This document shows positions 1-64,000 of a stretch of DNA of 64,000 nucleotides, piece by piece. Every line of letters begins with the position of its first letter. Position 1 is the stretch's first letter. Position numbers and translations under genes: made by a program. The DNA is from a virus (Duplodnaviria > Heunggongvirae > Uroviricota > Caudoviricetes), in the IMG/VR virus record IMGVR_UViG_3300021066_000001; one strand, written 5' to 3'. Under the pieces are notes generated by a model. It saw nothing but the letters and a program-made list of their open reading frames with translations. It did not search any database and was not told the DNA's origin.

Positions 1-571
1 TCGGATCCTTGAACATCGTGATCGGTGCGCCGGCGACGACGAACATCGCGTCGGCCTTGCCGGTCTTGAGCCCGTTCAGGCCGTCGACCTGGCTCGCGGT
101 CAGCTCTTGCCACTTCGCGCCGGTCAGCTCCTTGAACACCTGGGTGGTGACGTACGTCGCCGAGCCTTGCGGGCCCTCGACGACGCGCTTTCCGGCGAGG
201 TCGGCGACGGACTTGGCCGGCGACTTCTCGGGAACAGCGACGTGGATCTCGGTCGAGAAGAAGGGAAAGACCATCTTGATCTTGTCCATCGTCGCCTTGT
301 CCTGGCCAGACATGAAGACCGCGGTGTCGATCGGAACGACGCCGAACTGAACGTCAGGCCGGCTCTTCACGGCGTAGATGTTCTCCTCGCCGCCGGCGGT
401 CTGGACGTTCTTGATCGAGAGGGTCGGACCGCTACAGGCGCGAACGATGTCTTGGACCATCGGGTAGTTGGTGCCGGTCGGCGGGCCCGAGGCGATGCCG
501 ATGGTGGACTGTTGGGCCAGCGCGGCGGTCGCGAGGGCCATCGAGGAGCAGATGACGAGGATGCGTTTCAT
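1..571 (-). CDS. Periplasmic solute-binding protein, partial (N-terminal 190 aa; runs off window start); TAXI/TRAP-like or PhnD-like SBP
   Basis: Not in ORF track (edge-truncated). Minus-strand translation MKRILVICSSMALATAALAQQSTIGIASGPPTGTNYPMVQDIV...GEENIYAVKSRPDVQFGVVPIDTAVF resembles TAXI-family SBPs (signal peptide, GxxxGxYY-like N-terminus). GGAGG SD 8 nt upstream; ATG at 571 overlaps stop of upstream gene (ATGA). Confidence 0.5.
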   Translation of the reverse strand, partial: MKRILVICSSMALATAALAQQSTIGIASGPPTGTNYPMVQDIVRACSGPTLSIKNVQTAGGEENIYAVKSRPDVQFGVVPIDTAVFMSGQDKATMDKIKMVFPFFSTEIHVAVPEKSPAKSVADLAGKRVVEGPQGSATYVTTQVFKELTGAKWQELTASQVDGLNGLKTGKADAMFVVAGAPITMFKDP

Positions 572-864
572 TTCTTGGCCTCCAGGAGCTTGCTCATCCC
601 AGCCGAGCTGGGACGGTTGACGGGTTGAGGGTCCGCGGCAGGGGGAGCTTGGACCGGCGCAGGTGCGGCCGGCTGAGCGACAGGCGCCGGCTGCGGCTTC
701 GGCGCCTCGATCGTTTGCACGACCGCTGGTTGCTGGGCAGCTTCTTGCACGACGGCGGTGGTCGACTTGAACGCGCCGCGCTCGTGAAGCTCCTTGAGAG
801 CGTATCCGGCGCCGCCCGCCACCGCGAGGATGAGCAAGAACTTCGGCAAGGGTTTTAGTTTCAT
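568..864 (-). CDS. Secreted/membrane-anchored Pro/Ala-rich protein
   Basis: ORF track; N-terminal signal/TM (KFLLILAVAGGAGYAL), PAPV-rich low complexity. Confidence 0.5.
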   Translation of the reverse strand: MKLKPLPKFLLILAVAGGAGYALKELHERGAFKSTTAVVQEAAQQPAVVQTIEAPKPQPAPVAQPAAPAPVQAPPAADPQPVNRPSSAGMSKLLEAKK

Positions 865-887
865 GTGGCCTCACTTATCATGGAATG

Positions 888-917
888 ATTAGAACATACC
901 TCAACGAGAGAGTAAAC
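888..917 (-). promoter_or_regulatory. sigma70/T4-early-like promoter, -35 GTTTAC / 18-nt spacer / -10 TCTAAT
   Basis: minus-strand GTTTAC at 917..912, TCTAAT at 893..888, upstream of the ATG at 864. Confidence 0.35.
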
Positions 918-1021
918 TCACTCTTGATCTCTTTTTGCGGCCTGGCGCAAGCTTCGCCGCCAGAGACGGGTCAGGAACATTCGCCACAACAGCTTGATCG
1001 GATTTCGCGTGCCGTAAATGC

Positions 1022-1687
1022 TCACTTGAACGCCTGCCAAAGCCCGGTACCCACCGAACCGCCGCAAAGCGCCGTCTTGAAGCCTGCCTCTAGTAAGAGG
1101 GCGTAGAGATTCTCTGGACTGATCCACTTAAAATGGGTGACGTGCGGCGGCAGGCCGTCACGAGCTTGCACGTGGTATACCGTGTCGCCGACGAGGTAGG
1201 ATACCTCCACGAAGTTGTGACCGTCGAGCGTGTATTCACGCACCTTCGGAGCACGCGGCGGCGCGACGTTGAACGTGTTGAAGGCGAAGACGCCCCCGGG
1301 CGCGAGCACCGCGTACACGTCCCGCGCGGTCTCGGGAGTCAGCCAATAGTTGATCCCCTGTTGGCACGCGACGACGTCGTACGGCACGTCGTGCACCCAC
1401 CACCGACGCAAGACGTGCTCTACCTGGTCGTGGAAGATGCGGTTGGCGCGGTTGCATGCCCAGAGCGCGGTCCGTGCCTCGGCGGTGAGCATGTCGGGCT
1501 CGTCGTCGACGTAGGACACCCGCGCGGCTCCCGCGTTGATCGCGTGCAGGGAGAGGCGCCCGCCTCCGCCGCAGAGGTCAAGCACGTGCTTACCTTCTAG
1601 CACAACGCCCTCTAGCAGCTCGGCCGGCGTCCGCTTGAAGAAGCGCTGGTAGAGCTGCTCGTAGACCTCGTGGATGGGGTAACGCAT
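1022..1687 (-). CDS. Class I SAM-dependent methyltransferase
   Basis: VLDLCGGGGRLSLHA (motif I GxGxG), acidic residue after beta2 (YVDDEPDM). Confidence 0.7.
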   Translation of the reverse strand: MRYPIHEVYEQLYQRFFKRTPAELLEGVVLEGKHVLDLCGGGGRLSLHAINAGAARVSYVDDEPDMLTAEARTALWACNRANRIFHDQVEHVLRRWWVHDVPYDVVACQQGINYWLTPETARDVYAVLAPGGVFAFNTFNVAPPRAPKVREYTLDGHNFVEVSYLVGDTVYHVQARDGLPPHVTHFKWISPENLYALLLEAGFKTALCGGSVGTGLWQAFK

Positions 1688-2775
1688 CAGTACTTGATCA
1701 GGAAGGCGCCGTGGCCCTCGATGTTGAAGATGTCTTCTTGAGGAATCACTCGCTCGGCATCGCGCACGGTGCCCGCTGGGGCGTAGGGAAGAGTGGGTGC
1801 TCCAGGCACTTGACGGTGCCAGTGGATGATCGATTGACAGGTCGTTTTCTTGAAGATCATGTCGAGGAGCGGGGCGTTGAGGGTCGCTTTCCGCCCCTCG
1901 GTGATCACCTCACGAAACGTGTGATCGACGACCTTCACGTAGACCCGGTCATCGAGCTCATTCTTGCCGCGCCCGGTGGTCAGAAAGCTGCCGTTGATTC
2001 CACGCACCGCGATCGTGCCGAAGACGTAGCCCTCAGGAGTCGTCTCGAACATCTTCTCGTGAGAGCGCACCTCGCTCTCGAATCGCTTGAACATCAACGC
2101 CCAGATCGGATTTGCCGTTGAGCGGGGTGCCTCTTGATCGACCGTCGTCGTGTAGTACTTGTCGGCGGCGCACTCGAGGATGAACTTCTTGAGGTCACCG
2201 GCCTTGCGATCTAGCACCCCGCGCTCGCGGGTGACGATCAGCTTCCGAGAGAGATCGTTCGTGTCGTTCGCAAAGACGGCCGTCGCCTTAGCCTCGAGGA
2301 CGATCCCGTACGCGGCAGAGATGAGCTCCTCCTCTTGAACGTTCGTCAACAGCTTGAACGCGAAGAGCTTTGTCCACGGAGCCGCCTTCTTGACCTCGTC
2401 GACGATCCGAGGAGCGATCGTGAAGTTGATCGGGATGACGTCTCCGGGCTTGTAGTTGTGGCTCGGAAACTTCGTCGTCATCTCGACAGCCGGAATCAGG
2501 TTAGCGACGGCGGCGCCGAGCACGACGGCGTCGAAGTCCTTGGCCATCTTCGTCACCAGGTCTAGATAGTCGTGGATGCCGCGGTGGGTGATGATCCGCA
2601 GGTCGACCGATCCGGTCGGAAGCTCAGCTCCCTTCGCCGTGAGATAGGTGACCTCGGCGTGGTAGCTCAGCTCCTCAGCGAGTTCGGCCATCAATCCGCC
2701 TCTGAACCGGTTCGTGATGATCTTGACCGGGTCGAGGTGAGCGTGGACCGGACCGCCGGTGACGAGGATTCTCAT
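1687..2775 (-). CDS. CoaB-like (phosphopantothenate-cysteine ligase / DFP family) domain fused to a C-terminal domain of unknown function
   Basis: Start trimmed to the internal ATG (MRILVTGGPVHAHLDPVKIITN...), abutting the next gene's stop. Matches E. coli Dfp CoaB domain blocks: ITAGPTREPxDPVR, CAAVADY ~ GAAVANL, ICANDV ~ VFANDT. Confidence 0.6.
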   Translation of the reverse strand: MRILVTGGPVHAHLDPVKIITNRFRGGLMAELAEELSYHAEVTYLTAKGAELPTGSVDLRIITHRGIHDYLDLVTKMAKDFDAVVLGAAVANLIPAVEMTTKFPSHNYKPGDVIPINFTIAPRIVDEVKKAAPWTKLFAFKLLTNVQEEELISAAYGIVLEAKATAVFANDTNDLSRKLIVTRERGVLDRKAGDLKKFILECAADKYYTTTVDQEAPRSTANPIWALMFKRFESEVRSHEKMFETTPEGYVFGTIAVRGINGSFLTTGRGKNELDDRVYVKVVDHTFREVITEGRKATLNAPLLDMIFKKTTCQSIIHWHRQVPGAPTLPYAPAGTVRDAERVIPQEDIFNIEGHGAFLIKY

Positions 2776-3338
2776 TAGCTGTCTTCGCTCTTGTCTTGCC
2801 TGTTCCAGAGGTTGAGACACTTGCGGGCTCGCCTCGCCCACTCCCTCGGCGTCATGTCGAAGTTGGCGTCGCCGAAGAGGATCAGCGCGTTGTCCTTGGG
2901 GACACCGAAGATGATGCCGAGGTTGCGGAAGGGATCGTCCTCCACAAAGCATTGGAGGCTGGGGTTGAGCTGCTCGTCGAACTCCAGGCTGACGTTGCCG
3001 TCACCCTCCAGCTTCAGCTCGAGACCGAGCTTCCGAAAGTAAGGGAGCACAGCGGCGTGGCCAGCCGCGCAGGCGGTCGTTCCGCAGCGCCCGATGTGGC
3101 ACTCCGACAGCGTGTCGCCCGGGACGAGACCCATCTTCTCGGCCTTCGCCTGCCGCGAGGTGACGGTTCGGCCAGGAATCGTGGCCCAGTAGGCCATGTT
3201 GAAGTGCTTGCCTCGCTCGGGCGGCAGCTTCTCCATGTGCTCGATGAGCTTCTTCAGCCGCTTGTCTCCGAAATGTTCTGTGAAGTTCAAGTGCGATCTC
3301 CGTGGATTGTAACAATTAATGTAGATGTAACTTTGCAT
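2775..3338 (-). CDS. Hypothetical protein, KHFNM...CGTxACAxG family (paralog of 40105..40605)
   Basis: Shares the KHFNM-x-W...CGT(T/S)ACA(A/L)G(H/F)AAV.P.F..LGLE motif with the ORF at 40105..40605. Confidence 0.6.
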   Translation of the reverse strand: MQSYIYINCYNPRRSHLNFTEHFGDKRLKKLIEHMEKLPPERGKHFNMAYWATIPGRTVTSRQAKAEKMGLVPGDTLSECHIGRCGTTACAAGHAAVLPYFRKLGLELKLEGDGNVSLEFDEQLNPSLQCFVEDDPFRNLGIIFGVPKDNALILFGDANFDMTPREWARRARKCLNLWNRQDKSEDS

Positions 3339-3608
3339 CTATGAAGAGACGATGAACCTGAGGGTTTTCACGTTGGCCGGAATCTTGTCTAGGTCGACCT
3401 CGAACCCCGACTCCCAGTCTCCGTGGTAGTCACGTGTAGGGACCTCGACCTCCAGGCCCGACGGATCTGGATCTTGCCCACCGAAGAACTCTGAGACGCT
3501 CTCAGGCACTTCGACATTTGCCTTCTTGCAAGCGTCCCAGACCTCCTTCATCTCTCTCCACTTTTCGTCAGGCGGCACAAATCCCATCACGTGCAAAGAT
3601 AAGCTCAT
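3339..3608 (-). CDS. Hypothetical protein (89 aa)
   Basis: ORF track, start trimmed to the internal ATG that overlaps the stop of the ABC ATPase. Confidence 0.4.
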   Translation of the reverse strand: MSLSLHVMGFVPPDEKWREMKEVWDACKKANVEVPESVSEFFGGQDPDPSGLEVEVPTRDYHGDWESGFEVDLDKIPANVKTLRFIVSS

Positions 3609-4447
3609 CAGATGCTCCCGAAGAGACCCTTGATCTCGCGGACCGTGGGCCAGAAGTTGGGGTGAGCGGTAACGTCGCTCGTCCAAGCGAGACCTCGAGC
3701 GATCAGGTCATACTCCTTGACGAGGTACGCGCCAGGAACGAAGTCGCCCTTGTCGTCACGATCACGCCCCAGGACCCAGATCGTGTCGGCGATCGCGACC
3801 GCTTGCTCGATGTCGTGGGTGGTGACGATGATCGTGTTGTACTCGTTCTGCTGGGAGACCTGGAGCACGAGCTTAGCCGCGATCTCCTTGTTGATCGGGT
3901 CGAGCCCCGAGAAGGGCTCGTCCATCAAGATGTAGAAGCTGCTGCACAGCACCTGCTGGATGATCGCGACCCGCTGGCGCATCCCGCCTGAGATCTGAGA
4001 CGGGTAGAGATTCTTGGTGTGGGTCAGGCCGAACTTCTCCATCAGTTCGACGACGTCCTCATCGGACTTCTGGTGGCGACCAGCCGCTAGCTTTAGGTTG
4101 CTCCAGATCGTTCGGTGCTTGAGAAGCGGGTAGCTCTGAAAGACGACGCCGACGTCTCCGGCCTGGGGCTCCTTGTAGGTAGCCGCAGCCTTGTCGCTGC
4201 CGGGGTTCACGCGGTAGCTGATCTTGCCAGACGTCGAGCGCTGAAGCCCGGCCAGACACTTGAAGAGCTGAGTCTTGCCGACGCCCGACGGTCCGAGCAG
4301 CGCAACGACCTGTCCCTGCGTCAGCCCGGGCCGCTTGATGTTGTCGACCTTGAGGTTGACGTCTCGGAGGATCACCTTGGGTCCGTACGAGAGGCCTAGC
4401 CCCTCGACGGTAAGCAAGCGGCTGCCGAGAGAGAAGTCGCGACTCAC
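3608..4447 (-). CDS. ABC transporter ATP-binding protein (SsuB/TauB/NrtD-like family)
   Basis: Walker A GPSGVGKT, signature LSGGMRQRVAI, Walker B ILMDEPFSGLD, H-loop TTHD. Confidence 0.85.
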   Translation of the reverse strand: MSRDFSLGSRLLTVEGLGLSYGPKVILRDVNLKVDNIKRPGLTQGQVVALLGPSGVGKTQLFKCLAGLQRSTSGKISYRVNPGSDKAAATYKEPQAGDVGVVFQSYPLLKHRTIWSNLKLAAGRHQKSDEDVVELMEKFGLTHTKNLYPSQISGGMRQRVAIIQQVLCSSFYILMDEPFSGLDPINKEIAAKLVLQVSQQNEYNTIIVTTHDIEQAVAIADTIWVLGRDRDDKGDFVPGAYLVKEYDLIARGLAWTSDVTAHPNFWPTVREIKGLFGSI

Positions 4448-4746
4448 GACGCCCTCGAGCTGCCCTTGCAGATCACCGCACGTTGTCCAGTTAAGCCAGA
4501 ATGCGGAATCACCTTCGCGATCGCTCGCCGAAGCTCCTCAAGATCGGCTCGATCCTTCTCTAGCTCCATCACGTGGGAGGCGACGCGGCTGATCATCGTC
4601 GCCTTGAAGACCTGCGCGGTCATCTGACCAGGCTTCTTCTCGTACCCCTTCTCGAGGTCGAAGCAAGAGAGCAGAGAGTAGAGCTGCTCGATCGTGAGGT
4701 ACGAGAGCACCTCGGTGAAGATGTCACGCTGCTTTAGATCCATCAC
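4444..4746 (-). CDS. Hypothetical protein
   Basis: ORF track; 4-nt overlaps with neighbours. Confidence 0.4.
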   Translation of the reverse strand: MMDLKQRDIFTEVLSYLTIEQLYSLLSCFDLEKGYEKKPGQMTAQVFKATMISRVASHVMELEKDRADLEELRRAIAKVIPHSGLTGQRAVICKGSSRAS

Positions 4747-5051
4747 GGCCTCCTGAGGTTAAACATGCGAACGGTGTACCAGATCGCGAGCGGCCAGTAG
4801 ATCCAGCCAAACAGCACGCAAACGAAAAGCTCACCGGGGTGATACTTCTTGTCGACCGTCGCCAGAGCCGCCCAGCTGAGAAGTCCAGCCCCAAAGATGT
4901 AATAGCAGATGGGGGCGAAGTGGTCGTCTGGCGCGGCGATGAACCAGGGATGATGCTTGAAGGTCCCGAGAATCACGGCCGCGACGATGATCGCGACGAC
5001 CACCCCCAAGATCACCATGACCTCAAACTTGTCGCGAGGGCGGGCTTTCAT
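4743..5051 (-). CDS. Small integral membrane protein
   Basis: Start trimmed to the ATG overlapping the permease stop (ATGA); three hydrophobic segments. Confidence 0.45.
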   Translation of the reverse strand: MKARPRDKFEVMVILGVVVAIIVAAVILGTFKHHPWFIAAPDDHFAPICYYIFGAGLLSWAALATVDKKYHPGELFVCVLFGWIYWPLAIWYTVRMFNLRRP

Positions 5052-5827
5052 CGAGCGCTCGTCAACGCGACGTAGGGGCAGATGATGTTGCGAATCCACC
5101 TCAGCGCGTAGTCCTGGAGAATTCCGTAGACCAAGATGGTTAATTGTATCGCAAAGATCGCGTCGAGATTTAGGTGCTTGCTCATGTTCATCAGCAACGC
5201 TCCGATCCCGCCCTCATACCTGACGAGCCCCTCCACCATCGAGAGGAGAGTCCACCCGATCGCGGCGTTTTGCCTGATCAGGTCGAACGCTTCATCCATG
5301 CGGCCACGCACGACCACCTCGAAGGTGGCGCGCCACCCCGAGAGCCCGAGGGTCTTCGCGTAGTCGATCTCCTCCTGCGTCACGCTGTCGATGATCGCGA
5401 GCATGTTAGTCAGCAAGAAGGCGGTCATCCCGAAGGTCAAGAGCCAGATCTTGAGCGCGGCGCCGTCGGACGTCCACAGGGTGAAGAAGAAGGTGATGCC
5501 CGCGAAGCCGAGAAATCTCAGCGAGGTCATCCACCTGATGATCGGCTTGAAGGCGGGCGCGGTGTAGAGCACACCCAGGCCGAGCGTGATCGCCGACGCG
5601 TAGAAGATCGCCGACGCGATCGTGACGGAGCTCTTCCAGAGCTCGACGAGCATCCCCTGGGTCGTCGCTAGCATCTCCCAGGCTTGCAAGATCTCTAGCG
5701 GGTTTGGGATGAGCTTGTACGGCGAGATGAACCAGAGAACGAGCAAGATGATCGCTTGCCCGATCGCTAGGATCTTGAGTGACCCGACCGGCTCAAACGG
5801 AACTACGTAGCTCTTCAACGATCCCAC
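5048..5827 (-). CDS. ABC transporter permease (SsuC/TauC-type inner-membrane component)
   Basis: Multiple TM helices; EAA-like loop region (...DYAKTLGLSGWRATFEVVVRG...). Confidence 0.75.
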   Translation of the reverse strand: MGSLKSYVVPFEPVGSLKILAIGQAIILLVLWFISPYKLIPNPLEILQAWEMLATTQGMLVELWKSSVTIASAIFYASAITLGLGVLYTAPAFKPIIRWMTSLRFLGFAGITFFFTLWTSDGAALKIWLLTFGMTAFLLTNMLAIIDSVTQEEIDYAKTLGLSGWRATFEVVVRGRMDEAFDLIRQNAAIGWTLLSMVEGLVRYEGGIGALLMNMSKHLNLDAIFAIQLTILVYGILQDYALRWIRNIICPYVALTSAR

Positions 5828-5912
5828 TCGACGCCTCCGTCGTTAGTTTGGGCGAGCACCTTGGGTTCGAACCAAGATCTTACGAGCCAACTCCCTCGTG
5901 CTCGCTTACGTC

Positions 5913-7697
5913 TTAGTTCGCGCGGAGGATAACCTCGACGCGACGGTTCCTCGAGCGCCCGGCGGCGCTCGCGTTGCTCTCCACCGGCATGTCCTGGCCG
6001 TAGCCGCGGGTGGCGATCCGGCTCTCCGGGAAGGCCTCGCGCGAGTTCGTCATCAGGAAGTTCTTCACCGCGTCCGCGCGCTCCTTCGAGAGCGATTGGT
6101 TGCGGGTCGGGTCACCGGTGCTGTCGGTATGTCCGTTGATCTGGACCGACATCCCCGAGACCGCTACCTGGTTGAGGAGCTCGTCCAGCACCGTCGCTGC
6201 CCTCTCGTTGAAGGTCGCCTTGCCGCTGTCGAATTCGATCGTCCAGGCGCGTTTGGCGACGACGTCACCGCGGGCCGCGTCACGGTAGACCGGCAGATCG
6301 GCCTTCGCCATTCGGGTCACCTTGCTGGCGACGCTCTCGATGTACTTCGAGGTCACCACCTGGTTGTAGGGCACCAGGCGCGGCAGCTCGGACGGGTAGA
6401 AGCGGTTGTCCATCTCGCCGAAGACGGTGTAGACGCGCTTGTAGATGTCGTCCTTGCCGCCGACGCCGAAGAGGTGGACGTTGTCCGCGAGGCCGATCGT
6501 GGTCGATCCGCCCAGCTGAACGCCGTACATCTCCTTGCCCTTGAAGTACGTCTTCCAGTAGGCGCCGTCCTCCTCCTTGAAGACCTTGGCGGCGGTCTCG
6601 GCGGCCTGGGTCAGCGCGACGTCGTTCGAGCGGACCAGCTCGCCGCCCTCCCAGGCTGCCGAGAGCATGCCCTCGACGAAGCGGGAGTTCTGCGCCATCC
6701 ACTGCTTGTTCCCGATCACGATCGACGGCATCATCATCGCGTACTCCCTCGTCGACGCGACGGAGGCGATGCCGGCGCAGGCGAGGCGCTTCTCGTTGCA
6801 CTTGGTGACGACGTTGACGTCGCCCGGCGTCCAGGTCGCGGTCCCGTTCTGGCAGGCCTTGACCGTCTTGCCGGTCTTCTTTCCGTTGTTCACCTCGGGT
6901 CGGTTCTCGCAGTAGCCGTTGATCAACTTCTCGTCGGCCTCGGTGAAGGCGCTGACCGAGACGAAGTTCATCGCGTTCGGGTCATACGTCTTCTCGTCCG
7001 GGTTGACCGGGATGCCGTTGTCACCCGCCCACTTCATGCAGATGTGAACGTCGCCGTCGCGGAGAACGCCGCCGATCAGCGAGCCGCGCGCCTTTTGCGG
7101 GTCGGCCTTGACGGCCGCCGGCAGCATGCACTTGTCCTCGCCGCGGGAGAAGCCGATCGCGCCGACCACCTGGATCTCCTGGCCGAGCTTGTTCAGCACC
7201 TGCTGGGCGCCGTACGCGAAGCCGGGCAGGGCGTCACCCATGATGACGGCGAACGCCGCTCCTCGGTTCGGCACCGCGACGCCCTTGGAGACGTCCTCGG
7301 CGAAGGCGACCAGCTCGGCGGTGATCTTGCCGTAGTCGTCCTCGCGCTGCACGTCGAGCTTGACCCCGGCCTTGGCCATCAGGCTGTTCGGAGCCGTTGA
7401 CGGGCCGCCGTTCGCGTACATCAGGCCCAGCGTCCCGTTCCAGGGAATCGTCAGGAACTTCACCCGGATGTCGCTGTTCCCGGCCGGCGCGAGCGCCACC
7501 TGGGTGACCTGCGCTCCTGCGCTCGGGGCCGGGGCGCCGAGGTTGCCTGACGGCAGGTCGACGCGAGTCGGCACGCTCGACGCGACGGTGGGTTTGGTGT
7601 TGAAATAACCGCGTTGGTCCGCATAGTTGTAGCCGAAGTAGGCTGCGATTGCCACGACGGCCACGACCAGGGCTTTGCCTCCAGCTTTCAATTGCAT
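5913..7697 (-). CDS. ABC-type substrate-binding protein (NMT1/SsuA/TauA-like) fused to a C-terminal OmpA/MotB peptidoglycan-binding domain
   Basis: N-terminal signal/TM; C-terminal OmpA_C hallmark TIEFDSGKATF...VQINGHTDSTGDPTRNQSLSKERADAVKNFL...RRVEVIL. Confidence 0.7.
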   Translation of the reverse strand: MQLKAGGKALVVAVVAIAAYFGYNYADQRGYFNTKPTVASSVPTRVDLPSGNLGAPAPSAGAQVTQVALAPAGNSDIRVKFLTIPWNGTLGLMYANGGPSTAPNSLMAKAGVKLDVQREDDYGKITAELVAFAEDVSKGVAVPNRGAAFAVIMGDALPGFAYGAQQVLNKLGQEIQVVGAIGFSRGEDKCMLPAAVKADPQKARGSLIGGVLRDGDVHICMKWAGDNGIPVNPDEKTYDPNAMNFVSVSAFTEADEKLINGYCENRPEVNNGKKTGKTVKACQNGTATWTPGDVNVVTKCNEKRLACAGIASVASTREYAMMMPSIVIGNKQWMAQNSRFVEGMLSAAWEGGELVRSNDVALTQAAETAAKVFKEEDGAYWKTYFKGKEMYGVQLGGSTTIGLADNVHLFGVGGKDDIYKRVYTVFGEMDNRFYPSELPRLVPYNQVVTSKYIESVASKVTRMAKADLPVYRDAARGDVVAKRAWTIEFDSGKATFNERAATVLDELLNQVAVSGMSVQINGHTDSTGDPTRNQSLSKERADAVKNFLMTNSREAFPESRIATRGYGQDMPVESNASAAGRSRNRRVEVILRAN

Positions 7698-7728
7698 GGT
7701 TAAAGCTCCCGTTGGTGGTTTGAAAGAG

Positions 7729-8838
7729 TTACTTCTTTGCTCTACCAGAGCCGAAGAACTGGTCCTGGTAGTCTCCGCCGCTCACGGAGACCGCCTCGTC
7801 GGCGGCGATCCGGGTCGGCAGGGATTCGGTGACGTGGTGCTCGATGAGGAGACGCTTCTCGCCGCCAAGCAGCAGCGAGTCGGTCTGGTTCTCGAACTTC
7901 GCCAGCTTCTCGAGCGCTTCGGCTTGCCACACGCCGTTTTGCAGGTCGATGCCCTCGAGGACGCCGCGCGTCGAGTCCATGAAGTCTTCGATCTCGCCGA
8001 GCTTCTTGCCGTACTCGGCGGCGGTGTACTCCATCGCCTGCTCGAACAGCTCGTACTCGTCGCCTGAGCCGCGGAGAATCGCCATCGCCTTCGACATCGC
8101 CTTGTGCGACGCCCTGATCATGTCGCGCTCTTGCTCCCTGACGCTCACCTCGTTCTTGATCTCGGTGATCGCGTTGGCCGACGCGATCTCATACTTGATC
8201 AGCGCCTTGTAGAGCATCTGCATCTTCGACAGCGCACCCTCGAGCCGCTTGTTGAGGGCGGTCAGCCGGCCGTGCTGGTTGCTGTTGATGCCCATCTGCG
8301 ACTTGGCGGAGAGGACGGCCTCCTGGTCGCCGCGCGCCTCGGCCTTGAGCCCCATCTCTCGAGCCGCCGCGACCATCTTGAGAGCCTTTGCGGCCTCGTC
8401 CTGGTTTTTCTGGATCTTCTGTTCGGCGATCGAGATCTGCCCCTTGAGGGCCGACTTGCTCTCCCGGAGCTCGGTGAGCTTCTCGTTGAGGGTCGAGATG
8501 TACCCCTTCATGATCCCGATCGGGTCGATCTCGACGAACCACTGGGTGATCCACCGCATCACGCTCTTGAAGCCGTAGTTGACCAGCAACCACACCTTCC
8601 GGTTGGTGACGAAGAGCGCCAGGAGCGCGAGGCCGACGGCCGAGATCGTCGCGGCGATCGCCGCGTTGAAGAGCGCCGCGAGGTTGTTGAACATCGTGAT
8701 GAAGATCGGCGAGATGACGTTGAAGCCCATCGCGACGCCGAGTGCGATGAGGGCGATGACGATCATGCCGGTGGTGCCTTCTGGCTTGCTCCAGAAGGAC
8801 TTCGGCTTGAAGTCGCTGGGGACGGACGTGGGTAGCAT
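7729..8838 (-). CDS. Membrane-anchored PspA/IM30 (phage-shock protein A)-like coiled-coil protein
   Basis: Two N-terminal TM helices followed by ~250 aa of heptad-rich sequence resembling PspA/Vipp1 (LIQEMED.LVE-like block MRWITQWFVEIDPIGIMKGYISTLNEKL...). Confidence 0.45.
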   Translation of the reverse strand: MLPTSVPSDFKPKSFWSKPEGTTGMIVIALIALGVAMGFNVISPIFITMFNNLAALFNAAIAATISAVGLALLALFVTNRKVWLLVNYGFKSVMRWITQWFVEIDPIGIMKGYISTLNEKLTELRESKSALKGQISIAEQKIQKNQDEAAKALKMVAAAREMGLKAEARGDQEAVLSAKSQMGINSNQHGRLTALNKRLEGALSKMQMLYKALIKYEIASANAITEIKNEVSVREQERDMIRASHKAMSKAMAILRGSGDEYELFEQAMEYTAAEYGKKLGEIEDFMDSTRGVLEGIDLQNGVWQAEALEKLAKFENQTDSLLLGGEKRLLIEHHVTESLPTRIAADEAVSVSGGDYQDQFFGSGRAKK

Positions 8839-8860
8839 CGGTTTGCCTCCGGGTTGGTGA

Positions 8861-9574
8861 TTAGGTGAGGAGAGCCGAGAGGCTCGCCTTCTCGCCCTCG
8901 AGCTCGCTCTTGACGTGCTCGACGGTCAGCTCGAAGCGAGCCGCGACAGCGCGGATCTCGGCTTCGGCGGCGTCGGCCTCGGCGCTGAGCTCGTTGATCT
9001 TGGCCGCGCTCTCACTGATCTGGTTCTCGAGCGACATGATCTCGCCGCGCAGCTGCTCGATGCGCTTCAGGGATGTCTCGTTGGCGGCCTTGAGCCTCGT
9101 CGCTTCGGTGCGAGAGGTCCCCGACTTGGCCGCGATCTCGCTCTCGGTCTTGGCGGTGAACCTGCGCGCCTCTGCGACGAGGTCCATCAGGTGGATGTCG
9201 ATCGCCTTGACGATGTCCGACGACGAGCGTTGGCTCGTGGCGAAGGCCGCCTTGATGCGCGTTGACTTGTCGGGGATGACGTTGACCAGGAGGTTGGACT
9301 TTTCCTGGAGATCGGTGTAAGCCGAGGCGCGCTTCGCGATCATCTTTTGAAGCGCTTCATACATCTCCGGGTCGTAACCGACCGCGACGCGGGCGGGAGC
9401 GGTACCTCCGGGGGCGGTTGCGACTGGCTTCGTCGGCGCCGGCTTGGGCGCTTGCTTGTCATCGGGAAGCTCGACGAGCACGCCGGCCGCGGCCCGTCCG
9501 AGTGACTTCAAACCACCGAAGAAGCCAGAGTTGTCATCGGCCATGTGAGCTTGTTTCTCCTTTCGCGCTCGCAC
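8861..9574 (-). CDS. Coiled-coil protein, unknown function
   Basis: ORF track; Ala/Glu-rich heptad composition. Confidence 0.5.
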   Translation of the reverse strand: MRARKEKQAHMADDNSGFFGGLKSLGRAAAGVLVELPDDKQAPKPAPTKPVATAPGGTAPARVAVGYDPEMYEALQKMIAKRASAYTDLQEKSNLLVNVIPDKSTRIKAAFATSQRSSSDIVKAIDIHLMDLVAEARRFTAKTESEIAAKSGTSRTEATRLKAANETSLKRIEQLRGEIMSLENQISESAAKINELSAEADAAEAEIRAVAARFELTVEHVKSELEGEKASLSALLT

Positions 9575-9612
9575 TTTGGTGAAGGCAGCGAGCTTTCCTC
9601 AAGTTCTAGGAA

Positions 9613-9642
9613 GTTATATCATCTTTCCAAGAACAAGTAAAC
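9613..9642 (-). promoter_or_regulatory. T4-early-like promoter GTTTAC-N18-TATAAC
   Basis: minus strand GTTTAC 9642..9637, TATAAC 9618..9613, ~38 nt ahead of the ATG at 9574. Confidence 0.4.
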
Positions 9643-9663
9643 TCACATGGCACAAATTTTAGC

Positions 9664-10548
9664 TTAGACCGCCACCTCAAGCTTCACGAACGGATGAGAT
9701 CTGTATCCGACGATGTCGAAGTCCTCGGGCTTGTAGCCGTCGATGTCAGTGTTGTCGGTCAAGATGTCTAGACCGGTCGGACAGTCGATCGGTGCTCTGT
9801 CAGGAGAGCTTAAGATCTCCCTCATCTTCTCGACGTGGTTGAGATAGATGTGGGCGTCGCCGTAGTTGATCTTGAGATGCCGCGGCTTCAAGCTGGTCGC
9901 TCGAGCGAGGAGATGAGTGAGCAATGCGTACTGCGCGATGTTGAACGGGCCGCCCAGGCAAGTGTCCCACGACCGGATCGCCATCATCAGGTCGAGGTGA
10001 CCGTCGTTCGAGACGTAGCACTGGAAGTCACGATGACAGGGCGGCAGCCCCATCTTCTCGACGTAGGCCGGGTTCCACGCGGACACGATCAAGCGACGAT
10101 CACGAGGTCTCGTCTTGATGCGCTCGATCAAGTTCTTGATCTGGTCGATCGGCGGCTCGAAGACGACCGTGCGACCAGGCTCACGCGTCAGGATCGAGTG
10201 GTGCTTGAACCGGTCCTCGCCGAACGCCTCGTAAGCTGCACCCGGCCAACGACGCCACTGCACGCCGTAAACCGGACCCAAACTTCCGTCTGGCTTCGCC
10301 CATTGATCCCAGATATGAACGCCGTGGTCATGCAGGTACTTGATGTTAGGCTCGCCGCGGAGAAACCAGAGCATCTCGATGAACGCATGCTTCCACAGCG
10401 TCTTCTTGATCGTGACGAGCGGAAAGCGCTGACGAAGATCGAAGGAGAGTTGGCCGCCGAAGATCGAGAGAGTGCCGACTCCGGTACGATCCTCGCGGCG
10501 CTCTCCCTCGGAGAGAATCTTGTTGAGCAAGTCTACGTATTGTTTCAC
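9664..10548 (-). CDS. thyA: Thymidylate synthase (ThyA family; dUMP hydroxymethylase cannot be excluded)
   Basis: RRLIVSAWNP, LPPCH catalytic Cys, FQCYV, GGPFNIAQYALL (Asn = uracil-type specificity), GDAHIY; ~30-aa C-terminal extension. Confidence 0.85.
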   Translation of the reverse strand: MKQYVDLLNKILSEGERREDRTGVGTLSIFGGQLSFDLRQRFPLVTIKKTLWKHAFIEMLWFLRGEPNIKYLHDHGVHIWDQWAKPDGSLGPVYGVQWRRWPGAAYEAFGEDRFKHHSILTREPGRTVVFEPPIDQIKNLIERIKTRPRDRRLIVSAWNPAYVEKMGLPPCHRDFQCYVSNDGHLDLMMAIRSWDTCLGGPFNIAQYALLTHLLARATSLKPRHLKINYGDAHIYLNHVEKMREILSSPDRAPIDCPTGLDILTDNTDIDGYKPEDFDIVGYRSHPFVKLEVAV

Positions 10549-11171
10549 GGACGCCTCTTGAAGGTAAGGTATGGGGTCACCGCCCCGGTGTGAAAGAAGA
10601 CCTCATACTCGGGGATGTCTTCACCGACGTTGAGGAGATCAAACTGATCTGAGTAAACAGTCGCTTCGAACTTGAGGCTCGCGTAGTCATACTCGACCTT
10701 CATCGGAATCGCGTGCTGCCAGAGAAGTCGAACCATCCCCGGACTGTGGTCGAGCACACCTCGGTCGTAGCTGATCTTGCCGTAGCGACGATCTAATTTT
10801 TGCGTTGATTGAGCTGCTTGAGCCTGCAAGTGTCCGCCGGTGCTCGTGCTAGTGATGATCAAGCTTGGATTGGCGGTCGTGCTCGTAGAACCGCTAGCTC
10901 CAGATGAGCCTCCGCCCGCTGCCCCGGTGATGATCGATCCGTTGGCCGACGAGCCGCCAGAGCCCCCGGCCGCTGCGCTGTAGTTGTAGATGATGATCTG
11001 ACTCGGCGACAGCGTCGCGCTTCCCACGATGGTGACGGCAGGATTCACGTCGGTGGCAACGAACTCGGCCTTGTCCTCGGCTGGAGTCGCAGCTTGAGGC
11101 TGGCTCTGGTCGCCAAAGACGTCTCGCCGCATCGCGTCGATCTCGACGAGGAGCTCCGAGAGTGACGCCAT
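10545..11171 (-). CDS. Hypothetical Gly/Ser-rich protein
   Basis: ORF track, start trimmed to the ATG abutting the upstream stop; low-complexity GGSGGSS middle. Confidence 0.4.
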   Translation of the reverse strand: MASLSELLVEIDAMRRDVFGDQSQPQAATPAEDKAEFVATDVNPAVTIVGSATLSPSQIIIYNYSAAAGGSGGSSANGSIITGAAGGGSSGASGSTSTTANPSLIITSTSTGGHLQAQAAQSTQKLDRRYGKISYDRGVLDHSPGMVRLLWQHAIPMKVEYDYASLKFEATVYSDQFDLLNVGEDIPEYEVFFHTGAVTPYLTFKRRP

Positions 11172-11836
11172 CAGGCCGCCCCCAGGTACTTCTGAACGAG
11201 CTCCTCGGTGCGCGGCGGAATCCACCCAGCTGGCTTGCGTACGTCCCAGGTCGAGCCGCGCTTGGAGTCCGCCGCGTTAAGCACTCGCTCCTTCGCCATG
11301 TTAGCTCGTTGCACGTCAGTCCACAGCTCATTCCACTGGATGAGGGTGAAACCCATCCGGTAAGCACCGTACAGGCAATTTTGATAGAGGGAGACGAGCG
11401 CGTTCTTGACCCCAACCTCGTGGTTCGAGATGAACGCTAGGATGTAGTCGTCGATGTTCTTCCGCAGCACCCGGTGAAAGATCTGGTGATTCTCAGGGGT
11501 GAGCAGGTGGGGCTTGAGCCCGGTAAACTTGTCGGCCTCTTGGGACGAGAAGAGCATCTCCTCAGGCGTCCCTGCCTCGACGAGCTTGTTGAACTCGGGA
11601 ACGTCGATTCCGTGAAGGAGGGCACAACCGCAGGTGATGTAGACCAGGTCGATCAGCGAGTCGATCGCTGTCGCTAGATCTTGACGCATGTACGCGTCGA
11701 CGTACTCCTCAAGCTCCTCGTGGAAGAACTTGACTCGAAACTCGAAGAGACCTTGCTCGAGCTTCGTGAAGTGAGGAGGGGTTACGAGCGCGAACTTGTC
11801 GTGAAAGTCGCGTACATCCTGACAGTAGTTGACCAT
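11171..11836 (-). CDS. All-alpha NTP pyrophosphohydrolase (MazG/dimeric dUTPase-like)
   Basis: FFHEELEEYVDAYMRQDLATAIDSLIDL matches the EExxE...ExxD metal-binding pattern. Confidence 0.45.
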   Translation of the reverse strand: MVNYCQDVRDFHDKFALVTPPHFTKLEQGLFEFRVKFFHEELEEYVDAYMRQDLATAIDSLIDLVYITCGCALLHGIDVPEFNKLVEAGTPEEMLFSSQEADKFTGLKPHLLTPENHQIFHRVLRKNIDDYILAFISNHEVGVKNALVSLYQNCLYGAYRMGFTLIQWNELWTDVQRANMAKERVLNAADSKRGSTWDVRKPAGWIPPRTEELVQKYLGAA

Positions 11837-11896
11837 TGAATGCTCCGAAGATAGAGCATTCTAAGCTCCCGGTCAACTAAAGGAAATTTTACCGAG

Positions 11897-12130
11897 TCAG
11901 AAGATTCCCAGATGCTTCAAGAGCAGCATGATCGCGGTGACAGGGAGAACGACCGCCCAGGTCTTCCAGTCTCGCAAGAAGTAGATGAATAGCTCAAACG
12001 ATTGAGTGACGCCGTCAAGCATGATCTGCCGAGTTTCTCTGATCAGCGCCGTGACCGTCAAGAAGCCGATGGTGACGACGAGAATCGTCACCATCAGCCA
12101 CGGGTGGCTCCCGAGAAGCTCGACGATCAC
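11897..12130 (-). CDS. Small membrane protein
   Basis: Two hydrophobic helices. Confidence 0.45.
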   Translation of the reverse strand: MIVELLGSHPWLMVTILVVTIGFLTVTALIRETRQIMLDGVTQSFELFIYFLRDWKTWAVVLPVTAIMLLLKHLGIF

Positions 12131-12786
12131 TAGCGGAGCGAACCCTTGCCGAGCTCGGCGTGCGAGTACTCGAGCGACTCGAAGTCGGTCGAGAGGGTCT
12201 TGGCGAGGTGATCGCGCAGGTGGGCGAGGTCGGCTGCCAGGGTCGGCTGGTCATGCGCGACGATCTTGGCGCGCGCCGTGTTGTAGAAGATCGCGGCGCC
12301 GACGATGACGTCGAAGAGGATCTCGATCTTGCCCGTCACCTTGTTCTTCGCGTACTTCGGCGCCTGGACCGCGCTGTAGCGCCAGCCGCGCACGCCCTTG
12401 ACGCGCGACTTCTCGGCCCAGCGCTTGATGACGTCGCCGATCTCGCCGCGTAGATCGGCGAGATCGTGAGCCGAGGACGCGTTCGTGATCACCTTGAGCT
12501 TGATCGCAGACAGCTCCGGAACAGCGGCCACCGCCGAGTGGATGTTCGGAACGTCGACCGAGCGATAGTTCGCCTTGTTCTCAAAGAGAACGTTGGCCGA
12601 CATGCGCTTCAAGCGCTTGTCGGTGAGCAGAGCGACGATCGCGTCGGTCGCGTTGGGGACGACAAGCTCGGTGAAGTCCGGCTGATTGTCCATCTGACCC
12701 TCCGGGCCGAACGCCGAGGTCGCGACGTCGAAGCCGCGAACGATGAAGGGACGTGCTCTCTTGGACTTCTGGGTGCTGAGGTTCAT
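12130..12786 (-). CDS. Hypothetical protein
   Basis: ORF track, codon-usage consistent. Confidence 0.5.
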   Translation of the reverse strand: MNLSTQKSKRARPFIVRGFDVATSAFGPEGQMDNQPDFTELVVPNATDAIVALLTDKRLKRMSANVLFENKANYRSVDVPNIHSAVAAVPELSAIKLKVITNASSAHDLADLRGEIGDVIKRWAEKSRVKGVRGWRYSAVQAPKYAKNKVTGKIEILFDVIVGAAIFYNTARAKIVAHDQPTLAADLAHLRDHLAKTLSTDFESLEYSHAELGKGSLR

Positions 12787-12812
12787 GGGTATCTCCCGTG
12801 AGAAAAGTGGAA

Positions 12813-14162
12813 TTACTTCGAGTCGAACTCGATGAGGTAGCGCGGCCGCGCTTGCGACAGGCGGTAGACGATCATCTCGTTATTCATCACGCCCGACTTT
12901 TTGGCTTGAGCGTACATCGAGTCGTAGCCGCTGGGCAGCCGGCCAGTCGGGTTGCTGGGCGTGTAGTAGTTGCCCATCGCGACGTCGAAGAGGAACATGA
13001 AGCAGTTGGAGTCGCGGCGGCCGCCGTCCCAGTAGCCGTAGCTGTAGTTGAGGGATTTGGTCGACTGGTCGCTGAAGTAGAGGCCGTCGCCGAACATGCG
13101 GCCGGTGATGTTGATCGAGCCGCCGCTGCGCGGAATGATCAGGCCCGACTTCAGGATCGACAGCACGTTGAAGACGCGCGTGCCGTGCCAGAGGGTCCAG
13201 TTGTTCTTCGCCGCCTGGGCGACCGGGTCATTCTCGAACGCCTTGGAGGCGCCCGGCAGGTCGACCTCGAAGAAGCGCACCGGCTTGAGGTGACGCGACT
13301 CGTGGATGTTGTTCGCGCTCTCGCGGAACATCTTGATGATGCGATCGATCATCTTGCCGTCCGTGAGGACCTTGATCTCGGAGTCGAAGACGTTCGGCAT
13401 GTCGGCGATCGACTTGTCGGCCGCGATCGCGCTCTTCGCCCTAGACTCGGCGAGGTCGGCCGAAGCTTCCATCTGGTCCAGCATCGTGTTCTGGCGCTGG
13501 AGGGCGTTCATGTCGGGGATGAAGGCGCGGTGCCAGCCGCGCGAGTGGCCGACCTTTTGCGGCACCTTGCGGAGATAGGCGCCCAGCTTGTTCATGAAGG
13601 CAGGGTTGTCGAAGTCACCGCGCTGGACGTAGACCGCGAGGTCCTGGAGGATCGTGCGAGCGTCGATGATCGAAACCTTGCCGATCACGCCGACGGCCGA
13701 CGAGATCACGCCCGTCTTCAGGTCGATGTCGATCATGCCACCGGACGAGGCGATCAGCTCATGCTTGTTCGCCTTGACGAGCCGCTCGACGAGGTCATGG
13801 AGAACAGGGTCAGCGGCCTTGACGAGCTGTGACTTGGCCGCCTCGACCAGGACGACCTGGCTCTTGACCGGACCGGTGGGCCCGGTCGGTTGGCGCTCAG
13901 CGATGACGTTGACGATCTCGTAGCCCTTGAGGAGCTTCTCGGCGATCTTGCCGGCGAGGTTGAGTTGCTTCGGGGGCTCGACGTTCAGCGTGTCACGGCC
14001 GACGCGGCCGTACTTGACGATGATGCCGGCGGGGTCCTTGACGAACTCCCAGACCTTGTTATTGTTGTTCTCGGGGTCAGTGCAGACGAACTTTGCGGTG
14101 TCGAGCTGTGCGTATTGTGCGGCGAGCTTTTTTGCGGCTTCTTTATCGAGTTGGACGACCAT
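12813..14162 (-). CDS. PARP-family ADP-ribosyltransferase with N-terminal WGR domain
   Basis: WGR-like KVWEF...KYGRVG; catalytic H-Y-E signature: TLWHGT (His-Gly-Thr), GRMFGDGLYFSDQSTKSLNYSY (Tyr), NEMIVY...YLIEF (Glu). T4-late-like TATAAATAG 53 nt upstream. Confidence 0.7.
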   Translation of the reverse strand: MVVQLDKEAAKKLAAQYAQLDTAKFVCTDPENNNNKVWEFVKDPAGIIVKYGRVGRDTLNVEPPKQLNLAGKIAEKLLKGYEIVNVIAERQPTGPTGPVKSQVVLVEAAKSQLVKAADPVLHDLVERLVKANKHELIASSGGMIDIDLKTGVISSAVGVIGKVSIIDARTILQDLAVYVQRGDFDNPAFMNKLGAYLRKVPQKVGHSRGWHRAFIPDMNALQRQNTMLDQMEASADLAESRAKSAIAADKSIADMPNVFDSEIKVLTDGKMIDRIIKMFRESANNIHESRHLKPVRFFEVDLPGASKAFENDPVAQAAKNNWTLWHGTRVFNVLSILKSGLIIPRSGGSINITGRMFGDGLYFSDQSTKSLNYSYGYWDGGRRDSNCFMFLFDVAMGNYYTPSNPTGRLPSGYDSMYAQAKKSGVMNNEMIVYRLSQARPRYLIEFDSK

Positions 14163-14214
14163 GATTTCCTCTTATCGCGATTATGATGGATGCCCTAAGT
14201 TCTAGGTGCACAAT

Positions 14215-14223
14215 CTATTTATA
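14215..14223 (-). promoter_or_regulatory. T4-late-type promoter TATAAATAG (the TAG doubles as the stop of the upstream small gene)
   Basis: Exact TATAAATA on the minus strand, 53 nt before the PARP-like gene ATG; AGAGGAAA SD follows. Confidence 0.5.
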
Positions 14224-14418
14224 GGAAGAGATCAATCTCAATTCGGGGCGGCGCTTGCGGGGAGAGGGCGGTGTAGCCGAGCGCTCTCCGTCGCTGAAGC
14301 CGAACTTGTAGAAGAACACCGCGAAGCTCAGGTAAGCCGCGCCCATGAGTCCAAACGCGATGTAAAGGGCGTCATCACCGCGGAACGGAGCCAGGTAGAG
14401 AGCGGTGCACACCGCCAT
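14215..14418 (-). CDS. Small membrane protein (67 aa)
   Basis: Trimmed from ORF 14215..14649 to the ATG before the hydrophobic C-terminal half; the upstream part overlaps a better ORF in another frame. Confidence 0.35.
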   Translation of the reverse strand: MAVCTALYLAPFRGDDALYIAFGLMGAAYLSFAVFFYKFGFSDGERSATPPSPRKRRPELRLISSYK

Positions 14419-14476
14419 GATTCCGAGCGACGGCAGCCGCAGAGGAGCATGAGCATCGTAACGAGGAAGGAGGGCT

Positions 14477-14788
14477 TCACCGGTTGTACCAGAGGACGTG
14501 GGTCGCCCACTCGGGGGCAAATTGCTCTCCAGAGAGAATCTTGGAGGGTTTGATCCAGTTTGTGATGTCGCTGTAGACGACATGTGTAGCTGTTGCCCAG
14601 TCGCCCATTCCGTCATAATCGATGAAACCGCCTGCTTGGCAGGCCTCAACGAACTCCTCGATCGTCATCAGATCGCCGTTGGAAGCTTGCTTGACGAATC
14701 GCCCCTCATCTTGCTCGACGTCTTCGAACTCGATGAGCTTCGCATTTTCCGGAATCATGAAGGTAATTTTATCACAAAACTCGAGCAA
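14477..14788 (-). CDS. Hypothetical acidic protein
   Basis: ORF track. Confidence 0.5.
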   Translation of the reverse strand: MLEFCDKITFMIPENAKLIEFEDVEQDEGRFVKQASNGDLMTIEEFVEACQAGGFIDYDGMGDWATATHVVYSDITNWIKPSKILSGEQFAPEWATHVLWYNR

Positions 14789-14807
14789 AGAACACGAAAG
14801 TGAGAGC

Positions 14808-15119
14808 TTATTGCATTAATCTGGCGATCTCGAGGGCATGTTTCACGGTGATCATCTCGCTTCCCATCTTTTTATCGATGGTCCTGATGAACTCGCGCGC
14901 CCACGGCGGTAACGCCATCGTCGTCTTGTAAGGACGAGATCCGAAGCCCCAGTTTACCCCACTACCTCCTACTCTCACTCGCTGTACGCGAAACTTTCTC
15001 GTGAGATAAACCGCGATGGGACACATCGCGCAATTGTTCGCCTTCGCGAACAGCTCGTAGGGATTGCGCTTCGCCTTGTTCTCGAGCCAAGCTTGAAACT
15101 CGCTCTTGATTAATCTCAC
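14808..15119 (-). CDS. Hypothetical protein
   Basis: ORF track. Confidence 0.45.
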   Translation of the reverse strand: MRLIKSEFQAWLENKAKRNPYELFAKANNCAMCPIAVYLTRKFRVQRVRVGGSGVNWGFGSRPYKTTMALPPWAREFIRTIDKKMGSEMITVKHALEIARLMQ

Positions 15120-15310
15120 GCTCCCTCCAGCGTCGCGTTGTGAAGCTCGACGATCCTGCGGCCGACCTTGTAGCCGACGTTAAAGGCAACGGCCCCGTAC
15201 GCTTCGATGTCCTTACGGTGCTCGAGCAAGACGTGAAACTTCTCCTCGGTGTAGATCGAGCCGTCGATCACCTGCCAGCGCACCTTCGTGACGTCCTTGA
15301 GCGCTCTCAC
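15116..15310 (-). CDS. Hypothetical small protein
   Basis: ORF track; 4-nt overlaps. Confidence 0.4.
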   Translation of the reverse strand: MRALKDVTKVRWQVIDGSIYTEEKFHVLLEHRKDIEAYGAVAFNVGYKVGRRIVELHNATLEGA

Positions 15311-15954
15311 GTCGCCGCCTGAACGAAGGCCTGGAGCAAGCTCTCCTCGATCACGTCAGGTCGTTGGTAGAGGCTCGATGCGACAAGGATGAACTCGAGG
15401 AGCGGCTTGAACGTCCCGACGTTCTCGGCGGTCATCCCGCTCGCGACGGCGAGCCTCCCGCCGGCGGCCGAGCTCATCCGAGCGATCTTCTCGAAGGTGG
15501 GCGGCTTTCCTGTCCCCGGACCGCTAGTGGTCGGGATGAAGCCGAGCTTGACCGCGTTCTCGGCCGCCTTCTCGGGATCGCTCTCTGGGGCTTGATACTT
15601 GAAGGCGGTCGCGGCGAAGACGAAGCCACCGAAGTACTCTCGCGAGTTGGCGAGCTCTTGCTGCTCCGCGGTCGGTCCCGCCGACGAGAGCTGCTGGTCG
15701 AACCAGAGCATGTCGAGCTCGTGGCTGAGCATCTGAACGTAGGCGATGTTCTCTGGCACCGAGAGCAGGTTGACGCCGACCTTCAACTTCGGGTGAGCGC
15801 GCTTGACCTTGACGGCAGCCTTGAGAAGCTTGATGTCCTGGTTCGCGTGGGAGATTAGAAACGTGCCGTAGCAGCCAGCGGCCGCGATCTTGGCGGCCTC
15901 CTGGAGGGCGTGACGATCGTCGTGAAAGTGGATGACCGGGCAGATCTTGCTCAT
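15307..15954 (-). CDS. Hypothetical protein, possibly a TIM-barrel (BtpA/SgcQ-like?) enzyme
   Basis: Start trimmed to the ATG overlapping the upstream stop (ATGA); weak resemblance only. Confidence 0.3.
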   Translation of the reverse strand: MSKICPVIHFHDDRHALQEAAKIAAAGCYGTFLISHANQDIKLLKAAVKVKRAHPKLKVGVNLLSVPENIAYVQMLSHELDMLWFDQQLSSAGPTAEQQELANSREYFGGFVFAATAFKYQAPESDPEKAAENAVKLGFIPTTSGPGTGKPPTFEKIARMSSAAGGRLAVASGMTAENVGTFKPLLEFILVASSLYQRPDVIEESLLQAFVQAAT

Positions 15955-16760
15955 CCGAGGTGCTTCTCCCTCATGCGCTCGAGAGTAACTTGTGCGCCTC
16001 GCGGAGGGATTGCTCCGAAGACGACCTCTCGGTAGGTGCGCAGGTAGCTGATGGCTTGTGCTTGGGTCCAAGCGTGGATCACGTAGTAGAAGGCTCCCTC
16101 TTGCTGGGTGTCAGGGACATCCTTGAACGCGGAGGAGAGCTTCTTCACCTGTTCCTTCTCGAGGCCGATGAAGCAGAGCTCCCAGACTCGCTTGCGCCGC
16201 CGGATCTCAAGCTTGATCTGCTCGCCGCGAGAGTTGAGGCGAGGACTCATCGGCTCGGTGATCGGGATGATCTCAAACCAGGACACCCGCACGTCGTCAT
16301 AGCGAGCGTGCGGTGGCCAGTACCGATTCGGAACCTCTCTCAGGTCGTAATCGACGTAGCCCTCGGAGGATCTGTCACCGCGGCTTGGCACCTCGAAGAA
16401 CATCCACGCGAGGGACAGCCAATCGATGACGCGCTCTCGCTCCGTGAAGTTGCGAAGTCGTCCCATGCATCCCCGGTGCACGTGCTGTCGGGTCTCGCGA
16501 TCATAGACCTGGTCGTCGAGAGACTCCGACGAGTTGACCCACCGCTGGCCGCAGAGCGGACACTTTTGTCCGACCAGATTGGCGCCCATGCGCCATGCCA
16601 CCAACTCTCCGTCCTCGCTGAGAACGCCGATCATGAACTGGTTGAACTCGTCGTAGCCGGTGAGCTGGTCGTGCGTCACCGGACGCTTGATGAATCCTCT
16701 CACCTGAGCCATCAGCTTCGAGCTCATGCCCAGATCCTCATGAAGATGTCGGCGGTCCAC
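15951..16760 (-). CDS. Hypothetical protein with CxxC...HxxC zinc-binding motif
   Basis: ORF track; CPLCGQRW...HVHRGC. Confidence 0.45.
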   Translation of the reverse strand: MDRRHLHEDLGMSSKLMAQVRGFIKRPVTHDQLTGYDEFNQFMIGVLSEDGELVAWRMGANLVGQKCPLCGQRWVNSSESLDDQVYDRETRQHVHRGCMGRLRNFTERERVIDWLSLAWMFFEVPSRGDRSSEGYVDYDLREVPNRYWPPHARYDDVRVSWFEIIPITEPMSPRLNSRGEQIKLEIRRRKRVWELCFIGLEKEQVKKLSSAFKDVPDTQQEGAFYYVIHAWTQAQAISYLRTYREVVFGAIPPRGAQVTLERMREKHLG

Positions 16761-17512
16761 CCGTTGACGATGTCCGAAACCTGTCCGTCGCCGAGCTCGA
16801 TGAGGCGCCAGCCGCCGTCGACGCGCTGAGCGACGTCGAGCGAGAAGAACTTGCTGCGGACCTCGGGAATGATGTCGTAGACAAACATCGGCACAGGCAC
16901 GTCACCGAGCGAAAACAGCGTCCCGTTCAAGATGAAGTAGCGACGCTCGCTACCAGCAACATACTCTTCGGCGCGTCGAAAGGTAATTCCTCCCTCGAGC
17001 TCGCGGTACTGGCGCATCGCCCTGATGATCTCCGTCACCTTCTCTGGAGAGTCGGCGATCGAGCCTGGAGCCGTCTTGAGGGACTTGACGTAGTCCTTGA
17101 TGAAGATCTCGCCCCAGCCGAGCTTGGCGAACTCGGCGGCGTGGTCATCGTTGAGGTTGTAAAACCGCGACTCGGTGGTGTACTGCTGGATCACCGGGTT
17201 GTGGTACCACCCGTAGATCCAGTGAGTGCGGGCGTACTCGTCGACCTGAGTGAGCGGTGTGGCGCCGCGTGAGAGGATCGCGTCAACGAGCTGTCCGTAC
17301 TGCGGCACCGTAAGCATCCATCCCCGATAGACGACGGTCGCCTCCTCGGGGATCTTGCCGATTCCCTTGAAGGTGTACGAGCGCTGAAGCTCGTCGAGGT
17401 CGAAGAGCGACGCTGAGAAGCCCATGCTGAGGGCGAGCGCATGCTGATCCGCGACGAGCTCGTCGGGTTTCTTCCTGCCGAGCGGGTCGCAAGGAAAGAG
17501 GAAGTGAATCAC
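16724..17512 (-). CDS. ATP-grasp fold protein
   Basis: Length and motif pattern (IFIKDYVKS...GSIADSPEK...RRYFILNGTLF...RLIELGDGQVSD) are consistent with phage ATP-grasp/DUF4343 proteins. Confidence 0.45.
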   Translation of the reverse strand: MIHFLFPCDPLGRKKPDELVADQHALALSMGFSASLFDLDELQRSYTFKGIGKIPEEATVVYRGWMLTVPQYGQLVDAILSRGATPLTQVDEYARTHWIYGWYHNPVIQQYTTESRFYNLNDDHAAEFAKLGWGEIFIKDYVKSLKTAPGSIADSPEKVTEIIRAMRQYRELEGGITFRRAEEYVAGSERRYFILNGTLFSLGDVPVPMFVYDIIPEVRSKFFSLDVAQRVDGGWRLIELGDGQVSDIVNGWTADIFMRIWA

Positions 17513-18702
17513 TCGGCCTCCGCGTTCGTCTGGACCAGGTTGAGCTGCTCGAGCGGGTACTCGTCGAGGTGGTGCTTCAAGAAGTAGCCCTTGTAGTCCG
17601 GCTCCTGGCCCGAGTAGCGCTTCATCAGGAGGCCGAAGTACGGGTAGCCGTCCTTGTGCTTGATCGCGAACGACTTCTTGTCGAGGGCCTTGCTCGCCTC
17701 GTACGTCTTCTCGACATCCTCGATGATCTTGTCGATGCGCGCCACCACCTCGGCCTCGATCTTGAGGATCTCCGAGATGTCGACGCCCTCGCCCACCAAC
17801 TTGCCCTTGAGGTCATCGAGCTGCTCACCGACCACCGCCTCCGCGATGTCGCGCACACGCAGGAACGTCATGTACTTGTGGCGCTCGATGTAGTCCTTGG
17901 TCTTGAGCTTGACCATCTCGCCGCTCTTGAACTGGATCACCCAGCCCTCGACGCCGGTCTTCGACGCCAGCAAGTCGATCACCTCGGCGTCGACGACGTG
18001 ATCCGCCTCGTCGCCGAACAAGATCGCGCGGGCCTCGACGTCCTCTTGCACCAGCGGCACCTCGAAGGTGCGGTGCAGATCGTAGAGCTCTTCGTACGTC
18101 ATGTAGCGACCGGTCACGTTGTCGCGAACGTGCAGCAGGTCGAGCGACGGCTCCTGGTAAGCCAGAACGATGCGCGACGTCGGCGACGTCCACTCGAAGA
18201 TCGCCGTCATGCCGAGCGACACGACGTGCTCGCAGAGCGAGTCGTAGCGATGCCGGATGTCTGGGTCTGAGTCGAGCCACTTGTACGTCGCCTTGACGAC
18301 GTCCGACTCGAACGACTTCTTCGACTTAAGCTTGTAGAGGCGGTTGCGCGACATGTCAAACATGTCGACCGTGTGGATCATCGAGCCGTCACGCTTCACC
18401 ATCACGCGAGTCATCTCGTCCCACGGTAGCGCGTCGACGCGCGACTCCGGGCGCTCGTTGAGGTTGAAGAACTTGTGGAGCGGACGCGAGATGATGCGAC
18501 CGTCCTTGAAGACGACGCCGCGCGCCTCGCGCGAGAACGGGCAGTCGAACGTCCCCTCCGCCGCGACGACGTACGAGCACACGACGGTGCCGTTCGACTG
18601 CTCCATGAAGCGGATCTCGGTCTTGTCCGCGACCGCTTGGCGCATCAAGATGTCGTTGCTGAGGTTGGGGAACATGAGGCCTCGATGGAGTCCGACGTAC
18701 AT
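17509..18702 (-). CDS. rnlA: RNA ligase, Rnl1 family (T4 RnlA-like)
   Basis: Nucleotidyltransferase motifs: KxDGS (VKRDGSMI), EGWVIQF (motif IV), VKLKTKDY (motif V). Confidence 0.75.
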   Translation of the reverse strand: MYVGLHRGLMFPNLSNDILMRQAVADKTEIRFMEQSNGTVVCSYVVAAEGTFDCPFSREARGVVFKDGRIISRPLHKFFNLNERPESRVDALPWDEMTRVMVKRDGSMIHTVDMFDMSRNRLYKLKSKKSFESDVVKATYKWLDSDPDIRHRYDSLCEHVVSLGMTAIFEWTSPTSRIVLAYQEPSLDLLHVRDNVTGRYMTYEELYDLHRTFEVPLVQEDVEARAILFGDEADHVVDAEVIDLLASKTGVEGWVIQFKSGEMVKLKTKDYIERHKYMTFLRVRDIAEAVVGEQLDDLKGKLVGEGVDISEILKIEAEVVARIDKIIEDVEKTYEASKALDKKSFAIKHKDGYPYFGLLMKRYSGQEPDYKGYFLKHHLDEYPLEQLNLVQTNAEAE

Positions 18703-18909
18703 TCAGCTGCAGAAGAGAATGCGGAGGTTGGTCATGCGGGTCCGGCAGTGCGCGCAGACCACTTGACCGTCGGACTTCAGCGTGAACATGTCACCTTGGC
18801 ACTTTGTGCAGTAGTACTCGATCACCGATTGTATCGCCGGCGCCGCACGCAGCGGCTTGAAGTCTGAGAGCTTGATGACTTCAGCGCACTTGCCGAGGTT
18901 TGAGTTCAA
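18703..18909 (-). CDS. Small zinc-ribbon protein
   Basis: CTKCQG...CAHCRTRM; TTG start with GGAGG SD. Confidence 0.45.
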   Translation of the reverse strand: MNSNLGKCAEVIKLSDFKPLRAAPAIQSVIEYYCTKCQGDMFTLKSDGQVVCAHCRTRMTNLRILFCS

Positions 18910-18939
18910 CTTCGCCTCCGAAGTTGTGGAATATAGAGA

Positions 18940-18969
18940 ATTGTATCACTCTTGAGAGGCGAAGTAAAC
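18940..18969 (-). promoter_or_regulatory. T4-early-like promoter TCTGGTTTAC-N18-TACAAT (extended -10)
   Basis: minus GTTTAC 18969..18964, TACAAT 18945..18940 with TG extension; lies immediately after the terminator. Confidence 0.45.
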
Positions 18970-18975
18970 CAGAAA

Positions 18976-19004
18976 AAGAGGGAGACTCGTTGAGTCTCCC
19001 TCTT
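18976..19004 (-). terminator. Rho-independent terminator
   Basis: 13-bp perfect stem (AAGAGGGAGACTC / GAGTCTCCCTCTT), 3-nt loop, then a TTTTT run on the minus strand; lies downstream of gene 19021..19203. Confidence 0.7.
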
Positions 19005-19020
19005 GTGAGACGTGGTGATC

Positions 19021-19203
19021 TTACTTCTTGGATGCGCCCGAGCGCTTGGCCGCCATCTCCCTGCGAGCGTCGACCTTGGCTGCCCTCTTCTCCTTCTTCT
19101 CGGCTACCTTCTGAGCGTGTGTCTTTTGCTCAGGCTTGGCCGGGTCCTTGGCGACCGCGGAGAGAGTGAAGAGCGCAACGACGAGAGCTAGGATGAGTTT
19201 CAT
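19021..19203 (-). CDS. Small secreted Lys-rich protein
   Basis: Signal peptide MKLILALVVALFTLSAVA followed by a K-rich tail. Confidence 0.5.
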   Translation of the reverse strand: MKLILALVVALFTLSAVAKDPAKPEQKTHAQKVAEKKEKRAAKVDARREMAAKRSGASKK

Positions 19204-19367
19204 GTGGTTCTCCGAGTGATATGATGCCGCTAGTGTGGCCTATTTACTAGAGCGGTACTTCCCGCACCCCTTGACGCAGAGAGTCTTCGGAGAGTGATAT
19301 CGAGAGTGAAAGGTGCGAAAGTCGTGCCAGCAAAGGACCCGCCTGAGAATCCAGTAGAGCTTGTTGA

Positions 19368-19550
19368 TCATAGCTTCCGGTCTTCCTCCTCCTTGGCTAG
19401 CTGATAGAGCAAGCCGAGAAAGAGGCCGACCATGATGACGAGAAACACGGTCGCCGAGATCGCCGCGGTCAGGGGATGTCCGAAGATAGCTGAGAGAAGG
19501 CCGAAGATACCGACCACGACCGCTAGCATCACGACGTGGTAGAAGTTCAC
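19368..19550 (-). CDS. Small membrane protein
   Basis: Two TM helices. Confidence 0.45.
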   Translation of the reverse strand: MNFYHVVMLAVVVGIFGLLSAIFGHPLTAAISATVFLVIMVGLFLGLLYQLAKEEEDRKL

Positions 19551-19963
19551 CTCACCACCCAGTACTTTCCGCCCTCTCGCGGGTGAGGCTCACAGATCTT
19601 TCCGTTGACGATCGCCTTGTTGCCGAAGATGCACGAGCCCCGGATGCAGTTATATCCGTTGTGATAGAGGACGTCGCACTGAAAGGTCGACATCTGCCCC
19701 ACCCTGATCCTCGGCTCGACGAGCGTCGAGCCTTGCGGGGCGAACCAGTAGTCGGCCTCGGCCGTAGAAAAGTTGACCTCCATCAGCGCGGCGAAGAGCT
19801 CGCTTCTGAGGATGAGAGAGTCTTGCTCGGCCTCGACGTATGCGAAGTGCCGGCCGTCTCGCTCTGGCACCTCGAGCATCTCCCCTGGCTTCACCGAATA
19901 CAGGTAGATCGGTAGCGACTTGAAGTCGAGCTCGATCGTGTCACCAGATCGTGGGAGATTCAC
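19547..19963 (-). CDS. Hypothetical protein
   Basis: ORF track. Confidence 0.5.
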   Translation of the reverse strand: MNLPRSGDTIELDFKSLPIYLYSVKPGEMLEVPERDGRHFAYVEAEQDSLILRSELFAALMEVNFSTAEADYWFAPQGSTLVEPRIRVGQMSTFQCDVLYHNGYNCIRGSCIFGNKAIVNGKICEPHPREGGKYWVVR

Positions 19964-20538
19964 TCGATCATCTCGTCGATCTGCTTGAAGAGGTTCGAGA
20001 GCCCTAGGCTCTTGTCGTTGACGATCAGGTGATCGAACCCCTTGACGAAGCTGATCCCCTGCTCTGACTCGTGAGCGTACCGGTCATCCTTGGTGAGGTC
20101 GGGGACCTGCAAGTAGATGAGCACGGCGCCTGGTTGCTCCCTGAGCCACTCGGCCTCGTTCTCGAAGCGGACGTCGGTGATGATCGTGCCGCGCTTGATC
20201 TTGATGTTGTTCATCACCTCAAGCGCGGCACGCTGGATCCAGACGTCCTTGCGAAGCATGTTGCGACCGTACTCGGTGCCGAGGAGCTGCATCGCGCGCC
20301 TGGGCGAGAAACCCCAGAACGGGTCGATCTGCTCCTTGAGCACGCGGTCCTCCATCTGCTCTGGCGTGAAGCCGAAGAGGATGACGCACGCCTGCTTGAT
20401 CGGCTTGGCGAAGGCATAGCGGTTGAAGCGATCTGGAAACTTCGCTTGCAGGTAGTTCGCAACGGTGTCCTTGCCGCCGTTGAGAGGACCGTGGATCCCG
20501 ATGAGGTTGACGGAGTTGACGGAGACTTTTGAGAGCAT
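19960..20538 (-). CDS. Deoxynucleoside monophosphate kinase (T4 gp1-like)
   Basis: GPLNGGKDT P-loop and overall similarity to T4 gene 1 dNMP kinase. Confidence 0.7.
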   Translation of the reverse strand: MLSKVSVNSVNLIGIHGPLNGGKDTVANYLQAKFPDRFNRYAFAKPIKQACVILFGFTPEQMEDRVLKEQIDPFWGFSPRRAMQLLGTEYGRNMLRKDVWIQRAALEVMNNIKIKRGTIITDVRFENEAEWLREQPGAVLIYLQVPDLTKDDRYAHESEQGISFVKGFDHLIVNDKSLGLSNLFKQIDEMIE

Positions 20539-20585
20539 GCTCCATCTTAACTTTGGAGAGCGCGCCGGGATATTTTTCTAAATAG

Positions 20586-21146
20586 GTGATGCTGCTCAGC
20601 GAGCTCGCCATCTCAGACGTCACCTTTCACGTGAGCGAAGACCGTGAGGGTGACAATAACCGCGGCTTCCGCGTGGATCGCATCGAAGCGAAGCGTGACG
20701 GGAAGGTGATCGGCTACATCCAGGTCTCTTACATCCCGAGCGAGCGCTTCAAGAAGTTCTACACTAGCCTCGAGCAATACACCCGACACATCGCTGGAGG
20801 GCATCCGCCCAGCGAGGATCCTGAGACCCGCAAGCGCCAGGAGCGAGCGTTTCGAGACTTCGAGCACTACCACGTTGACAAGCCGTTCGTCGAGTTCATC
20901 AGGGTGATGGACGAGATCGACGGAGCAGATAGGAGCTATCGTCGCCAGGGTTTAGGCCTCGAGCTCTACAAGCAGATGTTCAAGTACCTGAAGAGGCGTG
21001 GGCTCAAGCTCTACGCCTCGAACCTCCAATCAGACGAGGCTAAGGCCGCGTGGGACAAAATGGAGAAGATCTTCGTGGTGAAGCGCGAGATGTTTCGCGT
21101 GCACCGCAAGGATGTCGAGCGCCGCTACCTCGCCGCGCTCAGGTAG
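20586..21146 (+). CDS. Hypothetical protein, possibly GNAT-like acetyltransferase
   Basis: RRQGLGLELYKQMFKYL resembles the GNAT motif A (Q/RxxGxG/A); weak. Preceded by CTAAATAG. Confidence 0.35.
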   Translation: MMLLSELAISDVTFHVSEDREGDNNRGFRVDRIEAKRDGKVIGYIQVSYIPSERFKKFYTSLEQYTRHIAGGHPPSEDPETRKRQERAFRDFEHYHVDKPFVEFIRVMDEIDGADRSYRRQGLGLELYKQMFKYLKRRGLKLYASNLQSDEAKAAWDKMEKIFVVKREMFRVHRKDVERRYLAALR

Positions 21147-21331
21147 TTCTCAAGCTCAACCTTCAGCATGATGCAGTCCGCCTTCCACGGCGGGCCCTCC
21201 TGGCGGTGTCTCTTGTCCTTGCGGATGACCTGCGCCTCGTCCCAGCAGAGCTTGGAGGTCGGGTAGTAACCGCCGATGTTCGAGGTGTGAGAGTTGTAGA
21301 CGATCAAGACGTAGATGACGATCGACTTCAC
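21125..21331 (-). CDS. Small protein, member 2 of a tandem paralog pair (68 aa, GTG start)
   Basis: VKSIVIYVLIVYNSHTSN...WKADCIMLKV; its GTG overlaps the TGA of member 1 (GTGA). ORF track shows only a longer TTG-extended version. Confidence 0.45.
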   Translation of the reverse strand: MKSIVIYVLIVYNSHTSNIGGYYPTSKLCWDEAQVIRKDKRHRQEGPPWKADCIMLKVELENYLSAAR

Positions 21332-21495
21332 TTCGCGCCGACCATGATCGCGTAGCAGTCGGCCCTGAGCTTCCCGGCGTTGGACTTTTCGATTCGCTCC
21401 ATCTTGGTCTTGCAAGTGACCGCGTCTCTCATCTCCTCGATGCTTGAGAAGTTAGCGTTGTAGGTGACGAGGATCCAGATGATGAGCGGTTTCAC
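21328..21495 (-). CDS. Small protein, member 1 of a tandem paralog pair (55 aa, GTG start); absent from the ORF track
   Basis: VKPLIIWILVTYNANFSS...KLRADCYAIMV aligns with member 2 (VKxxIIxxLVxYN...KADC..I.V); upstream in-frame stop at 21528..21530. Confidence 0.4.
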   Translation of the reverse strand: MKPLIIWILVTYNANFSSIEEMRDAVTCKTKMERIEKSNAGKLRADCYAIMVGAK

Positions 21496-21761
21496 GTGAC
21501 GACCTAGAGGTTCGTGAAGGCGGCCGTTTTATTCTCGAGGATTTGAGTGAGCTTCATGTGATATTTAACAGAAGCAGGCGAGCATCTCCCACTCTCGACG
21601 GGTGGGGCGGCAGAGCACCTCTGATCCCGGGGAGGCGGCTCTGTCATCTAGGGTGATGTGTTCTCGCTCAACGAGTCGCTGCGGCAAGTCCCAGATGACG
21701 CGAGCAGGAACTCGCATCCTGGCGCCGTAGTGAAGCTCTTGCCCGTTCGAGAGAACGATCC

Positions 21762-22811
21762 TCACGTCAGCTTCTTGAGTGCCCTCAAGACACACTCTGG
21801 CACGTACTGACGCACCGCGCTCTCCCACCCCTCGAGGTGAAGCATGCTCTTGACGACCGACGAGCTCACCTCTGTTAGGTGCGACGGCGGCATCAGGAAG
21901 ACCGTCTCGACCTCTGGCGCGATCTTCTTGTTGACCAGGTTGAGCTGTGTCTCGTAGTCGAAGTCAGTGACGTTGCGGATGCCCCGGAAGACAAACTTGG
22001 AGCCTGTCTCTCTAGCGTAGGCGACGAGCATCTTGTTCTGGGGAAGCGCCGTGATGTTGACCGCTCCTTCTGCCAGGGGCGTCTCTCTGATCGCTTCGGC
22101 CACGAGGGCTTTCCGCTCCTCGAAGTCAAACAGGCCCTTCTTGTTCGGATTATACGCAACCACGACATCGACGGCGTCAACGAGGTCAAGAGCTTTTTCG
22201 ATCAGCCACATGTGACCCTCGGTGATCGGATCGAACGAGCCAGCGACGATCCCTCGCGTGATGCCCCTGGCGACGTCGACCGCCCGTAGCGCCGCCATGT
22301 TGAGATCAGAGTCGGTCGTGTCGATGATCAAGTCGCACTTGTGTGCGTGATCGTGCCAGTCTCCCTGGCTAGCGATGATCGCCTTGATCTTCTCACGGGT
22401 GAAGCCGTTCCGCTTCATCACGCGTTCGATGCGAGTCTCCTCGTCTGCGACAATCGCGATGACCTTGTCGAATTGGTCATCCATCCCCATCTCGAAGAGG
22501 AGGGGAAACTCGACGATGATGTCTCGCTTTCCCGCGTTGAGAAGCAGATTGAGCTTGAGGGACATGAAGGAGCCAAAGAGACCCTCTACCCAGCGCAGCT
22601 TCTCAGGTGCTTGGAAGACGATGTCCGAGATCGCCTTGCGATCGCTGGTCCCGAAGTACTCGAAGAGCTTCGCCTTGATCTCGGTGTCCTCGTAGAGCTC
22701 ACGCACCAGGTCGTCGATGTTGACGAAGTTGAACTCCGTGAGGAGAAGCTTGAGCTTGTTGACGAGCGTCGTCTTTCCGCTTCCGATGCCGCCGGTGATG
22801 GCTATCTTCAC
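21762..22811 (-). CDS. Fusion protein: dephospho-CoA kinase (CoaE-like, N-terminal) + phosphopantetheine adenylyltransferase (CoaD, C-terminal)
   Basis: N-terminus MKIAITGGIGSGKTT...NIDD (CoaE P-loop + DxD). C-terminus GSFDPITEGH...FRGIRNVTDFDYETQLNLVNK...VFLMPPSHL..SSSVVK aligns closely with E. coli CoaD. Confidence 0.75.
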   Translation of the reverse strand: MKIAITGGIGSGKTTLVNKLKLLLTEFNFVNIDDLVRELYEDTEIKAKLFEYFGTSDRKAISDIVFQAPEKLRWVEGLFGSFMSLKLNLLLNAGKRDIIVEFPLLFEMGMDDQFDKVIAIVADEETRIERVMKRNGFTREKIKAIIASQGDWHDHAHKCDLIIDTTDSDLNMAALRAVDVARGITRGIVAGSFDPITEGHMWLIEKALDLVDAVDVVVAYNPNKKGLFDFEERKALVAEAIRETPLAEGAVNITALPQNKMLVAYARETGSKFVFRGIRNVTDFDYETQLNLVNKKIAPEVETVFLMPPSHLTEVSSSVVKSMLHLEGWESAVRQYVPECVLRALKKLT

Positions 22812-24202
22812 GCGCGAAGTTCCTTAGAGAGGTCAAGCGCCTCGAGGTCGCGGACGTATAGGGTGACGTTCGTCGAGTCTCTGTAGAACTTCAGCTGGAT
22901 TTGAGTGTCGGTGATCTGCTTCTCGAGCTTCTCGATCTCGTCCCTAGTCAGGCGGTAGAGCGGGATCGCCATCAGCTGGTCGATCAGGGTGAACTTCAGG
23001 TCGGCGAGCAGCTGCTGCCACTCCACCTTGGTCTTCTTGGAGAACTTGGAAGCGTTATCGCCGTGAGTGTAGTGCTTGACCCAGCGGAGCCGCTCGTTGA
23101 GCTCGACGAGCTCCGCCTCGAGCTGCTTGATCACCGCTTGGCGGCGCTCCTCGTACTTGTCGAGACGAAAGTCGATGAAGTAGTCGATCAGCTCCTCCGG
23201 GCCAGAGAAGCGCTTCAGCTTGCCGTGCGGCAGCCACACGGTGAAGTTCTCCGTGACGCGCCAGACCAGCTTGAACTTCTTGACGAGCTCCTCGTCGTCG
23301 GCGTAGCCGGTGGTCCGTGGCACCGTGATCACCCAGTCCCAACCCTGCGAGGTCGAGTTCGCCTGGAAGCTCTTGATGTAGCCGGCGTCCTCGAGGGTGT
23401 AGAGGTACTGCTTGTAGTTCTCCTCCCACGTGCCCGGCGGCAGCTCCGTGATGCGGAGCGTCGTCGAGTTGACCTTCTCGATCTTGCCCTTGACGGTCAC
23501 TTGCTTCGTGGCCGGGTCCTTGGTGACCTCACCGGTGTAGCCGCGGAACCACGGGACCAGGGGCTTGGGCTTGCCGCCCTTCAGGGCCGCCAGGATGTAC
23601 CGCTTCAGGTCCTCCGGGTTGTACTGGAGGAAGGAGGAGGCATGTCCGGTGCCCATCGAGTCGTTCCCGTTGATCAAGACGTTCGGGAGGATCGGGTAGT
23701 AGAACTTCGGCTCGATCTGGTCACCGTCGTTCTCGAGGTATTCCAGGATGAGGTCATCTTCCTTGATGAAGATCTTCCGGAAGATCGGGTTCAGGTCGGT
23801 AAAGATATAGCGGTCGGCGCCAGCGGCCGGCGAGAGCCGGTTACCGAACTGCCCGATCGGCTGCAGGTAATTGATATTGTTGGTCCCCGGGAAATTCTGG
23901 GCGAGACCGACGATCGCGCCAGAGAGGGAGCCCTCGCCGTGATCGTAGTGGGTGATCTCAGCGATGAAGTTGGCTAGCTGAGCGACCTTGATGCCGTTAC
24001 CCGGGGTGATGCTGGGCGCCTTTTTGAGGGTCCCGTAGATCACCTTGCGCTGGCTGATCTTGAAACCGTCGACGATCGACGGGATCATCCGGCGGTTGTT
24101 GTACATGCTGAACTCGCGAACCGGACCGTCGAAGAGCTCCTTGACGGATTCGGCGCGATTCGGGTTGAACTCTGGAATCGGCGCCTGGGTAGGTCTCGTC
24201 AT
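22808..24202 (-). CDS. Type II DNA topoisomerase, A-like subunit (T4 gp52-like)
   Basis: DGFKISQRKVIYG (DGLKPxQRK motif), and a downstream block consistent with the catalytic Tyr region (AAGADRYIFTD). Confidence 0.8.
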   Translation of the reverse strand: MTRPTQAPIPEFNPNRAESVKELFDGPVREFSMYNNRRMIPSIVDGFKISQRKVIYGTLKKAPSITPGNGIKVAQLANFIAEITHYDHGEGSLSGAIVGLAQNFPGTNNINYLQPIGQFGNRLSPAAGADRYIFTDLNPIFRKIFIKEDDLILEYLENDGDQIEPKFYYPILPNVLINGNDSMGTGHASSFLQYNPEDLKRYILAALKGGKPKPLVPWFRGYTGEVTKDPATKQVTVKGKIEKVNSTTLRITELPPGTWEENYKQYLYTLEDAGYIKSFQANSTSQGWDWVITVPRTTGYADDEELVKKFKLVWRVTENFTVWLPHGKLKRFSGPEELIDYFIDFRLDKYEERRQAVIKQLEAELVELNERLRWVKHYTHGDNASKFSKKTKVEWQQLLADLKFTLIDQLMAIPLYRLTRDEIEKLEKQITDTQIQLKFYRDSTNVTLYVRDLEALDLSKELRA

Positions 24203-24208
24203 AGGTGC

Positions 24209-24219
24209 ATTATATCACA
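24209..24219 (-). promoter_or_regulatory. Extended -10 promoter TGTGATATAAT, 6 nt from the ATG (leaderless configuration)
   Basis: Minus-strand TGTGATATAAT-gcacct-ATG. Confidence 0.4.
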
Positions 24220-24253
24220 AAATGTGCATATTTTGTCACAAAACTTAGAGCTT

Positions 24254-24424
24254 TCACGGCGTAAGCGTGAATTCGTGCTCCATGTAGTCGGCTTCGCACT
24301 CGATCAAGTCTCGATGACGACACTCGTTGCAAGCGGTACCGAGCCCATGATTCTCGTAGCACGCTCCGCATTCGGAGCAAACCGGGTAGCCGTCCTCGTC
24401 AAATTCTTGGGGATGCAAGCTCAT
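24254..24424 (-). CDS. Small zinc-ribbon protein (56 aa)
   Basis: CSECGAC...CNECRH; ATG overlaps the topoisomerase B stop (ATGA). Confidence 0.45.
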   Translation of the reverse strand: MSLHPQEFDEDGYPVCSECGACYENHGLGTACNECRHRDLIECEADYMEHEFTLTP

Positions 24425-26364
24425 TCTACCTCCTCCGCGCTTTCTATGTCCAGCGTCTCGACGTCGTCGTCGGTCAGCTTCAGCCACTCCTTCCGCTTGT
24501 CGGATGAGCCGTACGCCTTCGAGAAGACTAGCTCGATGACGTCGTGGTCGTCTTGGCTCCGCGCCTCGATGCGAATCAGGTGGTCGTTGATGCTCTGGAA
24601 GTACTCGGTGAACTCCTCGTCTTGCGAGGTCGCTAGCCCCTTGTAGTACTTGGAGCGGTACTTCGTGCCCTTGTGCTTCTCCTCCCACTCCTTGAAGTCC
24701 TTGATCTCATAGAAGGAGAGCGGCTTCTTGCTGTTGCCGACCCAGACCTTGACGATGGGCGTCATGAAGCGGTGGATGACACCGAGCTTGAAGAGCTCAG
24801 GCCAGAAGCGGTGGAAGTTGTTGATCAGCAGGCCCTGGATGTGGGCGCCGTCGTGGTCCGCGTCGGTCATCAAGCCGATCTTGGCGTAGCGGAGCTGGTG
24901 GATGCTCTTGACCGGCTCCCCGATCTTCAGCCCCATCGCCACCATGATGTTGAAGAACTCCTCGTTTGCGGTGATCTTGCTCACCTTGGCCGAGCTGACG
25001 TTGAGCGGCTTGCCGCGCAGCGGGAGAAAGCCCATGCGGTCACGGTCGCCAGTGCTCTTGCCCACCTTCGCAGCCGAGTCACCCTCGGTCAGGAAGAGGA
25101 TGCACTTCTGGGGGTGCTTGCCGGCCCAGTTGGCGTCCTGGAGCTTGACGATGCGGCGAGCTGGCGTCTTGTCGGCCTCCTTGTCGAGGTCCTTCAGCTG
25201 CTCGCGCTCCTTGACGAGGGTCTTCGCCTCGTGCCAGCGGATGATCGCCTGGACGATCTCGCTCTTGTGGATCTCCTTGACCATCCGATCGGACGGCGCC
25301 CAGCTCGTGCCGAACTCCTTGACCGCCGTCGTCAAGTTCTCCTTCGTCTGCGAGTTGTACCGCGGACGGTGAATGCGAGCATTGATGAAGAGGTGGAAGT
25401 GGGCGAAGATGTCAGACGGCTTGAGGTCGATCTTGTTCTTCCGCTTGATCAGCTCGCGCAGCTGGTTGGCCAGCTGGTATGCGACGTAGTCGACGTGCGT
25501 GCCGCCGATCGTCGTCTCGGTGCTGTTGACGAAGGAGACGTGCTGCAGGCCGTCCTCGCTCCGGGCGACGCCGATCTGCCAGTCCGAGTTCGCCTCGTAG
25601 ATGAAGTCCTTGCCGTAGAGGTGAATGTAGTCCTCGAAGGACTTGACCTGGATGCGCTCACCGTTGAGGAAGACCTTGAGACGCGGGTTGCATGCCGCGA
25701 CGTCGTAGACTCGCTTGACGAGCTTGGCGTAGTTGCCGTCGTCGAGCGTCACCTTGAGGTGAGCGTAATCCGGAGTGTAGGTGATCCGAGTAAAGCCCTT
25801 CGCGCCGTCCCTGATCTTGGGCTCGGTGACCTGACGCATGTTGTTCGACCAGGTCTGCTTGAAGGCCTTCTTGCCGTCACAGGTCTCGACCGTGAACTCG
25901 GTCGAGAAGATGTTGGTGAGCGACGCACCCTCCCCGTTTTGGCCGGTGAGGTCGGCCGCGGCGTCCTTGTCGTCGTCGTTGAAGTTCGAGCCTGACCGGA
26001 GGTACCCGAAGATCATCGTCGGGATGTGCTCGCCGTACTCACCGTGGATGACGACCGGGATGCCTCCGTTGTCCTCGACCGAGATCATGCCGGTCTTCCG
26101 ATCGATCTCCACCTTGACAGCGTCGAGGCGAGCACCCTCGGGGGTCTTCGAGAAGTCGACCGAGTTTGAGATGATCTCGTCGAACAGCTTGAGAAAGCCG
26201 GGCGCCCACGAGAGCTCCCTCTCGACCATCTTGCCACCCTCGACCACCCACGTCTTCGCGGTGACTGGCTCCTTGGCACCGATGTAGCGGTTCGGTCGAA
26301 GCAAGACGTGCTCGACGTCCGTCAGCTTCTGGTACTTCTTCTCGATCGAACGTTGACTTGTCAT
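24421..26364 (-). CDS. Type II DNA topoisomerase, ATPase/Toprim subunit (T4 gp39+gp60-like, GyrB family)
   Basis: GHKL ATPase N-terminus, Toprim LTEGDSAAKVGKS...D.D, 647 aa. Confidence 0.85.
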   Translation of the reverse strand: MTSQRSIEKKYQKLTDVEHVLLRPNRYIGAKEPVTAKTWVVEGGKMVERELSWAPGFLKLFDEIISNSVDFSKTPEGARLDAVKVEIDRKTGMISVEDNGGIPVVIHGEYGEHIPTMIFGYLRSGSNFNDDDKDAAADLTGQNGEGASLTNIFSTEFTVETCDGKKAFKQTWSNNMRQVTEPKIRDGAKGFTRITYTPDYAHLKVTLDDGNYAKLVKRVYDVAACNPRLKVFLNGERIQVKSFEDYIHLYGKDFIYEANSDWQIGVARSEDGLQHVSFVNSTETTIGGTHVDYVAYQLANQLRELIKRKNKIDLKPSDIFAHFHLFINARIHRPRYNSQTKENLTTAVKEFGTSWAPSDRMVKEIHKSEIVQAIIRWHEAKTLVKEREQLKDLDKEADKTPARRIVKLQDANWAGKHPQKCILFLTEGDSAAKVGKSTGDRDRMGFLPLRGKPLNVSSAKVSKITANEEFFNIMVAMGLKIGEPVKSIHQLRYAKIGLMTDADHDGAHIQGLLINNFHRFWPELFKLGVIHRFMTPIVKVWVGNSKKPLSFYEIKDFKEWEEKHKGTKYRSKYYKGLATSQDEEFTEYFQSINDHLIRIEARSQDDHDVIELVFSKAYGSSDKRKEWLKLTDDDVETLDIESAEEVE

Positions 26365-26370
26365 TTGAGC

Positions 26371-26381
26371 ATTATATCACA
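26371..26381 (-). promoter_or_regulatory. Extended -10 promoter TGTGATATAAT, 6 nt from the ATG (leaderless configuration)
   Basis: Minus-strand TGTGATATAAT-gctcaa-ATG; same 11-mer as at 24209. Confidence 0.4.
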
Positions 26382-26626
26382 TTTTTAGAGAAAAGTTATA
26401 TTCTAGTTCTAGTTATGAGCTTTTCTCAAGAGTCTGAGTGTACTTTTTAGGCGTTTTGTGTTACAATACTCATTATGGCGATACGCATCGCACCCTCTCG
26501 CAGATACGAGAGAGTCGCCCACTTGATGTCGTACACGACGTGGGTGACGCTCACCTGTCTCCACAATCCCCATCGGGCGTGGTGCCTGCTCCCCGAGATG
26601 TATCACCGTCAATACTGGGGACTCCC

Positions 26627-26827
26627 GTGTCTCTGAGGTGCTTCGCTTGCGGGAAGAAGCTAGGCAAGAACCCGACCCTCGTCGACACCCGCGACGCGCA
26701 GCTCGTCTACGTCGGAAGCGAGTGCTTGAAGCTGATCCTCGCCGCGGGCGAGGCTGGCTACCAGCCGCCGGGAATCGGGCCACGCTTGTATCCGATGAGG
26801 AAGGAAAATCCGCGCTCAGGCGACTGA
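26627..26827 (+). CDS. Small CxxC protein (66 aa, GTG start)
   Basis: VSLRCFACGKK...YVGSEC; GGGGA 7 nt upstream; lies in an otherwise non-coding gap between minus-strand genes; trimmed from ORF 26438..26827. Confidence 0.3.
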   Translation: MSLRCFACGKKLGKNPTLVDTRDAQLVYVGSECLKLILAAGEAGYQPPGIGPRLYPMRKENPRSGD

Positions 26828-26882
26828 CATGAGGCACGCTAACCGGTACCAAACGAGCGCTCGAGGTAGGTAGGTAACCACC

Positions 26883-27497
26883 TCAAATGGAGCAAAGGGA
26901 CCTCAGGCCACCAGCCGAACGGACCTTTCCCATCTGCAAGTATCTGCCGCCGCTCTTGTAGTTGCTCTGGACCCAATACTTGAGCTCGGGGTTGAGCATC
27001 GACGCGTCGATCAAGAACCATGGCCTCACCTCGCTCGCGACGAGCACCCACGCGATGATCGCGTGAAAGTCTCTCCACCGTGACATCGGAGTCACCATGC
27101 GATGCATGTCCTCCTCAGAGAATGAGAAGAATTGCCGAGGATTGCCGTTCGCGTCGTAGCGTGATTGAGCCTTGAGCTCGAGAAGGTAACCGTCGGCGCT
27201 CACGTCCCAAAAGTACTGGCCGCTCTCCTTCTCGACGTTCCAAACGACGTGCATTCCAGCTCGCTCAAGGCGACGCACGATCGCGAGCTCGCCGAGCTTC
27301 CCGTGAATGCAATCCTCGCGCACCTTCTCGAACGTGCGCCCGCGGGCCGCCTCTGGGCTCGAGAAGATCTTCTCAGCCATCTGGTCGATCCTGATCGCAG
27401 TTTGCGGAGAGAGCCAGATGCTCTCTAAGTCAATCGGGGTTGAGAGCTCACGAACGAGCCAGCGAGCGATCGTTGAGTCGAGGGTGATCTCGTTCAC
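26883..27497 (-). CDS. Hypothetical protein with a possible PD-(D/E)xK nuclease motif
   Basis: ...GKLGELAI...FWDVSADGYLLELKAQ (D-x(n)-E-x-K arrangement). Confidence 0.35.
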   Translation of the reverse strand: MNEITLDSTIARWLVRELSTPIDLESIWLSPQTAIRIDQMAEKIFSSPEAARGRTFEKVREDCIHGKLGELAIVRRLERAGMHVVWNVEKESGQYFWDVSADGYLLELKAQSRYDANGNPRQFFSFSEEDMHRMVTPMSRWRDFHAIIAWVLVASEVRPWFLIDASMLNPELKYWVQSNYKSGGRYLQMGKVRSAGGLRSLCSI

Positions 27498-27654
27498 CAG
27501 GTGGGAATCTTTGACCTGAGGTAGGTAGTTCGTTGAGCGCCGCTCTTTCTCGCGGCTTGCTCGAGGATGCGCATGACGCGATCATGTGACAGCTCTGGAC
27601 GGAGCTGATCACCGTGAGGATAGCGCAGCTTGTTGTACCACGAGATCATCCAGC

Positions 27655-27939
27655 TCATACGATTTCTCCGGAGAGATGCTTGAATGCGTCTCTAAAGCTC
27701 AAGAAGCGAGGTACCTGCAGCACGTCCATCTTCTTGTTGAACGTGTCAACGAGGTGAAACGTCCAGGGAATGAGATAACCTGTCGTCTTTCTCCACTTCG
27801 CGTTCGTCCACGAGCGCTCTTGAAGCGAGTTGACGGCCTTGGGAGTGTCACCCTCGGCCCAGTCGTACTCGACGTGGTTGTGCTCCCAGCGCCCCTTCTC
27901 GTTGAGGCGCTCCCAGCACGTGGCGAATTCCCAGGTCAC
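27655..27939 (-). CDS. Hypothetical Trp-rich protein
   Basis: ORF track. Confidence 0.45.
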   Translation of the reverse strand: MTWEFATCWERLNEKGRWEHNHVEYDWAEGDTPKAVNSLQERSWTNAKWRKTTGYLIPWTFHLVDTFNKKMDVLQVPRFLSFRDAFKHLSGEIV

Positions 27940-27940
27940 T

Positions 27941-28156
27941 CTAGCTCTTGTGAAAAATTGAAGTGATCCTCTGCCAGAGGGTGGGCTTCACCTGGTAGTG
28001 ATGCTTGACGAAGTCCTTGATCCCGTCCCACGCCCGGCAGACGTTCTCTTGATCTCCGTAGTGAGCCGTGCGATAAGCCTGACAGCGCTCGTAGAACTCT
28101 CGGGACTCGAGCGGGTCTTCACCCTTGGCTACCGGAAAAACTTCTCGGTAGGTCAT
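27941..28156 (-). CDS. Hypothetical small protein (71 aa)
   Basis: Trimmed to the ATG overlapping the upstream stop (ATGA). Confidence 0.4.
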   Translation of the reverse strand: MTYREVFPVAKGEDPLESREFYERCQAYRTAHYGDQENVCRAWDGIKDFVKHHYQVKPTLWQRITSIFHKS

Positions 28157-28761
28157 CGTGCTAGCGGGCAAGCCTTGACGGCTGTCATCAACTCGTGCTC
28201 GATCGAGCCCGGCAGATAGGCGCGGCGCACGACGATGTCGCCCTCTTCGGCGCCTGGAACTTCGCCAGCGAAAGCTGGCGCACCGAGGTAGAAGAGCGCC
28301 GTCTTGGACGTGCTCTTGAAGGGCCACGCCGCTTGAAAGTCCGCGCCGTTCGTCACGGCGTTGTTCGCCGTGCGATAGTCAACGACGTCGAAGAGCTCCT
28401 CGGGTAGCACGAGACCGACCCCGGTTTGGAGCCCCTTGAGCGCCGCTTCGCTCTCGTTGAAGGTGCCCCACGGCAAGCAAAGCTGCTCGCCTGCGCGCGA
28501 GATGACGTCGGTGAGCTTGTCGAGGTTCTCGGCGTAGCCAGCGCTGCACACGATCATCGTCTCGTGCTTCGCCATCCACTCGCGGAGAACGTTGCCGCGC
28601 TTGGCCTCAGGATCCCCAGAGCGATGTTCCGCGGTCATCGGTCGGAGGTACTTGTAGATCGTGCGATGTACGACGTGCGCCGACTGGATGCCACCGTGGA
28701 TCGGGCCACCCATGCCGCCGGTGTACATGTTAATGAAAGTGTAGAAGCGAAGTGCCGTCAT
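28153..28761 (-). CDS. Hypothetical protein
   Basis: ORF track. Confidence 0.5.
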   Translation of the reverse strand: MTALRFYTFINMYTGGMGGPIHGGIQSAHVVHRTIYKYLRPMTAEHRSGDPEAKRGNVLREWMAKHETMIVCSAGYAENLDKLTDVISRAGEQLCLPWGTFNESEAALKGLQTGVGLVLPEELFDVVDYRTANNAVTNGADFQAAWPFKSTSKTALFYLGAPAFAGEVPGAEEGDIVVRRAYLPGSIEHELMTAVKACPLAR

Positions 28762-29285
28762 GTCACCTCTCTGCTGGCGAAGGTCTTGGAGAATCTCTCG
28801 TAGATGCGAGAGAAGATTTTATCATGAGTGTGCGAGACGAAGAAGGCATGCTCGGCGATGAGTTTCACGAGCTCGTCAGCCGTGTTCTCGTCTTTGCTAG
28901 TTGGATCCATCTTGTAAACGATGCCAGCCGCGATCGTTGAATAAACGCCGGTCTTGTAGCTCCGCTTGGCGGCATGCTCCGAGATCATGTAGACGTACAA
29001 CCCACGACCGGTGTTCCTGCCAAAGAAGCTCATGTTCTTGGTGATGATCCGAAACGATCCAAACCTGACGTCGGCGTCGCCGCTGATTGAACCGATCACC
29101 GGATGGAAATGGTCGCTCGAGGAGAGCGTCGCGTAAGCTCTCGCGTTCTCGAGAAAGACGGCAGGCTCAAAGTCATTGAACCGCGCCGAAGTGCCGCAAA
29201 ACCCGTCGAACGACGGTGCCCCGTCCACCACGCTTCCATCGGCGAAGATCATGAGACGACGGGTGCTCATCGGCACTCCGAGCAA
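28758..29285 (-). CDS. Hypothetical protein
   Basis: ORF track. Confidence 0.5.
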   Translation of the reverse strand: MLGVPMSTRRLMIFADGSVVDGAPSFDGFCGTSARFNDFEPAVFLENARAYATLSSSDHFHPVIGSISGDADVRFGSFRIITKNMSFFGRNTGRGLYVYMISEHAAKRSYKTGVYSTIAAGIVYKMDPTSKDENTADELVKLIAEHAFFVSHTHDKIFSRIYERFSKTFASREVT

Positions 29286-29560
29286 CCGGCCGAGGCCTCG
29301 CCGTCGTGGTAACCGTCCCGGTTCGCGTCAGAGACGCGCTCGTCGATGTAGTCGTCCAGGGTCATCGGTGCGTAGTTGAGGCCGAACGAGTAGTTCGCCG
29401 CCGCGGCCTTCTTCTTCGCCGCCTCGAGAGCCGTCTCAGCGGCTTTCTTCGAGACGTACACTTCGGAGCCCAGGCGTGACACGTGGCCGTACTTGCCGCC
29501 GCCTGCGGCTAGCACGTAGAGCTCCGTGTCCTTGAATTCCGTCCTTTCGGTGACCTTCAT
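29267..29560 (-). CDS. Hypothetical protein
   Basis: ORF track; GGAGG SD; TTGAGTTAAAAT promoter-like motif 25 nt upstream. Confidence 0.5.
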   Translation of the reverse strand: MKVTERTEFKDTELYVLAAGGGKYGHVSRLGSEVYVSKKAAETALEAAKKKAAAANYSFGLNYAPMTLDDYIDERVSDANRDGYHDGEASAGCSECR

Positions 29561-29600
29561 AGCGCCTCCACTAGAAGTTGAGACATTTTAACTCAATTCG

Positions 29601-29888
29601 TCACAAAAAGATACAGCATGAAGAGACAGAATGGAACGCTGAAGAAGATGAACCCGAGAATCGCAAGACCTGGAAGGGCCTCGAGGAGAGTGACATCTCC
29701 GTAGTCGCGGTGCTCCTCGGCGCGAGCTCCAGGGTTGTAGTTGGGATCAAGCTCGAGGATCGGTTTCCGCCGAGCGCGTAGTAGATCTTGAGCTGCTCGG
29801 GAGAGAGCTCCTCAGGGTGGATGAGATTGAGGGTGCCGGTGATCGTCTCACCGGGCGGAGAGCTCGGTGAGCGGTGAGGAGGCGGCAT
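29601..29888 (-). CDS. Hypothetical protein, possibly frameshifted (see findings)
   Basis: N-terminal half looks protein-like (..EQLKIYYALGG); the C-terminal half is low-complexity, while the -1 frame encodes a convincing TM tail. Confidence 0.25.
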   Translation of the reverse strand: MPPPHRSPSSPPGETITGTLNLIHPEELSPEQLKIYYALGGNRSSSLIPTTTLELAPRSTATTEMSLSSRPFQVLRFSGSSSSAFHSVSSCCIFL

Positions 29889-30031
29889 CAGTGATCTCCC
29901 GGACCGATGCCGTGGCCGAGGCTGATGTCGATCTCGTGGCGGCGGTAGAGCCAATCTCGAAACCACTCGATGAGGACCAACCCGAGCACCGGAACGACGA
30001 CGAAGGCGAGATAGATGAGAAGGTCGATCAT
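29888..30031 (-). CDS. Small membrane protein (47 aa); absent from the ORF track
   Basis: MIDLLIYLAFVVVPVLGLVLIEWF...; ATG overlaps the upstream stop (ATGA). Confidence 0.4.
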   Translation of the reverse strand: MIDLLIYLAFVVVPVLGLVLIEWFRDWLYRRHEIDISLGHGIGPGDH

Positions 30032-30744
30032 GGCTTGAAGGAGAGCCGGGTCAACCCGCCAGAGACCCGGTCGATCTTGAGCTGCTCCCGCTTGAGCTTT
30101 CCGAGGTAGATGGGCGTGCCGGTGTCGTAGTCGAAGATGAGATAAGACTTCTTCCCGACCGGTCCGTGCTCGAGAAGATCGTCAAGGTATCGCTCCTCTG
30201 ACCGACGGTAGGCCGCAGGGTACGCCGCTCTAAGCTCCTCCAGCTTTTTCTTTGATATGTTCGCAAAGTGTTGAGGGAGGCTAACGCGACCAGCTCGATC
30301 TGCTCTCTCGAAGAGCTTGAGAGTCCTGTAGAAGTACTTAAGAGACGCAGGCACCTCATCAATTCCAAGCATGAACGAGTGGTAGCGTTGTCCAGAGCGC
30401 CGAGCGCATTTAATCTCCAGAACAGGCTTCCCTCCGATAACGACATCATGATTGGACGAGGAGCCTCCGAGCTCGACGTCGTCGAAGATAAACCAGACGA
30501 GAACCTCTCCGCGCCCGAGACGGGTACCGAGACCCTTGACGTGGCCGTGGGTGTCGAAGAGGCGGCGTGCGAAGCCGGGATACGCTGCGACGAAGTTGAG
30601 GAGCCCCGAGAGAAGATTGTTCTCGGTGAGGGACGCCACGGTATGCTCGAGGGGCGACTCGTCTCCCCCGTTGCGCTTGGCGAGGTACTTTCCGCGAAGG
30701 AGTTGCTTGGACGGACGCTCATCTAGTGCTCTTTTTCTTGTCAT
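30028..30744 (-). CDS. Hypothetical protein
   Basis: ORF track. Confidence 0.5.
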   Translation of the reverse strand: MTRKRALDERPSKQLLRGKYLAKRNGGDESPLEHTVASLTENNLLSGLLNFVAAYPGFARRLFDTHGHVKGLGTRLGRGEVLVWFIFDDVELGGSSSNHDVVIGGKPVLEIKCARRSGQRYHSFMLGIDEVPASLKYFYRTLKLFERADRAGRVSLPQHFANISKKKLEELRAAYPAAYRRSEERYLDDLLEHGPVGKKSYLIFDYDTGTPIYLGKLKREQLKIDRVSGGLTRLSFKP

Positions 30745-31030
30745 TCCGAGCTATCTTATCCTCGCGCTCGGCTGCTAGGAATTTTGCCTTAGCGACGATC
30801 TCTCTAGATGATACCTCTAGAGCTCCGTTCTCGATCGCGACGGCGCGACGCTTTTCGGTCAAGTCGTAGTGCGGATACCTCGTATTTTGAAAGCTACCTC
30901 GGCTGAGGCCGACAGTTTCGGCCATCTGGTGGAGCTCCTCGAGGGTGTCAGCGACCAGGTGGCAGTAGTTGGGAGAGCGCGGCGTCGCTCCGGGCTTTCG
31001 CCAGGTCGCCTTGTCGACGTAGGCGGCCAC
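30719..31030 (-). CDS. DUF4031-family protein
   Basis: MAAYVDKATW...CHLVADTLEELHQMAETVGLSRGSFQ...PHYDL matches the DUF4031 signature. Confidence 0.6.
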   Translation of the reverse strand: MAAYVDKATWRKPGATPRSPNYCHLVADTLEELHQMAETVGLSRGSFQNTRYPHYDLTEKRRAVAIENGALEVSSREIVAKAKFLAAEREDKIARNDKKKSTR

Positions 31031-31032
31031 AG

Positions 31033-31467
31033 TCAGCTCATCAAGCTCTTCACCATGGTGAAAAACATGGCGAAGACGATAGAAGCAAGCAAGGAGATCG
31101 GAAGCAACAAAATGAGATAGAAGCCGAAGTTATCACGAAGCTTGAGCTCAGGAACCGGCTCCCAATCCAGAAGCCGCTGGAGCGCAGGCTTGCGCTCACG
31201 CTTGAGGTTGAGGTACTCGTCGAAGCGCTCATTCGCGTCGAGTAAGATGCCGTCGATGTCGTCGAGCATGCTCGCGTCGATGGTCTTGCGCTCCTCAGGC
31301 TCTCGTCCGGTCAGCAGCTTGTAGAGGCGCTTCTCTTCGTCGGTGAGATTACTCCCGCTCGAGACAGGCTCAGGCGGTAGATTCGTAGAGGGTGGGGGCG
31401 GAGGGTGCGGCGAGAGAATCCCCGCTCTAGCGCGCCGACGGCGCCTTCGTCTAGTCCGCAGGCTCAC
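31033..31467 (-). CDS. Hypothetical membrane-anchored protein (Pro-rich N-terminus, C-terminal TM)
   Basis: ORF track. Confidence 0.45.
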   Translation of the reverse strand: MSLRTRRRRRRRARAGILSPHPPPPPSTNLPPEPVSSGSNLTDEEKRLYKLLTGREPEERKTIDASMLDDIDGILLDANERFDEYLNLKRERKPALQRLLDWEPVPELKLRDNFGFYLILLLPISLLASIVFAMFFTMVKSLMS

Positions 31468-31516
31468 GTTCAGTCAGCGCCTTGTAGCCAAAACTTTCCC
31501 TTGCGCTCGACGATCG

Positions 31517-32380
31517 TCACTTCGAGATCTGGATCGGCGTCGCGGCGCCGTTAACGATCACGCATGAGGCCTTGTCGCGGCACGCGGCCGCGAAGATCTT
31601 CGCCTTCTCTAGCTCGATGAACTGGGTGGTGTCCATCCGCATCGCCTCGCGGTAAGCGTTGTCGGCCTTGGCGCGCGAGGCCTCGGCGGCGCTCCGAGCG
31701 TCCTCGGCCTTCTTGCGCTCGTCCTCGGACTTTTTGCGCTGCTGTTGAGCGGCGGTCCGATCCATCTCGTCGACGACCGGCTGGTTCGGACGTCCGCGGC
31801 CGATGCTCATGTCGCGAATCGTCACCTTGAGTCCCGACTCAGCGATCACCTTCGCGAAGGTCTCGCGAACGCTCCGTTCCATCTCGTCGCTGGTCTTGTT
31901 ATCGGTCATCAAGGGGGTCATCTGGTACCTCTTCGCCTCGTTGCGAACGATCGTCCGGTATGGCTCCTTGAGGTTGTGGTCGTACCACTTCGTCCAGCCG
32001 AACTTTTGGACGTTGTACGCCGCATCATGCCACTGGAGGACGATGTAGGTATTGAAGTCAAGGAAGTTGTTGTCCGCGGTCACCAGATCGTCTAACGGCT
32101 CGTCGTACCGAATCGGCGTCGTCTCGACGTTCAGGCCAACGGTTGAGAACCAGTACCAACCTGTGCCAGGCTGCTGCGTCTGGGTGCGCGCGCCACCCTG
32201 GCCGCCGAACCACGGCTTGTCGATCAATACCGTCTCGTGCCCCGGCGGGGTCTCGATCCGGTGCCACCCGAACTTGCTCAGCCAGATGAGGATCGAGAGG
32301 ACGATCAGCACGTGCAGAAAGATCTTTCCGACGTGCAGGTGGAAGTTGTCGCGCTCGTCGTAGCTGTAATACTTGAACAT
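31517..32380 (-). CDS. SPFH/band-7 (prohibitin/stomatin-like) domain membrane protein
   Basis: N-terminal TM helix, central band-7-like region, Ala/Glu/Lys-rich coiled-coil tail. Confidence 0.55.
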   Translation of the reverse strand: MFKYYSYDERDNFHLHVGKIFLHVLIVLSILIWLSKFGWHRIETPPGHETVLIDKPWFGGQGGARTQTQQPGTGWYWFSTVGLNVETTPIRYDEPLDDLVTADNNFLDFNTYIVLQWHDAAYNVQKFGWTKWYDHNLKEPYRTIVRNEAKRYQMTPLMTDNKTSDEMERSVRETFAKVIAESGLKVTIRDMSIGRGRPNQPVVDEMDRTAAQQQRKKSEDERKKAEDARSAAEASRAKADNAYREAMRMDTTQFIELEKAKIFAAACRDKASCVIVNGAATPIQISK

Positions 32381-32390
32381 GTTCTCTCCC

Positions 32391-32846
32391 TTAACAGTAA
32401 GCTTCGGCTTCGCTGCGAGTGTGAAAGAAGTGGATGCCAGACGTGCACTCGAGCAGCGACACGCCGAACCTGAATCTCGGCTTCACGGTCGCGCCAAGCC
32501 GATAGATGAACCTTGAATTGTAACGAGAGCGCGCCTTCTTGAATGACTTTGGACGTCGCTTGCCTCGGCCGCTCAGCTCACGAATTCCCACGACCTGAGC
32601 TCGCGAGGCGCGACACTTGCCGAACTCGACAGCTCTAGGATCACGCTTGAACCACCCGTACGGAGCCTTGACGATCGCACCGGCCGGGAGGATCAGCGTG
32701 ACGATGACGCGCATAGAGTCATCCATGCTGTAAGCGGTCTTGTAGACTCGCCGCGATCGGTCGAGCCTCATCAAGACATCCACGTCAGGGCTAGTTCGCG
32801 CCCACGGCGGGTGAAGCCTCTTCTTCTCGTGCGGCAGAAGTTTCAT
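32391..32846 (-). CDS. Hypothetical basic protein, member of a tandem paralog pair (GKCRA...GIHF motif)
   Basis: Start trimmed to the ATG just after the upstream stop; shares FGKCRA.RAQVV.I...F.Y..G......F.....C..GIHFFHTRSEA with 32848..33291. Confidence 0.5.
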   Translation of the reverse strand: MKLLPHEKKRLHPPWARTSPDVDVLMRLDRSRRVYKTAYSMDDSMRVIVTLILPAGAIVKAPYGWFKRDPRAVEFGKCRASRAQVVGIRELSGRGKRRPKSFKKARSRYNSRFIYRLGATVKPRFRFGVSLLECTSGIHFFHTRSEAEAYC

Positions 32847-32847
32847 G

Positions 32848-33291
32848 TCAGTGGTTGAACGCTTCTCTCTTCGTGCGGTAAAAGTGAATGCCGTTGCCGC
32901 AAGTTGAGAAGGTCTCTTCGAAGTAACCTCTCGGCCTGGCGATCTTTCCCTTGTAGTACCTGAACTCATCGTCCCACTGTGAGCGCGCTGTCGCCACGCT
33001 CTGTCCAAATTGCGGCTTCACGCCGTGAGTCCCCCAGCTCTTGAACACGTGAATCGCCACGACCTTCGCTTGTTCGGCTCGGCACTTGCCATATCCGCGC
33101 GGAGTTCGATAGAGAAGCCCCGCGTAGCACTTCACCCGTGTTCCTTTCGGAATCCAGAGAGTTGCGATTCCTGGCATCTCTCCATGATCCTTCACGAAGA
33201 CCCTCACCTTCTTGTACGCGTAAAATCCCCGCTTGGTCGTCGTGAGAACATCACGCTCGTACGTATCGAATCGTACCCACCTATCGCTCAT
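32848..33291 (-). CDS. Hypothetical basic protein, member of a tandem paralog pair (GKCRA...GIHF motif)
   Basis: YGKCRAEQAKVVAIHVF...CGNGIHFYRTKREA. Confidence 0.5.
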   Translation of the reverse strand: MSDRWVRFDTYERDVLTTTKRGFYAYKKVRVFVKDHGEMPGIATLWIPKGTRVKCYAGLLYRTPRGYGKCRAEQAKVVAIHVFKSWGTHGVKPQFGQSVATARSQWDDEFRYYKGKIARPRGYFEETFSTCGNGIHFYRTKREAFNH

Positions 33292-33854
33292 CCAGTGATC
33301 ACCGTCATGACGTGGTCGAAGCCCTCGCTCTTCGAGGGAGCCAGATAGCTCTTGTTCATGTTCTCGAGGACGTCGTCTGGCACGGACTTCCCGTCCTGGA
33401 GCTTGCGCGTCTCGAGACGCGCGCGGCGGATGTCCTCCGGGAGCTCGAACGCCAGGCCGAGCTTGAAGTAGTTGCGCGGCGCACGAGCGAGCGTCTTGTT
33501 ACGCGCCTTGGGCGTCAGGTTCGTGCGGTCAACGATCAGGTTGAAGCCGCCGGCGAACGCGTCGCCGATGTCGCGCTTGAACTGAAGCTCGAGCGCTTTG
33601 AAGTTGAGGCGACGGTACGCGGCGTCGTAAGAGACATTGTTCTCTCGCGCGTACTTCTCGACGAGCTCGTCCGTCGACGCGACGATGAAGTCGACCTTGA
33701 GCTCCTCGGCGAAGCGTTGCTGGAGAAGCTTGAGGAAGGTCGACTTGCCGCTGCCAGGAGTTCCAGACGCGACGATGCACCACGGCGCATCTGGCTGTGA
33801 TTGACGCAACCAGATCAAGTGTTGAACCGCCGCGTTTGACGTGTTACGCATCAT
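33288..33854 (-). CDS. P-loop kinase, polynucleotide-kinase (T4 Pnk kinase domain / AAA_33)-like
   Basis: Walker A IVASGTPGSGKSTF, DRTNLTPKARN (like Pnk DTNLNPERR). Start moved to the internal ATG-ATG (33854) that sits 8 nt after an extended -10 GGTGATACAAT. Confidence 0.6.
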   Translation of the reverse strand: MMRNTSNAAVQHLIWLRQSQPDAPWCIVASGTPGSGKSTFLKLLQQRFAEELKVDFIVASTDELVEKYARENNVSYDAAYRRLNFKALELQFKRDIGDAFAGGFNLIVDRTNLTPKARNKTLARAPRNYFKLGLAFELPEDIRRARLETRKLQDGKSVPDDVLENMNKSYLAPSKSEGFDHVMTVITG

Positions 33855-33862
33855 GTCAGGAG

Positions 33863-33873
33863 ATTGTATCACC
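33863..33873 (-). promoter_or_regulatory. Extended -10 promoter GGTGATACAAT (leaderless configuration)
   Basis: Minus-strand GGTGATACAAT-ctcctgac-ATGATG. Confidence 0.35.
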
Positions 33874-33907
33874 GGCGCGTTCGCGAGTAAACTGCGAAGA
33901 TGTAACA

Positions 33908-34561
33908 TCAACGCTTGCTTAGGTAGATCACGCTAAAGATCACGGCGGCGCCAGAGAGCCCCATCCAGAGCAACGCCCACATGACCGCAGGAATTCCAGT
34001 CATGCTCTGCATGATGAGCGCGTCGGTGAAAGTTTGCGAGGAGACGCTCATGCGAAAGAGGCCACCGAGATCGTAGAAGGAGTTAACGATGAGTTGCATC
34101 CCGAGAAACGCGACGATCAGGTCGGCGACATGCTGTGGAAGCTTCGTTAGCAAGAGAAAGCCGATCCCGACCAGCGCGAGCGCGCACGCGAGACCGATCG
34201 GGGAGAAGAACGAGACGAGGAAGAACATGACCGCACCCACCGCCATCAGGCAGCCGCCGATGAGCCGCGTGCCGCGGCCTCCCGTGGCGAGCACCATCAA
34301 CAAGCCGGTGACGGTGGTACCTACATACCCGGCCGACGCGGTCACCACGTGAAAGCCTCCGCTGACCATCGTCACTCCTGACGTGTCTTGGAAGATGCTG
34401 ATGCTGTGCACGCTACCGCCGGTCAGCCAGGAGGCGACCGCGTGACACATCTCGTGGATCGTCGTGTCGAACAGCGTCAGAGGATATGTCAGAACCCCCA
34501 ACCCGGGGACGTACGAGAGAACGACCGTCGCGATGACGGCGACGGCTAGGGCGACGTTCAC
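33908..34561 (-). CDS. Integral-membrane zinc metalloprotease (HExxH; M50/DUF3267-like)
   Basis: TTIHEMCHAVASWLTGG, multiple TM helices; GTG start overlapping the upstream stop (GTGA). Confidence 0.55.
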   Translation of the reverse strand: MNVALAVAVIATVVLSYVPGLGVLTYPLTLFDTTIHEMCHAVASWLTGGSVHSISIFQDTSGVTMVSGGFHVVTASAGYVGTTVTGLLMVLATGGRGTRLIGGCLMAVGAVMFFLVSFFSPIGLACALALVGIGFLLLTKLPQHVADLIVAFLGMQLIVNSFYDLGGLFRMSVSSQTFTDALIMQSMTGIPAVMWALLWMGLSGAAVIFSVIYLSKR

Positions 34562-34815
34562 TTCTTGATCTTGTGGGGCTCGAGCCAGTGCTCGATCAGC
34601 GTCCACTGAGCCTCGCCGAGGCTCCCGGCGTGGAGCTTCGCGTTGTCCTGTGCGCGCCTGATCAGCTCGTCGATCGTTTCGTTGTGCTGGTCCTTGAATG
34701 AGTCGAGAAGCTCTTGCGCTTCGGTAGGTGTCAAGACGATCACGCCCTCTCCGTCACGCTTCACCTTCGCGAGGGCTTGGATGAGCTTGATCACCACAGG
34801 GGTAGAAACGATCAA
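34558..34815 (-). CDS. Hypothetical protein
   Basis: ORF track. Confidence 0.45.
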   Translation of the reverse strand: MIVSTPVVIKLIQALAKVKRDGEGVIVLTPTEAQELLDSFKDQHNETIDELIRRAQDNAKLHAGSLGEAQWTLIEHWLEPHKIKK

Positions 34816-34843
34816 TGTCAGCTTCCGTTGTTGGAAAAGTCAA

Positions 34844-35242
34844 TCATGCGATCACCCCTCGTCTCATGAGATAGCGAATCGACGCGCACGTCTCGATGTA
34901 GCCGTAGCGGTAGGGATGCTTTCGCCCGCCAGGCTTCGTGTACATGTTGCGGAGCACGGCGAGGTAGTTCGTCTTGATCGCTCGCATCGAGACGCTAGCC
35001 GACTCGCGGCCGTCACGATTGCGGTAGAAGTCATACCGGCTCAGCTCGCACTCGAGGTCGAAGGGCTTGTAAACCGGCGGCTTCTTCTTTTCCTCATCTC
35101 CCTTGAAGAGACGCTCGATCTTGAGCTTGAGCTCCTCGACGTCTGGATCTATCTCGACTCCACGATACGTCTCGTCGAACGTGCCTCGAATTGCCGTCTC
35201 TAGGGCCGCGAGCAACTGTCGCAGCTTGGTGATCTTCTCCAT
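34844..35242 (-). CDS. Hypothetical protein
   Basis: ORF track. Confidence 0.5.
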   Translation of the reverse strand: MEKITKLRQLLAALETAIRGTFDETYRGVEIDPDVEELKLKIERLFKGDEEKKKPPVYKPFDLECELSRYDFYRNRDGRESASVSMRAIKTNYLAVLRNMYTKPGGRKHPYRYGYIETCASIRYLMRRGVIA

Positions 35243-35254
35243 CTGTCTATCTGT

Positions 35255-35512
35255 CTATCTCTTCACCTGCTTGGCGTGCAGCACTCGCTCGAGGTCGTTC
35301 TTGAGTTGAAGCATCGAGAGCTTCTCGGCGATCCAGAAGTCAGGATCACCCGTGCGAGCCTTCGCGACGCCGTATGGCATCTCGTTCGTGCTCAGAAAGT
35401 ACTCGAAGAGCTTCTCGTAGAGGGGAGTGTCGAGGTCAAGATCGGCCTCGCCGCTCGCGATGTCGACGATCTGCTTGCGATCAGCGTCGTTGAAGATTTC
35501 TTCGGTGACCAT
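35255..35512 (-). CDS. Hypothetical acidic protein
   Basis: ORF track; ATGATACAAT extended -10 plus GGAG SD upstream. Confidence 0.5.
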   Translation of the reverse strand: MVTEEIFNDADRKQIVDIASGEADLDLDTPLYEKLFEYFLSTNEMPYGVAKARTGDPDFWIAEKLSMLQLKNDLERVLHAKQVKR

Positions 35513-35582
35513 CTCGCCTCCGAGAATAGATGAAGAATTGTATCATCTCTCAGCTCCAAAGTACACTGGCTAAATATCTCTC

Positions 35583-36053
35583 ATGAAGCTCAGTGATCTG
35601 TACGAGTCCGACGCGAGAGACACCGTCGACGAGATCGAGGTGACCGACGGGATCCAAGCCGCCGAGGAGGCCTGGGCGGGAGGCGTCGGTGACTTCGGCG
35701 ATCCTGAGGCCGCGTATCACGTCCAAGCGATGCCCGGCTACTTCGCCTACCGCTCTGAGCTCGAGGAGCGGCTCCGCGAGAAGCACGGCGACACGCTCAC
35801 GCTCTACCGGAGCATCACCCCCAAGAAGCTGGAGGACTGGAAGAACGGCGCCGATCTAGACCCGATGGGCTTCACGACGAGCAAGAAGTTCGCCGAGAGC
35901 TGGGGCAACTTTGCGGGGAACCGCGGTAAGAAGATGCTCGTGATCAAGGTCGACGTTCCCGTCGGAGCGATCATCATGCGGGGCAAGGCCGAGGAACACG
36001 AGCTCGTCGTTGACGCGAACGAGATCTCAGCTCACACGATCAAGGTCGTCTAG
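35583..36053 (+). CDS. Hypothetical protein (plus strand)
   Basis: ORF track; preceded by GCTAAATAT 6 nt before the ATG. Confidence 0.5.
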   Translation: MKLSDLYESDARDTVDEIEVTDGIQAAEEAWAGGVGDFGDPEAAYHVQAMPGYFAYRSELEERLREKHGDTLTLYRSITPKKLEDWKNGADLDPMGFTTSKKFAESWGNFAGNRGKKMLVIKVDVPVGAIIMRGKAEEHELVVDANEISAHTIKVV

Positions 36054-36297
36054 ACTTCTTTCGGAAGCTCTCTCGCCACTGGCCAACCTCGTACATCTTC
36101 CCGGCGAGCCAGAAGAGGAGCCAGATGGCCGTCATGTTCAGCGAGATCGAGATGAACTCCAAGAGTGAACCTCTCGTTTGCCAGAACAGCACGAAGCTGC
36201 CCTTGAGACCCACTCCCGTCGGCAAATCACCGATTCGTCTCCCCCACTCCTCCTCGGTTCTAAATCGCCAGATCGGCTTTTCGGCGGTGCGCTTCAC
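36040..36297 (-). CDS. Possible small membrane protein
   Basis: ORF track; hydrophobic C-terminal half; start uncertain. Confidence 0.3.
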   Translation of the reverse strand: MKRTAEKPIWRFRTEEEWGRRIGDLPTGVGLKGSFVLFWQTRGSLLEFISISLNMTAIWLLFWLAGKMYEVGQWRESFRKKSRRP

Positions 36298-36298
36298 C

Positions 36299-37108
36299 TT
36301 AAGCTCTCAGCTGCGCGGGGGAGACGACCAGGTCAACCGTCCACCCGATCGGCAGGTAGGCTGGCTTCATCTTGTCGATGAAGTGTTGACGCCACTCGAT
36401 GACGAAGTCCTCGATCGTGCCCTCCTCGATCAGCTTCTGCGCGACACGATACCCGTGCGTCTCCTCCGGGAGAGTGCGGCGGTGCTTCAAGCTGAGGGCC
36501 GTCAGATATAGATCCATCAGGTCGCCGTCATCGGGGTCATGACCGAGGTGCAGGGCAACCCACCTCGTTAGCTCAGCTCTCCGCTCCGCGGGGATCTTGT
36601 CCTTGAGCTTTCTCGACAGCAGCGTTCTCGAGATCATCCCGACCTTGATCGCGATCTCGCGCCCCTCGTTCTTGAGCGGCCCAGCCTCGATCCCGTAGCG
36701 CTTCGCGATCACGCGCTGGAGCTCGAGGGAGTGGCGCTCGTACTCCTCGTGGTGCTCGAGGCACAGCAGGAGGATGTCGTGAGAGCGCCGTGACTTGTAC
36801 TCGAGCGGCAGGTAGCGCCGATACTGGTATGGAACGACGTGGTGACGCGTCACCTCGGTCGAGCCGCAAACTACGCAGATGCTCTCCTTCTCCGAGAGGA
36901 AGTACTCCGCACCGTGATCACGGTGCCCCGGCCCGTGCGGGATGAACGTCAGCTGGAAGACCGGCGGGTGCTTGGAGACGAGCTTGGCGAGCCCGCGCTT
37001 GATGTACCAGTCAGCACGGTCCTCGCCGCACATGCACATGGGCTGACCGTCCATGTCCAACATCTTCCAGTTGGAGTAGGCCTTACGACTTAACGGCTGT
37101 CCCGCCAT
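36299..37108 (-). CDS. HNH endonuclease domain protein
   Basis: CVVCGSTEVTRHHVVPYQYRR...LLCLEHH (Cx2C...HH...Cx2HH). Confidence 0.6.
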   Translation of the reverse strand: MAGQPLSRKAYSNWKMLDMDGQPMCMCGEDRADWYIKRGLAKLVSKHPPVFQLTFIPHGPGHRDHGAEYFLSEKESICVVCGSTEVTRHHVVPYQYRRYLPLEYKSRRSHDILLLCLEHHEEYERHSLELQRVIAKRYGIEAGPLKNEGREIAIKVGMISRTLLSRKLKDKIPAERRAELTRWVALHLGHDPDDGDLMDLYLTALSLKHRRTLPEETHGYRVAQKLIEEGTIEDFVIEWRQHFIDKMKPAYLPIGWTVDLVVSPAQLRA

Positions 37109-37532
37109 CGCTCTCTCTCGGGTTCAAGAGGTTGAAGACCGTCTCGAGGTCACGCTTGCGATCGTGGATCGACCGGTAATCGACGCTCGACACCGGGAAG
37201 GACGCCGGACCAGAGCGCTTCGCAGACTCCTTGCGCTCCCTCTCAGGCACTAGGCGCTCGTACATCTTGCGGAGAAGCATGTCGTCCCAGAACGTCAAGA
37301 CCTCCGCGTCACGATAGTCCTCGACCATCGAGCTCGGGAGGCTAGCCTTGCTGACCAGATCGTAGAGCCTGAGGGTCGCCGACACCATCGCGGATCCCTC
37401 GTCGAAGAAGCCGGGAGTGTTGACGAGCCTGGCCGACGCGTCCATCAGCTTGCGGACATCATCGAGAAGCAGCTCGCGCAGATCGGTGCGAAGCTTGACT
37501 TCTCGGCGCGCGGATTCTTCGGAGGGGCTCAC
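37083..37532 (-). CDS. Hypothetical protein (GTG start)
   Basis: ORF track; TTGAGTTAAAAT 6 nt upstream of the GTG. Confidence 0.45.
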   Translation of the reverse strand: MSPSEESARREVKLRTDLRELLLDDVRKLMDASARLVNTPGFFDEGSAMVSATLRLYDLVSKASLPSSMVEDYRDAEVLTFWDDMLLRKMYERLVPERERKESAKRSGPASFPVSSVDYRSIHDRKRDLETVFNLLNPRESDGGTAVKS

Positions 37533-37577
37533 TTGAGAATTTTAACTCAAAACTCTCAAAAAGAACAGGCTTGAGCG

Positions 37578-37775
37578 CTACGGAAGCTTTTCGAGCCACG
37601 TGATCAAGCACTTCTTTTGGCAAAAGTGATGATCGAGATCAGGTGGAAAGTACCGGTAAGGATCCATTCCCGTCGAGCTGAATCTGGGTTGCGTCGTATC
37701 CTGTAACCGAAACACCAGATGCTCATCCTCTCTCGTCAGGTCGCGAGCACACTCATCACAGATGATTTTGATCAT
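37578..37775 (-). CDS. Small zinc-finger protein
   Basis: CDEC...HHFCQKKC. Confidence 0.45.
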   Translation of the reverse strand: MIKIICDECARDLTREDEHLVFRLQDTTQPRFSSTGMDPYRYFPPDLDHHFCQKKCLITWLEKLP

Positions 37776-38878
37776 GCGGTCACCTGATAGCCAGCGACCA
37801 CGTCACCCTTCTCCAGGTGTCCGCGGCTGTGGGCCTTCCGTCGCCACTTCAAGCCACCGCACTGCAGGCAACGCCATTGCTCGATCGCTTGCTCCTCCCA
37901 GTCGTGCATGCAGCTCGCGTTCCGAGCCGTCTTGTCATGGCAGAAGTGGGCGCGGACGTCATGACGTCGCCGCCACAGTCCGCCGCCCTTTCCGCCGAGG
38001 CGCTTGATCTTCGGGATCGGATTGAGCTTGAAGGTGATCACCGAATGCTTCAGCAGCGTTCGCGGCTTGTTGCGGATCATCTGCTGCTTCGGCCCGAGCT
38101 CGGTCAAGTATGTGACCTTGCTCGAACGATTGAGAAGCAAGAGGAGCGCGACGAGGATGCGAAGCTCACCCGCCGAGCCTTGAAACATCCGCATGAAGGT
38201 CTGGCGAACCTCATCTCGATGCTGGTCGTAGATGATCTCGACGGAGTGATTTGCTCGAAGCGATCTCGCAAACTCAGTCTGCGTGGGCGTCAATTGCTCG
38301 ATCATGTCGGTCTCGAAGGCTACCTTTCCGACCGTCAGACCAGTCTGTCGTCTGATTATGTCCGCCATCATCTTGTGGAGCGACTCGCCCCAGAAGAAGG
38401 CGTCAAGCTGAAAGCGCGAGATGCCGATCGTCTCACAGAACTCGAGCTCGCTCTTGTGGTCAAACGGCTGAAAGAGCTTGTACTTCATCGGTGAGAGCAA
38501 CGCGTCCTTGAACCGTCCGTGCTCATCGGTCGCGTTCGCGATCACGTAGGCCGACGGCCAGTTGATCAAGAAGCCCAAGAGGAAGTCAGAATCGGCGTCA
38601 GGCACTCGCCCTGTCAGCGCTTCATAGTGGATGCGAGAGTTGAACTCGACCCAGGTGAGCGGAAACGGCGGGAGCGCAAACTCTTGCCCAAACGCGATCG
38701 CTTCCGGGAGATCGCGTTGCATCTCGCCGAGGTAGCGTGACGCCGCGTCGTCCAGGACGAACCGCTTCGCCTCGATGAGCTTGTCCCGGACGACGTTGTA
38801 CGTGCGCTTGCTGTGCTTCCAGGTCGACTCGTACTTCGTCGCCAGAAACATGTCCGCGAGCGTGGGTTGGCGCTTCAT
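37772..38878 (-). CDS. Hypothetical protein with C-terminal Cys/His cluster
   Basis: ORF track; ...CHDKTARNASCMHDWEEQAIEQWRCLQCGG. Confidence 0.5.
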   Translation of the reverse strand: MKRQPTLADMFLATKYESTWKHSKRTYNVVRDKLIEAKRFVLDDAASRYLGEMQRDLPEAIAFGQEFALPPFPLTWVEFNSRIHYEALTGRVPDADSDFLLGFLINWPSAYVIANATDEHGRFKDALLSPMKYKLFQPFDHKSELEFCETIGISRFQLDAFFWGESLHKMMADIIRRQTGLTVGKVAFETDMIEQLTPTQTEFARSLRANHSVEIIYDQHRDEVRQTFMRMFQGSAGELRILVALLLLLNRSSKVTYLTELGPKQQMIRNKPRTLLKHSVITFKLNPIPKIKRLGGKGGGLWRRRHDVRAHFCHDKTARNASCMHDWEEQAIEQWRCLQCGGLKWRRKAHSRGHLEKGDVVAGYQVTA

Positions 38879-39047
38879 GAGCAGCTTACATACCTCAATC
38901 GTTGATAGCGCTTCATCTCATCCGTGTGAATCAAGCCGCATCTCGATGAAGCATGAGGATCTAACACCTCGACGATCAGCACCTTGTTGGATCTTGGCTG
39001 GTAGATCTGCATCCGCCACTTAGAATTGACAAGATTGAGTTGGCGTC

Positions 39048-39476
39048 TCATGAGTTGTACACGATTCGCAGGTACGGGTCGTTGACTACTCTCTCGCGGT
39101 AGAGGTGCGGGAATTTCTCCTTGAGCTCGTGCACGGTCGCCTTGAGCTTACGCGGGCCGAGAGGTGACGGCGCGTTGAGCATGTACGTGACCGAATGCAC
39201 GTCCTCATCGTTGAAGCTGATCTCCGCAGGCGAGAATAGCTCACGCTCGTCCTCAAACATCGGATGCTTGAGTTGCGGCTGGGGACCGTACTCCACCTCG
39301 CGCAGCTGGTTGAACCACGGGGAGCGATGGAACGTGATCTTGAACGGGCCGTGAGAACCCAGCTCTCTCCAGTAGCTCAAGCTGACGCCCGAGTGAATCT
39401 TGCTCTCGCGAATGCGTCGCTCGTCGAGAACCTTGAGCGGGTTCGAGCAGTTGTAGTAAGCAATGACGAGGATCAC
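39048..39476 (-). CDS. Hypothetical protein
   Basis: ORF track. Confidence 0.5.
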   Translation of the reverse strand: MILVIAYYNCSNPLKVLDERRIRESKIHSGVSLSYWRELGSHGPFKITFHRSPWFNQLREVEYGPQPQLKHPMFEDERELFSPAEISFNDEDVHSVTYMLNAPSPLGPRKLKATVHELKEKFPHLYRERVVNDPYLRIVYNS

Positions 39477-40108
39477 TTCTTGTGCTTGTAGCGGATCTGC
39501 TTCCAGAGCGCGTTCTCGACGACGTGCGGCTCGACCTTGTCGCTCTTGAGGAGCTTGATCGTCATGCCGACGAGCGCGCTCACCGCCTTCGTGTTCCCCA
39601 TGAGCGCAGCCTCGATCATCGCGGTGTTCGTCTCGACCACCTTCTTGATCGTCTCGTGGAAGATCTCGTTCTCGTCCTTGACGACGCCGGTGTGCTCGAT
39701 GACCCTACACTTGGCCATCTCCTCTCTGACCGCCGTGATCGCCTCGCGAAATCTCTCGCGGGTTTGCTTCGTTTGGGCGATGACGCCGGCGGAGAACTCC
39801 TTGTGAAAACGTGGATCTGCTACCAGGCCATCCGGGAGAATGCGGCCAGCGTACGGCCGATCGACGATCGGCTGGTGGCGATCGATCTTCGCTTGCGCGG
39901 CAGCCTCAACAGCAGCGACGAAGACGTCGAACTGCTCGGCGGTGAAGCCACCGTTAGAGAGCACTGCCTTGAGCGCCTTCTCGTTGTTCAGGTCGTCGCC
40001 GATTTCCCACTTTCCGATGATGTTGACGCACCCATCGATCTCCCGTTGGGAGATCGGATCAGAGTTGTCATGATCGAAGTGATAGAGCTTGCTGATGACG
40101 CATCTCAT
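39473..40108 (-). CDS. Hypothetical protein
   Basis: ORF track. Confidence 0.5.
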   Translation of the reverse strand: MRCVISKLYHFDHDNSDPISQREIDGCVNIIGKWEIGDDLNNEKALKAVLSNGGFTAEQFDVFVAAVEAAAQAKIDRHQPIVDRPYAGRILPDGLVADPRFHKEFSAGVIAQTKQTRERFREAITAVREEMAKCRVIEHTGVVKDENEIFHETIKKVVETNTAMIEAALMGNTKAVSALVGMTIKLLKSDKVEPHVVENALWKQIRYKHKK

Positions 40109-40605
40109 CGGGAGCTCCCGGATAGAATTCGCTTTCTAGCCGCGGCCGTCGCGTCATGCGGGAGGGGACCGATCTCGCGGTGAGCGTACTCCGCCCACTG
40201 CTTGGGAGTGCGAATGTAAGAGATGTTGCCGAAGAGCGTCTTCGCGTCGTCATAGCCGATGTCGAAGAACTTCTTCGCCGCCTCGAAGGGGGAGTAGCCT
40301 CGCCCCTTCACCCTGAATTGATAACTTGAGTCCTCCCATCTCATCTCTAGCCCCAGCTCTTGAAACTTTGGCTTCACCGCGGCGAAGCCGAGGGCGCAGG
40401 CCGAGGTGCCGCAATCCATTACGTGCGTTCGAGTAATCCGGGTGCCCTCGCGAGCGATCTCGTGCCAGCCTCGGTGATCCAAGAAGGCTCCCATGTTGAA
40501 GTGCTTGTGTGTCTCGGGAGCTTGTTTTCTCATGTAAGCGATCAGCTCGTGAAGCAGCACCATCGCGCGGAGAGTGAGAAGACGTGGGCCGTAGAGCTTT
40601 TTCAT
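40105..40605 (-). CDS. Hypothetical protein, KHFNM...CGTSACALG family (paralog of 2775..3338)
   Basis: Shared motif block with 2775..3338. Confidence 0.6.
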   Translation of the reverse strand: MKKLYGPRLLTLRAMVLLHELIAYMRKQAPETHKHFNMGAFLDHRGWHEIAREGTRITRTHVMDCGTSACALGFAAVKPKFQELGLEMRWEDSSYQFRVKGRGYSPFEAAKKFFDIGYDDAKTLFGNISYIRTPKQWAEYAHREIGPLPHDATAAARKRILSGSSR

Positions 40606-40619
40606 CGCGTGATCTCCGG

Positions 40620-41153
40620 TCAGAACTTGCAGAGCGAAAAGGTCTTGTACTCACCCGCGTCGAAGAGCTTCTTCGCGCCGTTGAGCTCTAGGAGCTCGAT
40701 GATGAAGGCGCACTCGAGGACGATTCCCCCAGCCTTCTCGATGAGATAAGCCGCCGCGGTCGCGGTGCCTCCGGTCGCCAGGAGGTCGTCGACGAGGAGG
40801 ACATTGTCTCCGCGCCTGATCACGCCAGCCTGAATCTCGACGCAATCGGTGCCGTACTCGAGCGCGTACTCCATTTGAAGCGTGGCGCCCGGAAGCTTGC
40901 CCCTCTTGCGGATCGGCACGAAGGGGAGGTCAAGCGCAAGAGCCAAGGGTACTCCGAAGAGAAAGCCGCGAGACTCGAGCGCGGCGATCGCCGTCGGCGA
41001 CTCGTAGCCGCGGCTCGGTTGGTAGCGGTGAGCGAGTTGGTTGATCACGTCTTGAAAGTCGACCGGCGACGCGAGAAGCGGGCAGATGTCCTTGAACATG
41101 ATGCCCGGTTTCGGAAAGTCGGGGACGTCTCTGATCAGCTTGTTGAGGATCAA
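40620..41153 (-). CDS. apt: Adenine phosphoribosyltransferase
   Basis: FKDICPLL, PRPP-binding VLLVDDLLATGGTA, 177 aa. Confidence 0.8.
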   Translation of the reverse strand: MILNKLIRDVPDFPKPGIMFKDICPLLASPVDFQDVINQLAHRYQPSRGYESPTAIAALESRGFLFGVPLALALDLPFVPIRKRGKLPGATLQMEYALEYGTDCVEIQAGVIRRGDNVLLVDDLLATGGTATAAAYLIEKAGGIVLECAFIIELLELNGAKKLFDAGEYKTFSLCKF

Positions 41154-41491
41154 TGGAGGCTCCTAGCGAAGGTCTTCCCCTTGAGCTCGTCCTTGACGGC
41201 GGGCGACTCGTTGAGGAGGCTGATCAGCGACGCGGCGATCGTGTGGTAGATCTCCTCGCACTGATTCGAGTTTACGTATGGGTAGATCCCGATGTCGGTG
41301 ACGATCAGGTCAGAGTTGGAGGTCCGCCCGCGCATTCTCTCGGGGAGCACATCCTCGGTCTGGATCGTAAACCCGGTGAGCGTCGGGCAGCTCTCAAAGA
41401 TCTGCTTGACTCTCTTCGCGACTTCTGGGGTCATAAAAATGACGCTCCAAGCACCAAGCCGAAGAGCAACCCGATCACGAAGGTGTCCCAC
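41150..41491 (-). CDS. Hypothetical protein
   Basis: ORF track. Confidence 0.45.
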   Translation of the reverse strand: MGHLRDRVALRLGAWSVIFMTPEVAKRVKQIFESCPTLTGFTIQTEDVLPERMRGRTSNSDLIVTDIGIYPYVNSNQCEEIYHTIAASLISLLNESPAVKDELKGKTFARSLH

Positions 41492-41501
41492 TGGATGTAC
41501 A

Positions 41502-41786
41502 TCACATCACCCAGCCGTACGGTGAGTTCTTGTTGAGGAAGACCTTCTTCCCGCGCACCTCGAAGTACTCGCCGCGCTTGCTCGAGAGGAGCGGCGCGCG
41601 CCGGATCATGCCGATCTTGCAGCCGTGCCCCGAGCGAAACGAGTAAGCGACGACGCGCTTGCCGATCTCCATGATGACGAGATCGGCACCGCGGTTGCGC
41701 TGAGTGCCAAAGGCGGTCACGTACTTGACCGGAACGTGAAAGAAGCGTTGGTCCATCGGTTGGCTGGGACGCAGGAGGGTAGTCAC
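41502..41786 (-). CDS. Hypothetical protein
   Basis: ORF track. Confidence 0.45.
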   Translation of the reverse strand: MTTLLRPSQPMDQRFFHVPVKYVTAFGTQRNRGADLVIMEIGKRVVAYSFRSGHGCKIGMIRRAPLLSSKRGEYFEVRGKKVFLNKNSPYGWVM

Positions 41787-42025
41787 TGGATGCGCTCCAC
41801 GTGGGTGACAGGGGACTCTTCCGAGTCGTCGGGAGAGCGGAGAGCGAGGCGATCGCCGACGTTAAGCTCGGTGACCTGATCGAGCTCATCGGCCGTGAGG
41901 TTGATGTCGCTCACGAGCTCAAGCAGACGGAGCGGCTTCGAGCACGCCATCGTCTGCTTGAGCTCGTTGATCCACCCGTACGGGCCGCCGACGACCAGGT
42001 ACTCCTTCGGCTGCTTGCCGCTCAT
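41783..42025 (-). CDS. Hypothetical protein
   Basis: ORF track. Confidence 0.45.
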   Translation of the reverse strand: MSGKQPKEYLVVGGPYGWINELKQTMACSKPLRLLELVSDINLTADELDQVTELNVGDRLALRSPDDSEESPVTHVERIQ

Positions 42026-42648
42026 CGCTTCACCCTCGCTAGAAAATCATCGATCGTCGATTCGACGGCCCGATAGAGCTTCTTGTCGCCCCTCGTCAGG
42101 CCGGGCAGCGCGTCACGCTTCTCGCAGAAGTACTTGACCGCGAAGCCGCCGACCGCCTTGAGCGACATCCCCGACAGGTTGTGGAGGATGTCAGCCAGCT
42201 TGATCGTTTGCACCTTCGGCAGACGATCGCGCTTGTGCTCCCGGGCGAGGCGCTTCGCGCGGTTGAGGTCCGGGTACTTCGCCTTGGTGAACTCGTCGGT
42301 GCACTGGTCGACGTACTTGCCGACCACCTGGCCGAACTTGGCGGTGACGTCGGCGAGGGTCGTCTTCGTGTCCTCGACGGTGTCGTGGAGGAGAGCGGCG
42401 ATGATCTGGTCCTCGTCTCCGCCCGCGAGCCGAACCAGCTCGGCGACGATGACGACGTGCTCGACGTAGAGGACGGACTCGCCGGCCTGAGCCGAGTACT
42501 TGCGAATCTGGCGACCGAGAAGGTCGCGCTCGACCGTCTCCTTGGCGTGGTTGTTGTGCCGGTCTTCGGCGTAAAGAACGCCCGTCATGACGCGCGCGCT
42601 GAGAGCTTCGAGATTCTGGCGGGCTTCGGCGTAGGACGGGATGTGCAT
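42022..42648 (-). CDS. HD-domain (p)ppGpp hydrolase, small alarmone hydrolase (SpoT/Mesh1-like)
   Basis: AALLHDTVEDT matches the Rel/SpoT hydrolase HD motif; 208 aa single domain. Confidence 0.65.
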   Translation of the reverse strand: MHIPSYAEARQNLEALSARVMTGVLYAEDRHNNHAKETVERDLLGRQIRKYSAQAGESVLYVEHVVIVAELVRLAGGDEDQIIAALLHDTVEDTKTTLADVTAKFGQVVGKYVDQCTDEFTKAKYPDLNRAKRLAREHKRDRLPKVQTIKLADILHNLSGMSLKAVGGFAVKYFCEKRDALPGLTRGDKKLYRAVESTIDDFLARVKR

Positions 42649-42653
42649 AGTGA

Positions 42654-42683
42654 ATTATACTCAATTTGACGCCAAAAGTAAAC
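42654..42683 (-). promoter_or_regulatory. T4-early-like promoter TCTGGTTTAC-N18-TATAAT, 5 nt from the ATG
   Basis: minus GTTTAC 42683..42678, TATAAT 42659..42654; near-identical copy at 42924..42953. Confidence 0.5.
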
Positions 42684-42719
42684 CAGACTTCACACTAATC
42701 GCGTGAAATCTAGAATTTG

Positions 42720-42917
42720 TTAGCGAGCTTTGTCGAGGACGCGCCAGACGACCGCGCGAATTGTGCCGTGTCCAGAGCCGTCGGGAGTGGACCAACCGCG
42801 GCGGAGCTTAGTCATGACGCCAAAGTCACGCCCGTTCGCCATGATGCGTTTCTGGGTAGGGCTCAGGGTGATGACGTGAGCCGTCCCAGCGTCGGTGACA
42901 ATTTTGCGGGTGTTCAT
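42720..42917 (-). CDS. Hypothetical small protein
   Basis: ORF track. Confidence 0.45.
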   Translation of the reverse strand: MNTRKIVTDAGTAHVITLSPTQKRIMANGRDFGVMTKLRRGWSTPDGSGHGTIRAVVWRVLDKAR

Positions 42918-42923
42918 AGAGAG

Positions 42924-42953
42924 ATTATAAACTCAAAATGAGCAAAAGTAAAC
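42924..42953 (-). promoter_or_regulatory. T4-early-like promoter TCTGGTTTAC-N18-TATAAT, 6 nt from the ATG
   Basis: minus GTTTAC 42953..42948, TATAAT 42929..42924; shares ~40 nt of similarity with 42654..42700. Confidence 0.5.
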
Positions 42954-43005
42954 CAGATCACCTCAAAAAGACGATGATCTGGCTTATTTTACCGCAATTA
43001 CTAGT

Positions 43006-44502
43006 TTAAGCCATTGCTCTCGCGCGAACGTCGTCGAGCTTCTCGTCGATGAGCAGCACGCCGTTCTCGTAGATCGTGACCATCTGGTCCTGGTACTCGG
43101 CGTCGATCTTCGAGTCCATGTCGAGCGTCACGTACTCGCCGGTGAGAGCGCTCCGGTACAGCGAGAGGCGCCCGCCCTGCGACTTCTTGCCAGCGTCGGT
43201 GATCGGGTTCTTCGCGATCGGCTCCCAGCGGTTTCCGCGGCGAATCGCCGACGCCTTCTGCGCGAAAGAGTAGGTGTCACGGTTGACCTTCTGGAGGAGC
43301 GCGCCGCCAGAGCCGAACACGATGTTGCAGGCCGCGAAGCCCATCTCGGTGACCTGGTCGAGCACCGCGTTCATCAGGTCGAAGTCGACCCCGTCGCCCC
43401 AAATGACTCCGACGTTGTTGATCACGAGAAAGCCTTTCGAGTTCTTCGTGGTGCCGAACGCCGCGGCGAGCTTGCGGAGAATCGCCGGGAGGAGCTCGAG
43501 AGGGTCGCCCGAGTCTGGGCGGAGAACCACCTTGGCGCCAGAAGCGACGATCATGTCCCTCAGTGAGCAAACGACATCGGTCTCACGGAGGGTGTCGTAA
43601 CCGTCGATGACGATCGACACGATGCCGCCCGGCTTGGCCTGAGTCTTGATCACCGTCTCCAGGTACTCGCGCTGACCCATCGCGCCATACGCGGTCTGCA
43701 CGCTGTGCTCGGTGGCAAAAACGCTGTAGGCCGCCATGTCACAGTTGTAGTAGAAGTTCGCCGCGCGTACGCCGTCGATCGTGTCCGATCCGCCGAAATA
43801 GATCAGGTGGGACATGCCGCCGTTTTCGGCTTGCTCTCCGCAAGTGACCCCGCGGCCGCCGAAATCGTGGAGAGCGATCGCGGTCCAGGGCACCGGCGCC
43901 GGATCGTTCGACATCGCGTCATACAGACGCAGCGCACGCCAATTCTTGTAGTCGTTCGACGCGATCGTCGTCATATACCAGACGACGCGCTGAACCGCGG
44001 TCTCGATGTACGACGCGAGCCAGAACAGGTCGGGATCGGTGCACTCGATCGTCCAGAGAGCGTTGCCGCTCGGGACTCGCGTGCCTTCGCGAACGCCGCG
44101 GATCTTCAACGGCAGAAAGCCGTTGTACTTCTTGACGACCTTTTCCCAGCCAGCACGGTTGAAGGTGACGGCGCCTTCACCAGCGATCAAGTGCTTCTTG
44201 GCAAAGGCCTCGGCCTCGTCGATCATCTCCATGGTGATCTGCTTAGAGAGCAGCACCTTTTTGATGAACATCTGCATGCCGACGGGGACGATCGTTTCGC
44301 CCTTTTTACGGGCCGCGAGATAGGAGAACATTCCGTTCGTCGCGGCCGGGTAGATCGCCCAGTGGCCGAGCTTGTAGCTATCCGCTTCGAGCGGAATGTT
44401 GCGGGGCATCAGCGGCTGGCCGCCGCTCCACGCGGTGATGGTCTTCTGGTCAGGTGTGTCTCCGGGTTCCCGGAGGGGTGCAAGTTCAACTGCATTTTTC
44501 AT
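43006..44502 (-). CDS. nadV: Nicotinamide phosphoribosyltransferase (NAMPT/NadV)
   Basis: 498 aa; N-terminal ...LEADSYKLGHW and overall NAMPT-like length and blocks. Confidence 0.8.
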   Translation of the reverse strand: MKNAVELAPLREPGDTPDQKTITAWSGGQPLMPRNIPLEADSYKLGHWAIYPAATNGMFSYLAARKKGETIVPVGMQMFIKKVLLSKQITMEMIDEAEAFAKKHLIAGEGAVTFNRAGWEKVVKKYNGFLPLKIRGVREGTRVPSGNALWTIECTDPDLFWLASYIETAVQRVVWYMTTIASNDYKNWRALRLYDAMSNDPAPVPWTAIALHDFGGRGVTCGEQAENGGMSHLIYFGGSDTIDGVRAANFYYNCDMAAYSVFATEHSVQTAYGAMGQREYLETVIKTQAKPGGIVSIVIDGYDTLRETDVVCSLRDMIVASGAKVVLRPDSGDPLELLPAILRKLAAAFGTTKNSKGFLVINNVGVIWGDGVDFDLMNAVLDQVTEMGFAACNIVFGSGGALLQKVNRDTYSFAQKASAIRRGNRWEPIAKNPITDAGKKSQGGRLSLYRSALTGEYVTLDMDSKIDAEYQDQMVTIYENGVLLIDEKLDDVRARAMA

Positions 44503-44561
44503 CGTAAGCTCCTTACGGTTAAATTACAGGCTTGCGTCTTTCGCTCACCTGGTGCTGCAAT

Positions 44562-45731
44562 TCACTTGATCTTTCCGCCCACGTTCGCTCGCTCGAGGCG
44601 GTCGGCGAAGTCCGAGATGATGTCCCAGTGGTCATCGAAGAGCTGGTCCGACATGTTGATCGCTTCGCCGACCGGAAACCACTTCGCCTTGACGGCGTCA
44701 TCGGAGCCCTTCACCTTGGGCAACTTGATCTTGCCGTCGACGACGATGTCAGCCAGCTCGAAGCAGTAGGCCATCGAGACGACGCGGCCGCGGCCGGGCG
44801 AGCGATCCGGGTGCTCGAAGAAGTGGTTGAACTTCAGCGAGTTGCGGAGGGCGAGCTCGGGGACGTCGAGCTTAGTCTCTTCGTAGAGCTCACGAACGGC
44901 GGTGTCGAAGGTCCACTCGAACTCGTCGACGTGGCCGCCCGGGAGCGCCCAGAGGCCCTTGCCGGGTGCAGCGCGGCGTTGGACGAGGAGGATGTGGCCG
45001 GTCTGAAAGACGACGGCGTCGGCCGCGAACTCGATGATCGGGTACTTGCGCACCGTTGAGAGGGCCTTCTTCGCCTCGTTCTTCTTGCGCTCTACCTCGA
45101 ACTCCTCGAGGAGGAGTGAGTAGGCCGGCGTCTCCTTGAAGCGCTCGAGGAAAGCGCGTGACTCGTGAGGGATGAACGCGCGGAGCAGCATCTCGCGGTT
45201 GCCGTCGGTGATCTGGTTGCCCTCGAACTCGTTGCGGAAGAAGAGGTTGCGGAGGGCGGTCGCGGAGAGAACCTTGCTGACGTTGCGGTTCTCCTCAACG
45301 AAGTCCCGCTTCCAGTTGGCCTGGGCGAGGAGCATCTGCAGGTAGAACGTACTAGCGTCGCGCTCGGAACCGGTGAGGTAAACCTCCCTGGCATCGGGCG
45401 CCGCGCGTCTGACCTCGGCCTGGACCTCGGCGAGCCACTTGGTATTGTTATACCTGTAGTCGCGGGCGAAGACGACCTCGAGGTCCGCTAGATCCGACCC
45501 TGGGCGAGGGGCGTTAGCGTTGAACCAATTCTCGTACCAGTTCATGATCACAGCGGCACGTTCGCCGCCGGTGAAGGGATTCTTGGTGGTGCGAGGCTGC
45601 CAGGTCGAGCCGATGACGACGATGACCTTGTTGCTGAGGTTGAGCGCTCGCTCGAGAAGCTCAGCGTGCCCGACGTGGAACAACGAAAACCTACCGATGA
45701 GGACCGTGAGGTCCCGTTTGCTACCTGTCAC
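44562..45731 (-). CDS. natV: Bifunctional NMN adenylyltransferase (NadM-type) / Nudix hydrolase
   Basis: HxGH nucleotidyltransferase motif (GRFSLFHVGH), Nudix box GGHVDEFEWTFDTAVRELYEETKL; GTG start with AAGGAG SD. Confidence 0.8.
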   Translation of the reverse strand: MTGSKRDLTVLIGRFSLFHVGHAELLERALNLSNKVIVVIGSTWQPRTTKNPFTGGERAAVIMNWYENWFNANAPRPGSDLADLEVVFARDYRYNNTKWLAEVQAEVRRAAPDAREVYLTGSERDASTFYLQMLLAQANWKRDFVEENRNVSKVLSATALRNLFFRNEFEGNQITDGNREMLLRAFIPHESRAFLERFKETPAYSLLLEEFEVERKKNEAKKALSTVRKYPIIEFAADAVVFQTGHILLVQRRAAPGKGLWALPGGHVDEFEWTFDTAVRELYEETKLDVPELALRNSLKFNHFFEHPDRSPGRGRVVSMAYCFELADIVVDGKIKLPKVKGSDDAVKAKWFPVGEAINMSDQLFDDHWDIISDFADRLERANVGGKIK

Positions 45732-45825
45732 GAAGAAGCTCCTTCTATCGTGGTTGAGCGCGACCCGTCTATCGGGTCACGATGCTATTTAAGGACATCC
45801 TAACACAGTCATGCTAGGATGTAAA

Positions 45826-46161
45826 CTATTTCAGTCCCATGCACCGGTTGATCTGGACACGAAGGCGGCTCATGTAGTCCTCAAGCTGGTCACGCGAGAC
45901 GCTGATGTCCTGGTTGAGACGATAACTAAAGTAGTACCTGACCCCAGGCCCGTATGCTCCTCGCAATCCGCTAGCTTGCCAAACGATCTGGTCGCCGAAG
46001 ACGACGTGGGTGACGGCGCTCAGGTTGACGAGCACGCCGTGGCCTGCCTCGTACATGCAAACTCCAGCTGATCTAGGGCGATCATGGTCATTCTCAGACC
46101 CCGACCCTGCAAGAGCCGACATGCATGTGAGCGAGAGAGCGAGAGCAAGGATGATCTTCAT
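45826..46161 (-). CDS. Small secreted protein
   Basis: Signal peptide MKIILALALSLTCMSALA. Confidence 0.5.
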   Translation of the reverse strand: MKIILALALSLTCMSALAGSGSENDHDRPRSAGVCMYEAGHGVLVNLSAVTHVVFGDQIVWQASGLRGAYGPGVRYYFSYRLNQDISVSRDQLEDYMSRLRVQINRCMGLK

Positions 46162-46604
46162 AGGCCAGATTGATAGATGAGCTTGATCTTGAGGAACTTT
46201 TCGATCTCTTCCCAGTTTTCAGCCTGGGTGCAGGGTTCAGCGATCAGCTGCTTGAAGTTTCTAAGCGCATCGTCGTCCGTCCAGCGATTCTTGATGAACG
46301 TCTTGTCGGCCAGGTCATAGATGATCGACGCCGAGTACTTCCCCTTCAGCGGGATCCTCCACGCGAAGTCATTCCCGGGACTCACCCTCCGTCCAACCTC
46401 GATGATAAAGTTTTCGTTCTTGCCTGACCTCGTGAACGCCGGACCGAATGACAAAAACATGAAATGGTGATCCGGGCGCATCTCTCTGATGTGGGGCCAA
46501 TCGAAGTCGTCAGGCGGAGTGGGAGCTACGATGTGTCCAGCTCGCTTGAACACCTCATAGAGCTCATCGCTCAAAGCTCGATCACCTGCCCCTTCTGCGC
46601 CCAA
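46158..46604 (-). CDS. Hypothetical protein
   Basis: ORF track. Confidence 0.45.
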   Translation of the reverse strand: MGAEGAGDRALSDELYEVFKRAGHIVAPTPPDDFDWPHIREMRPDHHFMFLSFGPAFTRSGKNENFIIEVGRRVSPGNDFAWRIPLKGKYSASIIYDLADKTFIKNRWTDDDALRNFKQLIAEPCTQAENWEEIEKFLKIKLIYQSGL

Positions 46605-47461
46605 CCCTTGAAGCCGTCAGCAACGGCGTCGGCCTTCGGTCCAAACTGATAGTGGTAGAGCCACATCTTCGCCTTCGTCTCGGCGGGAAGCGTCTTGAGC
46701 TGGTCGTAGTGCGCGTGAACCCGTGACTTGAAGGGAGTCGTCTCGCAGTCGTGGAGAATCAGATCGGCCGCGTTGTAAAAGTCGACGATCTGCTCGGGAT
46801 TGAACTGGGTGTCCGACGTCCAGAAGACGTTCTTGCCGTTCGCCTTGAACTCGAGCCCGAACGACGGCATGATGCGATTGTCCGACATGATGTGAACGAC
46901 CTGGATCAGCTTCATGTTCAGGCCGCACCAGCTGAACTGTCCCTTCTTGCCGACGCGCTGCAAATTGAAGTAGGTGTCGAGGTCAGCCGCCTCTCCCTGC
47001 TTGGAGTCCATGCCGCCGGACAGCGACTTGCTCCAGAGCTCGTACGCGAGGGAGCGATCGATGATCAGGTTGGGCTTCGGCTTTCCGGCAAAGTGGGTCA
47101 TGAAGCCGATGTACTCCATGCCGCCGACGTGATCGGCGTGCGGGTGGCTGATGTAGACGTCGTTGATGTCCCACGCCGTTAGGCCTTGCTCGCCGAGCGA
47201 GAAACGGACGTCGCCTCCGGCGTCCCAGAGCATGCGCCGCGTGCCGAGGGTCGGGTGCGTGGCGGTCAAGACGAGGTTGCTCTGCCAGTTGCTGGTGCGG
47301 CCGGCCTTGAGAGCCTCGATGTCGGTGTAGAACGCCGCGCCAGTGCCGAGAAACTGGATCTGGTACTTGTAGCCGAGATTGAGATCCTTGAGATCTCCGA
47401 TCTTGAAGCTGATCGTCTTGTCGAGATCGATCGTTTGGTCGAGCTTTTCGGTGCTTTCCAT
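46571..47461 (-). CDS. Metallo-beta-lactamase-fold hydrolase (RNase Z/ElaC-like; candidate Apyc1-type cyclic-nucleotide phosphodiesterase)
   Basis: FLGTGAA, HPHADHVGG (HxHxDH), downstream His/Asp ligands. Confidence 0.6.
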   Translation of the reverse strand: MESTEKLDQTIDLDKTISFKIGDLKDLNLGYKYQIQFLGTGAAFYTDIEALKAGRTSNWQSNLVLTATHPTLGTRRMLWDAGGDVRFSLGEQGLTAWDINDVYISHPHADHVGGMEYIGFMTHFAGKPKPNLIIDRSLAYELWSKSLSGGMDSKQGEAADLDTYFNLQRVGKKGQFSWCGLNMKLIQVVHIMSDNRIMPSFGLEFKANGKNVFWTSDTQFNPEQIVDFYNAADLILHDCETTPFKSRVHAHYDQLKTLPAETKAKMWLYHYQFGPKADAVADGFKGWAQKGQVIEL

Positions 47462-47678
47462 CGTCTCTTCTCCGTGGAGGTTATTTCAAACTACCTGTTG
47501 CTCCATCGGCGGAGCCTTGCTCCGTCAACTTGTCTGTATCCTATCACGTTTTCGCGAGAGGTACAAACAACTTCGTCACTTTGATCCAAAAATTTCGATG
47601 ATTACTCCACAGATGAGAAAGATGATGATGAGAAGGACGATGGGGTGCTCGTGTGCTCGTGCGCCCAGTTCCAGAATG

Positions 47679-47891
47679 TCATGGACAACTCACTATGTTT
47701 AAGAGGGTAAAGATCTTCTGCATCCAGACGCCGCAGAAGTAGCTACACACGCACGCGCCCCAGCACATCTTCTCGCGCGCAGACTCAGAGAAGATCGGCC
47801 AAGATAGAGACCCCACCGCAAGACCTACTACCGCGATGAGCGAGAGGCCCAACAAGGCCCCGTAGAGAACCGCGACGTAAACGTTGCTCAC
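47679..47891 (-). CDS. Small membrane protein (70 aa, GTG start)
   Basis: Trimmed from ORF 47679..48185 to the GTG overlapping the upstream stop (GTGA); hydrophobic YVAVLYGALLGLSLIAVVGLAV. Confidence 0.35.
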   Translation of the reverse strand: MSNVYVAVLYGALLGLSLIAVVGLAVGSLSWPIFSESAREKMCWGACVCSYFCGVWMQKIFTLLNIVSCP

Positions 47892-48841
47892 TTGTACTCC
47901 CAGTCCGAGCGACGCTCGACGATCGTCAAGCACTTGGCCGATCCACCGGCCTTCAGGTACTCCGACAGGTCGGTCTCGAGGGGGATGAAATTTTCGTCGT
48001 CGAGAAATCTCTGAAGCCGGCCGCTCAGCTTGTGAGCGATCACGCACTCCTGGATCCCGACCGCGTTTGCCGAGAAGTCGATCGCCTCGCTCTCGTCGAG
48101 AAACGTCCACGCCGTGCCGAGGTCGTTGAACATGTCCTCTAGACGAAGTCGTGAGGCGCGGTCGAAGGCCTCCGGATAGAACCACCCGACCGACGCGTCA
48201 CCCTGTCCGTGCCAGAAGAAGCACGTGTCTAGGTGATAGAAGCGAGGATCAACGAGACGTACCGGGATGATCTGCTGCGCGTCATCCTCCGTGTAATAGG
48301 CGCAGAGCTGCTTGACGAACTCCTCGGAGGTACGATGACCGTAGCCGACGACTAGATAGTCACCTGCGCGCAGGAGGTCTCCGTCACCCTCAAACGAGGG
48401 GAGAACCTTGCCAGGATGGAGCTCTCTGATGATCTCGTGGCGGTGCCACGAGAAGTGATCCTCAAAAAAGTTTTGCTCGATCACTCTCTCCTGCTTGGCG
48501 AACCTTGAGGGGAGGAAGATGTAGTCACCTGACCCGTCGCTCTTGGGGAGAAACGAGCCGGCGTTCGCGATGAAGACGGCGTCTGGCGCGTTGTCGAGGT
48601 GAAAGGGAATGACGCTCGGATCGGCCTGGTGCACGTACGCGCCCGCGTGCTCGAGGTGATAGACGAGGTTCAACCACTGCTTCTTGGCGAGGCTCAGGTC
48701 GACGGTGCCGATCTTGTCGATCATCCATGGGTTGATCTCATAGTCGACGCCGTAGACGCTCGGCCTCGAGACGTGGAGAGTAGCTGGCTTGAGTTGCTCC
48801 TCAAGCAGGAGCTCCTTGAGCGGTCGTTGTTCTGTCGTCAT
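47888..48841 (-). CDS. Amidinotransferase-superfamily enzyme (ADI/DDAH/agmatine-deiminase-like guanidino-group-modifying fold)
   Basis: C-terminal GGSAKCLT matches the catalytic-Cys motif (GGG..HCMT) of this superfamily; 317 aa. Confidence 0.45.
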   Translation of the reverse strand: MTTEQRPLKELLLEEQLKPATLHVSRPSVYGVDYEINPWMIDKIGTVDLSLAKKQWLNLVYHLEHAGAYVHQADPSVIPFHLDNAPDAVFIANAGSFLPKSDGSGDYIFLPSRFAKQERVIEQNFFEDHFSWHRHEIIRELHPGKVLPSFEGDGDLLRAGDYLVVGYGHRTSEEFVKQLCAYYTEDDAQQIIPVRLVDPRFYHLDTCFFWHGQGDASVGWFYPEAFDRASRLRLEDMFNDLGTAWTFLDESEAIDFSANAVGIQECVIAHKLSGRLQRFLDDENFIPLETDLSEYLKAGGSAKCLTIVERRSDWEYK

Positions 48842-48867
48842 CCCATCTCTCCCAGTTCGCGCGGTAT

Positions 48868-49341
48868 TTACGGAACCGGGATGACAGAGATGGAGTGCTT
48901 GGCTGAGCCAGAGATGAGCCTGGTCGAGTACGAGACGTAGACGAGAACGCGCCGCTCCTTGTCGTAGAAACGCTTCACCTTGAGGTGCTTGAAGATGGGT
49001 GAGCGACTCTCTCGAAAGACCTCCTCACCCTGCTCGATCGCGATCCTGAGGATCAGCGAGGGGCCGATCTGGCGACACGCGATCGAGGCGTCGGAGGTCT
49101 CTTCGGCGAAGGGGTTGAGCGTGCCCCTGACCGTGTAGCTGATGTAGCAGTAAGCTCCCTCGACCTTTGGATCGGCGAAGGCGTCGATCGCGATCTTGCT
49201 GTTGGGGCCCATGAAGTTGATCTCGGTCGTCACCTCACCGATCCGATCGCGAGCGTGTGCGCTGGTCATGAAGCCGCAGATCGCCATGAGGAGAACGAAG
49301 ATCGCGAAGACCGCGCCGTGCAGATCCATCTTTTTGGTCAT
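48868..49341 (-). CDS. Secreted or lipoprotein-like protein
   Basis: Signal peptide with a Cys in the hydrophobic core region (VFAIFVLLMAICGF). Confidence 0.45.
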   Translation of the reverse strand: MTKKMDLHGAVFAIFVLLMAICGFMTSAHARDRIGEVTTEINFMGPNSKIAIDAFADPKVEGAYCYISYTVRGTLNPFAEETSDASIACRQIGPSLILRIAIEQGEEVFRESRSPIFKHLKVKRFYDKERRVLVYVSYSTRLISGSAKHSISVIPVP

Positions 49342-49350
49342 GTGCTTATC

Positions 49351-49605
49351 CTATAATCTTACGTTGAGCCAAGAGATGTGAAGATTAGTACCGCTGAGGA
49401 GGACTTCGTACCCCATCTCCTGAAGCTTCGTCATCACGATCGAGACGTCCGTACCGGCGTTGAGAGCCGATGTCGCGACGGTATACTTGAAGAGGCCGTT
49501 CTTCGCGCGCCTAGCGATCTCCTCGGAGATCACGTACACGGTTTGAACGCTAGTGTTAGTTTTTGCTCGCTCAGCGAGCACCTTAGCTTCTCTGGCGTTG
49601 ATCAC
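49351..49605 (-). CDS. Hypothetical protein (84 aa, GTG start)
   Basis: Trimmed to the GTG overlapping the upstream stop (GTGA). Confidence 0.4.
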   Translation of the reverse strand: MINAREAKVLAERAKTNTSVQTVYVISEEIARRAKNGLFKYTVATSALNAGTDVSIVMTKLQEMGYEVLLSGTNLHISWLNVRL

Positions 49606-49811
49606 TCGTCCCTCGCTAGGATCGGGCTGAGCGTGCACCCGAGGGGAGAGTCGCTCGATCTTGAGTCGCGAAAATTCTTGTAGCTCCCGCCGCAGCCCCG
49701 GCACTTGAGATACGTCGAGGTGTGTGCTCCGTAGATGTGAGTGTTCTCAAGATCCGCCCGATTGACCTCGAAGTGCACCATCTGACATCTCAAGCAGGTG
49801 ACCTCGTTCAT
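49602..49811 (-). CDS. Small zinc-ribbon protein
   Basis: CLRCQ...CRGCGG. Confidence 0.4.
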   Translation of the reverse strand: MNEVTCLRCQMVHFEVNRADLENTHIYGAHTSTYLKCRGCGGSYKNFRDSRSSDSPLGCTLSPILARDE

Positions 49812-49859
49812 GACGGAGATATTATCTCAACCAGACCTAGGTGTAAACTAGAGCCTAGG

Positions 49860-50549
49860 TTATTTGATGAACTTCTTAGGGTCTGGTTGTTGCTCCGCGA
49901 TTCGCTGAATCTCGCCGTTCTCATGCTTCCACCGCACGTTTAGCACGGGCATCTGGTGCTGCTGGATGCGATTGAAAGCTTCTACGGCGATCTCGAGGAT
50001 CTTTTGCGGAGAAACGAAGGCGCCAGACCCGTCATGGACGTCGAGGAGAACCTTGTGGGTGATGAGTGAGCGATCGAAGGCCCGGTAAAAGTCGTTCTGC
50101 TCCTCCTCCCTCTGAGTGACGTCAAACGACTTGCCGTCATCGGAGATGAAGTTCCAGTCGGAGGTGTGGAGAAGAATGAGGAGCGTTCGCTCATCGAACT
50201 TGGAACCGATGCTCTTGAAGTGGCGCTCGAGCTCGAAGACGTACGTTCCGTCGTACTTGCGGTACCTCGGGGCGTACACAAACTCTCCCAGGTGAGCTCG
50301 ATCTAGGATCAGCTTCGCCTCTGAGGAGAGCATCCTGAGCATGGTGGTGAAGGACTCGAGCTGGTATTGCTTCAAGGCCTCACGGCTTCGCTCTTGCTGG
50401 TGGAGAATCGGCCCTGTCAGGTAGCGATCGAGGAGCTTGGGCTTCTCGTAGTGAATGACTTGAAAGTAACCGAGCCGCTGGAGAAGACCCTCGATCAGCG
50501 TGCCCTTGCCGAGACGATCGCAGCCCTCGATGATGATCGACGAGAACAT
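49860..50549 (-). CDS. Thymidylate-kinase-like P-loop (d)NMP kinase
   Basis: IIIEGCDRLGKGT (like IEGxDGAGKTT); start trimmed to an internal ATG. Confidence 0.5.
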   Translation of the reverse strand: MFSSIIIEGCDRLGKGTLIEGLLQRLGYFQVIHYEKPKLLDRYLTGPILHQQERSREALKQYQLESFTTMLRMLSSEAKLILDRAHLGEFVYAPRYRKYDGTYVFELERHFKSIGSKFDERTLLILLHTSDWNFISDDGKSFDVTQREEEQNDFYRAFDRSLITHKVLLDVHDGSGAFVSPQKILEIAVEAFNRIQQHQMPVLNVRWKHENGEIQRIAEQQPDPKKFIK

Positions 50550-50749
50550 CAGAACGCGATGAGACCGGTGATGACCGAGAAGATCGCAGCGGCGAAGCAA
50601 CCGAGGCCGATGAGGGTAGGAAATACTCCGGCCAAGCCGTCGGCGAATGTGCCAGAGCCCCCGCTAGCGTTCGCTCCCCAGAACATGAACGTTCCTCCGA
50701 GAGCGCACAAGAAGATCGGCACGTACCACCAGTGAAGAATGATCGTCAT
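50549..50749 (-). CDS. Small membrane protein
   Basis: Two TM helices. Confidence 0.45.
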   Translation of the reverse strand: MTIILHWWYVPIFLCALGGTFMFWGANASGGSGTFADGLAGVFPTLIGLGCFAAAIFSVITGLIAF

Positions 50750-50755
50750 GTCCCT

Positions 50756-51127
50756 TTACTTGGCGAGCTTGAGATTGGCGCCGCCGGGCATCTGGCTTGG
50801 GCTAGCGAGAGCGATGCTCGTCGTCTGTTGCATGTAGATCTTCTCGAGCTCGGGATCTGGCGCGTAGACCGCGATCGCGATGTCCTTCAGGTCGACACTG
50901 AGCTTGACGTCCTGGTTGCCCAGAGTCCAGGGCATGATCGCGAGACCCTTCCCGAGCGGGTGGAAGCCGACGACCCGGGTGTCGGTGAGAACGACCGCGA
51001 GGCTCTTGAGAGGTTGACCTTCCTGAAGCAGATCGTCGAGGTTGATGCCGACGGACGAGAGGGGCGACTCGGTGGCCTTAGCGATGATGTCCTCGCCGGT
51101 GGTGAGCTTGATGCAGATGATCTTCAT
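50756..51127 (-). CDS. Hypothetical protein
   Basis: ORF track. Confidence 0.5.
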   Translation of the reverse strand: MKIICIKLTTGEDIIAKATESPLSSVGINLDDLLQEGQPLKSLAVVLTDTRVVGFHPLGKGLAIMPWTLGNQDVKLSVDLKDIAIAVYAPDPELEKIYMQQTTSIALASPSQMPGGANLKLAK

Positions 51128-51801
51128 GTGATCTCCAGGTATTTGAAGTGTCTTGAGTAGACGTGTAACGAGCCGGCGTTCCAGAAGATGGGTCCCTCCT
51201 GGAGGTTCGGGTAGGTGTAGCGAAGGTCACCGAGAAGCTGGTCCCTGACGTGCTTCTGCCAGTGAAAGTCGTTGTTGTAGCCAAACACCGCGTCGTTCGA
51301 CCGCATGTCGACCTTAGTGACGAGGGCTTCCTCGCGGATGAAGTATTGCACAGTGTTGGTGCAGATGAAGTCTTGCATCCCGTCACGGTTGAAATCGACG
51401 TGCATCGATGGCCGAGTGTAGATCATGACCGCGCGGCGTGACGTCGAGTCCCGGTCAAGCTCGGTCAGAACGTTCTGGTATTGCATTCCGTTCTGAAACC
51501 CGTAGATGCACCAGCCGTAGTTGGAGTTGATCTCGCGCTTAGAGCTAGCTACCTGAGACCAGATCTGCGGCGGGCCGCCCGGGATGTCGTCGACGTTGAG
51601 AGACATGCTCTCGTACCACTGGAGCTCGCGCTTCGCCCACTCCTCGTTGAGGGAGCCGAAGATTGTCGGCTCGTCAGCCAGAAAGCACGCGTTGATGATC
51701 TCAACGGTCTGCGCGCCCGTCTTGTTGTTGCCGATCGTCATGAACTTTTGATTTCGGTAGAGCTCGATGAGCTGAGCTCGGATGTCGCGCACTAGCATCA
51801 A
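51124..51801 (-). CDS. Deoxycytidylate 5-hydroxymethyltransferase (T4 gp42 homolog)
   Basis: Matches T4 gp42 blocks: KTG.QTVEII.A.F.ADEP.IFG.LN, SKREINSNYGW, SRRAVMIYTRPSM, FICTNTVQY, MRSNDAVFG, WNAGSLHVYSRHF. Confidence 0.85.
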   Translation of the reverse strand: MMLVRDIRAQLIELYRNQKFMTIGNNKTGAQTVEIINACFLADEPTIFGSLNEEWAKRELQWYESMSLNVDDIPGGPPQIWSQVASSKREINSNYGWCIYGFQNGMQYQNVLTELDRDSTSRRAVMIYTRPSMHVDFNRDGMQDFICTNTVQYFIREEALVTKVDMRSNDAVFGYNNDFHWQKHVRDQLLGDLRYTYPNLQEGPIFWNAGSLHVYSRHFKYLEIT

Positions 51802-52112
51802 GCTCGCTTCCCTCCGCCTGAGCGGTGGGGCTTGACCGGACGACCCTTGTCGATCTCGACTCCGAGTTGCTCCACGAACTTTTTCACGTCACTCGGAGCT
51901 ACATCTACCTCAATGAGAGCAACGCTTCTTCCCTTGCGACGTACTCTCTCGCGAGCTCCCTGGTGGGGAAAGTAACCGCGCTTGTCTCCTCGGGCGCGAG
52001 CCTCAAGCAAGAGCTTGCGACTGGTTGTGTGAAGCACGGGAGTAAAGTCGATCTTTGTGGGATCGACAGGAATTCCTGCGATGTTTATCGGCTTAGTGTC
52101 TTCGGAGTTCAT
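51798..52112 (-). CDS. Hypothetical protein (weak SUI1/YciH-like resemblance)
   Basis: RRKGRSVALIEVDVAPSDVKKFVEQL vs SUI1 GRKGKGVCLITGLDLDDAELTKLAAEL; weak. Confidence 0.35.
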   Translation of the reverse strand: MNSEDTKPINIAGIPVDPTKIDFTPVLHTTSRKLLLEARARGDKRGYFPHQGARERVRRKGRSVALIEVDVAPSDVKKFVEQLGVEIDKGRPVKPHRSGGGKRA

Positions 52113-52115
52113 TTG

Positions 52116-53204
52116 TCATTCTACCTTGCCGCCAGCTAGCCGTAAATTTTCCCGGAGGTACTCGTTGTTTGGCTCGATCGCTAGAGCTTGACGAATCAAC
52201 TCGACGCCCTCAGCGCGCATCCCCATCCAGTAAGCGGAGACACCCGCGAGGTTGTGCGGCTCATATCCCCATGCCGACGGCTCGTTGAGATAGACGTTTG
52301 GGCGCTCCTTGATCGCGAGCGCTCGAGTCATCGCCGCGTAGCAGCCGACGTGGTCCTTCCGCGTCTCATAGAGAAACTTTCCGTACTCGACCCAGGGCTC
52401 TCGGGTACGGGGCTCCTCGGCGCAAGCACGTAGTAACCAGCGCTCGGCCTCGTCAAGCTGACCGAGCGCTTGCAAGCAACGCGCGATGTAACGCATCGAG
52501 GCAGCTCGCTCGGCGTTCCAGGTCGCTCGCTTGAGGGTGAGGTGACGCTTCAGCTCGGCGATCGCGTGGTCCCACATCCCGTAGTACATGTACTCGCGAC
52601 CGAGATAGTGAGAGTTGCGGTCATCCTCTGGCTCCTCACGCACCGACAGCTCGAGGAGCGAGAGGTAGGAGCCTCGTGACTTCGTCGGGTCGGGGTAGTG
52701 ATAGAGCTTGAACCCGTCGACGAAGAGCTGCGTCTCTTCGCCCTTGTAGAAGGCGAGGGTCTCGTGGACAGGCTTGACCCAACGAAAGCCTCCTCGGGTG
52801 TGGATCTTGTCGTACCAGTATGTCGTCCCCTCTCGACCGTCAGGGAGAGTGTTCCACACGTACTGGTAGCGGACTCGATCTGGCTTCTTTTCTGCCTTGA
52901 GATAAGCCTCCTCGAGGCACTTGCGCCACCCGGGCGAGAGCACCTCATCGAGGTCGATGCACACGCAGAGGTCGACGTCGGCGGGTACGAGCTGCATCGA
53001 GATGTTTCGAGCGACGTCGAACCGCCACGGCTTGAGCTTGATGACATCGACCTGCGCGCCGCGGCGCCGTAGGGCTTCGACCGTACCGTCGGTAGAGCCG
53101 GTGTCGGTAACGTAGACGCCGTCAGCCTCGTTGCAAATCGAGTTCATGAAGCGATCAACGAACTTCTCCTCGTTGAGCGCGATGGTGTAGACGACGATCT
53201 TCAT
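52116..53204 (-). CDS. GT-A fold (GT2-like) glycosyltransferase fused to C-terminal TPR repeats
   Basis: YVTDTGSTDGT nucleotide-sugar-binding motif, DLD (DxD), then 3-4 TPR-like repeats (AELKRHLTL..., YIARCLQALGQLDEAERW...). Confidence 0.6.
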   Translation of the reverse strand: MKIVVYTIALNEEKFVDRFMNSICNEADGVYVTDTGSTDGTVEALRRRGAQVDVIKLKPWRFDVARNISMQLVPADVDLCVCIDLDEVLSPGWRKCLEEAYLKAEKKPDRVRYQYVWNTLPDGREGTTYWYDKIHTRGGFRWVKPVHETLAFYKGEETQLFVDGFKLYHYPDPTKSRGSYLSLLELSVREEPEDDRNSHYLGREYMYYGMWDHAIAELKRHLTLKRATWNAERAASMRYIARCLQALGQLDEAERWLLRACAEEPRTREPWVEYGKFLYETRKDHVGCYAAMTRALAIKERPNVYLNEPSAWGYEPHNLAGVSAYWMGMRAEGVELIRQALAIEPNNEYLRENLRLAGGKVE

Positions 53205-53563
53205 GCCAGCAACTTCCAGAACTCTCGGTCGACGATCTCCGACATGCCAGCCTCTAGCAAACGCGACTGCGTCGTGAGCTTCACGGAGATCTCATTCATC
53301 TTCTTCACTGACTCGCTCTCTACCTCACTAACTCGTCTCGCGTAGATGGGATAGGATGGGAAGAAGAAGTCGCCTAACGCTTGCTCTAGCGCTGCTGGAA
53401 GAGCATCCGCCATCGCTCGCTCGTCGTAGAGCCGGCCGCCGGCGTTTGTCTTCGTGACTTGGAGCTCGTCCAACATGAACAAGTCAGCCGTGCGTCCTCT
53501 GATCTCAGCAGCCATCCGCGTCTCTCGCTTCCTCACGCAACCACCCCTCTTGCCAGAGCTCAC
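53201..53563 (-). CDS. Hypothetical protein
   Basis: ORF track; start uncertain. Confidence 0.4.
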   Translation of the reverse strand: MSSGKRGGCVRKRETRMAAEIRGRTADLFMLDELQVTKTNAGGRLYDERAMADALPAALEQALGDFFFPSYPIYARRVSEVESESVKKMNEISVKLTTQSRLLEAGMSEIVDREFWKLLA

Positions 53564-53709
53564 GGCGATGATCCACGTACGGACATTGCTCGTACATCGC
53601 GCCCTCCCAGTACGCGTCGGCGCCCTCGCTCACCACGAGCTCGTCGACGTGACGCTGGCGATACGCGTCGAGCGGATCGAACCCGTCGATGAGCGGGAGC
53701 GAGCTTACG

Positions 53710-54117
53710 TCATCTGTCATTTCCATTACCCTTGAGCACTCCTCGAGACCATCTATCGGCGAGCTTGGTGACGTTGTAAGACATCACCTCTTGAGGATTT
53801 AGGTCGTGAGCCGTCGCGATCCTCACTAGATAGTAAAGGATGTCTCCGAGCTCCTTCTTGAGCTGATCCCTGTCAAGCTTGCCGTCACGCACCCACTTCT
53901 TGAGGAGCTCCATCACCTCGCCGGTCTCACCTGACAGGCCGACGGTCATGATGTAGTGGTCGCGCAGCTTCAGCTTTCCCTCGTTGAGCCACACCGCGTC
54001 GACGAACTTCGCGTACTCGTTGAGGGTGATGTCCCCCTTCGCGGCCGCCTCGACGATGTTTCGTTCCTTAGCTTGCTGCTTGTTTTCCCTCGTGCTAGCT
54101 CTTCTGCGTGGAATCAT
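53710..54117 (-). CDS. MazG-like nucleoside triphosphate pyrophosphohydrolase (candidate dCTPase/dUTPase)
   Basis: GLSGETGEVMELLKKW...ELGDILYYLVRIA matches the phage MazG EExxE/ExxD core. Confidence 0.65.
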   Translation of the reverse strand: MIPRRRASTRENKQQAKERNIVEAAAKGDITLNEYAKFVDAVWLNEGKLKLRDHYIMTVGLSGETGEVMELLKKWVRDGKLDRDQLKKELGDILYYLVRIATAHDLNPQEVMSYNVTKLADRWSRGVLKGNGNDR

Positions 54118-55813
54118 TGACTTCCTGCTTTAGTTGCTCGAACGCCTCACCCCAGCACGACGGGTCGTAGTGGTAGCTTGACGGGCGATGGGTGATCTGT
54201 TCTGCTTGCATGACGTAAGATCTAGCTTCAGCGAGCATCCCGGCTTGCTTGTAGATGCGCGCCGCGTAGGTCTTGTACTCTCTCGACGCCGGGCTCTCGG
54301 CGATCGCTCTCACCATGTGTTGAGCCGCGTCGTTTAAGGCACCGGCGGTCTGGAACGCGCCTGCCACCTGGGCGTGGAGGAATCCACGGTCCGCGTTAGG
54401 GCACTCTAGCGCCTTCTCGTACGCTCTCAACGCGTCATCGAAGCGCCCGACCTTGAGCAAATCCGCCGCGTAGAACGAGTAGAGCTTCCAGCGGGTTGAG
54501 TCCTCGCGGAGAGCTTGCTCGAGGAGCGGGAGGTACGTTGACCGATCCTTTAAGGGGTCAGGTTTCTGAACCATCTTGATCCCGCCGAGCCACTTGATGA
54601 TCTCAGCTTGTCTGTTGATCTTGACGAGTACCTCATGCACCGGGAGCTTCCACTGGTAGCCGTGACGGTTGTGGATGCGCTCGTGCCAGTGGCTCGAGAT
54701 CTGCGTACCGGCGCCGTGCCAGTCCCAGATCGACTCGAAGCGGTGGTGATAGCGATCACGCGGGCGACCGATCTCTTGCAAGTCCTTCTCGATCTCCTCG
54801 ATGAGGAGCTCTCTCCAGTTAGGCGTATCCATCAGCTCGTCGGCGTCGATCGAAACACACATGTCGATGTCCTCAGGAACGAGACAGAGAGCGGCGTTTC
54901 GCGCGTCGTCAAATCGCCAGGGATCGACGTGGAGCTTGACTACCCTCATGGTGTTCGTCGACGCGCCGCGCAGGTGACCTGAGTGATCGTAGTGAAACTG
55001 AAGGTCCCTCTCGTGGCCGTGGCTCTCGGTGCGCTCCTCCACGAATCGTACGAGTTGCGTGAAGGTCTCGTCCGATGATCCGGTGTCGCAGAAGACGATG
55101 AAATCAGCCTCTTGGATCGACTCGTAGCAGCGCTTGATGAACTTGCTCTCGTTCTTGCAGATCCCGTAGACGGCGATCTGGGGCTTCAGCACGTCGTGCA
55201 GAAGCTCCTTGACGAACGGCGTTGACGAGAGGAAATAGATGCCGATCTCGGCCTCGCGACCCCACGAGACGACGTGCTCACCGACGCACTCCATGAACTC
55301 CTCGTGAGTCCAGTCATCCTTGAGATGAGCCTCGTACGGGTTGCCATTGTACTCGTCCTGCGGATAGTGCCCGAGGGGAACGCTGACGATCACGAGCCGG
55401 CCGAGTCCGAGCGCGTTCTTGATCAGCTTCACAGCTCCCTCTGGCCCGTCCTTGGGGAGATGCTCGATCACGTCACCGAGAAAGATGATGTCGAAAATCG
55501 GAGCTGGACAGGGCGACAGCCAGTTCGGTGCTCTCCAACCGGTCAGCAAAATTTGACCGTGGGCGACGTGGAGCTTATCGTACTTCTCGAGTAGCCCGAA
55601 CTCTGCGACGTAGGGTTCCCAGATCTCGATGCCTTCCCAGTGAAACTTTGGCCGGGGTAGGTGGCTTTTCGCATAGCGGTCAGAGTACGTGCCTGAGCCA
55701 GCACCGAAATCTAGGACCCGGTGTTCGCTGTAAAAGAGCTTAGAGATCTGGTGATTGATGCGGAGGATCGCGCGATCAATCAACTGCTTCCCGGAGTCTG
55801 AACTAAATGGCAT
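54095..55813 (-). CDS. Three-domain protein: class I SAM methyltransferase + GT-A (GT2-like) glycosyltransferase + TPR repeats
   Basis: N-terminus VLDFGAGSGTYS (MTase motif I); middle IVFCDTGSSDET...D.D; C-terminus TPR-like (YEKALECPNADRGFLHAQVAGAFQTAGALNDA...). Paralogous to 52116..53204 in the GT+TPR part. Confidence 0.6.
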   Translation of the reverse strand: MPFSSDSGKQLIDRAILRINHQISKLFYSEHRVLDFGAGSGTYSDRYAKSHLPRPKFHWEGIEIWEPYVAEFGLLEKYDKLHVAHGQILLTGWRAPNWLSPCPAPIFDIIFLGDVIEHLPKDGPEGAVKLIKNALGLGRLVIVSVPLGHYPQDEYNGNPYEAHLKDDWTHEEFMECVGEHVVSWGREAEIGIYFLSSTPFVKELLHDVLKPQIAVYGICKNESKFIKRCYESIQEADFIVFCDTGSSDETFTQLVRFVEERTESHGHERDLQFHYDHSGHLRGASTNTMRVVKLHVDPWRFDDARNAALCLVPEDIDMCVSIDADELMDTPNWRELLIEEIEKDLQEIGRPRDRYHHRFESIWDWHGAGTQISSHWHERIHNRHGYQWKLPVHEVLVKINRQAEIIKWLGGIKMVQKPDPLKDRSTYLPLLEQALREDSTRWKLYSFYAADLLKVGRFDDALRAYEKALECPNADRGFLHAQVAGAFQTAGALNDAAQHMVRAIAESPASREYKTYAARIYKQAGMLAEARSYVMQAEQITHRPSSYHYDPSCWGEAFEQLKQEVNDSTQKS

Positions 55814-55820
55814 CTGTGAA

Positions 55821-55829
55821 CATAAATAT
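55821..55829 (+). promoter_or_regulatory. T4-late-like promoter variant CATAAATAT
   Basis: 52 nt before the collagen-like gene ATG, the same spacing as the TATAAATAG/PARP pair. Confidence 0.3.
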
Positions 55830-55881
55830 GCTCAATAGTAACTTGCATCAATTCACGCGGATATTTTTCTAAGGACTAGCG

Positions 55882-58032
55882 ATGAGCTTGACAGGACCTA
55901 CCGGGCCACAAGGATTTCCTGGACCCACAGGACCCACCGGGTGGACCGGACCTGTAGGCGCGACTGGAGCCTCGCTCACTGGTCCGACCGGTCCTGCTAG
56001 CGGACCCACCGGAGCCACAGGGCCGCAAGGATTTCCGGGTGTCACTGGTCCGACCGGTGTCATTGGTCCGACTGGAGCGACCGGGGCAAGCGGCGTCGCA
56101 GGAGCCCGCGGACAAACCGGTCCGACTGGAGCTACCGGCGCCGATGGGGTCTCCCTCACGGGACCGACCGGGGCGACCGGAGCAGGGGGTGATGACGGAG
56201 CTGACGGAGCTACAGGCCCGACCGGTCCGACTGGAGCGACTGGCGCCTCAGGGCTTTCTGTAACTGGACCTACTGGTGCGAAGGGCGCGACCGGCCCGAC
56301 GGGGCTTTTAGGAGCTACTGGTCCGACCGGAGCTGCAGGTCTCTCGCTGACCGGGCCTACCGGCGCGAGCGGGGTAGCTGGCCCGACAGGAGCCGGCGGA
56401 GCTACAGGAGCTACAGGAGCTTCTGGTATCTCGGTAACCGGTCCGACTGGAGCCAAGGGACCTACCGGCGCGACAGGTGCATCGGTGACTGGACCGACAG
56501 GGCCCTCGATCACGGGACCTACCGGTCAATCTGGAGCTCGAGGAGAGACAGGCCCGACCGGAGCTACCGGTGCCGCTGGGATCTCCCTCACAGGCCCGAC
56601 CGGAGCTACAGGAGCTGGTGGGGATGACGGATCGGACGGAGCTACAGGACCGACCGGCCCGACCGGAGCTACAGGAGCAGCTGGCATCTCGGTCACTGGC
56701 CCGACCGGCGCGAAGGGAGCGACCGGGCCGACGGGTTGGACAGGCCCATCGGGGGAGACCGGTGCGTCGCTGACAGGACCGACCGGACAGTCTGGAGCTC
56801 GCGGAGAGACCGGTCCGACAGGAGCTACAGGAGCGGCTGGAGTTTCACTTACCGGTCCGACCGGAGCTACAGGAGCTGGCGGAGATGACGGGTCTGACGG
56901 AGCTACAGGACCTACCGGTCCGACCGGAGCGACGGGGGCGGCCGGCGTCTCGATGACCGGTCCGACCGGCGCGAAGGGAGCGACCGGGCCGACAGGAGCT
57001 TCGGTGACCGGACCGACAGGAACGTCTCTCACTGGACCGACAGGGCAATCTGGAGCTCGCGGAGAGACAGGGCCGACGGGATGGACAGGGCCAGCAGGGT
57101 CTAACGGAGCGGCGGGACCGACGGGGGCGACAGGTCAATCAGGACAGCGCGGAGAGACCGGTCCTACTGGGCTCTCGCTGACAGGGCCCACGGGAGCTTC
57201 TCTGACAGGGCCCACGGGAGCTGCAGGAGCTCGCGGACAGACCGGTCCGACCGGAGCGACGGGCACCACAGGTCCGACAGGTCCAAACATCACTGGTCCG
57301 ACAGGAGCTCAAGGGCAGCCAGGAGCAACTGGACCGACGGGATCGCAGGGAGTGACAGGTCCGACCGGATGGACAGGTCCGAGCGTTACGGGTCCGACCG
57401 GCGTCACCGGGCCCCTCGGTCCGACAGGCTCCACAGGCGCGACAGGCCCCTCGGGCGGACCGACTGGACCGACAGGCTGGACGGGTCCGAGCGTCACGGG
57501 ACCGACCGGACCGCAGGGAACAACTGGACCGACCGGAACAACAGGGCCGAGCGTTACAGGCCCAACTGGAACGGGTGGTGCTACTGGACCGACTGGGGCA
57601 ACTGGGCCGCAGGGGACAGGTGGGCCGACAGGGCCGAACGGGCTCGTCGGCGGAGCTGGTCCGACAGGTCCTACAGGAATTCGTGGTCCGACCGGCCCGA
57701 CCGGATGGACAGGTCCGAGCGTTACGGGCCCGACCGGCGTCAAGGGAGCTACCGGGCCGACAGGCCCCGCGAACACGATCATCGACGGCAGCGCAACGTT
57801 CAACCCTGGCAATTTGGTTGACGGCGCGGGTGAGTCGACGACGGTGACCGCGACCGGCGCAGCGCTGGGCGACTTCGCTGTCGCATCCTTTTCGCTCGAC
57901 ACGCAAGGTCTCACGGTCACCGCGAACGTCACCGCAGCTGACACTGTCACGGTCAGGTTCCAAAATGAGACCGGTGGCGCGATCGACCTCAACAGCGGCA
58001 CGCTCCGCGTCAGGGTGTGGAAGCTCGCATGA
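55882..58032 (+). CDS. Collagen-like (interrupted Gly-X-Y) fibre protein with C-terminal globular domain; probable tail fibre
   Basis: ~620 aa of GPTGxTG triplets, internal tandem repeats, C-terminal ~90 aa non-collagenous beta-rich domain. Confidence 0.75.
56152..57090 (+). repeat. Intragenic tandem repeats (~85-140 aa units, 3 copies) inside the collagen-like gene
   Basis: [16 protein letters not shown](A/S)[31 protein letters not shown] ... [14 protein letters not shown] recurs at aa ~91, ~235 and ~322. Confidence 0.7.
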
Positions 58033-58886
58033 AGCTGATCGAGATCACCGGCGAGAAGAGATATGAAGCTCTTGAAGATGACTACTCTACCCTCCTCCTC
58101 GAGGGCGGCATGGCGCTCAAGGGATGCACGAAGATCTCGCAGGTCGAGGCGCGCCACCTGATTCCTGACTTGATCAAGAAGATCGCGGCTAAGCTCGAGA
58201 TCCCGGCGTCGAAGATCAAGAACGCTGGCTCCGCGGGCAAGAAGCCACACGACCAGGACATCTCTGGAGACATCGACCTAGCCGTCGAGGCTCCGCGTAA
58301 CAAGGTCGAGCAAGCTCTCGCTGACCTCGCGTACGACGATCATCGAGCGATGCCAGCGATCAACGTCTACTCGTTCAACACGAAGCACCTTGATAAGCTG
58401 ATCCAGGTCGATCTGATTCCCGTCGACGACCTCAAGTACGCCGAGTGGTCCTACCTCGCGCACAACAATGACCTCAAGATGGGTCTCAAGGGCGCTCACC
58501 GCAACGAGCTCTTCTTTGCGGTCGCGAAGCACGCGAATCGCCACGTTCTTGACACCGACAAGGACGGTGAGCCGGTTGAGGTTGAGCGTTACTTCTATGA
58601 CCTGAGCAAGGGTCTGATGACCGGAAAGGCTACCCGCAAGGGGAAGCGCGGGACCACTAAGACCTGGACGACGACCGACAAGCACGTGCTAACGAAAGAT
58701 CCCGAAAAGATCGCGCGCATTCTCTTCGGTAGCACCGCCGAGAAGTGCTCGACGTTCAAGGGCACTCTCGCCGCGATCCGAGACGACAAGTTTCCGTACC
58801 CTGACCTGCGTGACAAGATGCTTGATACGGCGCGCGAGGGGATTCGCAACAAGGGACTTCGCGTCCCGCAGGAGCTGCTAAATTGA
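58029..58886 (+). CDS. Pol-beta-superfamily nucleotidyltransferase domain protein
   Basis: [20 protein letters not shown] fits hG[GS]x(9-13)DhD; ATG overlaps the collagen gene stop (ATGA). Confidence 0.5.
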
Positions 58887-59233
58887 AACTCCCTCTGCTT
58901 GAAGAACTGCTGACCCTCCGAGAAGCGTGGAGCACCGAGCTTCATGACGACCGCGCAGCCGCGCTGAGGATGACGGTCAAGGAGCTCGGCTTCAAGGAAC
59001 AAGACCCGAACACCTTCAAGAGAGAGGACGGGCAGGTCGGCGTGCTGATCCACCTTGAGGGTGACGCTTGGAAGGTCTTTACCACGTCGGCCGTGCGAGA
59101 GGTCGCCGTCGAGCATGCCGCTGGCATGGGGGCCGCGCGTCTCAAGCAGTTCATCGACCGCAAGCTTCCCTCGGTTCTCCGCGGTCTCAAGTCAGAGGCC
59201 AACATGGTGCGCGCCCGCGGGCAAGACGAGTGA
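58883..59233 (+). CDS. Hypothetical protein (possible HEPN-like Rx4-6H motif)
   Basis: VREVAVEH; 4-nt overlaps on both sides. Confidence 0.35.
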   Translation: MKLPLLEELLTLREAWSTELHDDRAAALRMTVKELGFKEQDPNTFKREDGQVGVLIHLEGDAWKVFTTSAVREVAVEHAAGMGAARLKQFIDRKLPSVLRGLKSEANMVRARGQDE

Positions 59234-59673
59234 AGTTATCTCTGCTTCTAGAGGATCGTGAGTTCAAGCGGAGCTCGGAGATGCCGCAGTTCTTCGAGAT
59301 GCCCTTCCCGGTCTTTTACGAGCTGTCCGACCGTCGTAACTTTTCAGCGATCTTGCACGTCCAAGACTTGCTCCGTCGCTTCGGCAAGGAGCGCGACGTC
59401 AAGCTCTCGACGCTGACGTCGATCCAGTATTATCTCAATCCGCAAGAGCTTGACTACAAGCTCCGTCACCCTGACACGGATCCGATCCTCGTCGGAAAGA
59501 TCAACGGAATGAACTTGATTCTCGACGGATCACACCGCGCGGCGGTCGCGTGGAGCCAGGGAAAGACGTCGATTCGTGCCCGCTTTCTCGATTTCGGCAA
59601 GCTGAAGACCAAGAACGTCGACAATGACTACCTCGTCAAGAAGTTTGACGCGGCAAGACCGAAAGGTCGATGA
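59230..59673 (+). CDS. ParB N-terminal (ParB/Srx-like nuclease) domain protein, GTG start
   Basis: GKINGMNLILDGSHRAAVAW (DGxHR motif); GTG overlaps the upstream TGA. Confidence 0.5.
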   Translation: MKLSLLLEDREFKRSSEMPQFFEMPFPVFYELSDRRNFSAILHVQDLLRRFGKERDVKLSTLTSIQYYLNPQELDYKLRHPDTDPILVGKINGMNLILDGSHRAAVAWSQGKTSIRARFLDFGKLKTKNVDNDYLVKKFDAARPKGR

Positions 59674-60019
59674 ACGGGCAGAGCCAGCCCTTGTTCGCTC
59701 GCTTCACCAGCGGCTCGTCCCACAAGATGATCGTGTAAGCCAGGCGGCCGTGCGGCTTGAGGGTGCCGTAGACGTCATCCTTCTCCACTAGCATCGATCC
59801 CGGAAGGGAATCTCTGATCGCTAGAGCTAGCACGTCAGCAGGTGACGCGGCCCTGATCCAGGGCACCGCGATCAGGTCGATGTCGCGCTTGAGAGAGCCA
59901 TGCACCCCGATCGCGTACCCGCACCCCCAGCTGATCTCCCGAATCGAGTCGATGTGGCGGAGGTAGGCCTCTTGGCAGGCTCTCACCTTTAGAGCCTCTT
60001 CCTCCGCCGTGTGCGGCAT
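59636..60019 (-). CDS. Hypothetical protein
   Basis: ORF track; convergent with the plus-strand island. Confidence 0.45.
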   Translation of the reverse strand: MPHTAEEEALKVRACQEAYLRHIDSIREISWGCGYAIGVHGSLKRDIDLIAVPWIRAASPADVLALAIRDSLPGSMLVEKDDVYGTLKPHGRLAYTIILWDEPLVKRANKGWLCPFIDLSVLPRQTS

Positions 60020-60481
60020 TTACTTAAGCTCGATCAGCTTGGGCTTCGCCTCAGGCGGCAGCTCACGCTTGATCTGGACCGCCAAAATCCCGTCCTGGAA
60101 CGTCGCCTCATCTACGTCGGCGTGGTCTGGCAGCGTGAACGACAAGGTAAAGTCCCGCGCTCCGATGCCTCGCTTGACATAGACAGGACCGTCCTCCTCG
60201 GTCTTCGACTTCGTTGACCCCTTGATCGTCAGCTTTCGCCCCTGATGCTCGACCGTGATCTGGTCACGCTTGAAGCCAGCGAGCGCGAGCTCGATCGCCC
60301 ACGTCTGGTCGTCGATTTTGACGATGTTTGACGGCGGGTACGTGTCGTTGAACGAGAGCAAGCTCAGATCGCGGTCGAGCCCGTCAAGCAGGTCGAAGCC
60401 GCGGAGCGAGCCTAGCCGGTTGAGGTCGTTGAAGAGATCAGCGACGGTGTCTGAGAGATGCGGAAAGAGAGAGGTTTTCAT
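60020..60481 (-). CDS. Hsp20/alpha-crystallin small heat-shock protein
   Basis: ACD core ...IELALAGFKRDQITVEHQGRKLTIKG...ATFQDGILAVQI. Confidence 0.7.
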   Translation of the reverse strand: MKTSLFPHLSDTVADLFNDLNRLGSLRGFDLLDGLDRDLSLLSFNDTYPPSNIVKIDDQTWAIELALAGFKRDQITVEHQGRKLTIKGSTKSKTEEDGPVYVKRGIGARDFTLSFTLPDHADVDEATFQDGILAVQIKRELPPEAKPKLIELK

Positions 60482-60585
60482 CTGAGAATAACTCCTGTGT
60501 GGCAGTTATGACTGGTCGGAACCCGATAGGCGAACCGCCAGGTACTTCTAGCGCAAGACCCCACCTGGGCGTCCTGCGATTCTAT

Positions 60586-62610
60586 TTATTCAACGACCTC
60601 AAGAGCTAGGCCGCGGTAGCGCAAGAGCTTTTCCGTCGTGGCTGGATAGCACCCGAACTCCTCCAGTGACTTCGAGGCGGGACGTGAGGCGCCTCGCTTG
60701 AGAAACGAGTTATAGAAGCGACGTCCAGCTCCACGAAGTCCTGCCCTCTCGAACTCAGCGTAGACGTTCGCAGCGTACATCTCAGCCCAGAGATAACCGT
60801 AGTAGCCGACAGCGTAGCTGTCCATGTTCCCCGCGAAGAGGTGATGGAAGCCGCAGAGCAGGTTCGTGTCGTGCAGGTCGCCCAGGTAGGGAGCGTACTC
60901 GTCGATCAGCTTCGCCTCGATCTCCCACGGAGAGGTCTCCGAGCGATGAATCTCAAGGTCAAGCGTCGAGCGCTGGATCATTCTGGCTAGCTGATAACCC
61001 GTGTTGACGTGCTTGTTCGCGATCAACGCGTCGTAGAGAGTTTGTGGGATCTTCTCTCTCGACTTCCAGTGGGAAGCGACGTAGTCAAGAACGTTACGGT
61101 TCCAACAGAAGAACTCCATGAGCATCGAGGGAAGCTCGACGATGTCCCACTCGATCGCGCCGAGAGACGCGGTCTCGTACTCGCTCGAAGCGCAGGACAG
61201 CGCGTGCACGCAGTGACCCCACTCGTGGAAGATAGTTTGAAGCTCCTCGAAGTTCATCTTGCCGGGCGTGAAGTTGCAGTTTAAGTTTGCGGCAGGCGGG
61301 TAGATCTTTCCGCTGCTGCTCACCCTGCGACGAGAGAACTCGTCCATCCAGGCTCCGCCTGTCTTCTTCTCTCGAGCGTACAGGTCAACGTAGAGGAGAC
61401 CGTCTCCAACTCGAAAGACCCTCACTGAGGGGTGCCACGTTTGCACCTCCCTCGTCACCTCAATGATCTCGATCTCGTACATCTCGCGGGTCAGGTTGAT
61501 CAACCCCTCGAGAACGCCGTCGATGTCACGGAGATAGTCGTTGAGCACGACGCTGCTCAGACCGGTGCTTGAGCGAAACTTCTCCGTCAAGTACTCGAGG
61601 TCCCACGGCATCAGGTCGCTCTCGAACCCCCGTAGCTTTCCGAGCTCTCTGAGGCGGTCCAAGTCACGAGCTGCACCCTTCTTCGCGGAATCGGCCATCC
61701 GCTGGAGAAAGTCGCTGATCGTCTGAGGCGTGAGCGCCATCTTCTCGGAGGCAGCCAGATCTGCGTATGATCGAGTCGGGTCCTTGGTGATCGTCGTCGT
61801 GAGCTTCTTGCGAAGCTTGAGAATCTTGTTGATGATCTCAACGTTGCTGTACTTACCCGTGGTCGCGCGAGTCATCCGTGCCTGATAAAACAAGCGCCGC
61901 ACGTTACGGTCGTCGCAAAACTGCATGATCGCGTCATACGACGGATCTTGCATCGTGAAGACGTATCCGGTCAAGCCTCGCCGAGAGGCTTCCTCCTTGG
62001 CCGCGGCGAGCGCGTACTCTGGCAATCCCATGTGCCTCTGCCAATCCTCACAGCGCCAGTAAAACGCGTCGGTCGCTTCGAGAAGGTTGGTGTTGAACTT
62101 GGCGCTCAAGCTCGCTAGCTGGTGCACCGTCTTGTTGTAGATCTTGCGTTCACCCTCTTCTAGCTCGATGCCGCCCATCTTGAAGTCATAGATGATCGAC
62201 TCGAGGGCCTCACGCTGCTCTAACGTCAAGTCAGTGCGCTTTTCGAGGCTCAAGAAGCGAGCGTAGAGCTCATGGTTCTGGTTGAACCAGAGCTGGTAAT
62301 CATTGATCAGCTCTTGCGACTTGAGAAACGCGCGACGAACCTGAGGGGTTGACCTGACCTCGTTCAGGTGAGAGACGATCTGAAACGCTCTGTCGAAGGC
62401 CGCGTGCGCGTCATCGATCCGCTGCACGAAGTCCCACGACTCTGGAGCCGCCACCTCGTCGATGATCTTCTCCACCGTCGCGCGAGTCTGCGCCGCGATC
62501 ACCTTCATCGTCGAGTGGATCTTCGCGTGGTCGATGTCCGCGAAGCGGATCGGCCCCTCAAGATCGAGAAGAGGGTCTAGCTGGGTGAGAGACTGGGCGG
62601 AGGCAAACAT
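60586..62610 (-). CDS. M3-family zinc oligopeptidase (oligopeptidase A/Dcp/PepF-like)
   Basis: HEWGHCVH (HExxH) and a downstream Glu; 674 aa. Confidence 0.7.
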   Translation of the reverse strand: MFASAQSLTQLDPLLDLEGPIRFADIDHAKIHSTMKVIAAQTRATVEKIIDEVAAPESWDFVQRIDDAHAAFDRAFQIVSHLNEVRSTPQVRRAFLKSQELINDYQLWFNQNHELYARFLSLEKRTDLTLEQREALESIIYDFKMGGIELEEGERKIYNKTVHQLASLSAKFNTNLLEATDAFYWRCEDWQRHMGLPEYALAAAKEEASRRGLTGYVFTMQDPSYDAIMQFCDDRNVRRLFYQARMTRATTGKYSNVEIINKILKLRKKLTTTITKDPTRSYADLAASEKMALTPQTISDFLQRMADSAKKGAARDLDRLRELGKLRGFESDLMPWDLEYLTEKFRSSTGLSSVVLNDYLRDIDGVLEGLINLTREMYEIEIIEVTREVQTWHPSVRVFRVGDGLLYVDLYAREKKTGGAWMDEFSRRRVSSSGKIYPPAANLNCNFTPGKMNFEELQTIFHEWGHCVHALSCASSEYETASLGAIEWDIVELPSMLMEFFCWNRNVLDYVASHWKSREKIPQTLYDALIANKHVNTGYQLARMIQRSTLDLEIHRSETSPWEIEAKLIDEYAPYLGDLHDTNLLCGFHHLFAGNMDSYAVGYYGYLWAEMYAANVYAEFERAGLRGAGRRFYNSFLKRGASRPASKSLEEFGCYPATTEKLLRYRGLALEVVE

Positions 62611-62626
62611 CAGATCTCTTGTCCGA

Positions 62627-63130
62627 TCAACACGTTAGGTGCTTGGTGAGATCATATACCTGGTTGTACGTCAAGCCAAATTTATCCGCGACCATCTTGC
62701 GGATCGTGAGGTGACTGAGGAGAAAATCGTACTTTATGCGATGTTCGACCTCCTCGATGACCTGCTGCTCGACCTGGTGAGAGAGGATCTTGTGAGTGGC
62801 CAGAGCGTGCTCGATCTTGTTCTCTCGCCGATCGATCTTCTTGGCCCTGCCGTGCTTGCGGGGACGACCGCGCTTTCTCTTGACCTCGGGCTCAACCGAG
62901 TCGGGAATGACTTGCTCTCCGAGGAGGTAGGCCCAGAACGAGGGGACCTTCTTCTGGAGGACCTGCGAGGAGTCCTCGGTGAGACTGGGGATAGCGTCGC
63001 GAGCCTCTTGCTCCTGGGCGACCTGCTCTGCTAGCCCGTAGATCGAGTCACCCATCGGGTAGCCCATCGCTTCGACGTTCGGAACTGACTGCGGGATTAC
63101 TTCATCTTGCTCGGTTGAATTTTCGGCCAT
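62627..63130 (-). CDS. Hypothetical protein with basic AT-hook-like segment
   Basis: KRKRGRPRKHGRAKK. Confidence 0.45.
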   Translation of the reverse strand: MAENSTEQDEVIPQSVPNVEAMGYPMGDSIYGLAEQVAQEQEARDAIPSLTEDSSQVLQKKVPSFWAYLLGEQVIPDSVEPEVKRKRGRPRKHGRAKKIDRRENKIEHALATHKILSHQVEQQVIEEVEHRIKYDFLLSHLTIRKMVADKFGLTYNQVYDLTKHLTC

Positions 63131-63240
63131 GTAACATGTTGAAGGGAACTACTTATCTCAGTGAAGAGAGCAACGTCGTGAAACGAGGAAGTGGAAGATG
63201 GAGAGATTGTAACACATCTCTAGGAAACTAGAAATCGCGA

Positions 63241-63627
63241 TTACTTCTCGATGAAGCACTGGTTGACGAGGTCCATCGCGAGCTCCCCGCTCTCAAACTT
63301 TTTGCGAGCTTCTCCGAGCGGGATGAAGTAGTCGCGCGACGCGTCACGAACGTCACGGATCACGCGCGCGAAGGGTACTGGCTTGAAGGTCCGTGGTCCG
63401 CGCGAAGCTGGCCAACGCTTGTAGAGCTTGCGCTTCGTCATGACGGCGCGCTTGGCCGCTTGGCTGCGAGCGATGCGAGCTAGCTCGGCGGGAAGACATT
63501 TGGCGCAAACGTGGGGAGCACGTGGATCACCCACCGCTGGGGGAGCGAAGAGCTCTCCAGAATGTACGACCCTAGTGCATCTCTGGGTCACAGCTCTCGG
63601 TTCTTCACTGAGCTGTCCAGAGGCCAT
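63241..63627 (-). CDS. Hypothetical protein
   Basis: Trimmed from ORF 63241..63786 (the upstream part overlaps another ORF); start uncertain. Confidence 0.35.
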   Translation of the reverse strand: MASGQLSEEPRAVTQRCTRVVHSGELFAPPAVGDPRAPHVCAKCLPAELARIARSQAAKRAVMTKRKLYKRWPASRGPRTFKPVPFARVIRDVRDASRDYFIPLGEARKKFESGELAMDLVNQCFIEK

Positions 63628-63889
63628 GCGAGGCGAGTAGACGGCGCGCTTCCGCGAGATTGTCCTCATGCAGCTTGAGAACGGCTTGAAACTTCGGAAC
63701 GAGCGCGGCGAGACGCTCGTTAGGCGCGGCCTTGAGGGTGCGCTCGAGCTGCGCGACCTTGCGCGCGTACTCGTCGGTATTCGCACGAGCGCGCGCGTAC
63801 CTGTCGAGGAGAGCTTGCCAGGCGCGCGAGCGCGCCCTCTCCTGCGCTGAGACGCTCGGTGGGAAGAACCAAGTGAGAATAGAGAACAT
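63605..63889 (-). CDS. Hypothetical helical protein
   Basis: ORF track. Confidence 0.4.
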   Translation of the reverse strand: MFSILTWFFPPSVSAQERARSRAWQALLDRYARARANTDEYARKVAQLERTLKAAPNERLAALVPKFQAVLKLHEDNLAEARRLLASHGLWTAQ

Positions 63890-64000
63890 CAGTCGATGTA
63901 GCTCCAGATGCGGAGGCCGTTGACGCCGTGCTTCTCGAGGATCGCCTTGGCCGCCTCGGCGCAGGCCGTCATCAGGCCGTGCTCCTGGCGCATGCGGTAA
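63890..64000 (-). CDS. Hypothetical protein, C-terminal fragment (runs off window end)
   Basis: In-frame coding to the window edge ending ...GVNGLRIWSYID*. Confidence 0.35.

Follow-up and report, generated by a model that had tools for sequence, protein, structure and literature searches.

Description

The window analysed here is a 64,000-nucleotide stretch of IMG/VR virus record IMGVR_UViG_3300021066_000001, and it contains a cassette of ABC importer genes and their neighbours (Table 1). A preliminary description made from the sequence had placed every gene it named correctly, all of them on the minus strand, and the ORF positions match independent gene calls made on the source contig (L005; contig coordinate x = 17698 minus window coordinate).

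Table 1. Features of the cassette and of its surroundings, in window coordinates.
Feature	Position	Strand	Description
ccA	8861..9544	minus	227-aa coiled-coil protein; opens the conserved unit of five genes
ccB	7729..8838	minus	369-aa two-TM inner-membrane protein
SBP-OmpA protein	5913..7697	minus	594 aa; TM anchor, linker, predicted TauA/NrtA/CmpA-type substrate-binding fold, OmpA-like peptidoglycan-binding domain
ABC type-I importer permease	5048..5827	minus	259 aa; BPD_transp_1 28.6 bits (cut-off 26.4)
Small membrane ORF	4743..5051	minus	102 aa; between permease and ATPase; start overlaps permease stop by 4 nt
Soluble ORF	4444..4743	minus	99 aa; between permease and ATPase
ABC ATPase	3608..4447	minus	279 aa; ABC_tran 91.9 bits
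89-aa ORF	3339..3608	minus	insertion in this phage only
187-aa ORF	2775..3338	minus	insertion in this phage only; weak phrog_889 match
CoaB/DFP-like fusion	1687..2775	minus	362 aa; DFP/CoaB 60.6 bits, N-terminal half only; C-terminal ~185 aa without assignment
Class I SAM-dependent methyltransferase	1022..1687	minus	221 aa; not part of the conserved module
Small anchor-like protein	568..864	minus	98 aa; Pro/Ala-rich tail; stop overlaps TAXI start by 4 nt
TAXI-family binding protein	1..571	minus	N-terminal 190 aa, signal-peptide-like start; cut by the window edge
CoaE-CoaD fusion	21762..22811		above both NCBIfam cut-offs

The SBP-OmpA protein begins with a transmembrane anchor (helix 5-28 in the AlphaFold model) and ends in an OmpA-like domain spanning residues 479-592, of which residues 489-585 match Pfam OmpA at 68.3 bits (cut-off 27.2). 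The peptidoglycan-contact residues D525 and R540 are invariant, and this C-terminal domain should bind peptidoglycan. Residues ~78-460 have no sequence match in Pfam, NCBIfam or PDB; the AlphaFold model of this part has block-mean pLDDT values mostly of 80-98, and Foldseek matched the model to TauA (TM 0.75 on target), CmpA, NrtA, SsuA and ThiY. These results support a predicted binding fold of the TauA/NrtA/CmpA type and, with the Pfam score, uphold the fusion of a substrate-binding protein to an OmpA domain that had been proposed earlier. Asp, Glu, Asn and Trp predominate among the invariant residues of the family.

The permease has several hydrophobic segments; among named families it lies nearest to TauC, SsuC and SaoP, with TauC and SsuC as the best NCBIfam matches. 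The catalytic motifs of the ATPase are complete (Walker A GPSGVGKT, Q-loop, signature ISGGMRQR, Walker B ILMDEP, H-loop TTHD), and it matches sulfate, taurine, nitrate and phosphonate families. All NCBIfam equivalog scores are far under their cut-offs (e.g. TauC 29 vs 342, TauB 108 vs 357). Domain scores and Foldseek thus agree with the original reading of a complete importer set (binding protein, permease and ATPase) of the TauABC/SsuABC/NrtABC structural class; by analogy with that class, the single permease and single ATPase gene would imply homodimers.

Upstream of the SBP-OmpA gene, ccA encodes a short N-terminal motif, a Pro-rich linker and a helical and coiled-coil C-terminal part; only generic coiled-coil matches were found in Pfam and PDB, with no assignable family and no recognisable PspA. 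In the ccB product a hydrophobic helical hairpin (~19-86) precedes a second, long one (106-255) and more helices. Structure and profile comparisons match it best to Vipp1, PspA, CHMP3, CHMP1B and CdvB2, with a sequence signal under the family thresholds, and its cytoplasmic part probably belongs to the PspA/Vipp1/ESCRT-III superfamily as a divergent member.

The eight genes running from permease to methyltransferase either adjoin directly or share 1-4 nt, in keeping with the small coupled ORFs described before. The extent of the operon needed revision: the SBP-permease-ATPase core stood, while ccA and ccB had been missed, and the methyltransferase, the CoaB-like fusion and the small ORFs fall outside the conserved unit. 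Homologues of the two ORFs between permease and ATPase are missing from the other loci fetched, and no other locus compared has a counterpart of the methyltransferase, of the DFP fusion or of the small interleaved ORFs. Six unrelated ORFs, the CoaB-like fusion and methyltransferase among them, are inserted in this phage alone. The CoaB-like fusion was not found in other cassette loci and has a full-length homologue (48%) in the huge phage LR745208.

The CoaB-like gene within the cassette, together with the CoaE-CoaD fusion elsewhere in the window, could indicate uptake of a CoA precursor (pantothenate, pantetheine, beta-alanine or a cysteamine-like compound) for phage CoA enzymes. One further locus (L006) has CoaE directly upstream of ccA and a CoaD-like gene ~5 kb downstream, and TauA-class proteins bind small amino-sulfonates. 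The link is sporadic, however: only 3 loci have CoaD close to the cassette, and no other viral locus has CoaE/DFP there; bacterial cassettes have no nearby CoA genes, and the DFP gene is one among several insertions unique to this phage, all of which makes this explanation improbable.

At the other end of the segment, the second binding protein had been called TAXI-like, and this family assignment held: the full protein on the contig is 314 aa and scores 110 bits against TIGR02122 (cut-off 84.35). It is not a random second SBP. Related phages carry an ORF of 100-108 aa at the position of the small anchor-like protein, whose N-terminus resembles the membrane-anchor region of SBP-OmpA (tblastn 38-42% to the SBP-OmpA N-termini of L008 and L011), and the TAXI protein and the ~100-aa protein are a conserved add-on of one phage sub-clade, the closest.

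Distribution and genomic context

The conserved unit is ccA-ccB-SBP/OmpA-permease-ATPase. Five collinear homologues lie on the chromosome of Undibacterium sp. TS12 (identity 27% for ccA, 37% for ccB, ~51% for SBP-OmpA, 48% for the permease and 49% for the ATPase), and the five-gene order is the same in genomes of Burkholderiales and Bacteroidota, to which most of the 80 GTDB loci kept belong. SBP-OmpA occurs in the genomes of 499 GTDB species and on 67 IMG/VR contigs, many of them 100-578 kb long. The SBP-OmpA, permease and ATPase genes follow in order in 60 of the 67 viral loci; in the remaining 7 the contig or the locus stops short. Most viral loci have ORFs of ~215-250 aa and ~330-390 aa ahead of the SBP gene; the ccA HMM (family alignment A4) was found in 58/67 and the ccB HMM in 44/67, and the most distant viral clade has an upstream ORF that hhalign pairs with ccB (93.8% probability, E 1.8e-7). 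With more than 2,700 relatives of SBP-OmpA in the databases, and mention of the architecture in a published survey (PMC11237479), the architecture cannot be called unusual, as it had been. Nor is the module rare: the same gene order recurs in dozens of other giant phages.

Three phage loci (L011-L013) carry a Band-7/SPFH gene between permease and ATPase, and a homologue of its product (36-38%) is encoded elsewhere in the window. Band-7/SPFH proteins are a class of PspA partner (PMC11237479).

The nearest relatives of the permease (TauC, SsuC), of the ATPase and of the SBP fold would all suit a plain set of nutrient auxiliary metabolic genes that supply host metabolism during infection with imported sulfonate/taurine, nitrate/nitrite or bicarbonate, with ccA and ccB as unrelated neighbours. 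We consider this unlikely. Against it stand the low equivalog scores and the fact that ccA and ccB are conserved together with the transporter in different phyla and in phage clades that share as little as 30% identity. Invariant residues that are mostly Asp, Glu, Asn and Trp would not be expected of a simple oxyanion site, though they might form a CmpA-like Ca2+/bicarbonate site. The neighbours of the bacterial cassettes L002 and L008, the two that were examined, encode a KdpD-like or DUF4118 two-component system and not sulfur or nitrogen assimilation.

Phage and bacterial sequences of the family are intermixed, so a few "viral" contigs with the module may be host DNA; one such contig (L033) is 87% identical to Hymenobacter norwichensis. 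For the present cassette, an origin in host chromosome beside a prophage end, or in a chimeric assembly, could be argued from such contigs and from its nearest bacterial homologues (54%) being as similar as its nearest phage ones (53%). The surroundings make this very improbable. The cassette segment sits 22-44 kb inside a ~396 kb (395.7 kb) jumbo-phage contig, and the genes on either side are phage-type, tightly packed and on the same strand: upstream in the window are a T4-type topoisomerase II, RnlA, PARP, ThyA, NAMPT and an anti-Pycsar gene, and downstream on the contig are small ORFs and an acyltransferase. A 360 kb IMG/VR phage (L010) has RnlA, PARP, PRA-PH and ThyA around the same cassette, and a 32.7 kb Logan contig (L007) carries the same protein as L010. 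G+C content is uniform over the region (0.58-0.65), no tRNA was found, and the scanned ORFs included no integrase. The concern that this might be flanking host chromosome is thus not borne out. Megablast against known phages gave no match. The Apyc1 gene in the window is anti-defence cargo.

Proposed function

The cassette is the phage form of an envelope module that has hardly been characterised. We favour, at a probability of about 0.55, its reading as an envelope-spanning five-gene import module of a jumbo phage, shared with bacteria, whose PspA-like partner would act on the same membrane. In favour of this reading are the domain assignments, the intact motifs, the gene order common to phages and bacteria, the phage surroundings, the SPFH gene of L011-L013 and the bacterial operons described independently (PMC11237479); the lack of an assignable family for ccA and the mixing of phage and bacterial sequences speak against it. 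The phage would insert the module into the host inner membrane early or midway through infection. Held by its N-terminal helix and, through its OmpA-like domain, on peptidoglycan, the tethered binding domain would capture a small solute between inner membrane and cell wall and pass it to a permease dimer for ATP-driven import. On the cytoplasmic face, ccB and its presumably cytoplasmic coiled-coil partner ccA may stabilise or reshape the same membrane patch; shared gene order falls short of proving a physical complex with the transporter. The net effect might be to keep host envelope, turgor and energy state intact through a long jumbo-phage infection. In the closest sub-clade, a soluble TAXI binding protein and a small anchor-like protein would be appended to this machinery.

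The double anchoring of SBP-OmpA, the tight association with a PspA/ESCRT-III-like protein (and with SPFH in some phages) and the anti-defence Apyc1 in the window would also fit an envelope tether or remodelling device, in which ATPase and permease perform FtsEX-like conformational work for superinfection exclusion, control of lysis timing or protection against membrane-targeting abortive infection. This seems less likely still than nutrient import: the permease is from a classical binding-protein-dependent importer family, and the predicted complete two-lobed SBP fold with its strongly conserved polar and aromatic residues suggests a real ligand. No mechanotransducing system is known to have a permease of the BPD_transp_1 type.

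Comparison with known systems

The favoured import module most resembles bacterial operons, described by comparative genomics, that join PspA, a TM-anchored Snf7, PBPb+OmpA, a permease and an ABC ATPase, and for which membrane remodelling linked to solute transport has been proposed (PMC11237479). By the described parts list, both combine an SBP+OmpA protein, a permease and an ATPase with an ESCRT-III-superfamily protein anchored in the membrane and one more helical protein. The phage module differs in that ccA is not recognisably PspA, in its location on phage genomes and in the TAXI protein appended in one sub-clade. In the example OGG56892.1 of Candidatus Handelsmanbacteria (PspA, SIG+PBPB+OmpA, TM permease, ABC-ATPase, SIG+TM+Snf7, AAA+; PMC11237479) the gene order is different, the phage module having its TM-anchored PspA-like gene upstream of the SBP, and the AAA+ ATPase is absent from the phage module, which counts against our preferred explanation. 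No report of a phage module with SBP-OmpA and a PspA-like partner was found in the literature.

With NitT/TauT-type systems (TauABC, SsuABC, NrtABCD-CmpABCD) the module shares the predicted SBP fold and the nearest permease and ATPase families, but not sequence-level membership; the phage SBP is ~100 aa larger than TauA, TM-anchored and fused to an OmpA domain, and its invariant residues are acidic and aromatic. Like PspA, Vipp1 (IM30) and ESCRT-III, ccB is predicted to form a long alpha-helical hairpin followed by more helices, but unlike PspA/Vipp1 it has a two-helix hydrophobic hairpin in place of the N-terminal amphipathic helix, and the phage module has no PspBC/PspF or Vps4-type partner.

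Among phage-borne ABC transport components, which include pstS-type single binding proteins, the AOB phage roc5 encodes a carbohydrate-type cassette with full SBP, permease and ATPase (bioRxiv 10.64898/2026.05.02.722434). The present module appears to have been overlooked in phages, since the roc5 authors consider theirs, to their knowledge, the first complete phage ABC transporter. Compared with roc5 and pstS, it belongs to another ABC family, has a peptidoglycan anchor fused to its binding protein and a PspA-like gene linked to it, and is no isolated case, being conserved in many lineages of huge phages.

Gene content and distribution

The window carries, in this order on the minus strand, five genes whose products are a coiled-coil protein (ccA), a two-TM, putatively PspA-like protein (ccB), a binding protein fused to an OmpA domain (SBP-OmpA), a permease and an ABC ATPase. 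A collinear run is present on a 1.04 Mb contig of Undibacterium sp. TS12, where the products have 238, 353, 596 (OmpA), 266 and 284 (ABC_tran) amino acids and share 27% (ccA), 37% (ccB), ~51% (SBP-OmpA), 48% (permease) and 49% (ATPase) identity with those of the window. A search with the SBP domain matched 2,792 proteins at E <= 0.001, and among the best 120 listed nearly all are ~590 aa long with a C-terminal OmpA domain. Scanning one genome per GTDB species found SBP-OmpA at 499 loci; the best 80 of these were inspected and belong mainly to Burkholderiales (Massilia, Undibacterium, Vitreoscilla, Polaromonas, Collimonas, Caballeronia) and Bacteroidota (Hymenobacter, Emticicia, Fibrella, Chitinophaga, Saprospiraceae), with the five-gene size pattern kept in most of the 80.

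In IMG/VR, 67 viral contigs carry the module, many of them 100-578 kb in length. SBP-OmpA, permease and ATPase follow in order in 60 of the 67 loci, the remaining seven ending at a contig or locus edge. Most of the 67 have ORFs of ~215-250 aa and ~330-390 aa upstream of the SBP gene; profile HMMs detected ccA in 58 loci and ccB in 44, and hhalign links the corresponding ORF of the most distant phage clade to ccB (93.8% probability, E 1.8e-7). The arrangement recurs in the huge phage LR756500 (462 kb). Both ccA and ccB are co-conserved with the transporter genes across phyla and phage clades. Given the order shared by the Undibacterium, GTDB and IMG/VR loci, the conserved unit is therefore ccA-ccB-SBP/OmpA-permease-ATPase. 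The phage literature searched yielded no description of this unit, and no experimental characterization of the bacterial one was found.

The minus strand from 1 to 9544 is a tight gene array, and our ORF list agrees with independent gene calls on the source contig. The preliminary description placed SBP-OmpA, permease and ATPase in one operon with small coupled ORFs, a SAM methyltransferase and a CoaB-like fusion protein. Each of these is present, and eight genes from the permease through the methyltransferase abut or overlap by 1-4 nt; the extent of the unit is revised. The three transporter genes remain in it and are joined by ccA and ccB, which had been missed, while the methyltransferase, the CoaB-like fusion and the small ORFs fall outside, since none of the other fetched loci has a counterpart of the methyltransferase, the fusion gene, the ORFs of 89 and 187 aa or the two that separate permease and ATPase.

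In other phage clades the same two cassette junctions are occupied by different, conserved inserts. A conserved ORF of ~142-167 aa occupies the SBP-OmpA/permease junction in 13 distant phage loci (among L048-L075), and further clades have conserved inserts of their own between permease and ATPase. In phages, and not in bacteria, both junctions appear to be insertion hot spots for small genes. Three phage loci (L011-L013) have an SPFH gene between permease and ATPase (L011, 12248..13102; L013, 12319..13131), and the window also encodes a Band-7/SPFH protein, 36-38% identical to these cassette homologues.

Coordinates of the module and of other features in the window
Feature	Position	Strand	Remarks
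ccA	8861..9544	-	coiled-coil protein
ccB	7729..8838	-	two-TM protein
SBP-OmpA	5913..7697	-	594 aa
Permease	5048..5827	-	
ABC ATPase	3608..4447	-	
CoaB/DFP-like fusion	1687..2775	-	DFP domain in N-terminal half only
SAM methyltransferase	1022..1687	-	class I, by Pfam
Small protein	568..864	-	98 aa
TAXI binding protein	1..571	-	start only; full-length on source contig
PARP-domain protein	12813..14162	-	449 aa; catalytic domain 90.7 bits
CoaE-CoaD fusion	21762..22811	-	349 aa
Band-7/SPFH protein	31517..32380	-	membrane scaffold
NAMPT and NadR-like NMN adenylyltransferase/Nudix protein	43006..45731	-	adjacent genes
Apyc1 homologue	46571..47461	-	metallo-beta-lactamase fold
Collagen-repeat protein	55882..58032	+	tail-fibre-like
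M3 peptidase	60586..62610	-	674 aa

The CoaB-like fusion protein scores 60.6 against Pfam DFP (cut-off 22), falls below the NCBIfam CoaB equivalogs (81.8 vs 265 and 75.4 vs 217) and has the uncharacterized protein 2gk4 as its best PDB match. Its unassigned C-terminal half is ~185 aa long, and a full-length homologue (48%) is found in the huge phage LR745208. Together with the fusion of dephospho-CoA kinase and pantetheine-phosphate adenylyltransferase (CoaE-CoaD), which lies above both NCBIfam cut-offs, it would make up a partial phage-encoded coenzyme A pathway. Uptake of CoA precursors was considered as a role for the transporter and is improbable: CoA genes were sought near the cassette in all loci, and the association was sporadic only.

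The second, TAXI-like binding protein of the preliminary description is borne out by its full-length form on the source contig, which passes TIGR02122 (110 bits, cut-off 84.35) and matches PF16868 (83.5 bits). No TRAP membrane subunit was found among the called genes of the source contig locus (L005), of the phage loci L006 and L007, or in a scan of large ORFs of the window. A ~100-aa protein and TAXI come directly after the ATPase in the closest phage sub-clade (L006-L019, except L020; L022; L063); in the window phage, insertions part this pair from it. The 98-aa protein of the window is 38-42% identical to N-terminal membrane-anchor regions of SBP-OmpA in L008 and L011. The pair of anchor peptide and TAXI looks like a split analogue of the tethered binding protein.

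Phage context

The source contig (ENA ERZ27257322 k141_1025171) is 395,674 bp long, the fetched locus covering positions 22,704-44,488. The window genes, small and densely packed, are nearly all on one strand. They encode T4-type topoisomerase II subunits, an RnlA-type RNA ligase, a MazG/PRA-PH-like pyrophosphohydrolase and thymidylate synthase (ThyA); the topoisomerase shares no more than 47-48% identity with its best matches, from jumbo phages of Xanthomonas, Ralstonia and Stenotrophomonas, and none of 50,697 phage records was matched by megablast of window positions 1..9000. A 360 kb IMG/VR contig (L010) has RnlA, PARP, PRA-PH and ThyA genes upstream of the cassette, as does a 32.7 kb Logan contig with the same protein (L007). 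GC content is even across the cassette region, a tRNA scan found none, and promoter and terminator signals in 1..10700 were at background level. A reading of the cassette as host chromosome flanking a prophage end, which the preliminary description had itself raised, is very unlikely because of the phage-type genes of the window, the neighbors shared with L010 and L007 and the even GC content; the flanking genes are phage-like. The closest bacterial relatives have Burkholderiales affinity and GC content is ~59%, from which we infer that the host may be betaproteobacterial.

Several other genes of the window merit mention. The PARP-domain protein is kept beside the cassette region in the related phage loci L007 and L010. 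The metallo-beta-lactamase-fold protein matches the anti-Pycsar Apyc1 family (70.4 bits, cut-off 50) and is likely an anti-defense nuclease for cyclic nucleotides. NAMPT beside the NadR-like protein forms an NAD+ salvage pair of a kind known from large phages. The oligopeptidase A/thimet-like M3 peptidase (301 bits) is unusual phage cargo. The collagen-repeat gene is among very few on the plus strand and coincides with a local GC peak (0.68) and reversed AT skew.

Importer genes

The OmpA-like peptidoglycan-binding domain (PF00691, 68.3 bits, cut-off 27.2) ends the SBP-OmpA protein, and its PDB matches include TagL, OmpA, YiaD and OprF. Within it D525 and R540, which we take to be the diaminopimelate-contacting Asp and Arg of such domains, are 99% conserved in an alignment of 138 non-redundant phage and bacterial sequences. 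Residues ~78-460 have no match in Pfam, NCBIfam or PDB sequence searches; a PDB profile search with the full-length alignment was dominated by OmpA domains. An AlphaFold model (28 homologues, mean pLDDT 82.9, block means mostly 80-98 over ~78-460) begins with a helix (5-28), which would be the membrane anchor; a disordered linker leads to an alpha/beta domain of two lobes, and the OmpA domain follows. With Foldseek the large domain matches TauA (6ssy, E 3e-10, TM 0.75 on the target), CmpA (2i49, TM 0.64 on the target and 0.45 on the query), NrtA, SsuA, ThiY and Thi5. From the model and these matches the binding domain is predicted to have the NMT1/TauA/NrtA class II fold, and in this sense the proposed fusion of a binding protein to OmpA holds, as does the proposed TauABC/SsuABC/NrtABC-like structural class.

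The permease matches BPD_transp_1 (PF00528) marginally (28.6 bits, cut-off 26.4), and its best named NCBIfam matches, TauC and SsuC, lie below the equivalog cut-offs (29.2 vs 342 and 22.4 vs 347). The ATPase matches ABC_tran (PF00005) with 91.9 bits (cut-off 25), again below the equivalog cut-offs (TauB, 108.4 vs 357; NtrCD, 100.9 vs 291.8), and retains all catalytic motifs: Walker A (GPSGVGKT), signature (ISGGMRQR), Walker B (ILMDEP), H-loop (TTHD) and Q-loop. SBP-OmpA, permease and ATPase make up a complete importer gene set, as first proposed, of type I and with intact ATPase motifs. The predicted fold of the binding protein is like that of the TauABC/SsuABC/NrtABC (NitT/TauT) class, but permease and ATPase do not reach its equivalog level. 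PADLOC assigned no defense system to the cassette, giving only generic MotB/ZorB (OmpA domain) and ABC-ATPase matches.

Residues invariant in the binding domain across the same 138 sequences are W86, R118, D120, M153-G-D155, S184, G186-E-D188, D214-G-D216, N227, N232, D239, N244, T288-W-T-P-G-D293, S315, T316, W381 and G396-G397. Asp, Glu, Asn and Trp are prominent among them. Such a set would fit a ligand that is cationic or polyhydroxylated, or binding with the help of a metal, and does not point to a plain oxyanion.

ccB and ccA

A hydrophobic helical hairpin (~19-86) opens ccB and is followed by a predicted long helical hairpin (106-255, pLDDT 89-97) and further helices. Eight of the ten best Foldseek matches of its model are Vipp1 or CHMP1B, with PspA and CHMP3 lower (best E 1.9e-3); the best PDB match of the family profile is CHMP3 (E 0.034, weak). 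PF04012 (PspA_IM30) is matched by 8 of 28 close ccB relatives (best E 3.8e-4) and is the most frequent Pfam family there, whereas the window ccB itself has no PF04012 or PF03357 match at E <= 1. Four independent signals, each weak alone, agree, so that ccB is likely, short of proof, a member of the PspA/Vipp1/ESCRT-III superfamily. In ccA, a short conserved motif at the N-terminus is followed by a Pro-rich linker and then by a C-terminal part that is helical and coiled-coil. Compared with PDB by profile, with Pfam, and with ccB by hhalign, it gave coiled-coil noise only and no sign of a soluble PspA.

Possible exchange between phages and bacteria

Among phage proteins the nearest relative of the window SBP-OmpA shares 53% identity with it; among bacterial ones that of a Pseudomonadota MAG is nearest (54%), and a Massilia MAG is equally close. 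Phage and bacterial sequences intermix (e.g. phage locus L032 with Chitinophaga, 68%), which suggests several exchanges of the family between phages and bacteria. Some entries are probably misfiled. One IMG/VR entry (L033) may be host DNA, since it shares 87% identity with Hymenobacter norwichensis. Five GTDB loci (L103, L107, L109, L110, L121) have the cassette on contigs binned as Acinetobacter, Lloydbacteria, Paceibacterota and Patescibacteria MAGs; L107, L109 and L121 also have the phage-type TAXI neighbor, L103 shares up to 84% identity with phage contigs of IMG/VR, and the five are probably mis-binned phage DNA.

Possible function

The binding domain would be tethered between inner membrane and cell wall and would pass a small solute to a permease dimer. 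Anchored in this inner membrane too, ccB would have its putatively PspA-like part on the cytoplasmic side and may, together with ccA, stabilize or reshape the membrane. The benefit to the phage could be that host envelope and energy state stay functional through a long infection.

In the two Burkholderiales chromosomal loci examined (L002, 4894..7906; L008, 13453..15857) the module adjoins genes for an OmpR-type response regulator and a histidine kinase (KdpD-like or DUF4118); kdpFABC does not occur among the neighboring genes. This two-component system is a candidate dedicated regulator of the module, and an osmotic or envelope-stress role is compatible with it.

Taken further, huge phages might have their own ESCRT-III/PspA membrane machine coupled to a wall-anchored ABC transporter, the machine remodeling, repairing or compartmentalizing the host inner membrane and the transporter supplying or sensing an envelope-derived or osmoprotective solute; we put the probability of this reading at roughly 0.2. 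Such a machine could serve to survive membrane-piercing abortive infection or early holin leakage, or to build membrane structures. If the reading is true, it would be a phage-encoded membrane-homeostasis system, of which the literature searched held no example, and the first functional handle on a five-gene module of hundreds of bacterial species. The probable PspA/ESCRT-III partner would tie infection to membrane maintenance from the side of the phage and not from that of a host responding to stress. The module is open to study in the phages and in tractable hosts (for example Massilia, Undibacterium, Collimonas, Hymenobacter and Chitinophaga).

Comparison with known systems

Complete ABC importers are regarded as near-absent from phages, yet at least 60 IMG/VR contigs have this module complete and with its gene order conserved. 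A 2026 preprint on phages of ammonia-oxidizing bacteria describes a carbohydrate-type cassette as, to its authors' knowledge, the first complete phage ABC transporter, and lists "OmpA-OmpF porins" in two of these phages, the cultured rip1 and roc2 (bioRxiv 10.64898/2026.05.02.722434). The JGI label for SBP-OmpA family proteins is likewise "OmpA-OmpF porin", a routine name that masks the transporter in phage annotations. Persistence of the module and conservation of its motifs suggest an overlooked recurrent function of huge phages.

The closest published arrangement is an operon type, exemplified by OGG56892.1, of PspA, PBPb+OmpA, permease, ABC ATPase, TM+Snf7 and AAA+ genes, for which a link of membrane remodeling to solute transport was proposed; the same study links PspA to Band-7/SPFH proteins (PMC11237479). 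The parts list is the same, with PBPb+OmpA beside an ABC permease and ATPase in both, but gene order differs, and the published example has an AAA+ ATPase that the present module lacks: neither the cassette nor the adjoining 10 kb of the contig has an AAA+ gene, and L007 encodes, 7 kb downstream, an AAA protein for which the window and the other loci contain no homologue. Whereas that account is silent on phages, the feature described here is a phage-borne variant of a computationally noted module, widespread in huge phages and, as far as we found, unreported there.

Follow-up and report, generated by a model that had tools for sequence, protein, structure and literature searches.

The gene under study lies on the minus strand of the window, the 64,000-nucleotide stretch of a caudoviricete genome (IMG/VR record IMGVR_UViG_3300021066_000001) that was analysed. 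It encodes a fusion protein of 362 amino acids, consisting of a diverged CoaB-like domain and a predicted class II aldolase-like domain (Table 1). Alignment with homologues and the public gene call both placed the start of the ORF at the ATG at 2775, with its end at 1687. The start codon has one base in common with the stop of an upstream 187-aa ORF (TAATG), and the stop codon in turn has one base in common with the start of a methyltransferase gene (TGATG). The codon-position GC values (GC3 0.75, GC2 0.42) agreed with those of the adjacent genes. A total of 576 homologues of the fusion protein could be collected, the majority of full length; thus, the ORF represents a true gene rather than a reading frame that arose by chance.

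Table 1. Features of the fusion gene, its partner and the CoaE-CoaD gene in the window
Feature	Position	Strand	Remarks
Gene for the two-domain protein (diverged CoaB + class II aldolase-like domain, predicted)	1687..2775	-	362 aa
N-terminal domain, residues 1-~203, CoaB/DFP (PPCS) fold	2167..2775	-	Pfam, PDB sequence/profile searches, Foldseek, alignment
N22	2710-2712	-	Invariant Asn
N92	2500-2502	-	Replaces the cation-ligand Asp
K102	2470-2472	-	Apparently the sole remaining Lys of the KxKK flap
C-terminal domain, residues ~204-362, truncated class II aldolase/adducin fold (predicted)	1690..2166	-	~160 aa
N300	1876-1878	-	At the catalytic Glu position of FucA/MtnB-type enzymes
H318	1822-1824	-	Predicted metal triad
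H320	1816-1818	-	Predicted metal triad
H355	1711-1713	-	Predicted metal triad, third His
Class I SAM-dependent methyltransferase	1022..1687	-	221 aa; translationally coupled to the fusion gene; Pfam
CoaE (DPCK)-CoaD (PPAT) fusion	21762..22811	-	349 aa; 19 kb from the module; context only, no shown link to the module

An ABC-transporter cluster surrounds the fusion gene in the window; it was ruled out as part of the module because it was conserved around the gene at no other locus. The window also encodes NAMPT, Nudix, PARP and Apyc1 proteins. A riboswitch search upstream of the gene at ten cellular or large loci revealed none, only tRNAs and one group I intron, and scans of the fusion protein against PHROGs and PADLOC gave no match.

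The three-part module (CoaB-like domain, aldolase-like domain and methyltransferase) was found mainly in huge phages and CPR bacteria, and also in low-GC bacteria. The family is sporadic, being present in 12 of 185,579 species genomes, and comprises roughly 300-400 clusters at 50% identity. A literature search covering proteins resembling CoaB, fusions with class II aldolases, CoA synthesis in CPR bacteria and the CoA genes of jumbo phages yielded no description of such a module.

Domains and conserved residues of the fusion protein

A reading made from the sequence alone (hereafter the sequence-only reading) had described a stand-alone CoaB-fold protein without the CoaC half, and this description was borne out. 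Residues 2-175 matched the Pfam DFP family (PF04127) with E=2.5e-16 and 60.5 bits against a cut-off of 22, while the flavoprotein (CoaC) family PF02441 had no match in the fusion protein and tblastn with a CoaC query detected no CoaC anywhere in the 64-kb window. The sequence blocks which that reading had quoted, GGPxxxxxDPV, GAAVAN and FANDT, could be located in the N-terminal domain, the first as GGPVHAHLDPV. In a Foldseek search, the best 50 matches in the PDB were CoaB/PPCS without exception, with a TM(target) of about 0.7, and both sequence and profile searches revealed monofunctional streptococcal-type CoaBs as the closest relatives of this domain. The domain did not reach the curated NCBIfam equivalog cut-offs for PPCS of NF005231 (82.5 vs 265 bits), TIGR02114 (76.2 vs 217.2 bits) or TIGR00521 (36.9 vs 219.7 bits).

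Residue conservation was assessed in an alignment of 38 homologues, in which the invariant residues of the N-terminal domain include G8, P9, D15, K18, N22, N92, K102, K141 and N170. In characterized PPCS enzymes, the second half-reaction involves a conserved Asn (E. coli N210 / Msm N211) and a basic residue (R206/R207), an Asp of the AAVAD motif (Msm D281) and the CTP triphosphate jointly coordinate the catalytic cation, and a K-x-K-K flap touches the triphosphate (PMC7794376). The second-half-reaction residues are kept in the fusion family, with N22 invariant and an invariant K18 where CoaB has Arg. The loss of CTP-binding Lys and Asn residues, which the sequence-only reading had named as evidence that would count against it, was not found on alignment, since N22 and K102 of the flap are invariant. 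The cation-ligand Asp corresponds to an Asn (N92 of GAAVAN) in 38 of 38 aligned homologues, the SSGK of CoaB reads F[KR]GG, and the flap is represented by K-F-P-S-H with K102 as its only invariant Lys, the alignment of this loop being uncertain. Judged by these comparisons, the N-terminal domain is predicted to be a diverged type III CoaB domain and no orthodox PPCS.

The sequence-only reading had also noted an extra C-terminal domain of unknown function. Its presence was confirmed, as the last ~160 aa are conserved among the homologues, but the label no longer applies: the domain is predicted to have a class II aldolase/adducin fold that is truncated, in which three His would bind a divalent metal. 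The putative metal triad H318/H320/H355 (HxH...H) is invariant in the 38 homologues and could be aligned to the His residues of the HTH and GHG motifs of 2irp. The likewise invariant N300 aligned to the Glu of KPSAE in 2irp, the catalytic/metal-binding Glu at the position of FucA E73, and R269/K271 fall in a loop matching the T-x-S-G-K loop of the aldolase family. The chain stops 7 residues past H355 without the C-terminal helices, whereas the solved relatives are 195-277 aa long. The window protein itself gave no PF00596 match at E<=1; 17 of 23 homologous C-terminal domains did match (best E 9.7e-6), and a precomputed PF00596 annotation was present on some homologues. Among the viral structures in BFVD, none with the fusion architecture could be found.

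The partner methyltransferase and the neighbouring genes

The methyltransferase, which was absent from the sequence-only reading, exceeded the Pfam cut-offs of both PF13489 and PF13649. Its family carries the motifs VLDLCGGxGRLS (the conserved Gly-rich SAM motif), CQQ(A/G)(V/I)NYW, FNTFN and HHVQ, and no nucleic-acid methyltransferase motifs were detected in it. The nearest solved structures were the small-molecule N-methyltransferases ToxA (E 1e-10) and phosphoethanolamine N-methyltransferase; similarity to RiPP methyltransferases was weak, as was a PADLOC match to the generic methyltransferase model of the MADS system. The gene was located downstream of the fusion in 97 of the 99 loci with room for it, and small, mutually unrelated genes intervened in only 8 loci. 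Some bacteria instead have Rosetta-stone fusions that join the aldolase-like domain to the methyltransferase (P0315 and P0324 are such proteins), and CoaB-Ald or Ald-MTase fusions thus occur according to lineage. Clustering of neighbours, at 34 and then at 114 loci, revealed no third universally conserved gene.

The module recurrently adjoins genuine coaC, coaB and coaD genes. Three low-GC genomes contain an operon with overlapping reading frames in the order LysR, CoaC-like flavoprotein, type III CoaB, Ald-MTase fusion and an aminotransferase of the genuine 2-oxo-acid transaminase type. The CoaB and CoaC of these operons are near solved CoaB (E 6e-37) and CoaC (E 9e-32); the diverged ligase is missing there, and the canonical CoaB stands at the position of the N-terminal domain. 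On a phage-like contig (L061), coaC-coaB lies immediately upstream of the fusion and methyltransferase genes, so that canonical CoaB and CoaC occur alongside the diverged fusion in one locus. A Ca. Paceibacter genome has the order fusion-methyltransferase-CoaD, the last scoring 175.8 bits against the PPAT cut-off of 103.3. At most of the 97 unique loci, no CoA gene was present within +-6 kb. A pattern-based scan of low sensitivity found no overlap between the 16 CoaD-bearing and the 14 module-bearing IMG/VR contigs, and tblastn of the CoaE-CoaD protein against cultured phages revealed CoaD in many jumbo phages without the module.

Possible functions of the module

The sequence-only reading had proposed that the phage encodes three of the five steps of CoA biosynthesis. 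The part resting on the CoaE-CoaD fusion at 21762..22811 stands, as this gene is genuine, scoring 157.9 bits for PPAT and 90.2 bits for DPCK where the equivalog models require 103.3 and 65.55 bits. The CoaB-like protein is not established as step 2 because of the equivalog scores, the Asp-to-Asn exchange, the apparent loss of most of the flap and the canonical CoaB and CoaC of L061; a repurposed ligase chemistry, which had been offered as the alternative, is at least as likely. As an orthodox PPCS, the N-terminal domain would make 4'-phosphopantothenoylcysteine, the C-terminal domain would be structural, regulatory or a replacement for CoaC, and the methyltransferase would be incidental. The DFP fold, the retained N22 and single flap Lys, the genuine CoaE-CoaD in the window and the canonical CoaB taking the place of the N-terminal domain in the low-GC operons are consistent with such a role. 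It is nevertheless unlikely: the cut-offs are missed about threefold, no homologue in the alignment retains the cation-ligand Asp, the SSGK motif has gone and the KxKK motif seems to have gone with it, L061 already carries both canonical enzymes, and the predicted metal site of the aldolase-like domain is strictly conserved. Further, the pairing with the methyltransferase is near-universal, and therefore not incidental, and CoaC is also present in the operons with Ald-MTase, so the aldolase-like domain is no CoaC substitute there.

The class II aldolase fold acts via metal-stabilised enolates, and an enolising metal domain, a methyltransferase and an aminotransferase occur together beside coaC-coaB. 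The metal domain and the methyltransferase, with the aminotransferase where present, could conceivably C-methylate an enolised 2-oxo acid, such as 4-hydroxy-2-oxobutanoate from homoserine, twice to give ketopantoate, after which the CoaB-like domain would join (phospho)pantoate and beta-alanine, bypassing PanB and PanC. The aminotransferase type fits this route, and the presence of the diverged ligase next to a canonical CoaB in L061 suggests that the ligation it performs is not redundant. Such a route is very unlikely and wholly inferential: the module has no conserved reductase beside it, the diverged ligase is missing from the low-GC operons, the nearest solved methyltransferases are N- and not C-methyltransferases, and an Asn stands where the aldolase fold has its catalytic Glu. 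It is quite unlikely that the module, together with a transaminase where one is present, forms a folate-independent branch of pantothenate/CoA synthesis, with the metal domain enolising a 2-oxo acid, the methyltransferase adding the gem-dimethyl group (PanB bypass) and the CoaB-like domain performing a second, non-PPCS amide ligation (PanC/PPS-like). NAD or nucleotide tailoring, or counter-defence, would have the ligase act on a carboxylated pyridine nucleotide or related nucleotide, with the module belonging to NAD-restoration islands of phages. Among the 97 unique loci, PncB was present within 6 kb at 20, NadE at 14, HD_4 at 7, NAD-dependent LigA at 6 and nucleoside 2-deoxyribosyltransferase-like proteins at 6; homology did not extend to all HD proteins when loci were compared. 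In a large phage clade the module sits among the NAD-salvage genes PncB and NadE, one of which abuts it at some loci (L073, L053, L099); ADP-ribosylglycohydrolases adjoin it at L016, Tad3/Gad2 lies nearby at L019, and the NAMPT, Nudix, PARP and Apyc1 genes of the window would also fit. This function is kept as a rival only, and an improbable one, because the linkage, although real, is concentrated in one phage clade and three small clusters; it is absent at the 22 CPR-type loci, and the fusion is without a PADLOC match. Moreover, huge phages commonly cluster cofactor genes, so the proximity may reflect a general 'cofactor island', as in L061, where CoA and NAD genes are both present. It is similarly improbable that the module modifies a macromolecule, be it tRNA, protein or part of the cell envelope, or that it serves some unrelated pathway of secondary metabolism. 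tRNA genes, RNA ligases, Tpt1 and a CCA-adding enzyme lie near some loci, and the weak likeness to RiPP methyltransferases would fit as well, but none of the RNA-related neighbours is recurrent, the methyltransferase resembles small-molecule enzymes and is devoid of nucleic-acid methyltransferase motifs, and no precursor-peptide or carrier gene is conserved.

The reading we prefer, with a probability of about 0.5, is that the fusion and methyltransferase constitute a mobile three-domain unit acting on a CoA precursor, as an accessory to CoA-related metabolism and not simply as textbook 'step 2'. The substrate of this horizontally mobile addition would be a precursor of 4'-phosphopantetheine/CoA. 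The carboxylate that the CoaB-type domain may activate would most likely be 4'-phosphopantothenate or an analogue close to it; the resulting acyl-cytidylate would then be passed to a nucleophilic amine of the cysteine type. Between them, the metal domain and methyltransferase might enolise or bind a compound with the help of the metal and transfer a methyl group, either on the one substrate or on the product of the ligation. The folds, the invariant residues, the gene coupling, the alternative fusions, the linkage to CoA genes, the genuine CoaE-CoaD gene of the window and the streptococcal-type CoaBs as best relatives of the N-terminal domain speak for this proposal; the low equivalog scores, the changed CoaB residues, the absence of a nearby CoA gene from most loci, the lack of overlap between CoaD-bearing and module-bearing contigs, the NAD clade and the sporadic nature of the family speak against it. 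To our knowledge, the textbook CoA pathway needs neither an aldolase-fold domain nor methyl transfer, which also counts against it.

CoA biosynthesis is viewed as a fully mapped five-step pathway. A CoaB-derived ligase coupled to a metal domain and a methyltransferase, in operons with coaC, coaB or coaD, would therefore imply an unrecognised reaction on that pathway, for precursor supply, tailoring or salvage. Huge phages and CPR bacteria are considered host-dependent for their cofactors, so the module may show by what means they obtain or alter cofactors of the CoA type while infecting or living with a host; beside the phage NAD-salvage genes, it would add a second cofactor that phages may manipulate. 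If the folate-independent branch were true, it would give huge phages and CPR symbionts a compact means of making either a precursor of CoA or a methylated pantetheine analogue.

Comparison with known systems

The best sequence and structure matches were to the monofunctional type III (streptococcal/enterococcal) CoaB (TIGR02114 / NF005231; PDB 2gk4), which has the same fold and the same order of motifs as the N-terminal domain: a Gly-rich N-terminus, D-x-V-(R/K)-x-(I/L)-T-N, AAV-x-(D/N), GFKLL and AND. The N-terminal domain differs in having only ~25% identity and scores of about one third of the equivalog cut-offs, in the Asn at the cation ligand, the F[KR]GG motif and the apparently single flap Lys, and in the added C-terminal aldolase-fold domain and near-obligatory methyltransferase partner. 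As in the bifunctional CoaBC (Dfp), a CoaB domain is joined to a second catalytic domain, and in some genomes the module adjoins a separate CoaC flavoprotein. Unlike Dfp, the fusion is without the HFCD flavoprotein, and its partner domain, predicted to have the class II aldolase fold, is C-terminal, so that the order differs. Compared with the class II aldolase/adducin superfamily (FucA, AraD epimerase, MtnB dehydratase, and the OtnC/YgbL and HMPD decarboxylases), the C-terminal domain is ~160 aa instead of ~210 aa and ends just past the third His; an invariant Asn takes the place of the catalytic/metal Glu, and the protein encoded in the window reaches none of the Pfam thresholds with this domain. 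MarG/MarI/MarH form a set of an aminotransferase, a SAM C-methyltransferase and a metal-dependent epimerase that makes beta-methyl amino acids. The extended low-GC operon resembles such sets in combining a transaminase, a methyltransferase and a metal-dependent enolising fold, whereas the fold of the metal enzyme differs, no sequence relationship exists, and the phage/CPR form of the module is without a transaminase.

The CoaB-Ald gene and the genome around it

The gene of the stand-alone CoaB-like protein described in the sequence-only reading could be confirmed as a minus-strand ORF of 362 amino acids, with a start that agrees with its homologues and a codon-position GC that matches that of the neighbour genes. 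The mechanical ORF reaches 2952; in the public gene call the start is the ATG at 2775, where all homologues begin as well (MRILVTGGPV...). One base is shared between the gene start and the stop of the upstream 187-aa ORF, and another between the gene stop and the start of a 221-aa methyltransferase (MTase) ORF. The protein joins a CoaB-like domain to an aldolase-like domain (Ald), and together with the MTase is here called the module.

The window derives from a 395,674-bp metagenomic contig. The phage-type genes of this contig (T4-type RNA ligase, topoisomerase II subunits, dNMP kinase, thymidylate-synthase homologues, MazG, Apyc1 and a collagen-like fibre protein), together with IMG/VR contigs of up to 548 kb carrying relatives of the module, make a huge phage a reasonable description of the source.

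Between about 7700 and 41200, the window encodes a PARP catalytic-domain protein, a phosphoribosyltransferase-domain protein, a T4 Rnl1-type RNA ligase and a dNMP kinase. Minus-strand genes at about 42000..63200 form a cofactor and anti-defence set, which includes NAMPT (NAPRTase+NAMPT_N), NUDIX, a second cytidylyltransferase-like protein (possible NMNAT), the anti-Pycsar protein Apyc1, an HD_4 protein, MazG, a second thymidylate-synthase-like gene and peptidase M3. The collagen-like gene, among the few plus-strand genes of the window, accounts for a local GC peak (0.68) and an AT-skew anomaly, and its product is probably a fibre protein. The methyltransferase, glycosyltransferase family 2 and TPR families detected thereabouts probably belong to the 572-aa ORF. 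Around the module, a NitT/TauT-type ABC importer is encoded on the minus strand (3608..7697) and continues past the window start (12205-13149 of the collected locus L001). A complete ABC importer is unusual in a phage, and it was not conserved beside the module at other loci.

Coordinates of the fusion gene and of further features in the window and at two other module loci
Feature	Sequence	Position	Strand	Remarks
CoaB-Ald fusion gene	window	1687..2775	minus	362 aa
Importer ATPase	window	3608-4447	minus
Importer permease, TauC/SsuC-like	window	5048-5827	minus
Importer protein with OmpA domain	window	5913-7697	minus	594 aa; C-terminal OmpA peptidoglycan-binding domain
Importer substrate-binding protein, NMT1_3		just outside window
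Thymidylate synthase	window	9664-10548
PRA-PH/MazG-like protein	window	11171-11836
CoaE-CoaD fusion	window	21762..22811	minus	349 aa; 19 kb from module
Topoisomerase II subunits	window	22808-24202, 24421-26364
HD_4 protein	window	42022-42648	minus
572-aa ORF	window	54095..55813	minus
Collagen-like protein	window	55882..58032	plus	716 aa; G-P-T-G-x-x triplets and C-terminal non-repeat domain
NadD/NMNAT-like protein	L061	8428-9051
WGR/PARP-like protein	L061	11699 onward
CoaD (PPAT) domain protein	L116 (Ca. Paceibacter DYGE01000005.1)	11799-12995		directly after MTase; ~200-aa C-terminal region with HD-like H...HD motif

Domains of the fusion protein and its methyltransferase partner

Residues 2-175 of the fusion matched Pfam DFP (PF04127; E 2.5e-16), and the closest solved sequence relatives of this domain were 2gk4, the monofunctional CoaB-type protein of S. 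pneumoniae, and the CoaB domains of Bacillus, Mycobacterium and E. coli. Foldseek analysis using an AlphaFold2 model (pLDDT 90.5, pTM 0.88) returned CoaB/PPCS structures in all of the top 50 matches. The domain remained far under the NCBIfam PPCS equivalog cut-offs (82.5 vs 265, 76.2 vs 217.2 and 36.9 vs 219.7 bits). A 38-sequence family alignment was compared with the residue roles in M. smegmatis CoaB, where an Asn serves the second half-reaction, an Arg orients the cysteine, an Asp holds the catalytic cation and a K-x-K-K flap is present (PMC7794376). The Asn is kept as invariant N22, while the Arg is replaced by invariant Lys K18 and the Asp by invariant Asn N92 (GAAVAN). One invariant Lys of the flap appears to be left, in a loop of uncertain alignment that has the fusion-family-specific motif K-F-P-S-H, and SSGK of CoaB is changed to F[KR]GG. 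The CoaB-like assignment is upheld by the DFP match, the structural matches and N22; the missed cut-offs, the changes at N92 and SSGK and the apparent reduction of the flap speak against an orthodox PPCS. The domain belongs to the CoaB superfamily as a diverged member, probably still with nucleotidyl-transfer/amide-ligase chemistry, and cannot be classed as an orthodox PPCS.

The C-terminal domain had been described as one of unknown function, which was not borne out. Its family profile weakly found 2irp, an Aquifex class II aldolase-like protein, with aligned G-T/N, T-x-x-G-K, K-x-x-x-N/E, H-x-H and H-G motifs, and 17 of 23 homologous C-terminal domains matched PF00596; the window's own domain sequence gave no match to PF00596. 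Invariant residues in the 38-sequence alignment were H318, H320, H355, R269, K271, N300, D339 and R342. Based on these comparisons, the domain is a shortened class II aldolase fold with a predicted three-His metal site (H318, H320, H355).

The 221-aa ORF downstream encodes a class I SAM methyltransferase, a partner missing from the sequence-only reading. Of 114 loci gathered from species genomes, IMG/VR and metagenomes, 99 extended far enough to hold the MTase after the fusion, and 97 of these had it there, mostly with the stop codon of one gene overlapping the start codon of the other. The two exceptions were L012, where a divergent MTase was spotted by eye, and L090; small unrelated genes sat between fusion and MTase at eight loci. 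The MTase family has conserved motifs of its own, and its nearest solved structures were the small-molecule N-methyltransferases ToxA (E 1e-10) and phosphoethanolamine N-methyltransferases. The C-terminal domain profile, run against 1.84 billion representative proteins, gave 411 proteins, nearly all of CoaB-Ald architecture, the exceptions including Ald fused to MTase instead (P0315, P0324). This pairing and these fusions indicate that the three domains are a single functional unit with shifting gene boundaries. No publication on the CoaB-Ald and MTase architecture was found in the literature.

The distribution of the fusion family is sporadic. A pattern scan detected it in 12 of 185,579 species-representative genomes, most of them MAGs of Patescibacteria/CPR, and in 14 IMG/VR contigs and 222 metagenome stretches. 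Some CPR loci were clearly cellular, with PheRS, GyrB, NusG, L11, ATP synthase and RecA present. The sole full-length match among 50,697 phage records was a 485-kb uncultured phage, and no similar viral structure was found in BFVD. The closest relative of the window's fusion (L019; 64% identity) lies less than 10 kb from Tad3 and Gad2 anti-defence families amid many small ORFs (488-2881). Another locus, the 319-kb contig L017, also encodes LigA, Ku and RF-1, and carries a group I intron (6356-6550; Rfam RF00028, 64.8 bits) that lies near tRNA genes and shortly before the module.

Cofactor genes near the module

No third universally conserved gene was found among the module neighbours; two themes recurred, namely CoA genes and NAD and nucleotide genes. 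Three low-GC bacterial contigs (23–29% GC) carried the same operon with overlapping reading frames: a divergent LysR regulator, then a CoaC-type flavoprotein, a canonical type III CoaB, an Ald-MTase fusion and a class I aminotransferase of the MsAT/LysN/KAT-II group of 2-oxo-acid transaminases. Its CoaB and CoaC were close to solved CoaB and CoaC proteins (E 6e-37 and 9e-32, respectively), and the three Ald-MTase proteins were only 47–48% identical to each other. On the phage-like contig L061 (Ga0307375_10003780), coaC and canonical coaB directly precede the fusion and MTase in a compact cofactor island (4124-12718), to which the NadD/NMNAT-like and WGR/PARP-like genes also belong; vWA, PP2C phosphatase and protein-kinase-like genes lie ahead of this island. 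In a Candidatus Paceibacter genome, the module is followed after 38 nt by a protein with a PPAT/CoaD N-terminal half (175.8 vs 103.3 bits). Both halves of the window's CoaE-CoaD fusion, dephospho-CoA kinase and PPAT, were above the NCBIfam equivalog cut-offs. By tblastn, CoaD-like genes, called PPAT where annotated, could be found in several cultured jumbo phages (Brevundimonas, Caulobacter, Mx1, MaAM05), and no record covered at least 80% of the fused CoaE-CoaD query.

A count of genes within 6 kb of the module at 97 unique loci gave PncB at 20 and NadE at 14; genes for NAD-dependent ligase, nucleoside 2-deoxyribosyltransferase-like proteins and HD_4 proteins were each present at 6–7 loci. 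The signal came chiefly from one phage clade and three small ones, with none in the CPR-type clade. These neighbours are read as co-location in phage "cofactor islands"; a direct NAD role of the module is the less likely reading.

Possible role of the module

A role related to CoA precursors is the best-supported explanation (probability about 0.5 for the whole statement), since the genomic contexts converge on CoA, the module contains a fused CoaB-type ligase, and the nearest relatives of this ligase are monofunctional CoaBs. The previously proposed interpretation is partly supported: its link to CoA metabolism gains independent genomic support from the coaC, coaB and CoaD contexts. It is argued that the module contributes chemistry that lies beyond the textbook CoA pathway and does not substitute for step 2, because the active-site changes of the CoaB-like domain are systematic, a canonical CoaB coexists with the fusion in L061, and the CoaB-like domain is strictly tied to a metal-binding enolase/aldolase-type fold and to a methyltransferase. 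The claim that the phage encodes three of the five CoA steps was not established. Such a module might methylate the substrate or product of the ligase, or might make the pantoate moiety by a SAM-dependent route, together with a second ligation; repurposed ligase chemistry, the alternative offered from the sequence alone, is at least as likely as an orthodox step 2.

Compared with known enzymes, the C-terminal domain is unlikely to be a classical aldolase. FucA-type enzymes have a catalytic, metal-binding Glu, whereas the fusion family has an invariant Asn at the same position, and the canonical class II aldolase domain is about 50 residues longer, while the fusion chain ends seven residues past the third His.

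Follow-up and report, generated by a model that had tools for sequence, protein, structure and literature searches.

A WGR-PARP gene with a conserved TAAATA-type upstream element in an uncultured T4-like jumbo phage

A 449-aa protein encoded on a 64,000-nt stretch of viral DNA (hereafter the window) is, as read from its sequence, a true compact PARP of the PARP1-3/bacterial type. The gene is carried by a T4-like jumbo phage, uncultured and about 395 kb in size; an identical protein was found on a 395.7-kb contig. This contig is k141_1025171 of ENA ERZ27257322 (395,674 bp), and the window corresponds to its positions 26,792-90,791. We consider it probable that the locus as a whole combines a bona fide jumbo-phage PARP, a gp55-type promoter, an upstream module shared with NAD+ salvage, and probable early read-through. 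The features discussed below are collected in Table 1.

Table 1. Features of the PARP locus and of other TAAATA-bearing sites (positions in the window)
Feature	Position	Strand	Basis or remark
PARP gene, 449 aa, ATG start	12813..14162	-	ORF; order WGR - helical regulatory domain - ART
WGR domain, about residues 22-90	13893..14099	-	Family profile; NNNNKVWE 32-39, YGRVG 51-55
Helical regulatory (HD / PARP_reg-like) domain, about residues 100-250	13413..13865	-	phmmer, AF2
ART catalytic domain, about residues 262-447	12822..13379	-	Holds H326, G327, Y362, K369, Y373, E429
TATAAATAG	14215..14223	-	
Box TATAAATA	14216..14223	-	Core TAAATA 14216..14221
Hairpin, predicted 5'-terminal transcript stem-loop	14190..14211	-	RNAfold; starts 5 nt past box
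TCATAAT motif	14180..14186	-	Between hairpin and ribosome-binding site
Shine-Dalgarno AAGAGG	14168..14173	-	Read from sequence; 5 nt before PARP ATG
67-aa hydrophobic small gene	14215..14418	-	Stop codon inside TATAAATAG; also called as gene on source contig
93-aa gene (phrog_14149)	14477..14758	-	First of putative early transcription unit
218-aa gene	12130..12786	-	26 nt downstream of PARP; own GGGAG RBS
77-aa gene	11897..12130	-	ORF, gene call; last of PARP-218aa-77aa run
Sigma70-like promoter TGTTCT-N17-(TG)TGATAAAAT	14766..14794	-	Phage's early type
NAD+ salvage operon nadM-nadV	43006..45731	-	Pfam, NCBIfam
nadM, NMN adenylyltransferase + Nudix / ADP-ribose pyrophosphatase	44562..45731	-	
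nadV/NAMPT	43006..44502	-	
TAAATAG (TTAAATAG)	45785..45791	-	53 nt upstream of nadM; strong hairpin 4 nt later
AATAAATAG + hairpin	60582..60588	-	Upstream of hsp20 (60020..60481)
CATAAATAT	55822..55828	+	53 nt upstream of opposite-strand collagen-repeat gene 55882..58032
GTAAATAG	19240..19246	-	36 nt upstream of 60-aa gene 19021..19203
TAAATA	35571..35576	+	6 nt before ATG of opposite-strand gene 35583..36053; leaderless geometry
CTAAATAG	20579..20585	+	Abutting start of opposite-strand gene 20586..21146 (GNAT)

The sequence-only reading had proposed a WGR-PARP with the H-Y-E signature, and this was borne out by Pfam, phmmer, profile and Foldseek comparisons and by the invariance of the triad. 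All the motifs that it quoted were found: LWHGT at residues 324-328, YFSDQS at 362-367, NEMIVY at 428-433 and YLIEF at 442-446. Pfam PF00644 recognized the catalytic (ART) domain with 90.7 bits (cutoff 26.7; E 1.1e-25), and PHROG 23333 matched the protein with E 2.6e-62. A phmmer comparison with PARP1 (E 2e-16) covered the helical and ART domains, with residues 155-260 aligned to the helical domain of the PARP1 catalytic fragment. The family profile, searched against the PDB, matched the PARP1/2 WGR-CAT chains (E about 5e-30), the alignment beginning at the NNNK[FY][WY] and [WY]GRVG motifs of the PARP2/PARP1 WGR. The Pfam WGR model scored sub-threshold on the single sequence (12.6 bits vs 22), while PF05406 (WGR) and PF02877 are precomputed for many of its relatives. 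In the AF2 model (pLDDT 79), residues 100-247 are helical. Foldseek aligned this model over its full length with the WGR-CAT chains 4opx_C/4dqy_C (E 1.8e-21; 487 columns at about 19-23% identity) and also matched PARP2 (7aeo_A).

The catalytic glutamate is present: both phmmer and the family profile aligned NEMIVY to NEYIVY of PARP1 and PARP2, which equates E429 with PARP1 E988. Across 21 aligned homologues, H326, G327, Y362, K369, Y373 and E429 are invariant, as are the WGR residues N33, N35, K36, G52-R53-V54-G55 and Y81. These comparisons establish three domains: a WGR of the nucleic-acid-end-sensing kind at the N terminus, a helical domain of the autoinhibitory kind, and an ART domain whose H-Y-E NAD+ site is intact. 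The sequence features of PARP1-3/bacterial-PARP membership (WGR, HD and ART domains plus the triad) were found. Searches for defence or anti-defence families gave no PADLOC hit, and NCBIfam gave none for the PARP.

Such enzymes had been called rare in phages. This holds for isolates, where a PARP occurs in 16 of 50,697 records, and does not hold for metagenomic jumbo phages (>1,500 homologues; 341 clusters at 50% identity, E<=1e-30); moreover, phage PARPs had already been annotated, and noted by Iyer et al. 2021 (PMC7824862). The annotated proteins, also gathered in PHROG 23333, come from Xanthomonas phages XacN1 (BBA65562.1) and Xoo-sp13 (QDJ96554.1), Stenotrophomonas phages CM1/RAS14, Klebsiella phage FBKp34 and Cellulophaga phages phi4:1/phi17:2. 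The isolates are mostly jumbo or large myoviruses, and their PARPs share 32-40% identity with that of the window over 94-95% of its length. The window PARP itself belongs to a metagenomic clade (47-59% identity) with its own synteny and a TAAATA-hairpin module, whereas the Xoo-sp13 PARP has a sigma70 promoter. Phage PARPs are thus already known, and the present one adds a member rather than a new enzyme or system class.

The gene lies inside a conserved nucleotide-metabolism/replication block, near genes for a T4-type topoisomerase II, dNMP kinase, RNA ligase (Rnl1), MazG and ThyA, and away from structural genes. Indeed, the window is almost devoid of the latter, a collagen-repeat protein being the only recognizable virion-gene exception. 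Judged by topoisomerase II, the nearest isolates are jumbo phages of Xanthomonas, Ralstonia and Stenotrophomonas. Megablast of positions 12000-15000 against 50,697 phage records gave no match, and therefore a close cultured relative is absent. We identified 33 related PARP loci in IMG/VR, many of them on contigs of 170-476 kb. Since the PARP gene has the same GC3 (0.90) as the core replication genes and the synteny of the locus is kept in L002-L008 and L032, the gene is native to the phage. The 218-aa gene is kept downstream of PARP in L002-L006, and the 67-aa gene had no match in Pfam or PHROG.

Given this position, away from structural genes, the earlier suggestion of a possibly virion-associated enzyme found no support. 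A PARP that travels in the virion and enters the cell along with the DNA, like T4 Alt, would agree with the late-type promoter motif, the one local feature in its favor, and with the possibility, stated in general terms, that myoviruses deliver their ARTs at infection (PMC9503650). We regard it as highly improbable: structural genes are absent nearby, the WGR-HD-ART fold and H-Y-E triad differ from those of Alt (R-S-E), and the enzyme appears to be built for switching on by nucleic-acid breaks inside the cell.

An exact TATAAATAG had been reported 53 nt upstream of PARP, with its TAG serving as the stop codon of the preceding small gene, and both statements proved correct at 14215..14223. The spacing between the final A of TATAAATA (14216) and the PARP ATG (14162) is exactly 53 nt, and the TAG adjoining the box (14215..14217) ends the 67-aa ORF. 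By count alone the octamer is only marginally unusual (one copy in the 64-kb window vs 0.08 expected, with at least one copy in 8 of 100 shuffles), and its weight rests on position and conservation. The PARP site is the only one with the full T4 octamer, the phage's own consensus being the looser xTAAATA(G/T), and it lacks a phage-type -35 element upstream. The hairpin that follows is modestly stable (-9.4 kcal/mol, z = -1.9; RNAfold). Because an Rfam scan of the whole window revealed no known RNA families, it was classed as an uncatalogued element. Between the hairpin and the ribosome-binding site, TTCATAA(T/G) stands at the same place in L002, L005, L007, L008 and L032.

The TAAATA core occurs nine times in the window and three times in its flanks, and all 12 copies are intergenic or at gene edges and directed at a downstream gene or RNA. 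Hairpin stems begin 5-6 nt past the motif in six of seven cases, in three to four cases a start codon follows at 4-6 nt in a leaderless geometry, and the tmRNA starts 8 nt past it. Taken together, hairpin bases, leaderless AUGs and the tmRNA 5' end fall 5-8 nt past TAAATA at at least 10 sites. The PARP-site hairpin has counterparts of unrelated sequence, identically placed, at the nadM and hsp20 sites as well as in L003, L005, L007/8 and L032. Upstream of PARP, ATAAATA is kept in L002, L003, L005, L007, L008 and L032; in the last five of these loci it lies 53-87 nt from the gene, with one to four copies per ~13-kb locus. Five independent related lineages have retained it amid diverging flanking sequence.

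The use of both strands points in the same direction. Three gene starts on the opposite strand have TAAATA upstream, whereas of the 12 sigma70-like promoter matches, 11 lie on the minus strand. In T4, only late transcripts run in both polarities (PMC2988020), and the presence of TAAATA on both strands, against the minus-strand bias of the sigma70 matches, therefore fits the T4 late pattern. Other T4-like jumbo phages are reported to have late-type ATAAATA motifs and gp55-like sigma factors (PMC5259590), and all T4-like 'group 2' jumbo phages to have sigma factors together with gp33 (PMC7824862). The xTAAATA(G) upstream of PARP is, on these alignments, a conserved element with the positional properties of a promoter. 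From this geometry we infer that PARP would be transcribed from a gp55-type (T4-late-like) promoter, with the transcript starting at the base of the 5' stem-loop, which is predicted to stabilize the mRNA.

Alternatively, TATAAATAG could be a chance AT-rich octamer, or the overlapping TTGAGA-N18-TAGATT (14241..14212) could be the real promoter. A single exact copy in 64 kb, with at least one also present in 8% of the shuffles, and a 9/12 sigma70-like match in the consensus scan speak for this explanation, yet we hold it to be very unlikely, as the motif is conserved at the orthologous position in related phages and each of the 12 TAAATA cores lies between genes in the proper orientation. The TAGATT -10 hexamer is not conserved (TAGCTT in L005, TATCTC in L032, TAAAGT in L007), and the pair is unlike the phage's own sigma70-type promoters, T(T/G)TAC-N17-TAnAAT. 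A sigma70 promoter directly upstream of PARP was accordingly rejected, the 9/12 match with its variable -10 being the only candidate.

The timing of expression is a separate matter. The sigma70-like promoter of the early type lies 545 nt upstream of the TATAAATA box and 604 nt from the PARP ATG, and no terminator-like site was found on the minus strand between this promoter and PARP. Early read-through into PARP appears likely, so that expression is probably not exclusively late and dual early and late expression is expected. T4 gp55, gp45 and RpbA had no match in the window by tblastn and phmmer, and gp55, gp45 and gp33 were not found in the window or in the Pfam lists of the two 10-kb flanks, which together cover ~20% of the genome. 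The late-promoter claim of the sequence-only reading therefore stands as regards the recurrent, conserved T4-late geometry; its 'late-expressed' part is an analogy, to be weighed with the lack of a gp55, gp45 or gp33 match in the window and flanks, possible sigma70-like read-through and the sigma70 promoter of Xoo-sp13.

It is also conceivable, with a minor share of the probability, that PARP is an early/middle gene transcribed by host sigma70 RNA polymerase from 14766..14794 as a unit 93aa-67aa-PARP-218aa-77aa, and that TATAAATAG and the hairpin represent a stop-codon context together with an element for processing, stabilizing or attenuating the RNA. The early-consensus promoter with a terminator-free path to PARP, the location of the gene in a nucleotide-metabolism and replication block, and the perfect consensus TTGACA-N17-TATAAT before the PARP of the cultured relative Xoo-sp13 argue for this arrangement; TAAATAG, furthermore, comprises two stop codons and in many cases runs into the 3' end of the gene before it, and gp55 was not seen in the window. 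Against it, TAAATA also precedes opposite-strand genes, the tmRNA and leaderless starts that have no upstream gene end, its constant 5-6 nt offset to hairpins or starts fits a transcription start site, and the motif was kept in five independent lineages despite their diverging flanks. It should be noted that early transcription and a late promoter are not exclusive of each other.

The proposed gp55-type element recurs with the same architecture at the nadM-nadV operon (NCBIfam E-values 1.4e-74 for nadM, under that model's curated cutoff, and 3e-146 for nadV). The nadM-site hairpin is the stronger one (-15.8 kcal/mol, z = -3.05), and the motif-plus-hairpin module is common to the upstream regions of PARP and nadM-nadV. 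The operon would regenerate the NAD+ substrate and recycle nicotinamide and ADP-ribose. Co-occurrence of PARP and NAMPT was rejected as a specific linkage: NAMPT is present in 2,019 phage records, including PARP-less relatives, and is common in the related phage group with or without PARP.

By homology with PARP1/2, HaPARP (Herpetosiphon aurantiacus) and CdPARP (Clostridioides difficile CD160), the block imposed by the helical domain would be relieved once the WGR domain binds a DNA (or RNA) break; for the phage enzyme, the conserved WGR residues and the helical domain are what suggest such activation. Homology likewise predicts that the enzyme would use NAD+ to ADP-ribosylate itself, nearby proteins or nucleic-acid ends, and by analogy the modification would probably be in chains. 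Our best guess at the targets is proteins or DNA ends at breaks arising from host-DNA degradation, phage replication/recombination or nuclease-based defence.

In the competing interpretation, which we find rather doubtful, the protein acts in vivo as a mono-ADP-ribosyltransferase or NAD+-consuming enzyme for host takeover or shut-off, in a role like that of T4 Alt/ModA/ModB, and the WGR domain is a nucleic-acid tether only. PARP3 has the H-Y-E triad and yet is a mono-transferase. The acceptor-side loop preceding the catalytic Glu is ~27 residues shorter than in PARP1 (phmmer alignment: query 418-425 vs chain 297-331), although tankyrases polymerize with a similarly short loop and the alignment is contiguous. 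The ~70 window proteins scanned, the Pfam lists of the two 10-kb flanks and the PARP-adjacent genes of the 33 related loci yielded no eraser (PARG, macrodomain or ARH), and Iyer et al. propose that phage PARPs act on host proteins like other phage ARTs (PMC7824862). On the other hand, HaPARP and CdPARP, which have the same compact architecture, make PAR in vitro (PMC5966428, PMC8120803), and NAD+ depletion is an unlikely aim for a phage that invests in NAD+ salvage.

More speculatively, and in our estimate unlikely, PARP could be the sensor/effector of a phage 'break response' that detects nicks or ends in phage or host DNA and ADP-ribosylates DNA ends or host proteins (nucleases, ligase, RNA polymerase) to protect or re-program the infection, co-regulated with NAD+ salvage through the TAAATA-plus-5'-hairpin. 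The breaks could then stem from replication/recombination, from clamp-loading nicks for T4-type late transcription or from host defence nucleases. If true, the break response would amount to an NAD+/ADP-ribose regulon, complete in itself, of a widespread jumbo-phage clade.

PARP1-like enzymes are central to eukaryotic DNA-damage signaling. To our knowledge, only two bacterial PARPs have been assayed, and no phage enzyme. The gene for the compact WGR-HD-ART PARP described here is stable and well adapted in a large clade of T4-like jumbo phages, most of which are uncultured, and its locus yields a regulatory hypothesis, that of a promoter-plus-5'-hairpin module in common with the NAD+ salvage operon. 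The role of a presumably DNA-break-activated PARP in a bacterial virus is now testable in the cultured phages XacN1, Xoo-sp13 and RAS14/CM1.

Among known systems, the PARP site compares with the T4 late promoters (TATAAATA, used with gp55/gp33/gp45) and with the ATAAATA motif of jumbo phages CBB and GAP32: the octamer is identical, and a -35 element is absent (PMC2988020, PMC5259590). The motif is likewise present on both strands, and a start predicted about 6 nt downstream would be a further likeness; in contrast to T4, the local consensus is only xTAAATA(G/T), and the sigma factor was not found in the window or flanks. T4 Alt, ModA and ModB are likewise NAD+-dependent ARTs encoded by a T4-like phage, but they are of the R-S-E cholera-toxin type, mono-ADP-ribosylating and devoid of WGR or HD, and Alt is packaged in the virion (PMC8120803). 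The R-S-E fold is absent from the phage PARP, which Pfam, phmmer and Foldseek assign to the H-Y-E diphtheria/PARP type.

The WGR-HD-ART core of human PARP1, PARP2 and PARP3 can be aligned end to end with the phage protein, and the structural match (TM 0.62; 4opx_C/4dqy_C) is to the PARP1 WGR-CAT chain bound to a DNA break. The human and phage enzymes have in common H-Y-E, the HG dipeptide, the second Tyr and the SKS-type Lys; the phage PARP differs in the absence of zinc fingers, BRCT and the N-terminal tail, as well as in its shortened pre-Glu loop. Nearer still are HaPARP and CdPARP, both active in vitro (PMC5966428, PMC8120803). These are cellular enzymes with cognate PARGs, whereas the phage PARP comes from a lytic-type jumbo phage, with no PARG found in the DNA examined, and has an extra 20-residue N-terminal helix. 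All three are of the same size (~430-450 aa) and have the same WGR-HD-ART order, with YGR in place of WGR, and the triad positions are nearly identical (H322/Y359/E428 in CdPARP vs H326/Y362/E429 in the phage PARP).

The 449-aa ORF described in the sequence-only reading was found with all four of its PARP motifs (LWHGT, residues 324-328; YFSDQS, 362-367; NEMIVY, 428-433; YLIEF, 442-446), as was TATAAATAG (14215..14223, minus strand), whose last A lies 53 nt from the PARP ATG and whose TAG serves as the stop codon of a small upstream gene. The PARP catalytic model of Pfam scored 90.7 bits (cutoff 26.7), PHROG 23333 ('polymerase') was matched at 2.6e-62, and a phmmer search of PDB sequences retrieved PARP1 catalytic fragments at 2e-16. 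The phmmer alignment runs from residue 155 onward and covers both the helical regulatory domain and the ART fold; NEMIVY is aligned to NEYIVY, on the strand carrying PARP1 E988, and the predicted catalytic glutamate is therefore present, as E429.

The WGR model remained below threshold with the single sequence (12.6 bits vs 22). A profile of 21 homologues was aligned end to end with the PARP2 and PARP1 WGR-CAT chains (E about 5e-30), pairing NNNKFWE with NNNKYY of PARP2 and YGRVG with WGRVG. The best structural match to the AlphaFold model (pLDDT 79, pTM 0.67) was the PARP1 WGR-CAT chain of a DNA-break complex (4opx_C/4dqy_C; E 1.8e-21, 487 columns, TM 0.62), followed by PARP2-DNA complexes. 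Across the 21 homologues, H326, G327, Y362, K369, Y373 and E429 are invariant, as are the WGR residues N33, N35, K36, G52-R53-V54-G55 and Y81. The Pfam and PDB profile matches, the structural match and the invariant triad strongly support the PARP interpretation: the protein has a WGR-HD-ART architecture with an intact NAD+ site. By homology, binding of the WGR domain to a nucleic-acid break would release autoinhibition by the helical domain, and NAD+-dependent auto- and trans-ADP-ribosylation, probably forming polymers, would follow. Plausible sources of breaks in the infected cell are host-DNA degradation, phage replication/recombination and defence nucleases.

Coordinates of the PARP gene, its regulatory elements and other features (window positions unless labelled)
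Feature	Position	Strand	Remarks
PARP ORF	12813..14162	-	449 aa, ATG start
Small hydrophobic ORF	14215..14418	-	67 aa; stop is the TAG of TATAAATAG; gene call also on source contig
sigma70-like promoters	888-916, 9613-9641, 14766-14794, 18940-18968, 35537-35565, 37539-37567, 42654-42682, 42924-42952	-	T(T/G)TAC-N17-TAnAAT
nadV/NAMPT	43006..44502	-
nadM	44562..45731	-	NMN adenylyltransferase + Nudix ADP-ribose pyrophosphatase fusion
NAD+ salvage operon including upstream module	43006..45791	-
Collagen triple-helix-repeat protein	55882..58032	+	716 aa, opposite strand; 68% GC patch; CATAAATAT 53 nt upstream
tmRNA	6653..7040 of L038 (~66.1-66.5 kb)		just past window end; tag ASNDATWAIAA; 5' end 8 nt after GTAAATAG
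Unusual auxiliary genes	60020..62610, 5913..7697, 3608..5827, 16724..17512	-

An identical protein is encoded by a 395.7-kb metagenomic contig, in which the window occupies positions 26,792-90,791. The neighbouring genes are of T4 type (topoisomerase II subunits, RNA ligase 1, dNMP kinase, thymidylate synthase, MazG-like pyrophosphatase), together with an R2K ATP-grasp enzyme. According to topoisomerase II (44-48% identity), the closest isolates infect Xanthomonas, Ralstonia and Stenotrophomonas; they are the jumbo phages BUDD, X1, RsoM2USA, XacN1, Xoo-sp13, CM1 and RAS14. The PARP gene is a native resident of the phage: at 0.90, its GC3 is the same as in the core replication genes, which argues against recent import, and the order topoisomerase II, dNMP kinase, Rnl1, PARP, (Nudix), 218-aa protein, MazG, ThyA is conserved in the eight close IMG/VR relatives (L002-L008 and L032). 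In five close relatives, PARP and the 218-aa homologue are separated by a small Nudix gene. More distant PARP loci have no neighbours in common with the window, so the gene also moves between phage lineages. In nine of these (L015, L019, L020, L022, L025, L026, L027, L030, L031), an unrelated, uncharacterised gene of ~448 aa (e.g. L031 7262..8608) follows PARP immediately, overlapping or abutting its stop codon; the one hint of a family for it is a weak Xrn1 SH3-like match, and it is a candidate functional partner in that clade. Searches of the window, of the two 10-kb flanks and of the surroundings of PARP in the 33 loci yielded no PARG, macrodomain or ARH gene.

The window contains a single copy of the exact octamer (0.08 copies expected), and 8 of 100 shuffles contain at least one; this count by itself is no proof of function. 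The full T4 octamer is confined to the PARP site, and its core, TAAATA, is present in nine copies in the window and three in the 20 kb of flanks, every one of them intergenic or at a gene edge (the sequence is ~90% coding) and directed at the next gene or RNA. At the PARP, nadM and hsp20 sites, as well as in relatives L005, L007/8 and L032, a hairpin stem starts 5-6 nt past the last A; the hairpins are mutually unrelated in sequence (z-scores -1.4 to -6.7). At three to four sites the start codon lies 4-6 nt downstream, a leaderless geometry, and another site is followed after 8 nt by a tmRNA gene. A ribosomal protein bL12 homologue is encoded near this tmRNA (L038 8127..8519). The upstream module is conserved: ATAAATA, found just 1-4 times per ~13-kb locus and embedded in diverged flanking sequence, precedes the PARP ATG by 53-87 nt in L003, L005, L007, L008 and L032 and by 12 nt in L002, and is absent in L004 and L006.

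The TAAATA sites show the same geometry as T4 late promoters, which lack a -35 element and consist of an 8-bp box that precedes the start by approximately one helical turn (PMC2988020). TAAATA also precedes three opposite-strand genes (20586, 35583, 55882), and in T4 late transcripts alone use either strand (PMC2988020). CBB and GAP32, two T4-like jumbo phages, have ATAAATA-type late motifs and a gp55-like sigma factor (PMC5259590), and sigma factors and gp33 are reported for all 'group 2' jumbo phages (PMC7824862). No gp55, gp45 or RpbA homologue was found in the window, and the Pfam lists of the flanks held nothing suggestive of them; window and flanks represent ~20% of the genome. The TAAATA element is very probably a T4-late-type promoter, with transcripts starting at the base of the 5' stem-loop. 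Stem-loops at the 5' end of E. coli mRNAs stabilise the message, and the PARP message may be stabilised likewise. Comparison and geometry are consistent with transcription from a gp55-type promoter into a PARP transcript that the hairpin would protect.

Two sequence elements lie close to these sites. TTCATAA(T/G), conserved in the close clade and sometimes duplicated, is located between the 5' hairpin and the PARP ribosome-binding site (14180..14186, minus strand, and in L002, L005, L007, L008 and L032) and is unexplained by a sigma70 -10/-35 arrangement. GGATATTTTTCTAA is common to 20560-20585 and 55855-55881 (plus strand), directly before the opposite-strand genes 20586 (GNAT) and 55882 (collagen-like).

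The intergenic regions of the window also contain a clear sigma70-like promoter class, T(T/G)TAC-N17-(TG)nTAnAAT, with 11 of 12 matches on the minus strand; next to it, the TAAATA core behaves like a second class. The sigma70-like matches at 42924, 42654, 37539 and 14766 are followed by a start codon after just 5-7 nt, implying leaderless early mRNAs. None of the class lies directly upstream of PARP; one of early type (14766..14794) is 545 nt upstream of the box and 604 nt from the PARP ATG. No terminator-like site was found between it and PARP on the minus strand, which makes early read-through into PARP likely, and in the cultured relative Xoo-sp13 PARP is preceded by a consensus TTGACA-N17-TATAAT. 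We expect PARP expression to be dual, early and late. Position, geometry and conservation support the late-type promoter proposed in the sequence-only reading as an element, but not the timing attached to it: exclusively late expression is unsupported. The same is true of the suggested virion association; the window contains no recognisable virion genes except that for the collagen-repeat protein.

The PARP-site module recurs at the PARP-site distance, 53 nt upstream of nadM, where TTAAATAG is followed by a strong hairpin. The PARP reaction frees nicotinamide, and ADP-ribose after turnover; NAMPT and NadM turn these products back towards NAD+. Since what PARP releases is what NAMPT and NadM recycle, co-regulation of PARP with nadM-nadV is a reasonable inference from the shared module. 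The co-occurrence of PARP and NAMPT is not specific, NAMPT being present in 2,019 phage records, PARP-less relatives included, and phage NAMPT is usually read as a countermeasure against defences that deplete NAD+ (PMC9503650). Near the operon, a metallo-beta-lactamase-fold protein (46571..47461, minus strand) matches the anti-Pycsar Apyc1 family (PF23023, 70.4 bits) and is a candidate cyclic-nucleotide-degrading anti-defence gene.

Other genes of the window relate to coenzyme A biosynthesis (a DFP/CoaBC-like flavoprotein and a CoaE (dephospho-CoA kinase)-cytidylyltransferase-like (PPAT-like) fusion; 1687..2952 and 21762..22811, minus strand). Besides ThyA (9664..10548), a second, divergent thymidylate-synthase-fold protein (51124..51801, minus strand; PF00303, 1.9e-10) is possibly a dNMP hydroxymethylase, hinting at modified DNA. 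Unusual auxiliary genes encode Hsp20, an M3 oligopeptidase, a 594-aa OmpA-domain protein, ABC-transporter ATPase and permease-like proteins, and the R2K ATP-grasp enzyme.

The enzyme had been considered rare in phages, which holds for isolates but not for metagenomes, where the family is large. A homologue was found in 16 of 50,697 phage records, namely XacN1, Xoo-sp13, CM1, RAS14, three Klebsiella phages, Cellulophaga phi4:1/phi17:2 records and two uncultured megaphages, several being annotated as 'poly(ADP-ribose) polymerase'. More than 1,538 matches were obtained in the 90%-identity database, many from 100-400 kb contigs, together with 33 IMG/VR loci and 341 clusters at 50% identity (E<=1e-30) among 1.84 billion representatives. 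Cellular homologues, with 34-43% identity, come from Armatimonadota, Gemmobacter, a Paracoccus plasmid and Nocardia; those in genome contigs (L039-L060) are concentrated in Armatimonadota (Chthonomonadaceae, Armatimonas), a 6.1-Mb contig included. The PARP class is evidently widespread in phages, and the promoter/NAD+ module provides a testable handle on it.

Phage PARPs are of a kind already known, and nothing categorically new is present here: the presence of PARPs in 'a few jumbo phages (e.g. BBA65562.1)' was noted by Iyer et al. (2021), who proposed for them a mode of action like that of other phage ARTs (PMC7824862). In having YGR and in the numbering of its triad, the phage protein agrees with bacterial PARPs (CdPARP H322/Y359/E428), two of which, HaPARP and CdPARP, make PAR in vitro, DNA being needed by HaPARP (PMC5966428, PMC8120803). 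Ahead of its catalytic Glu the phage enzyme has a loop ~27 residues shorter than that of PARP1; the loop is shorter in tankyrases too.
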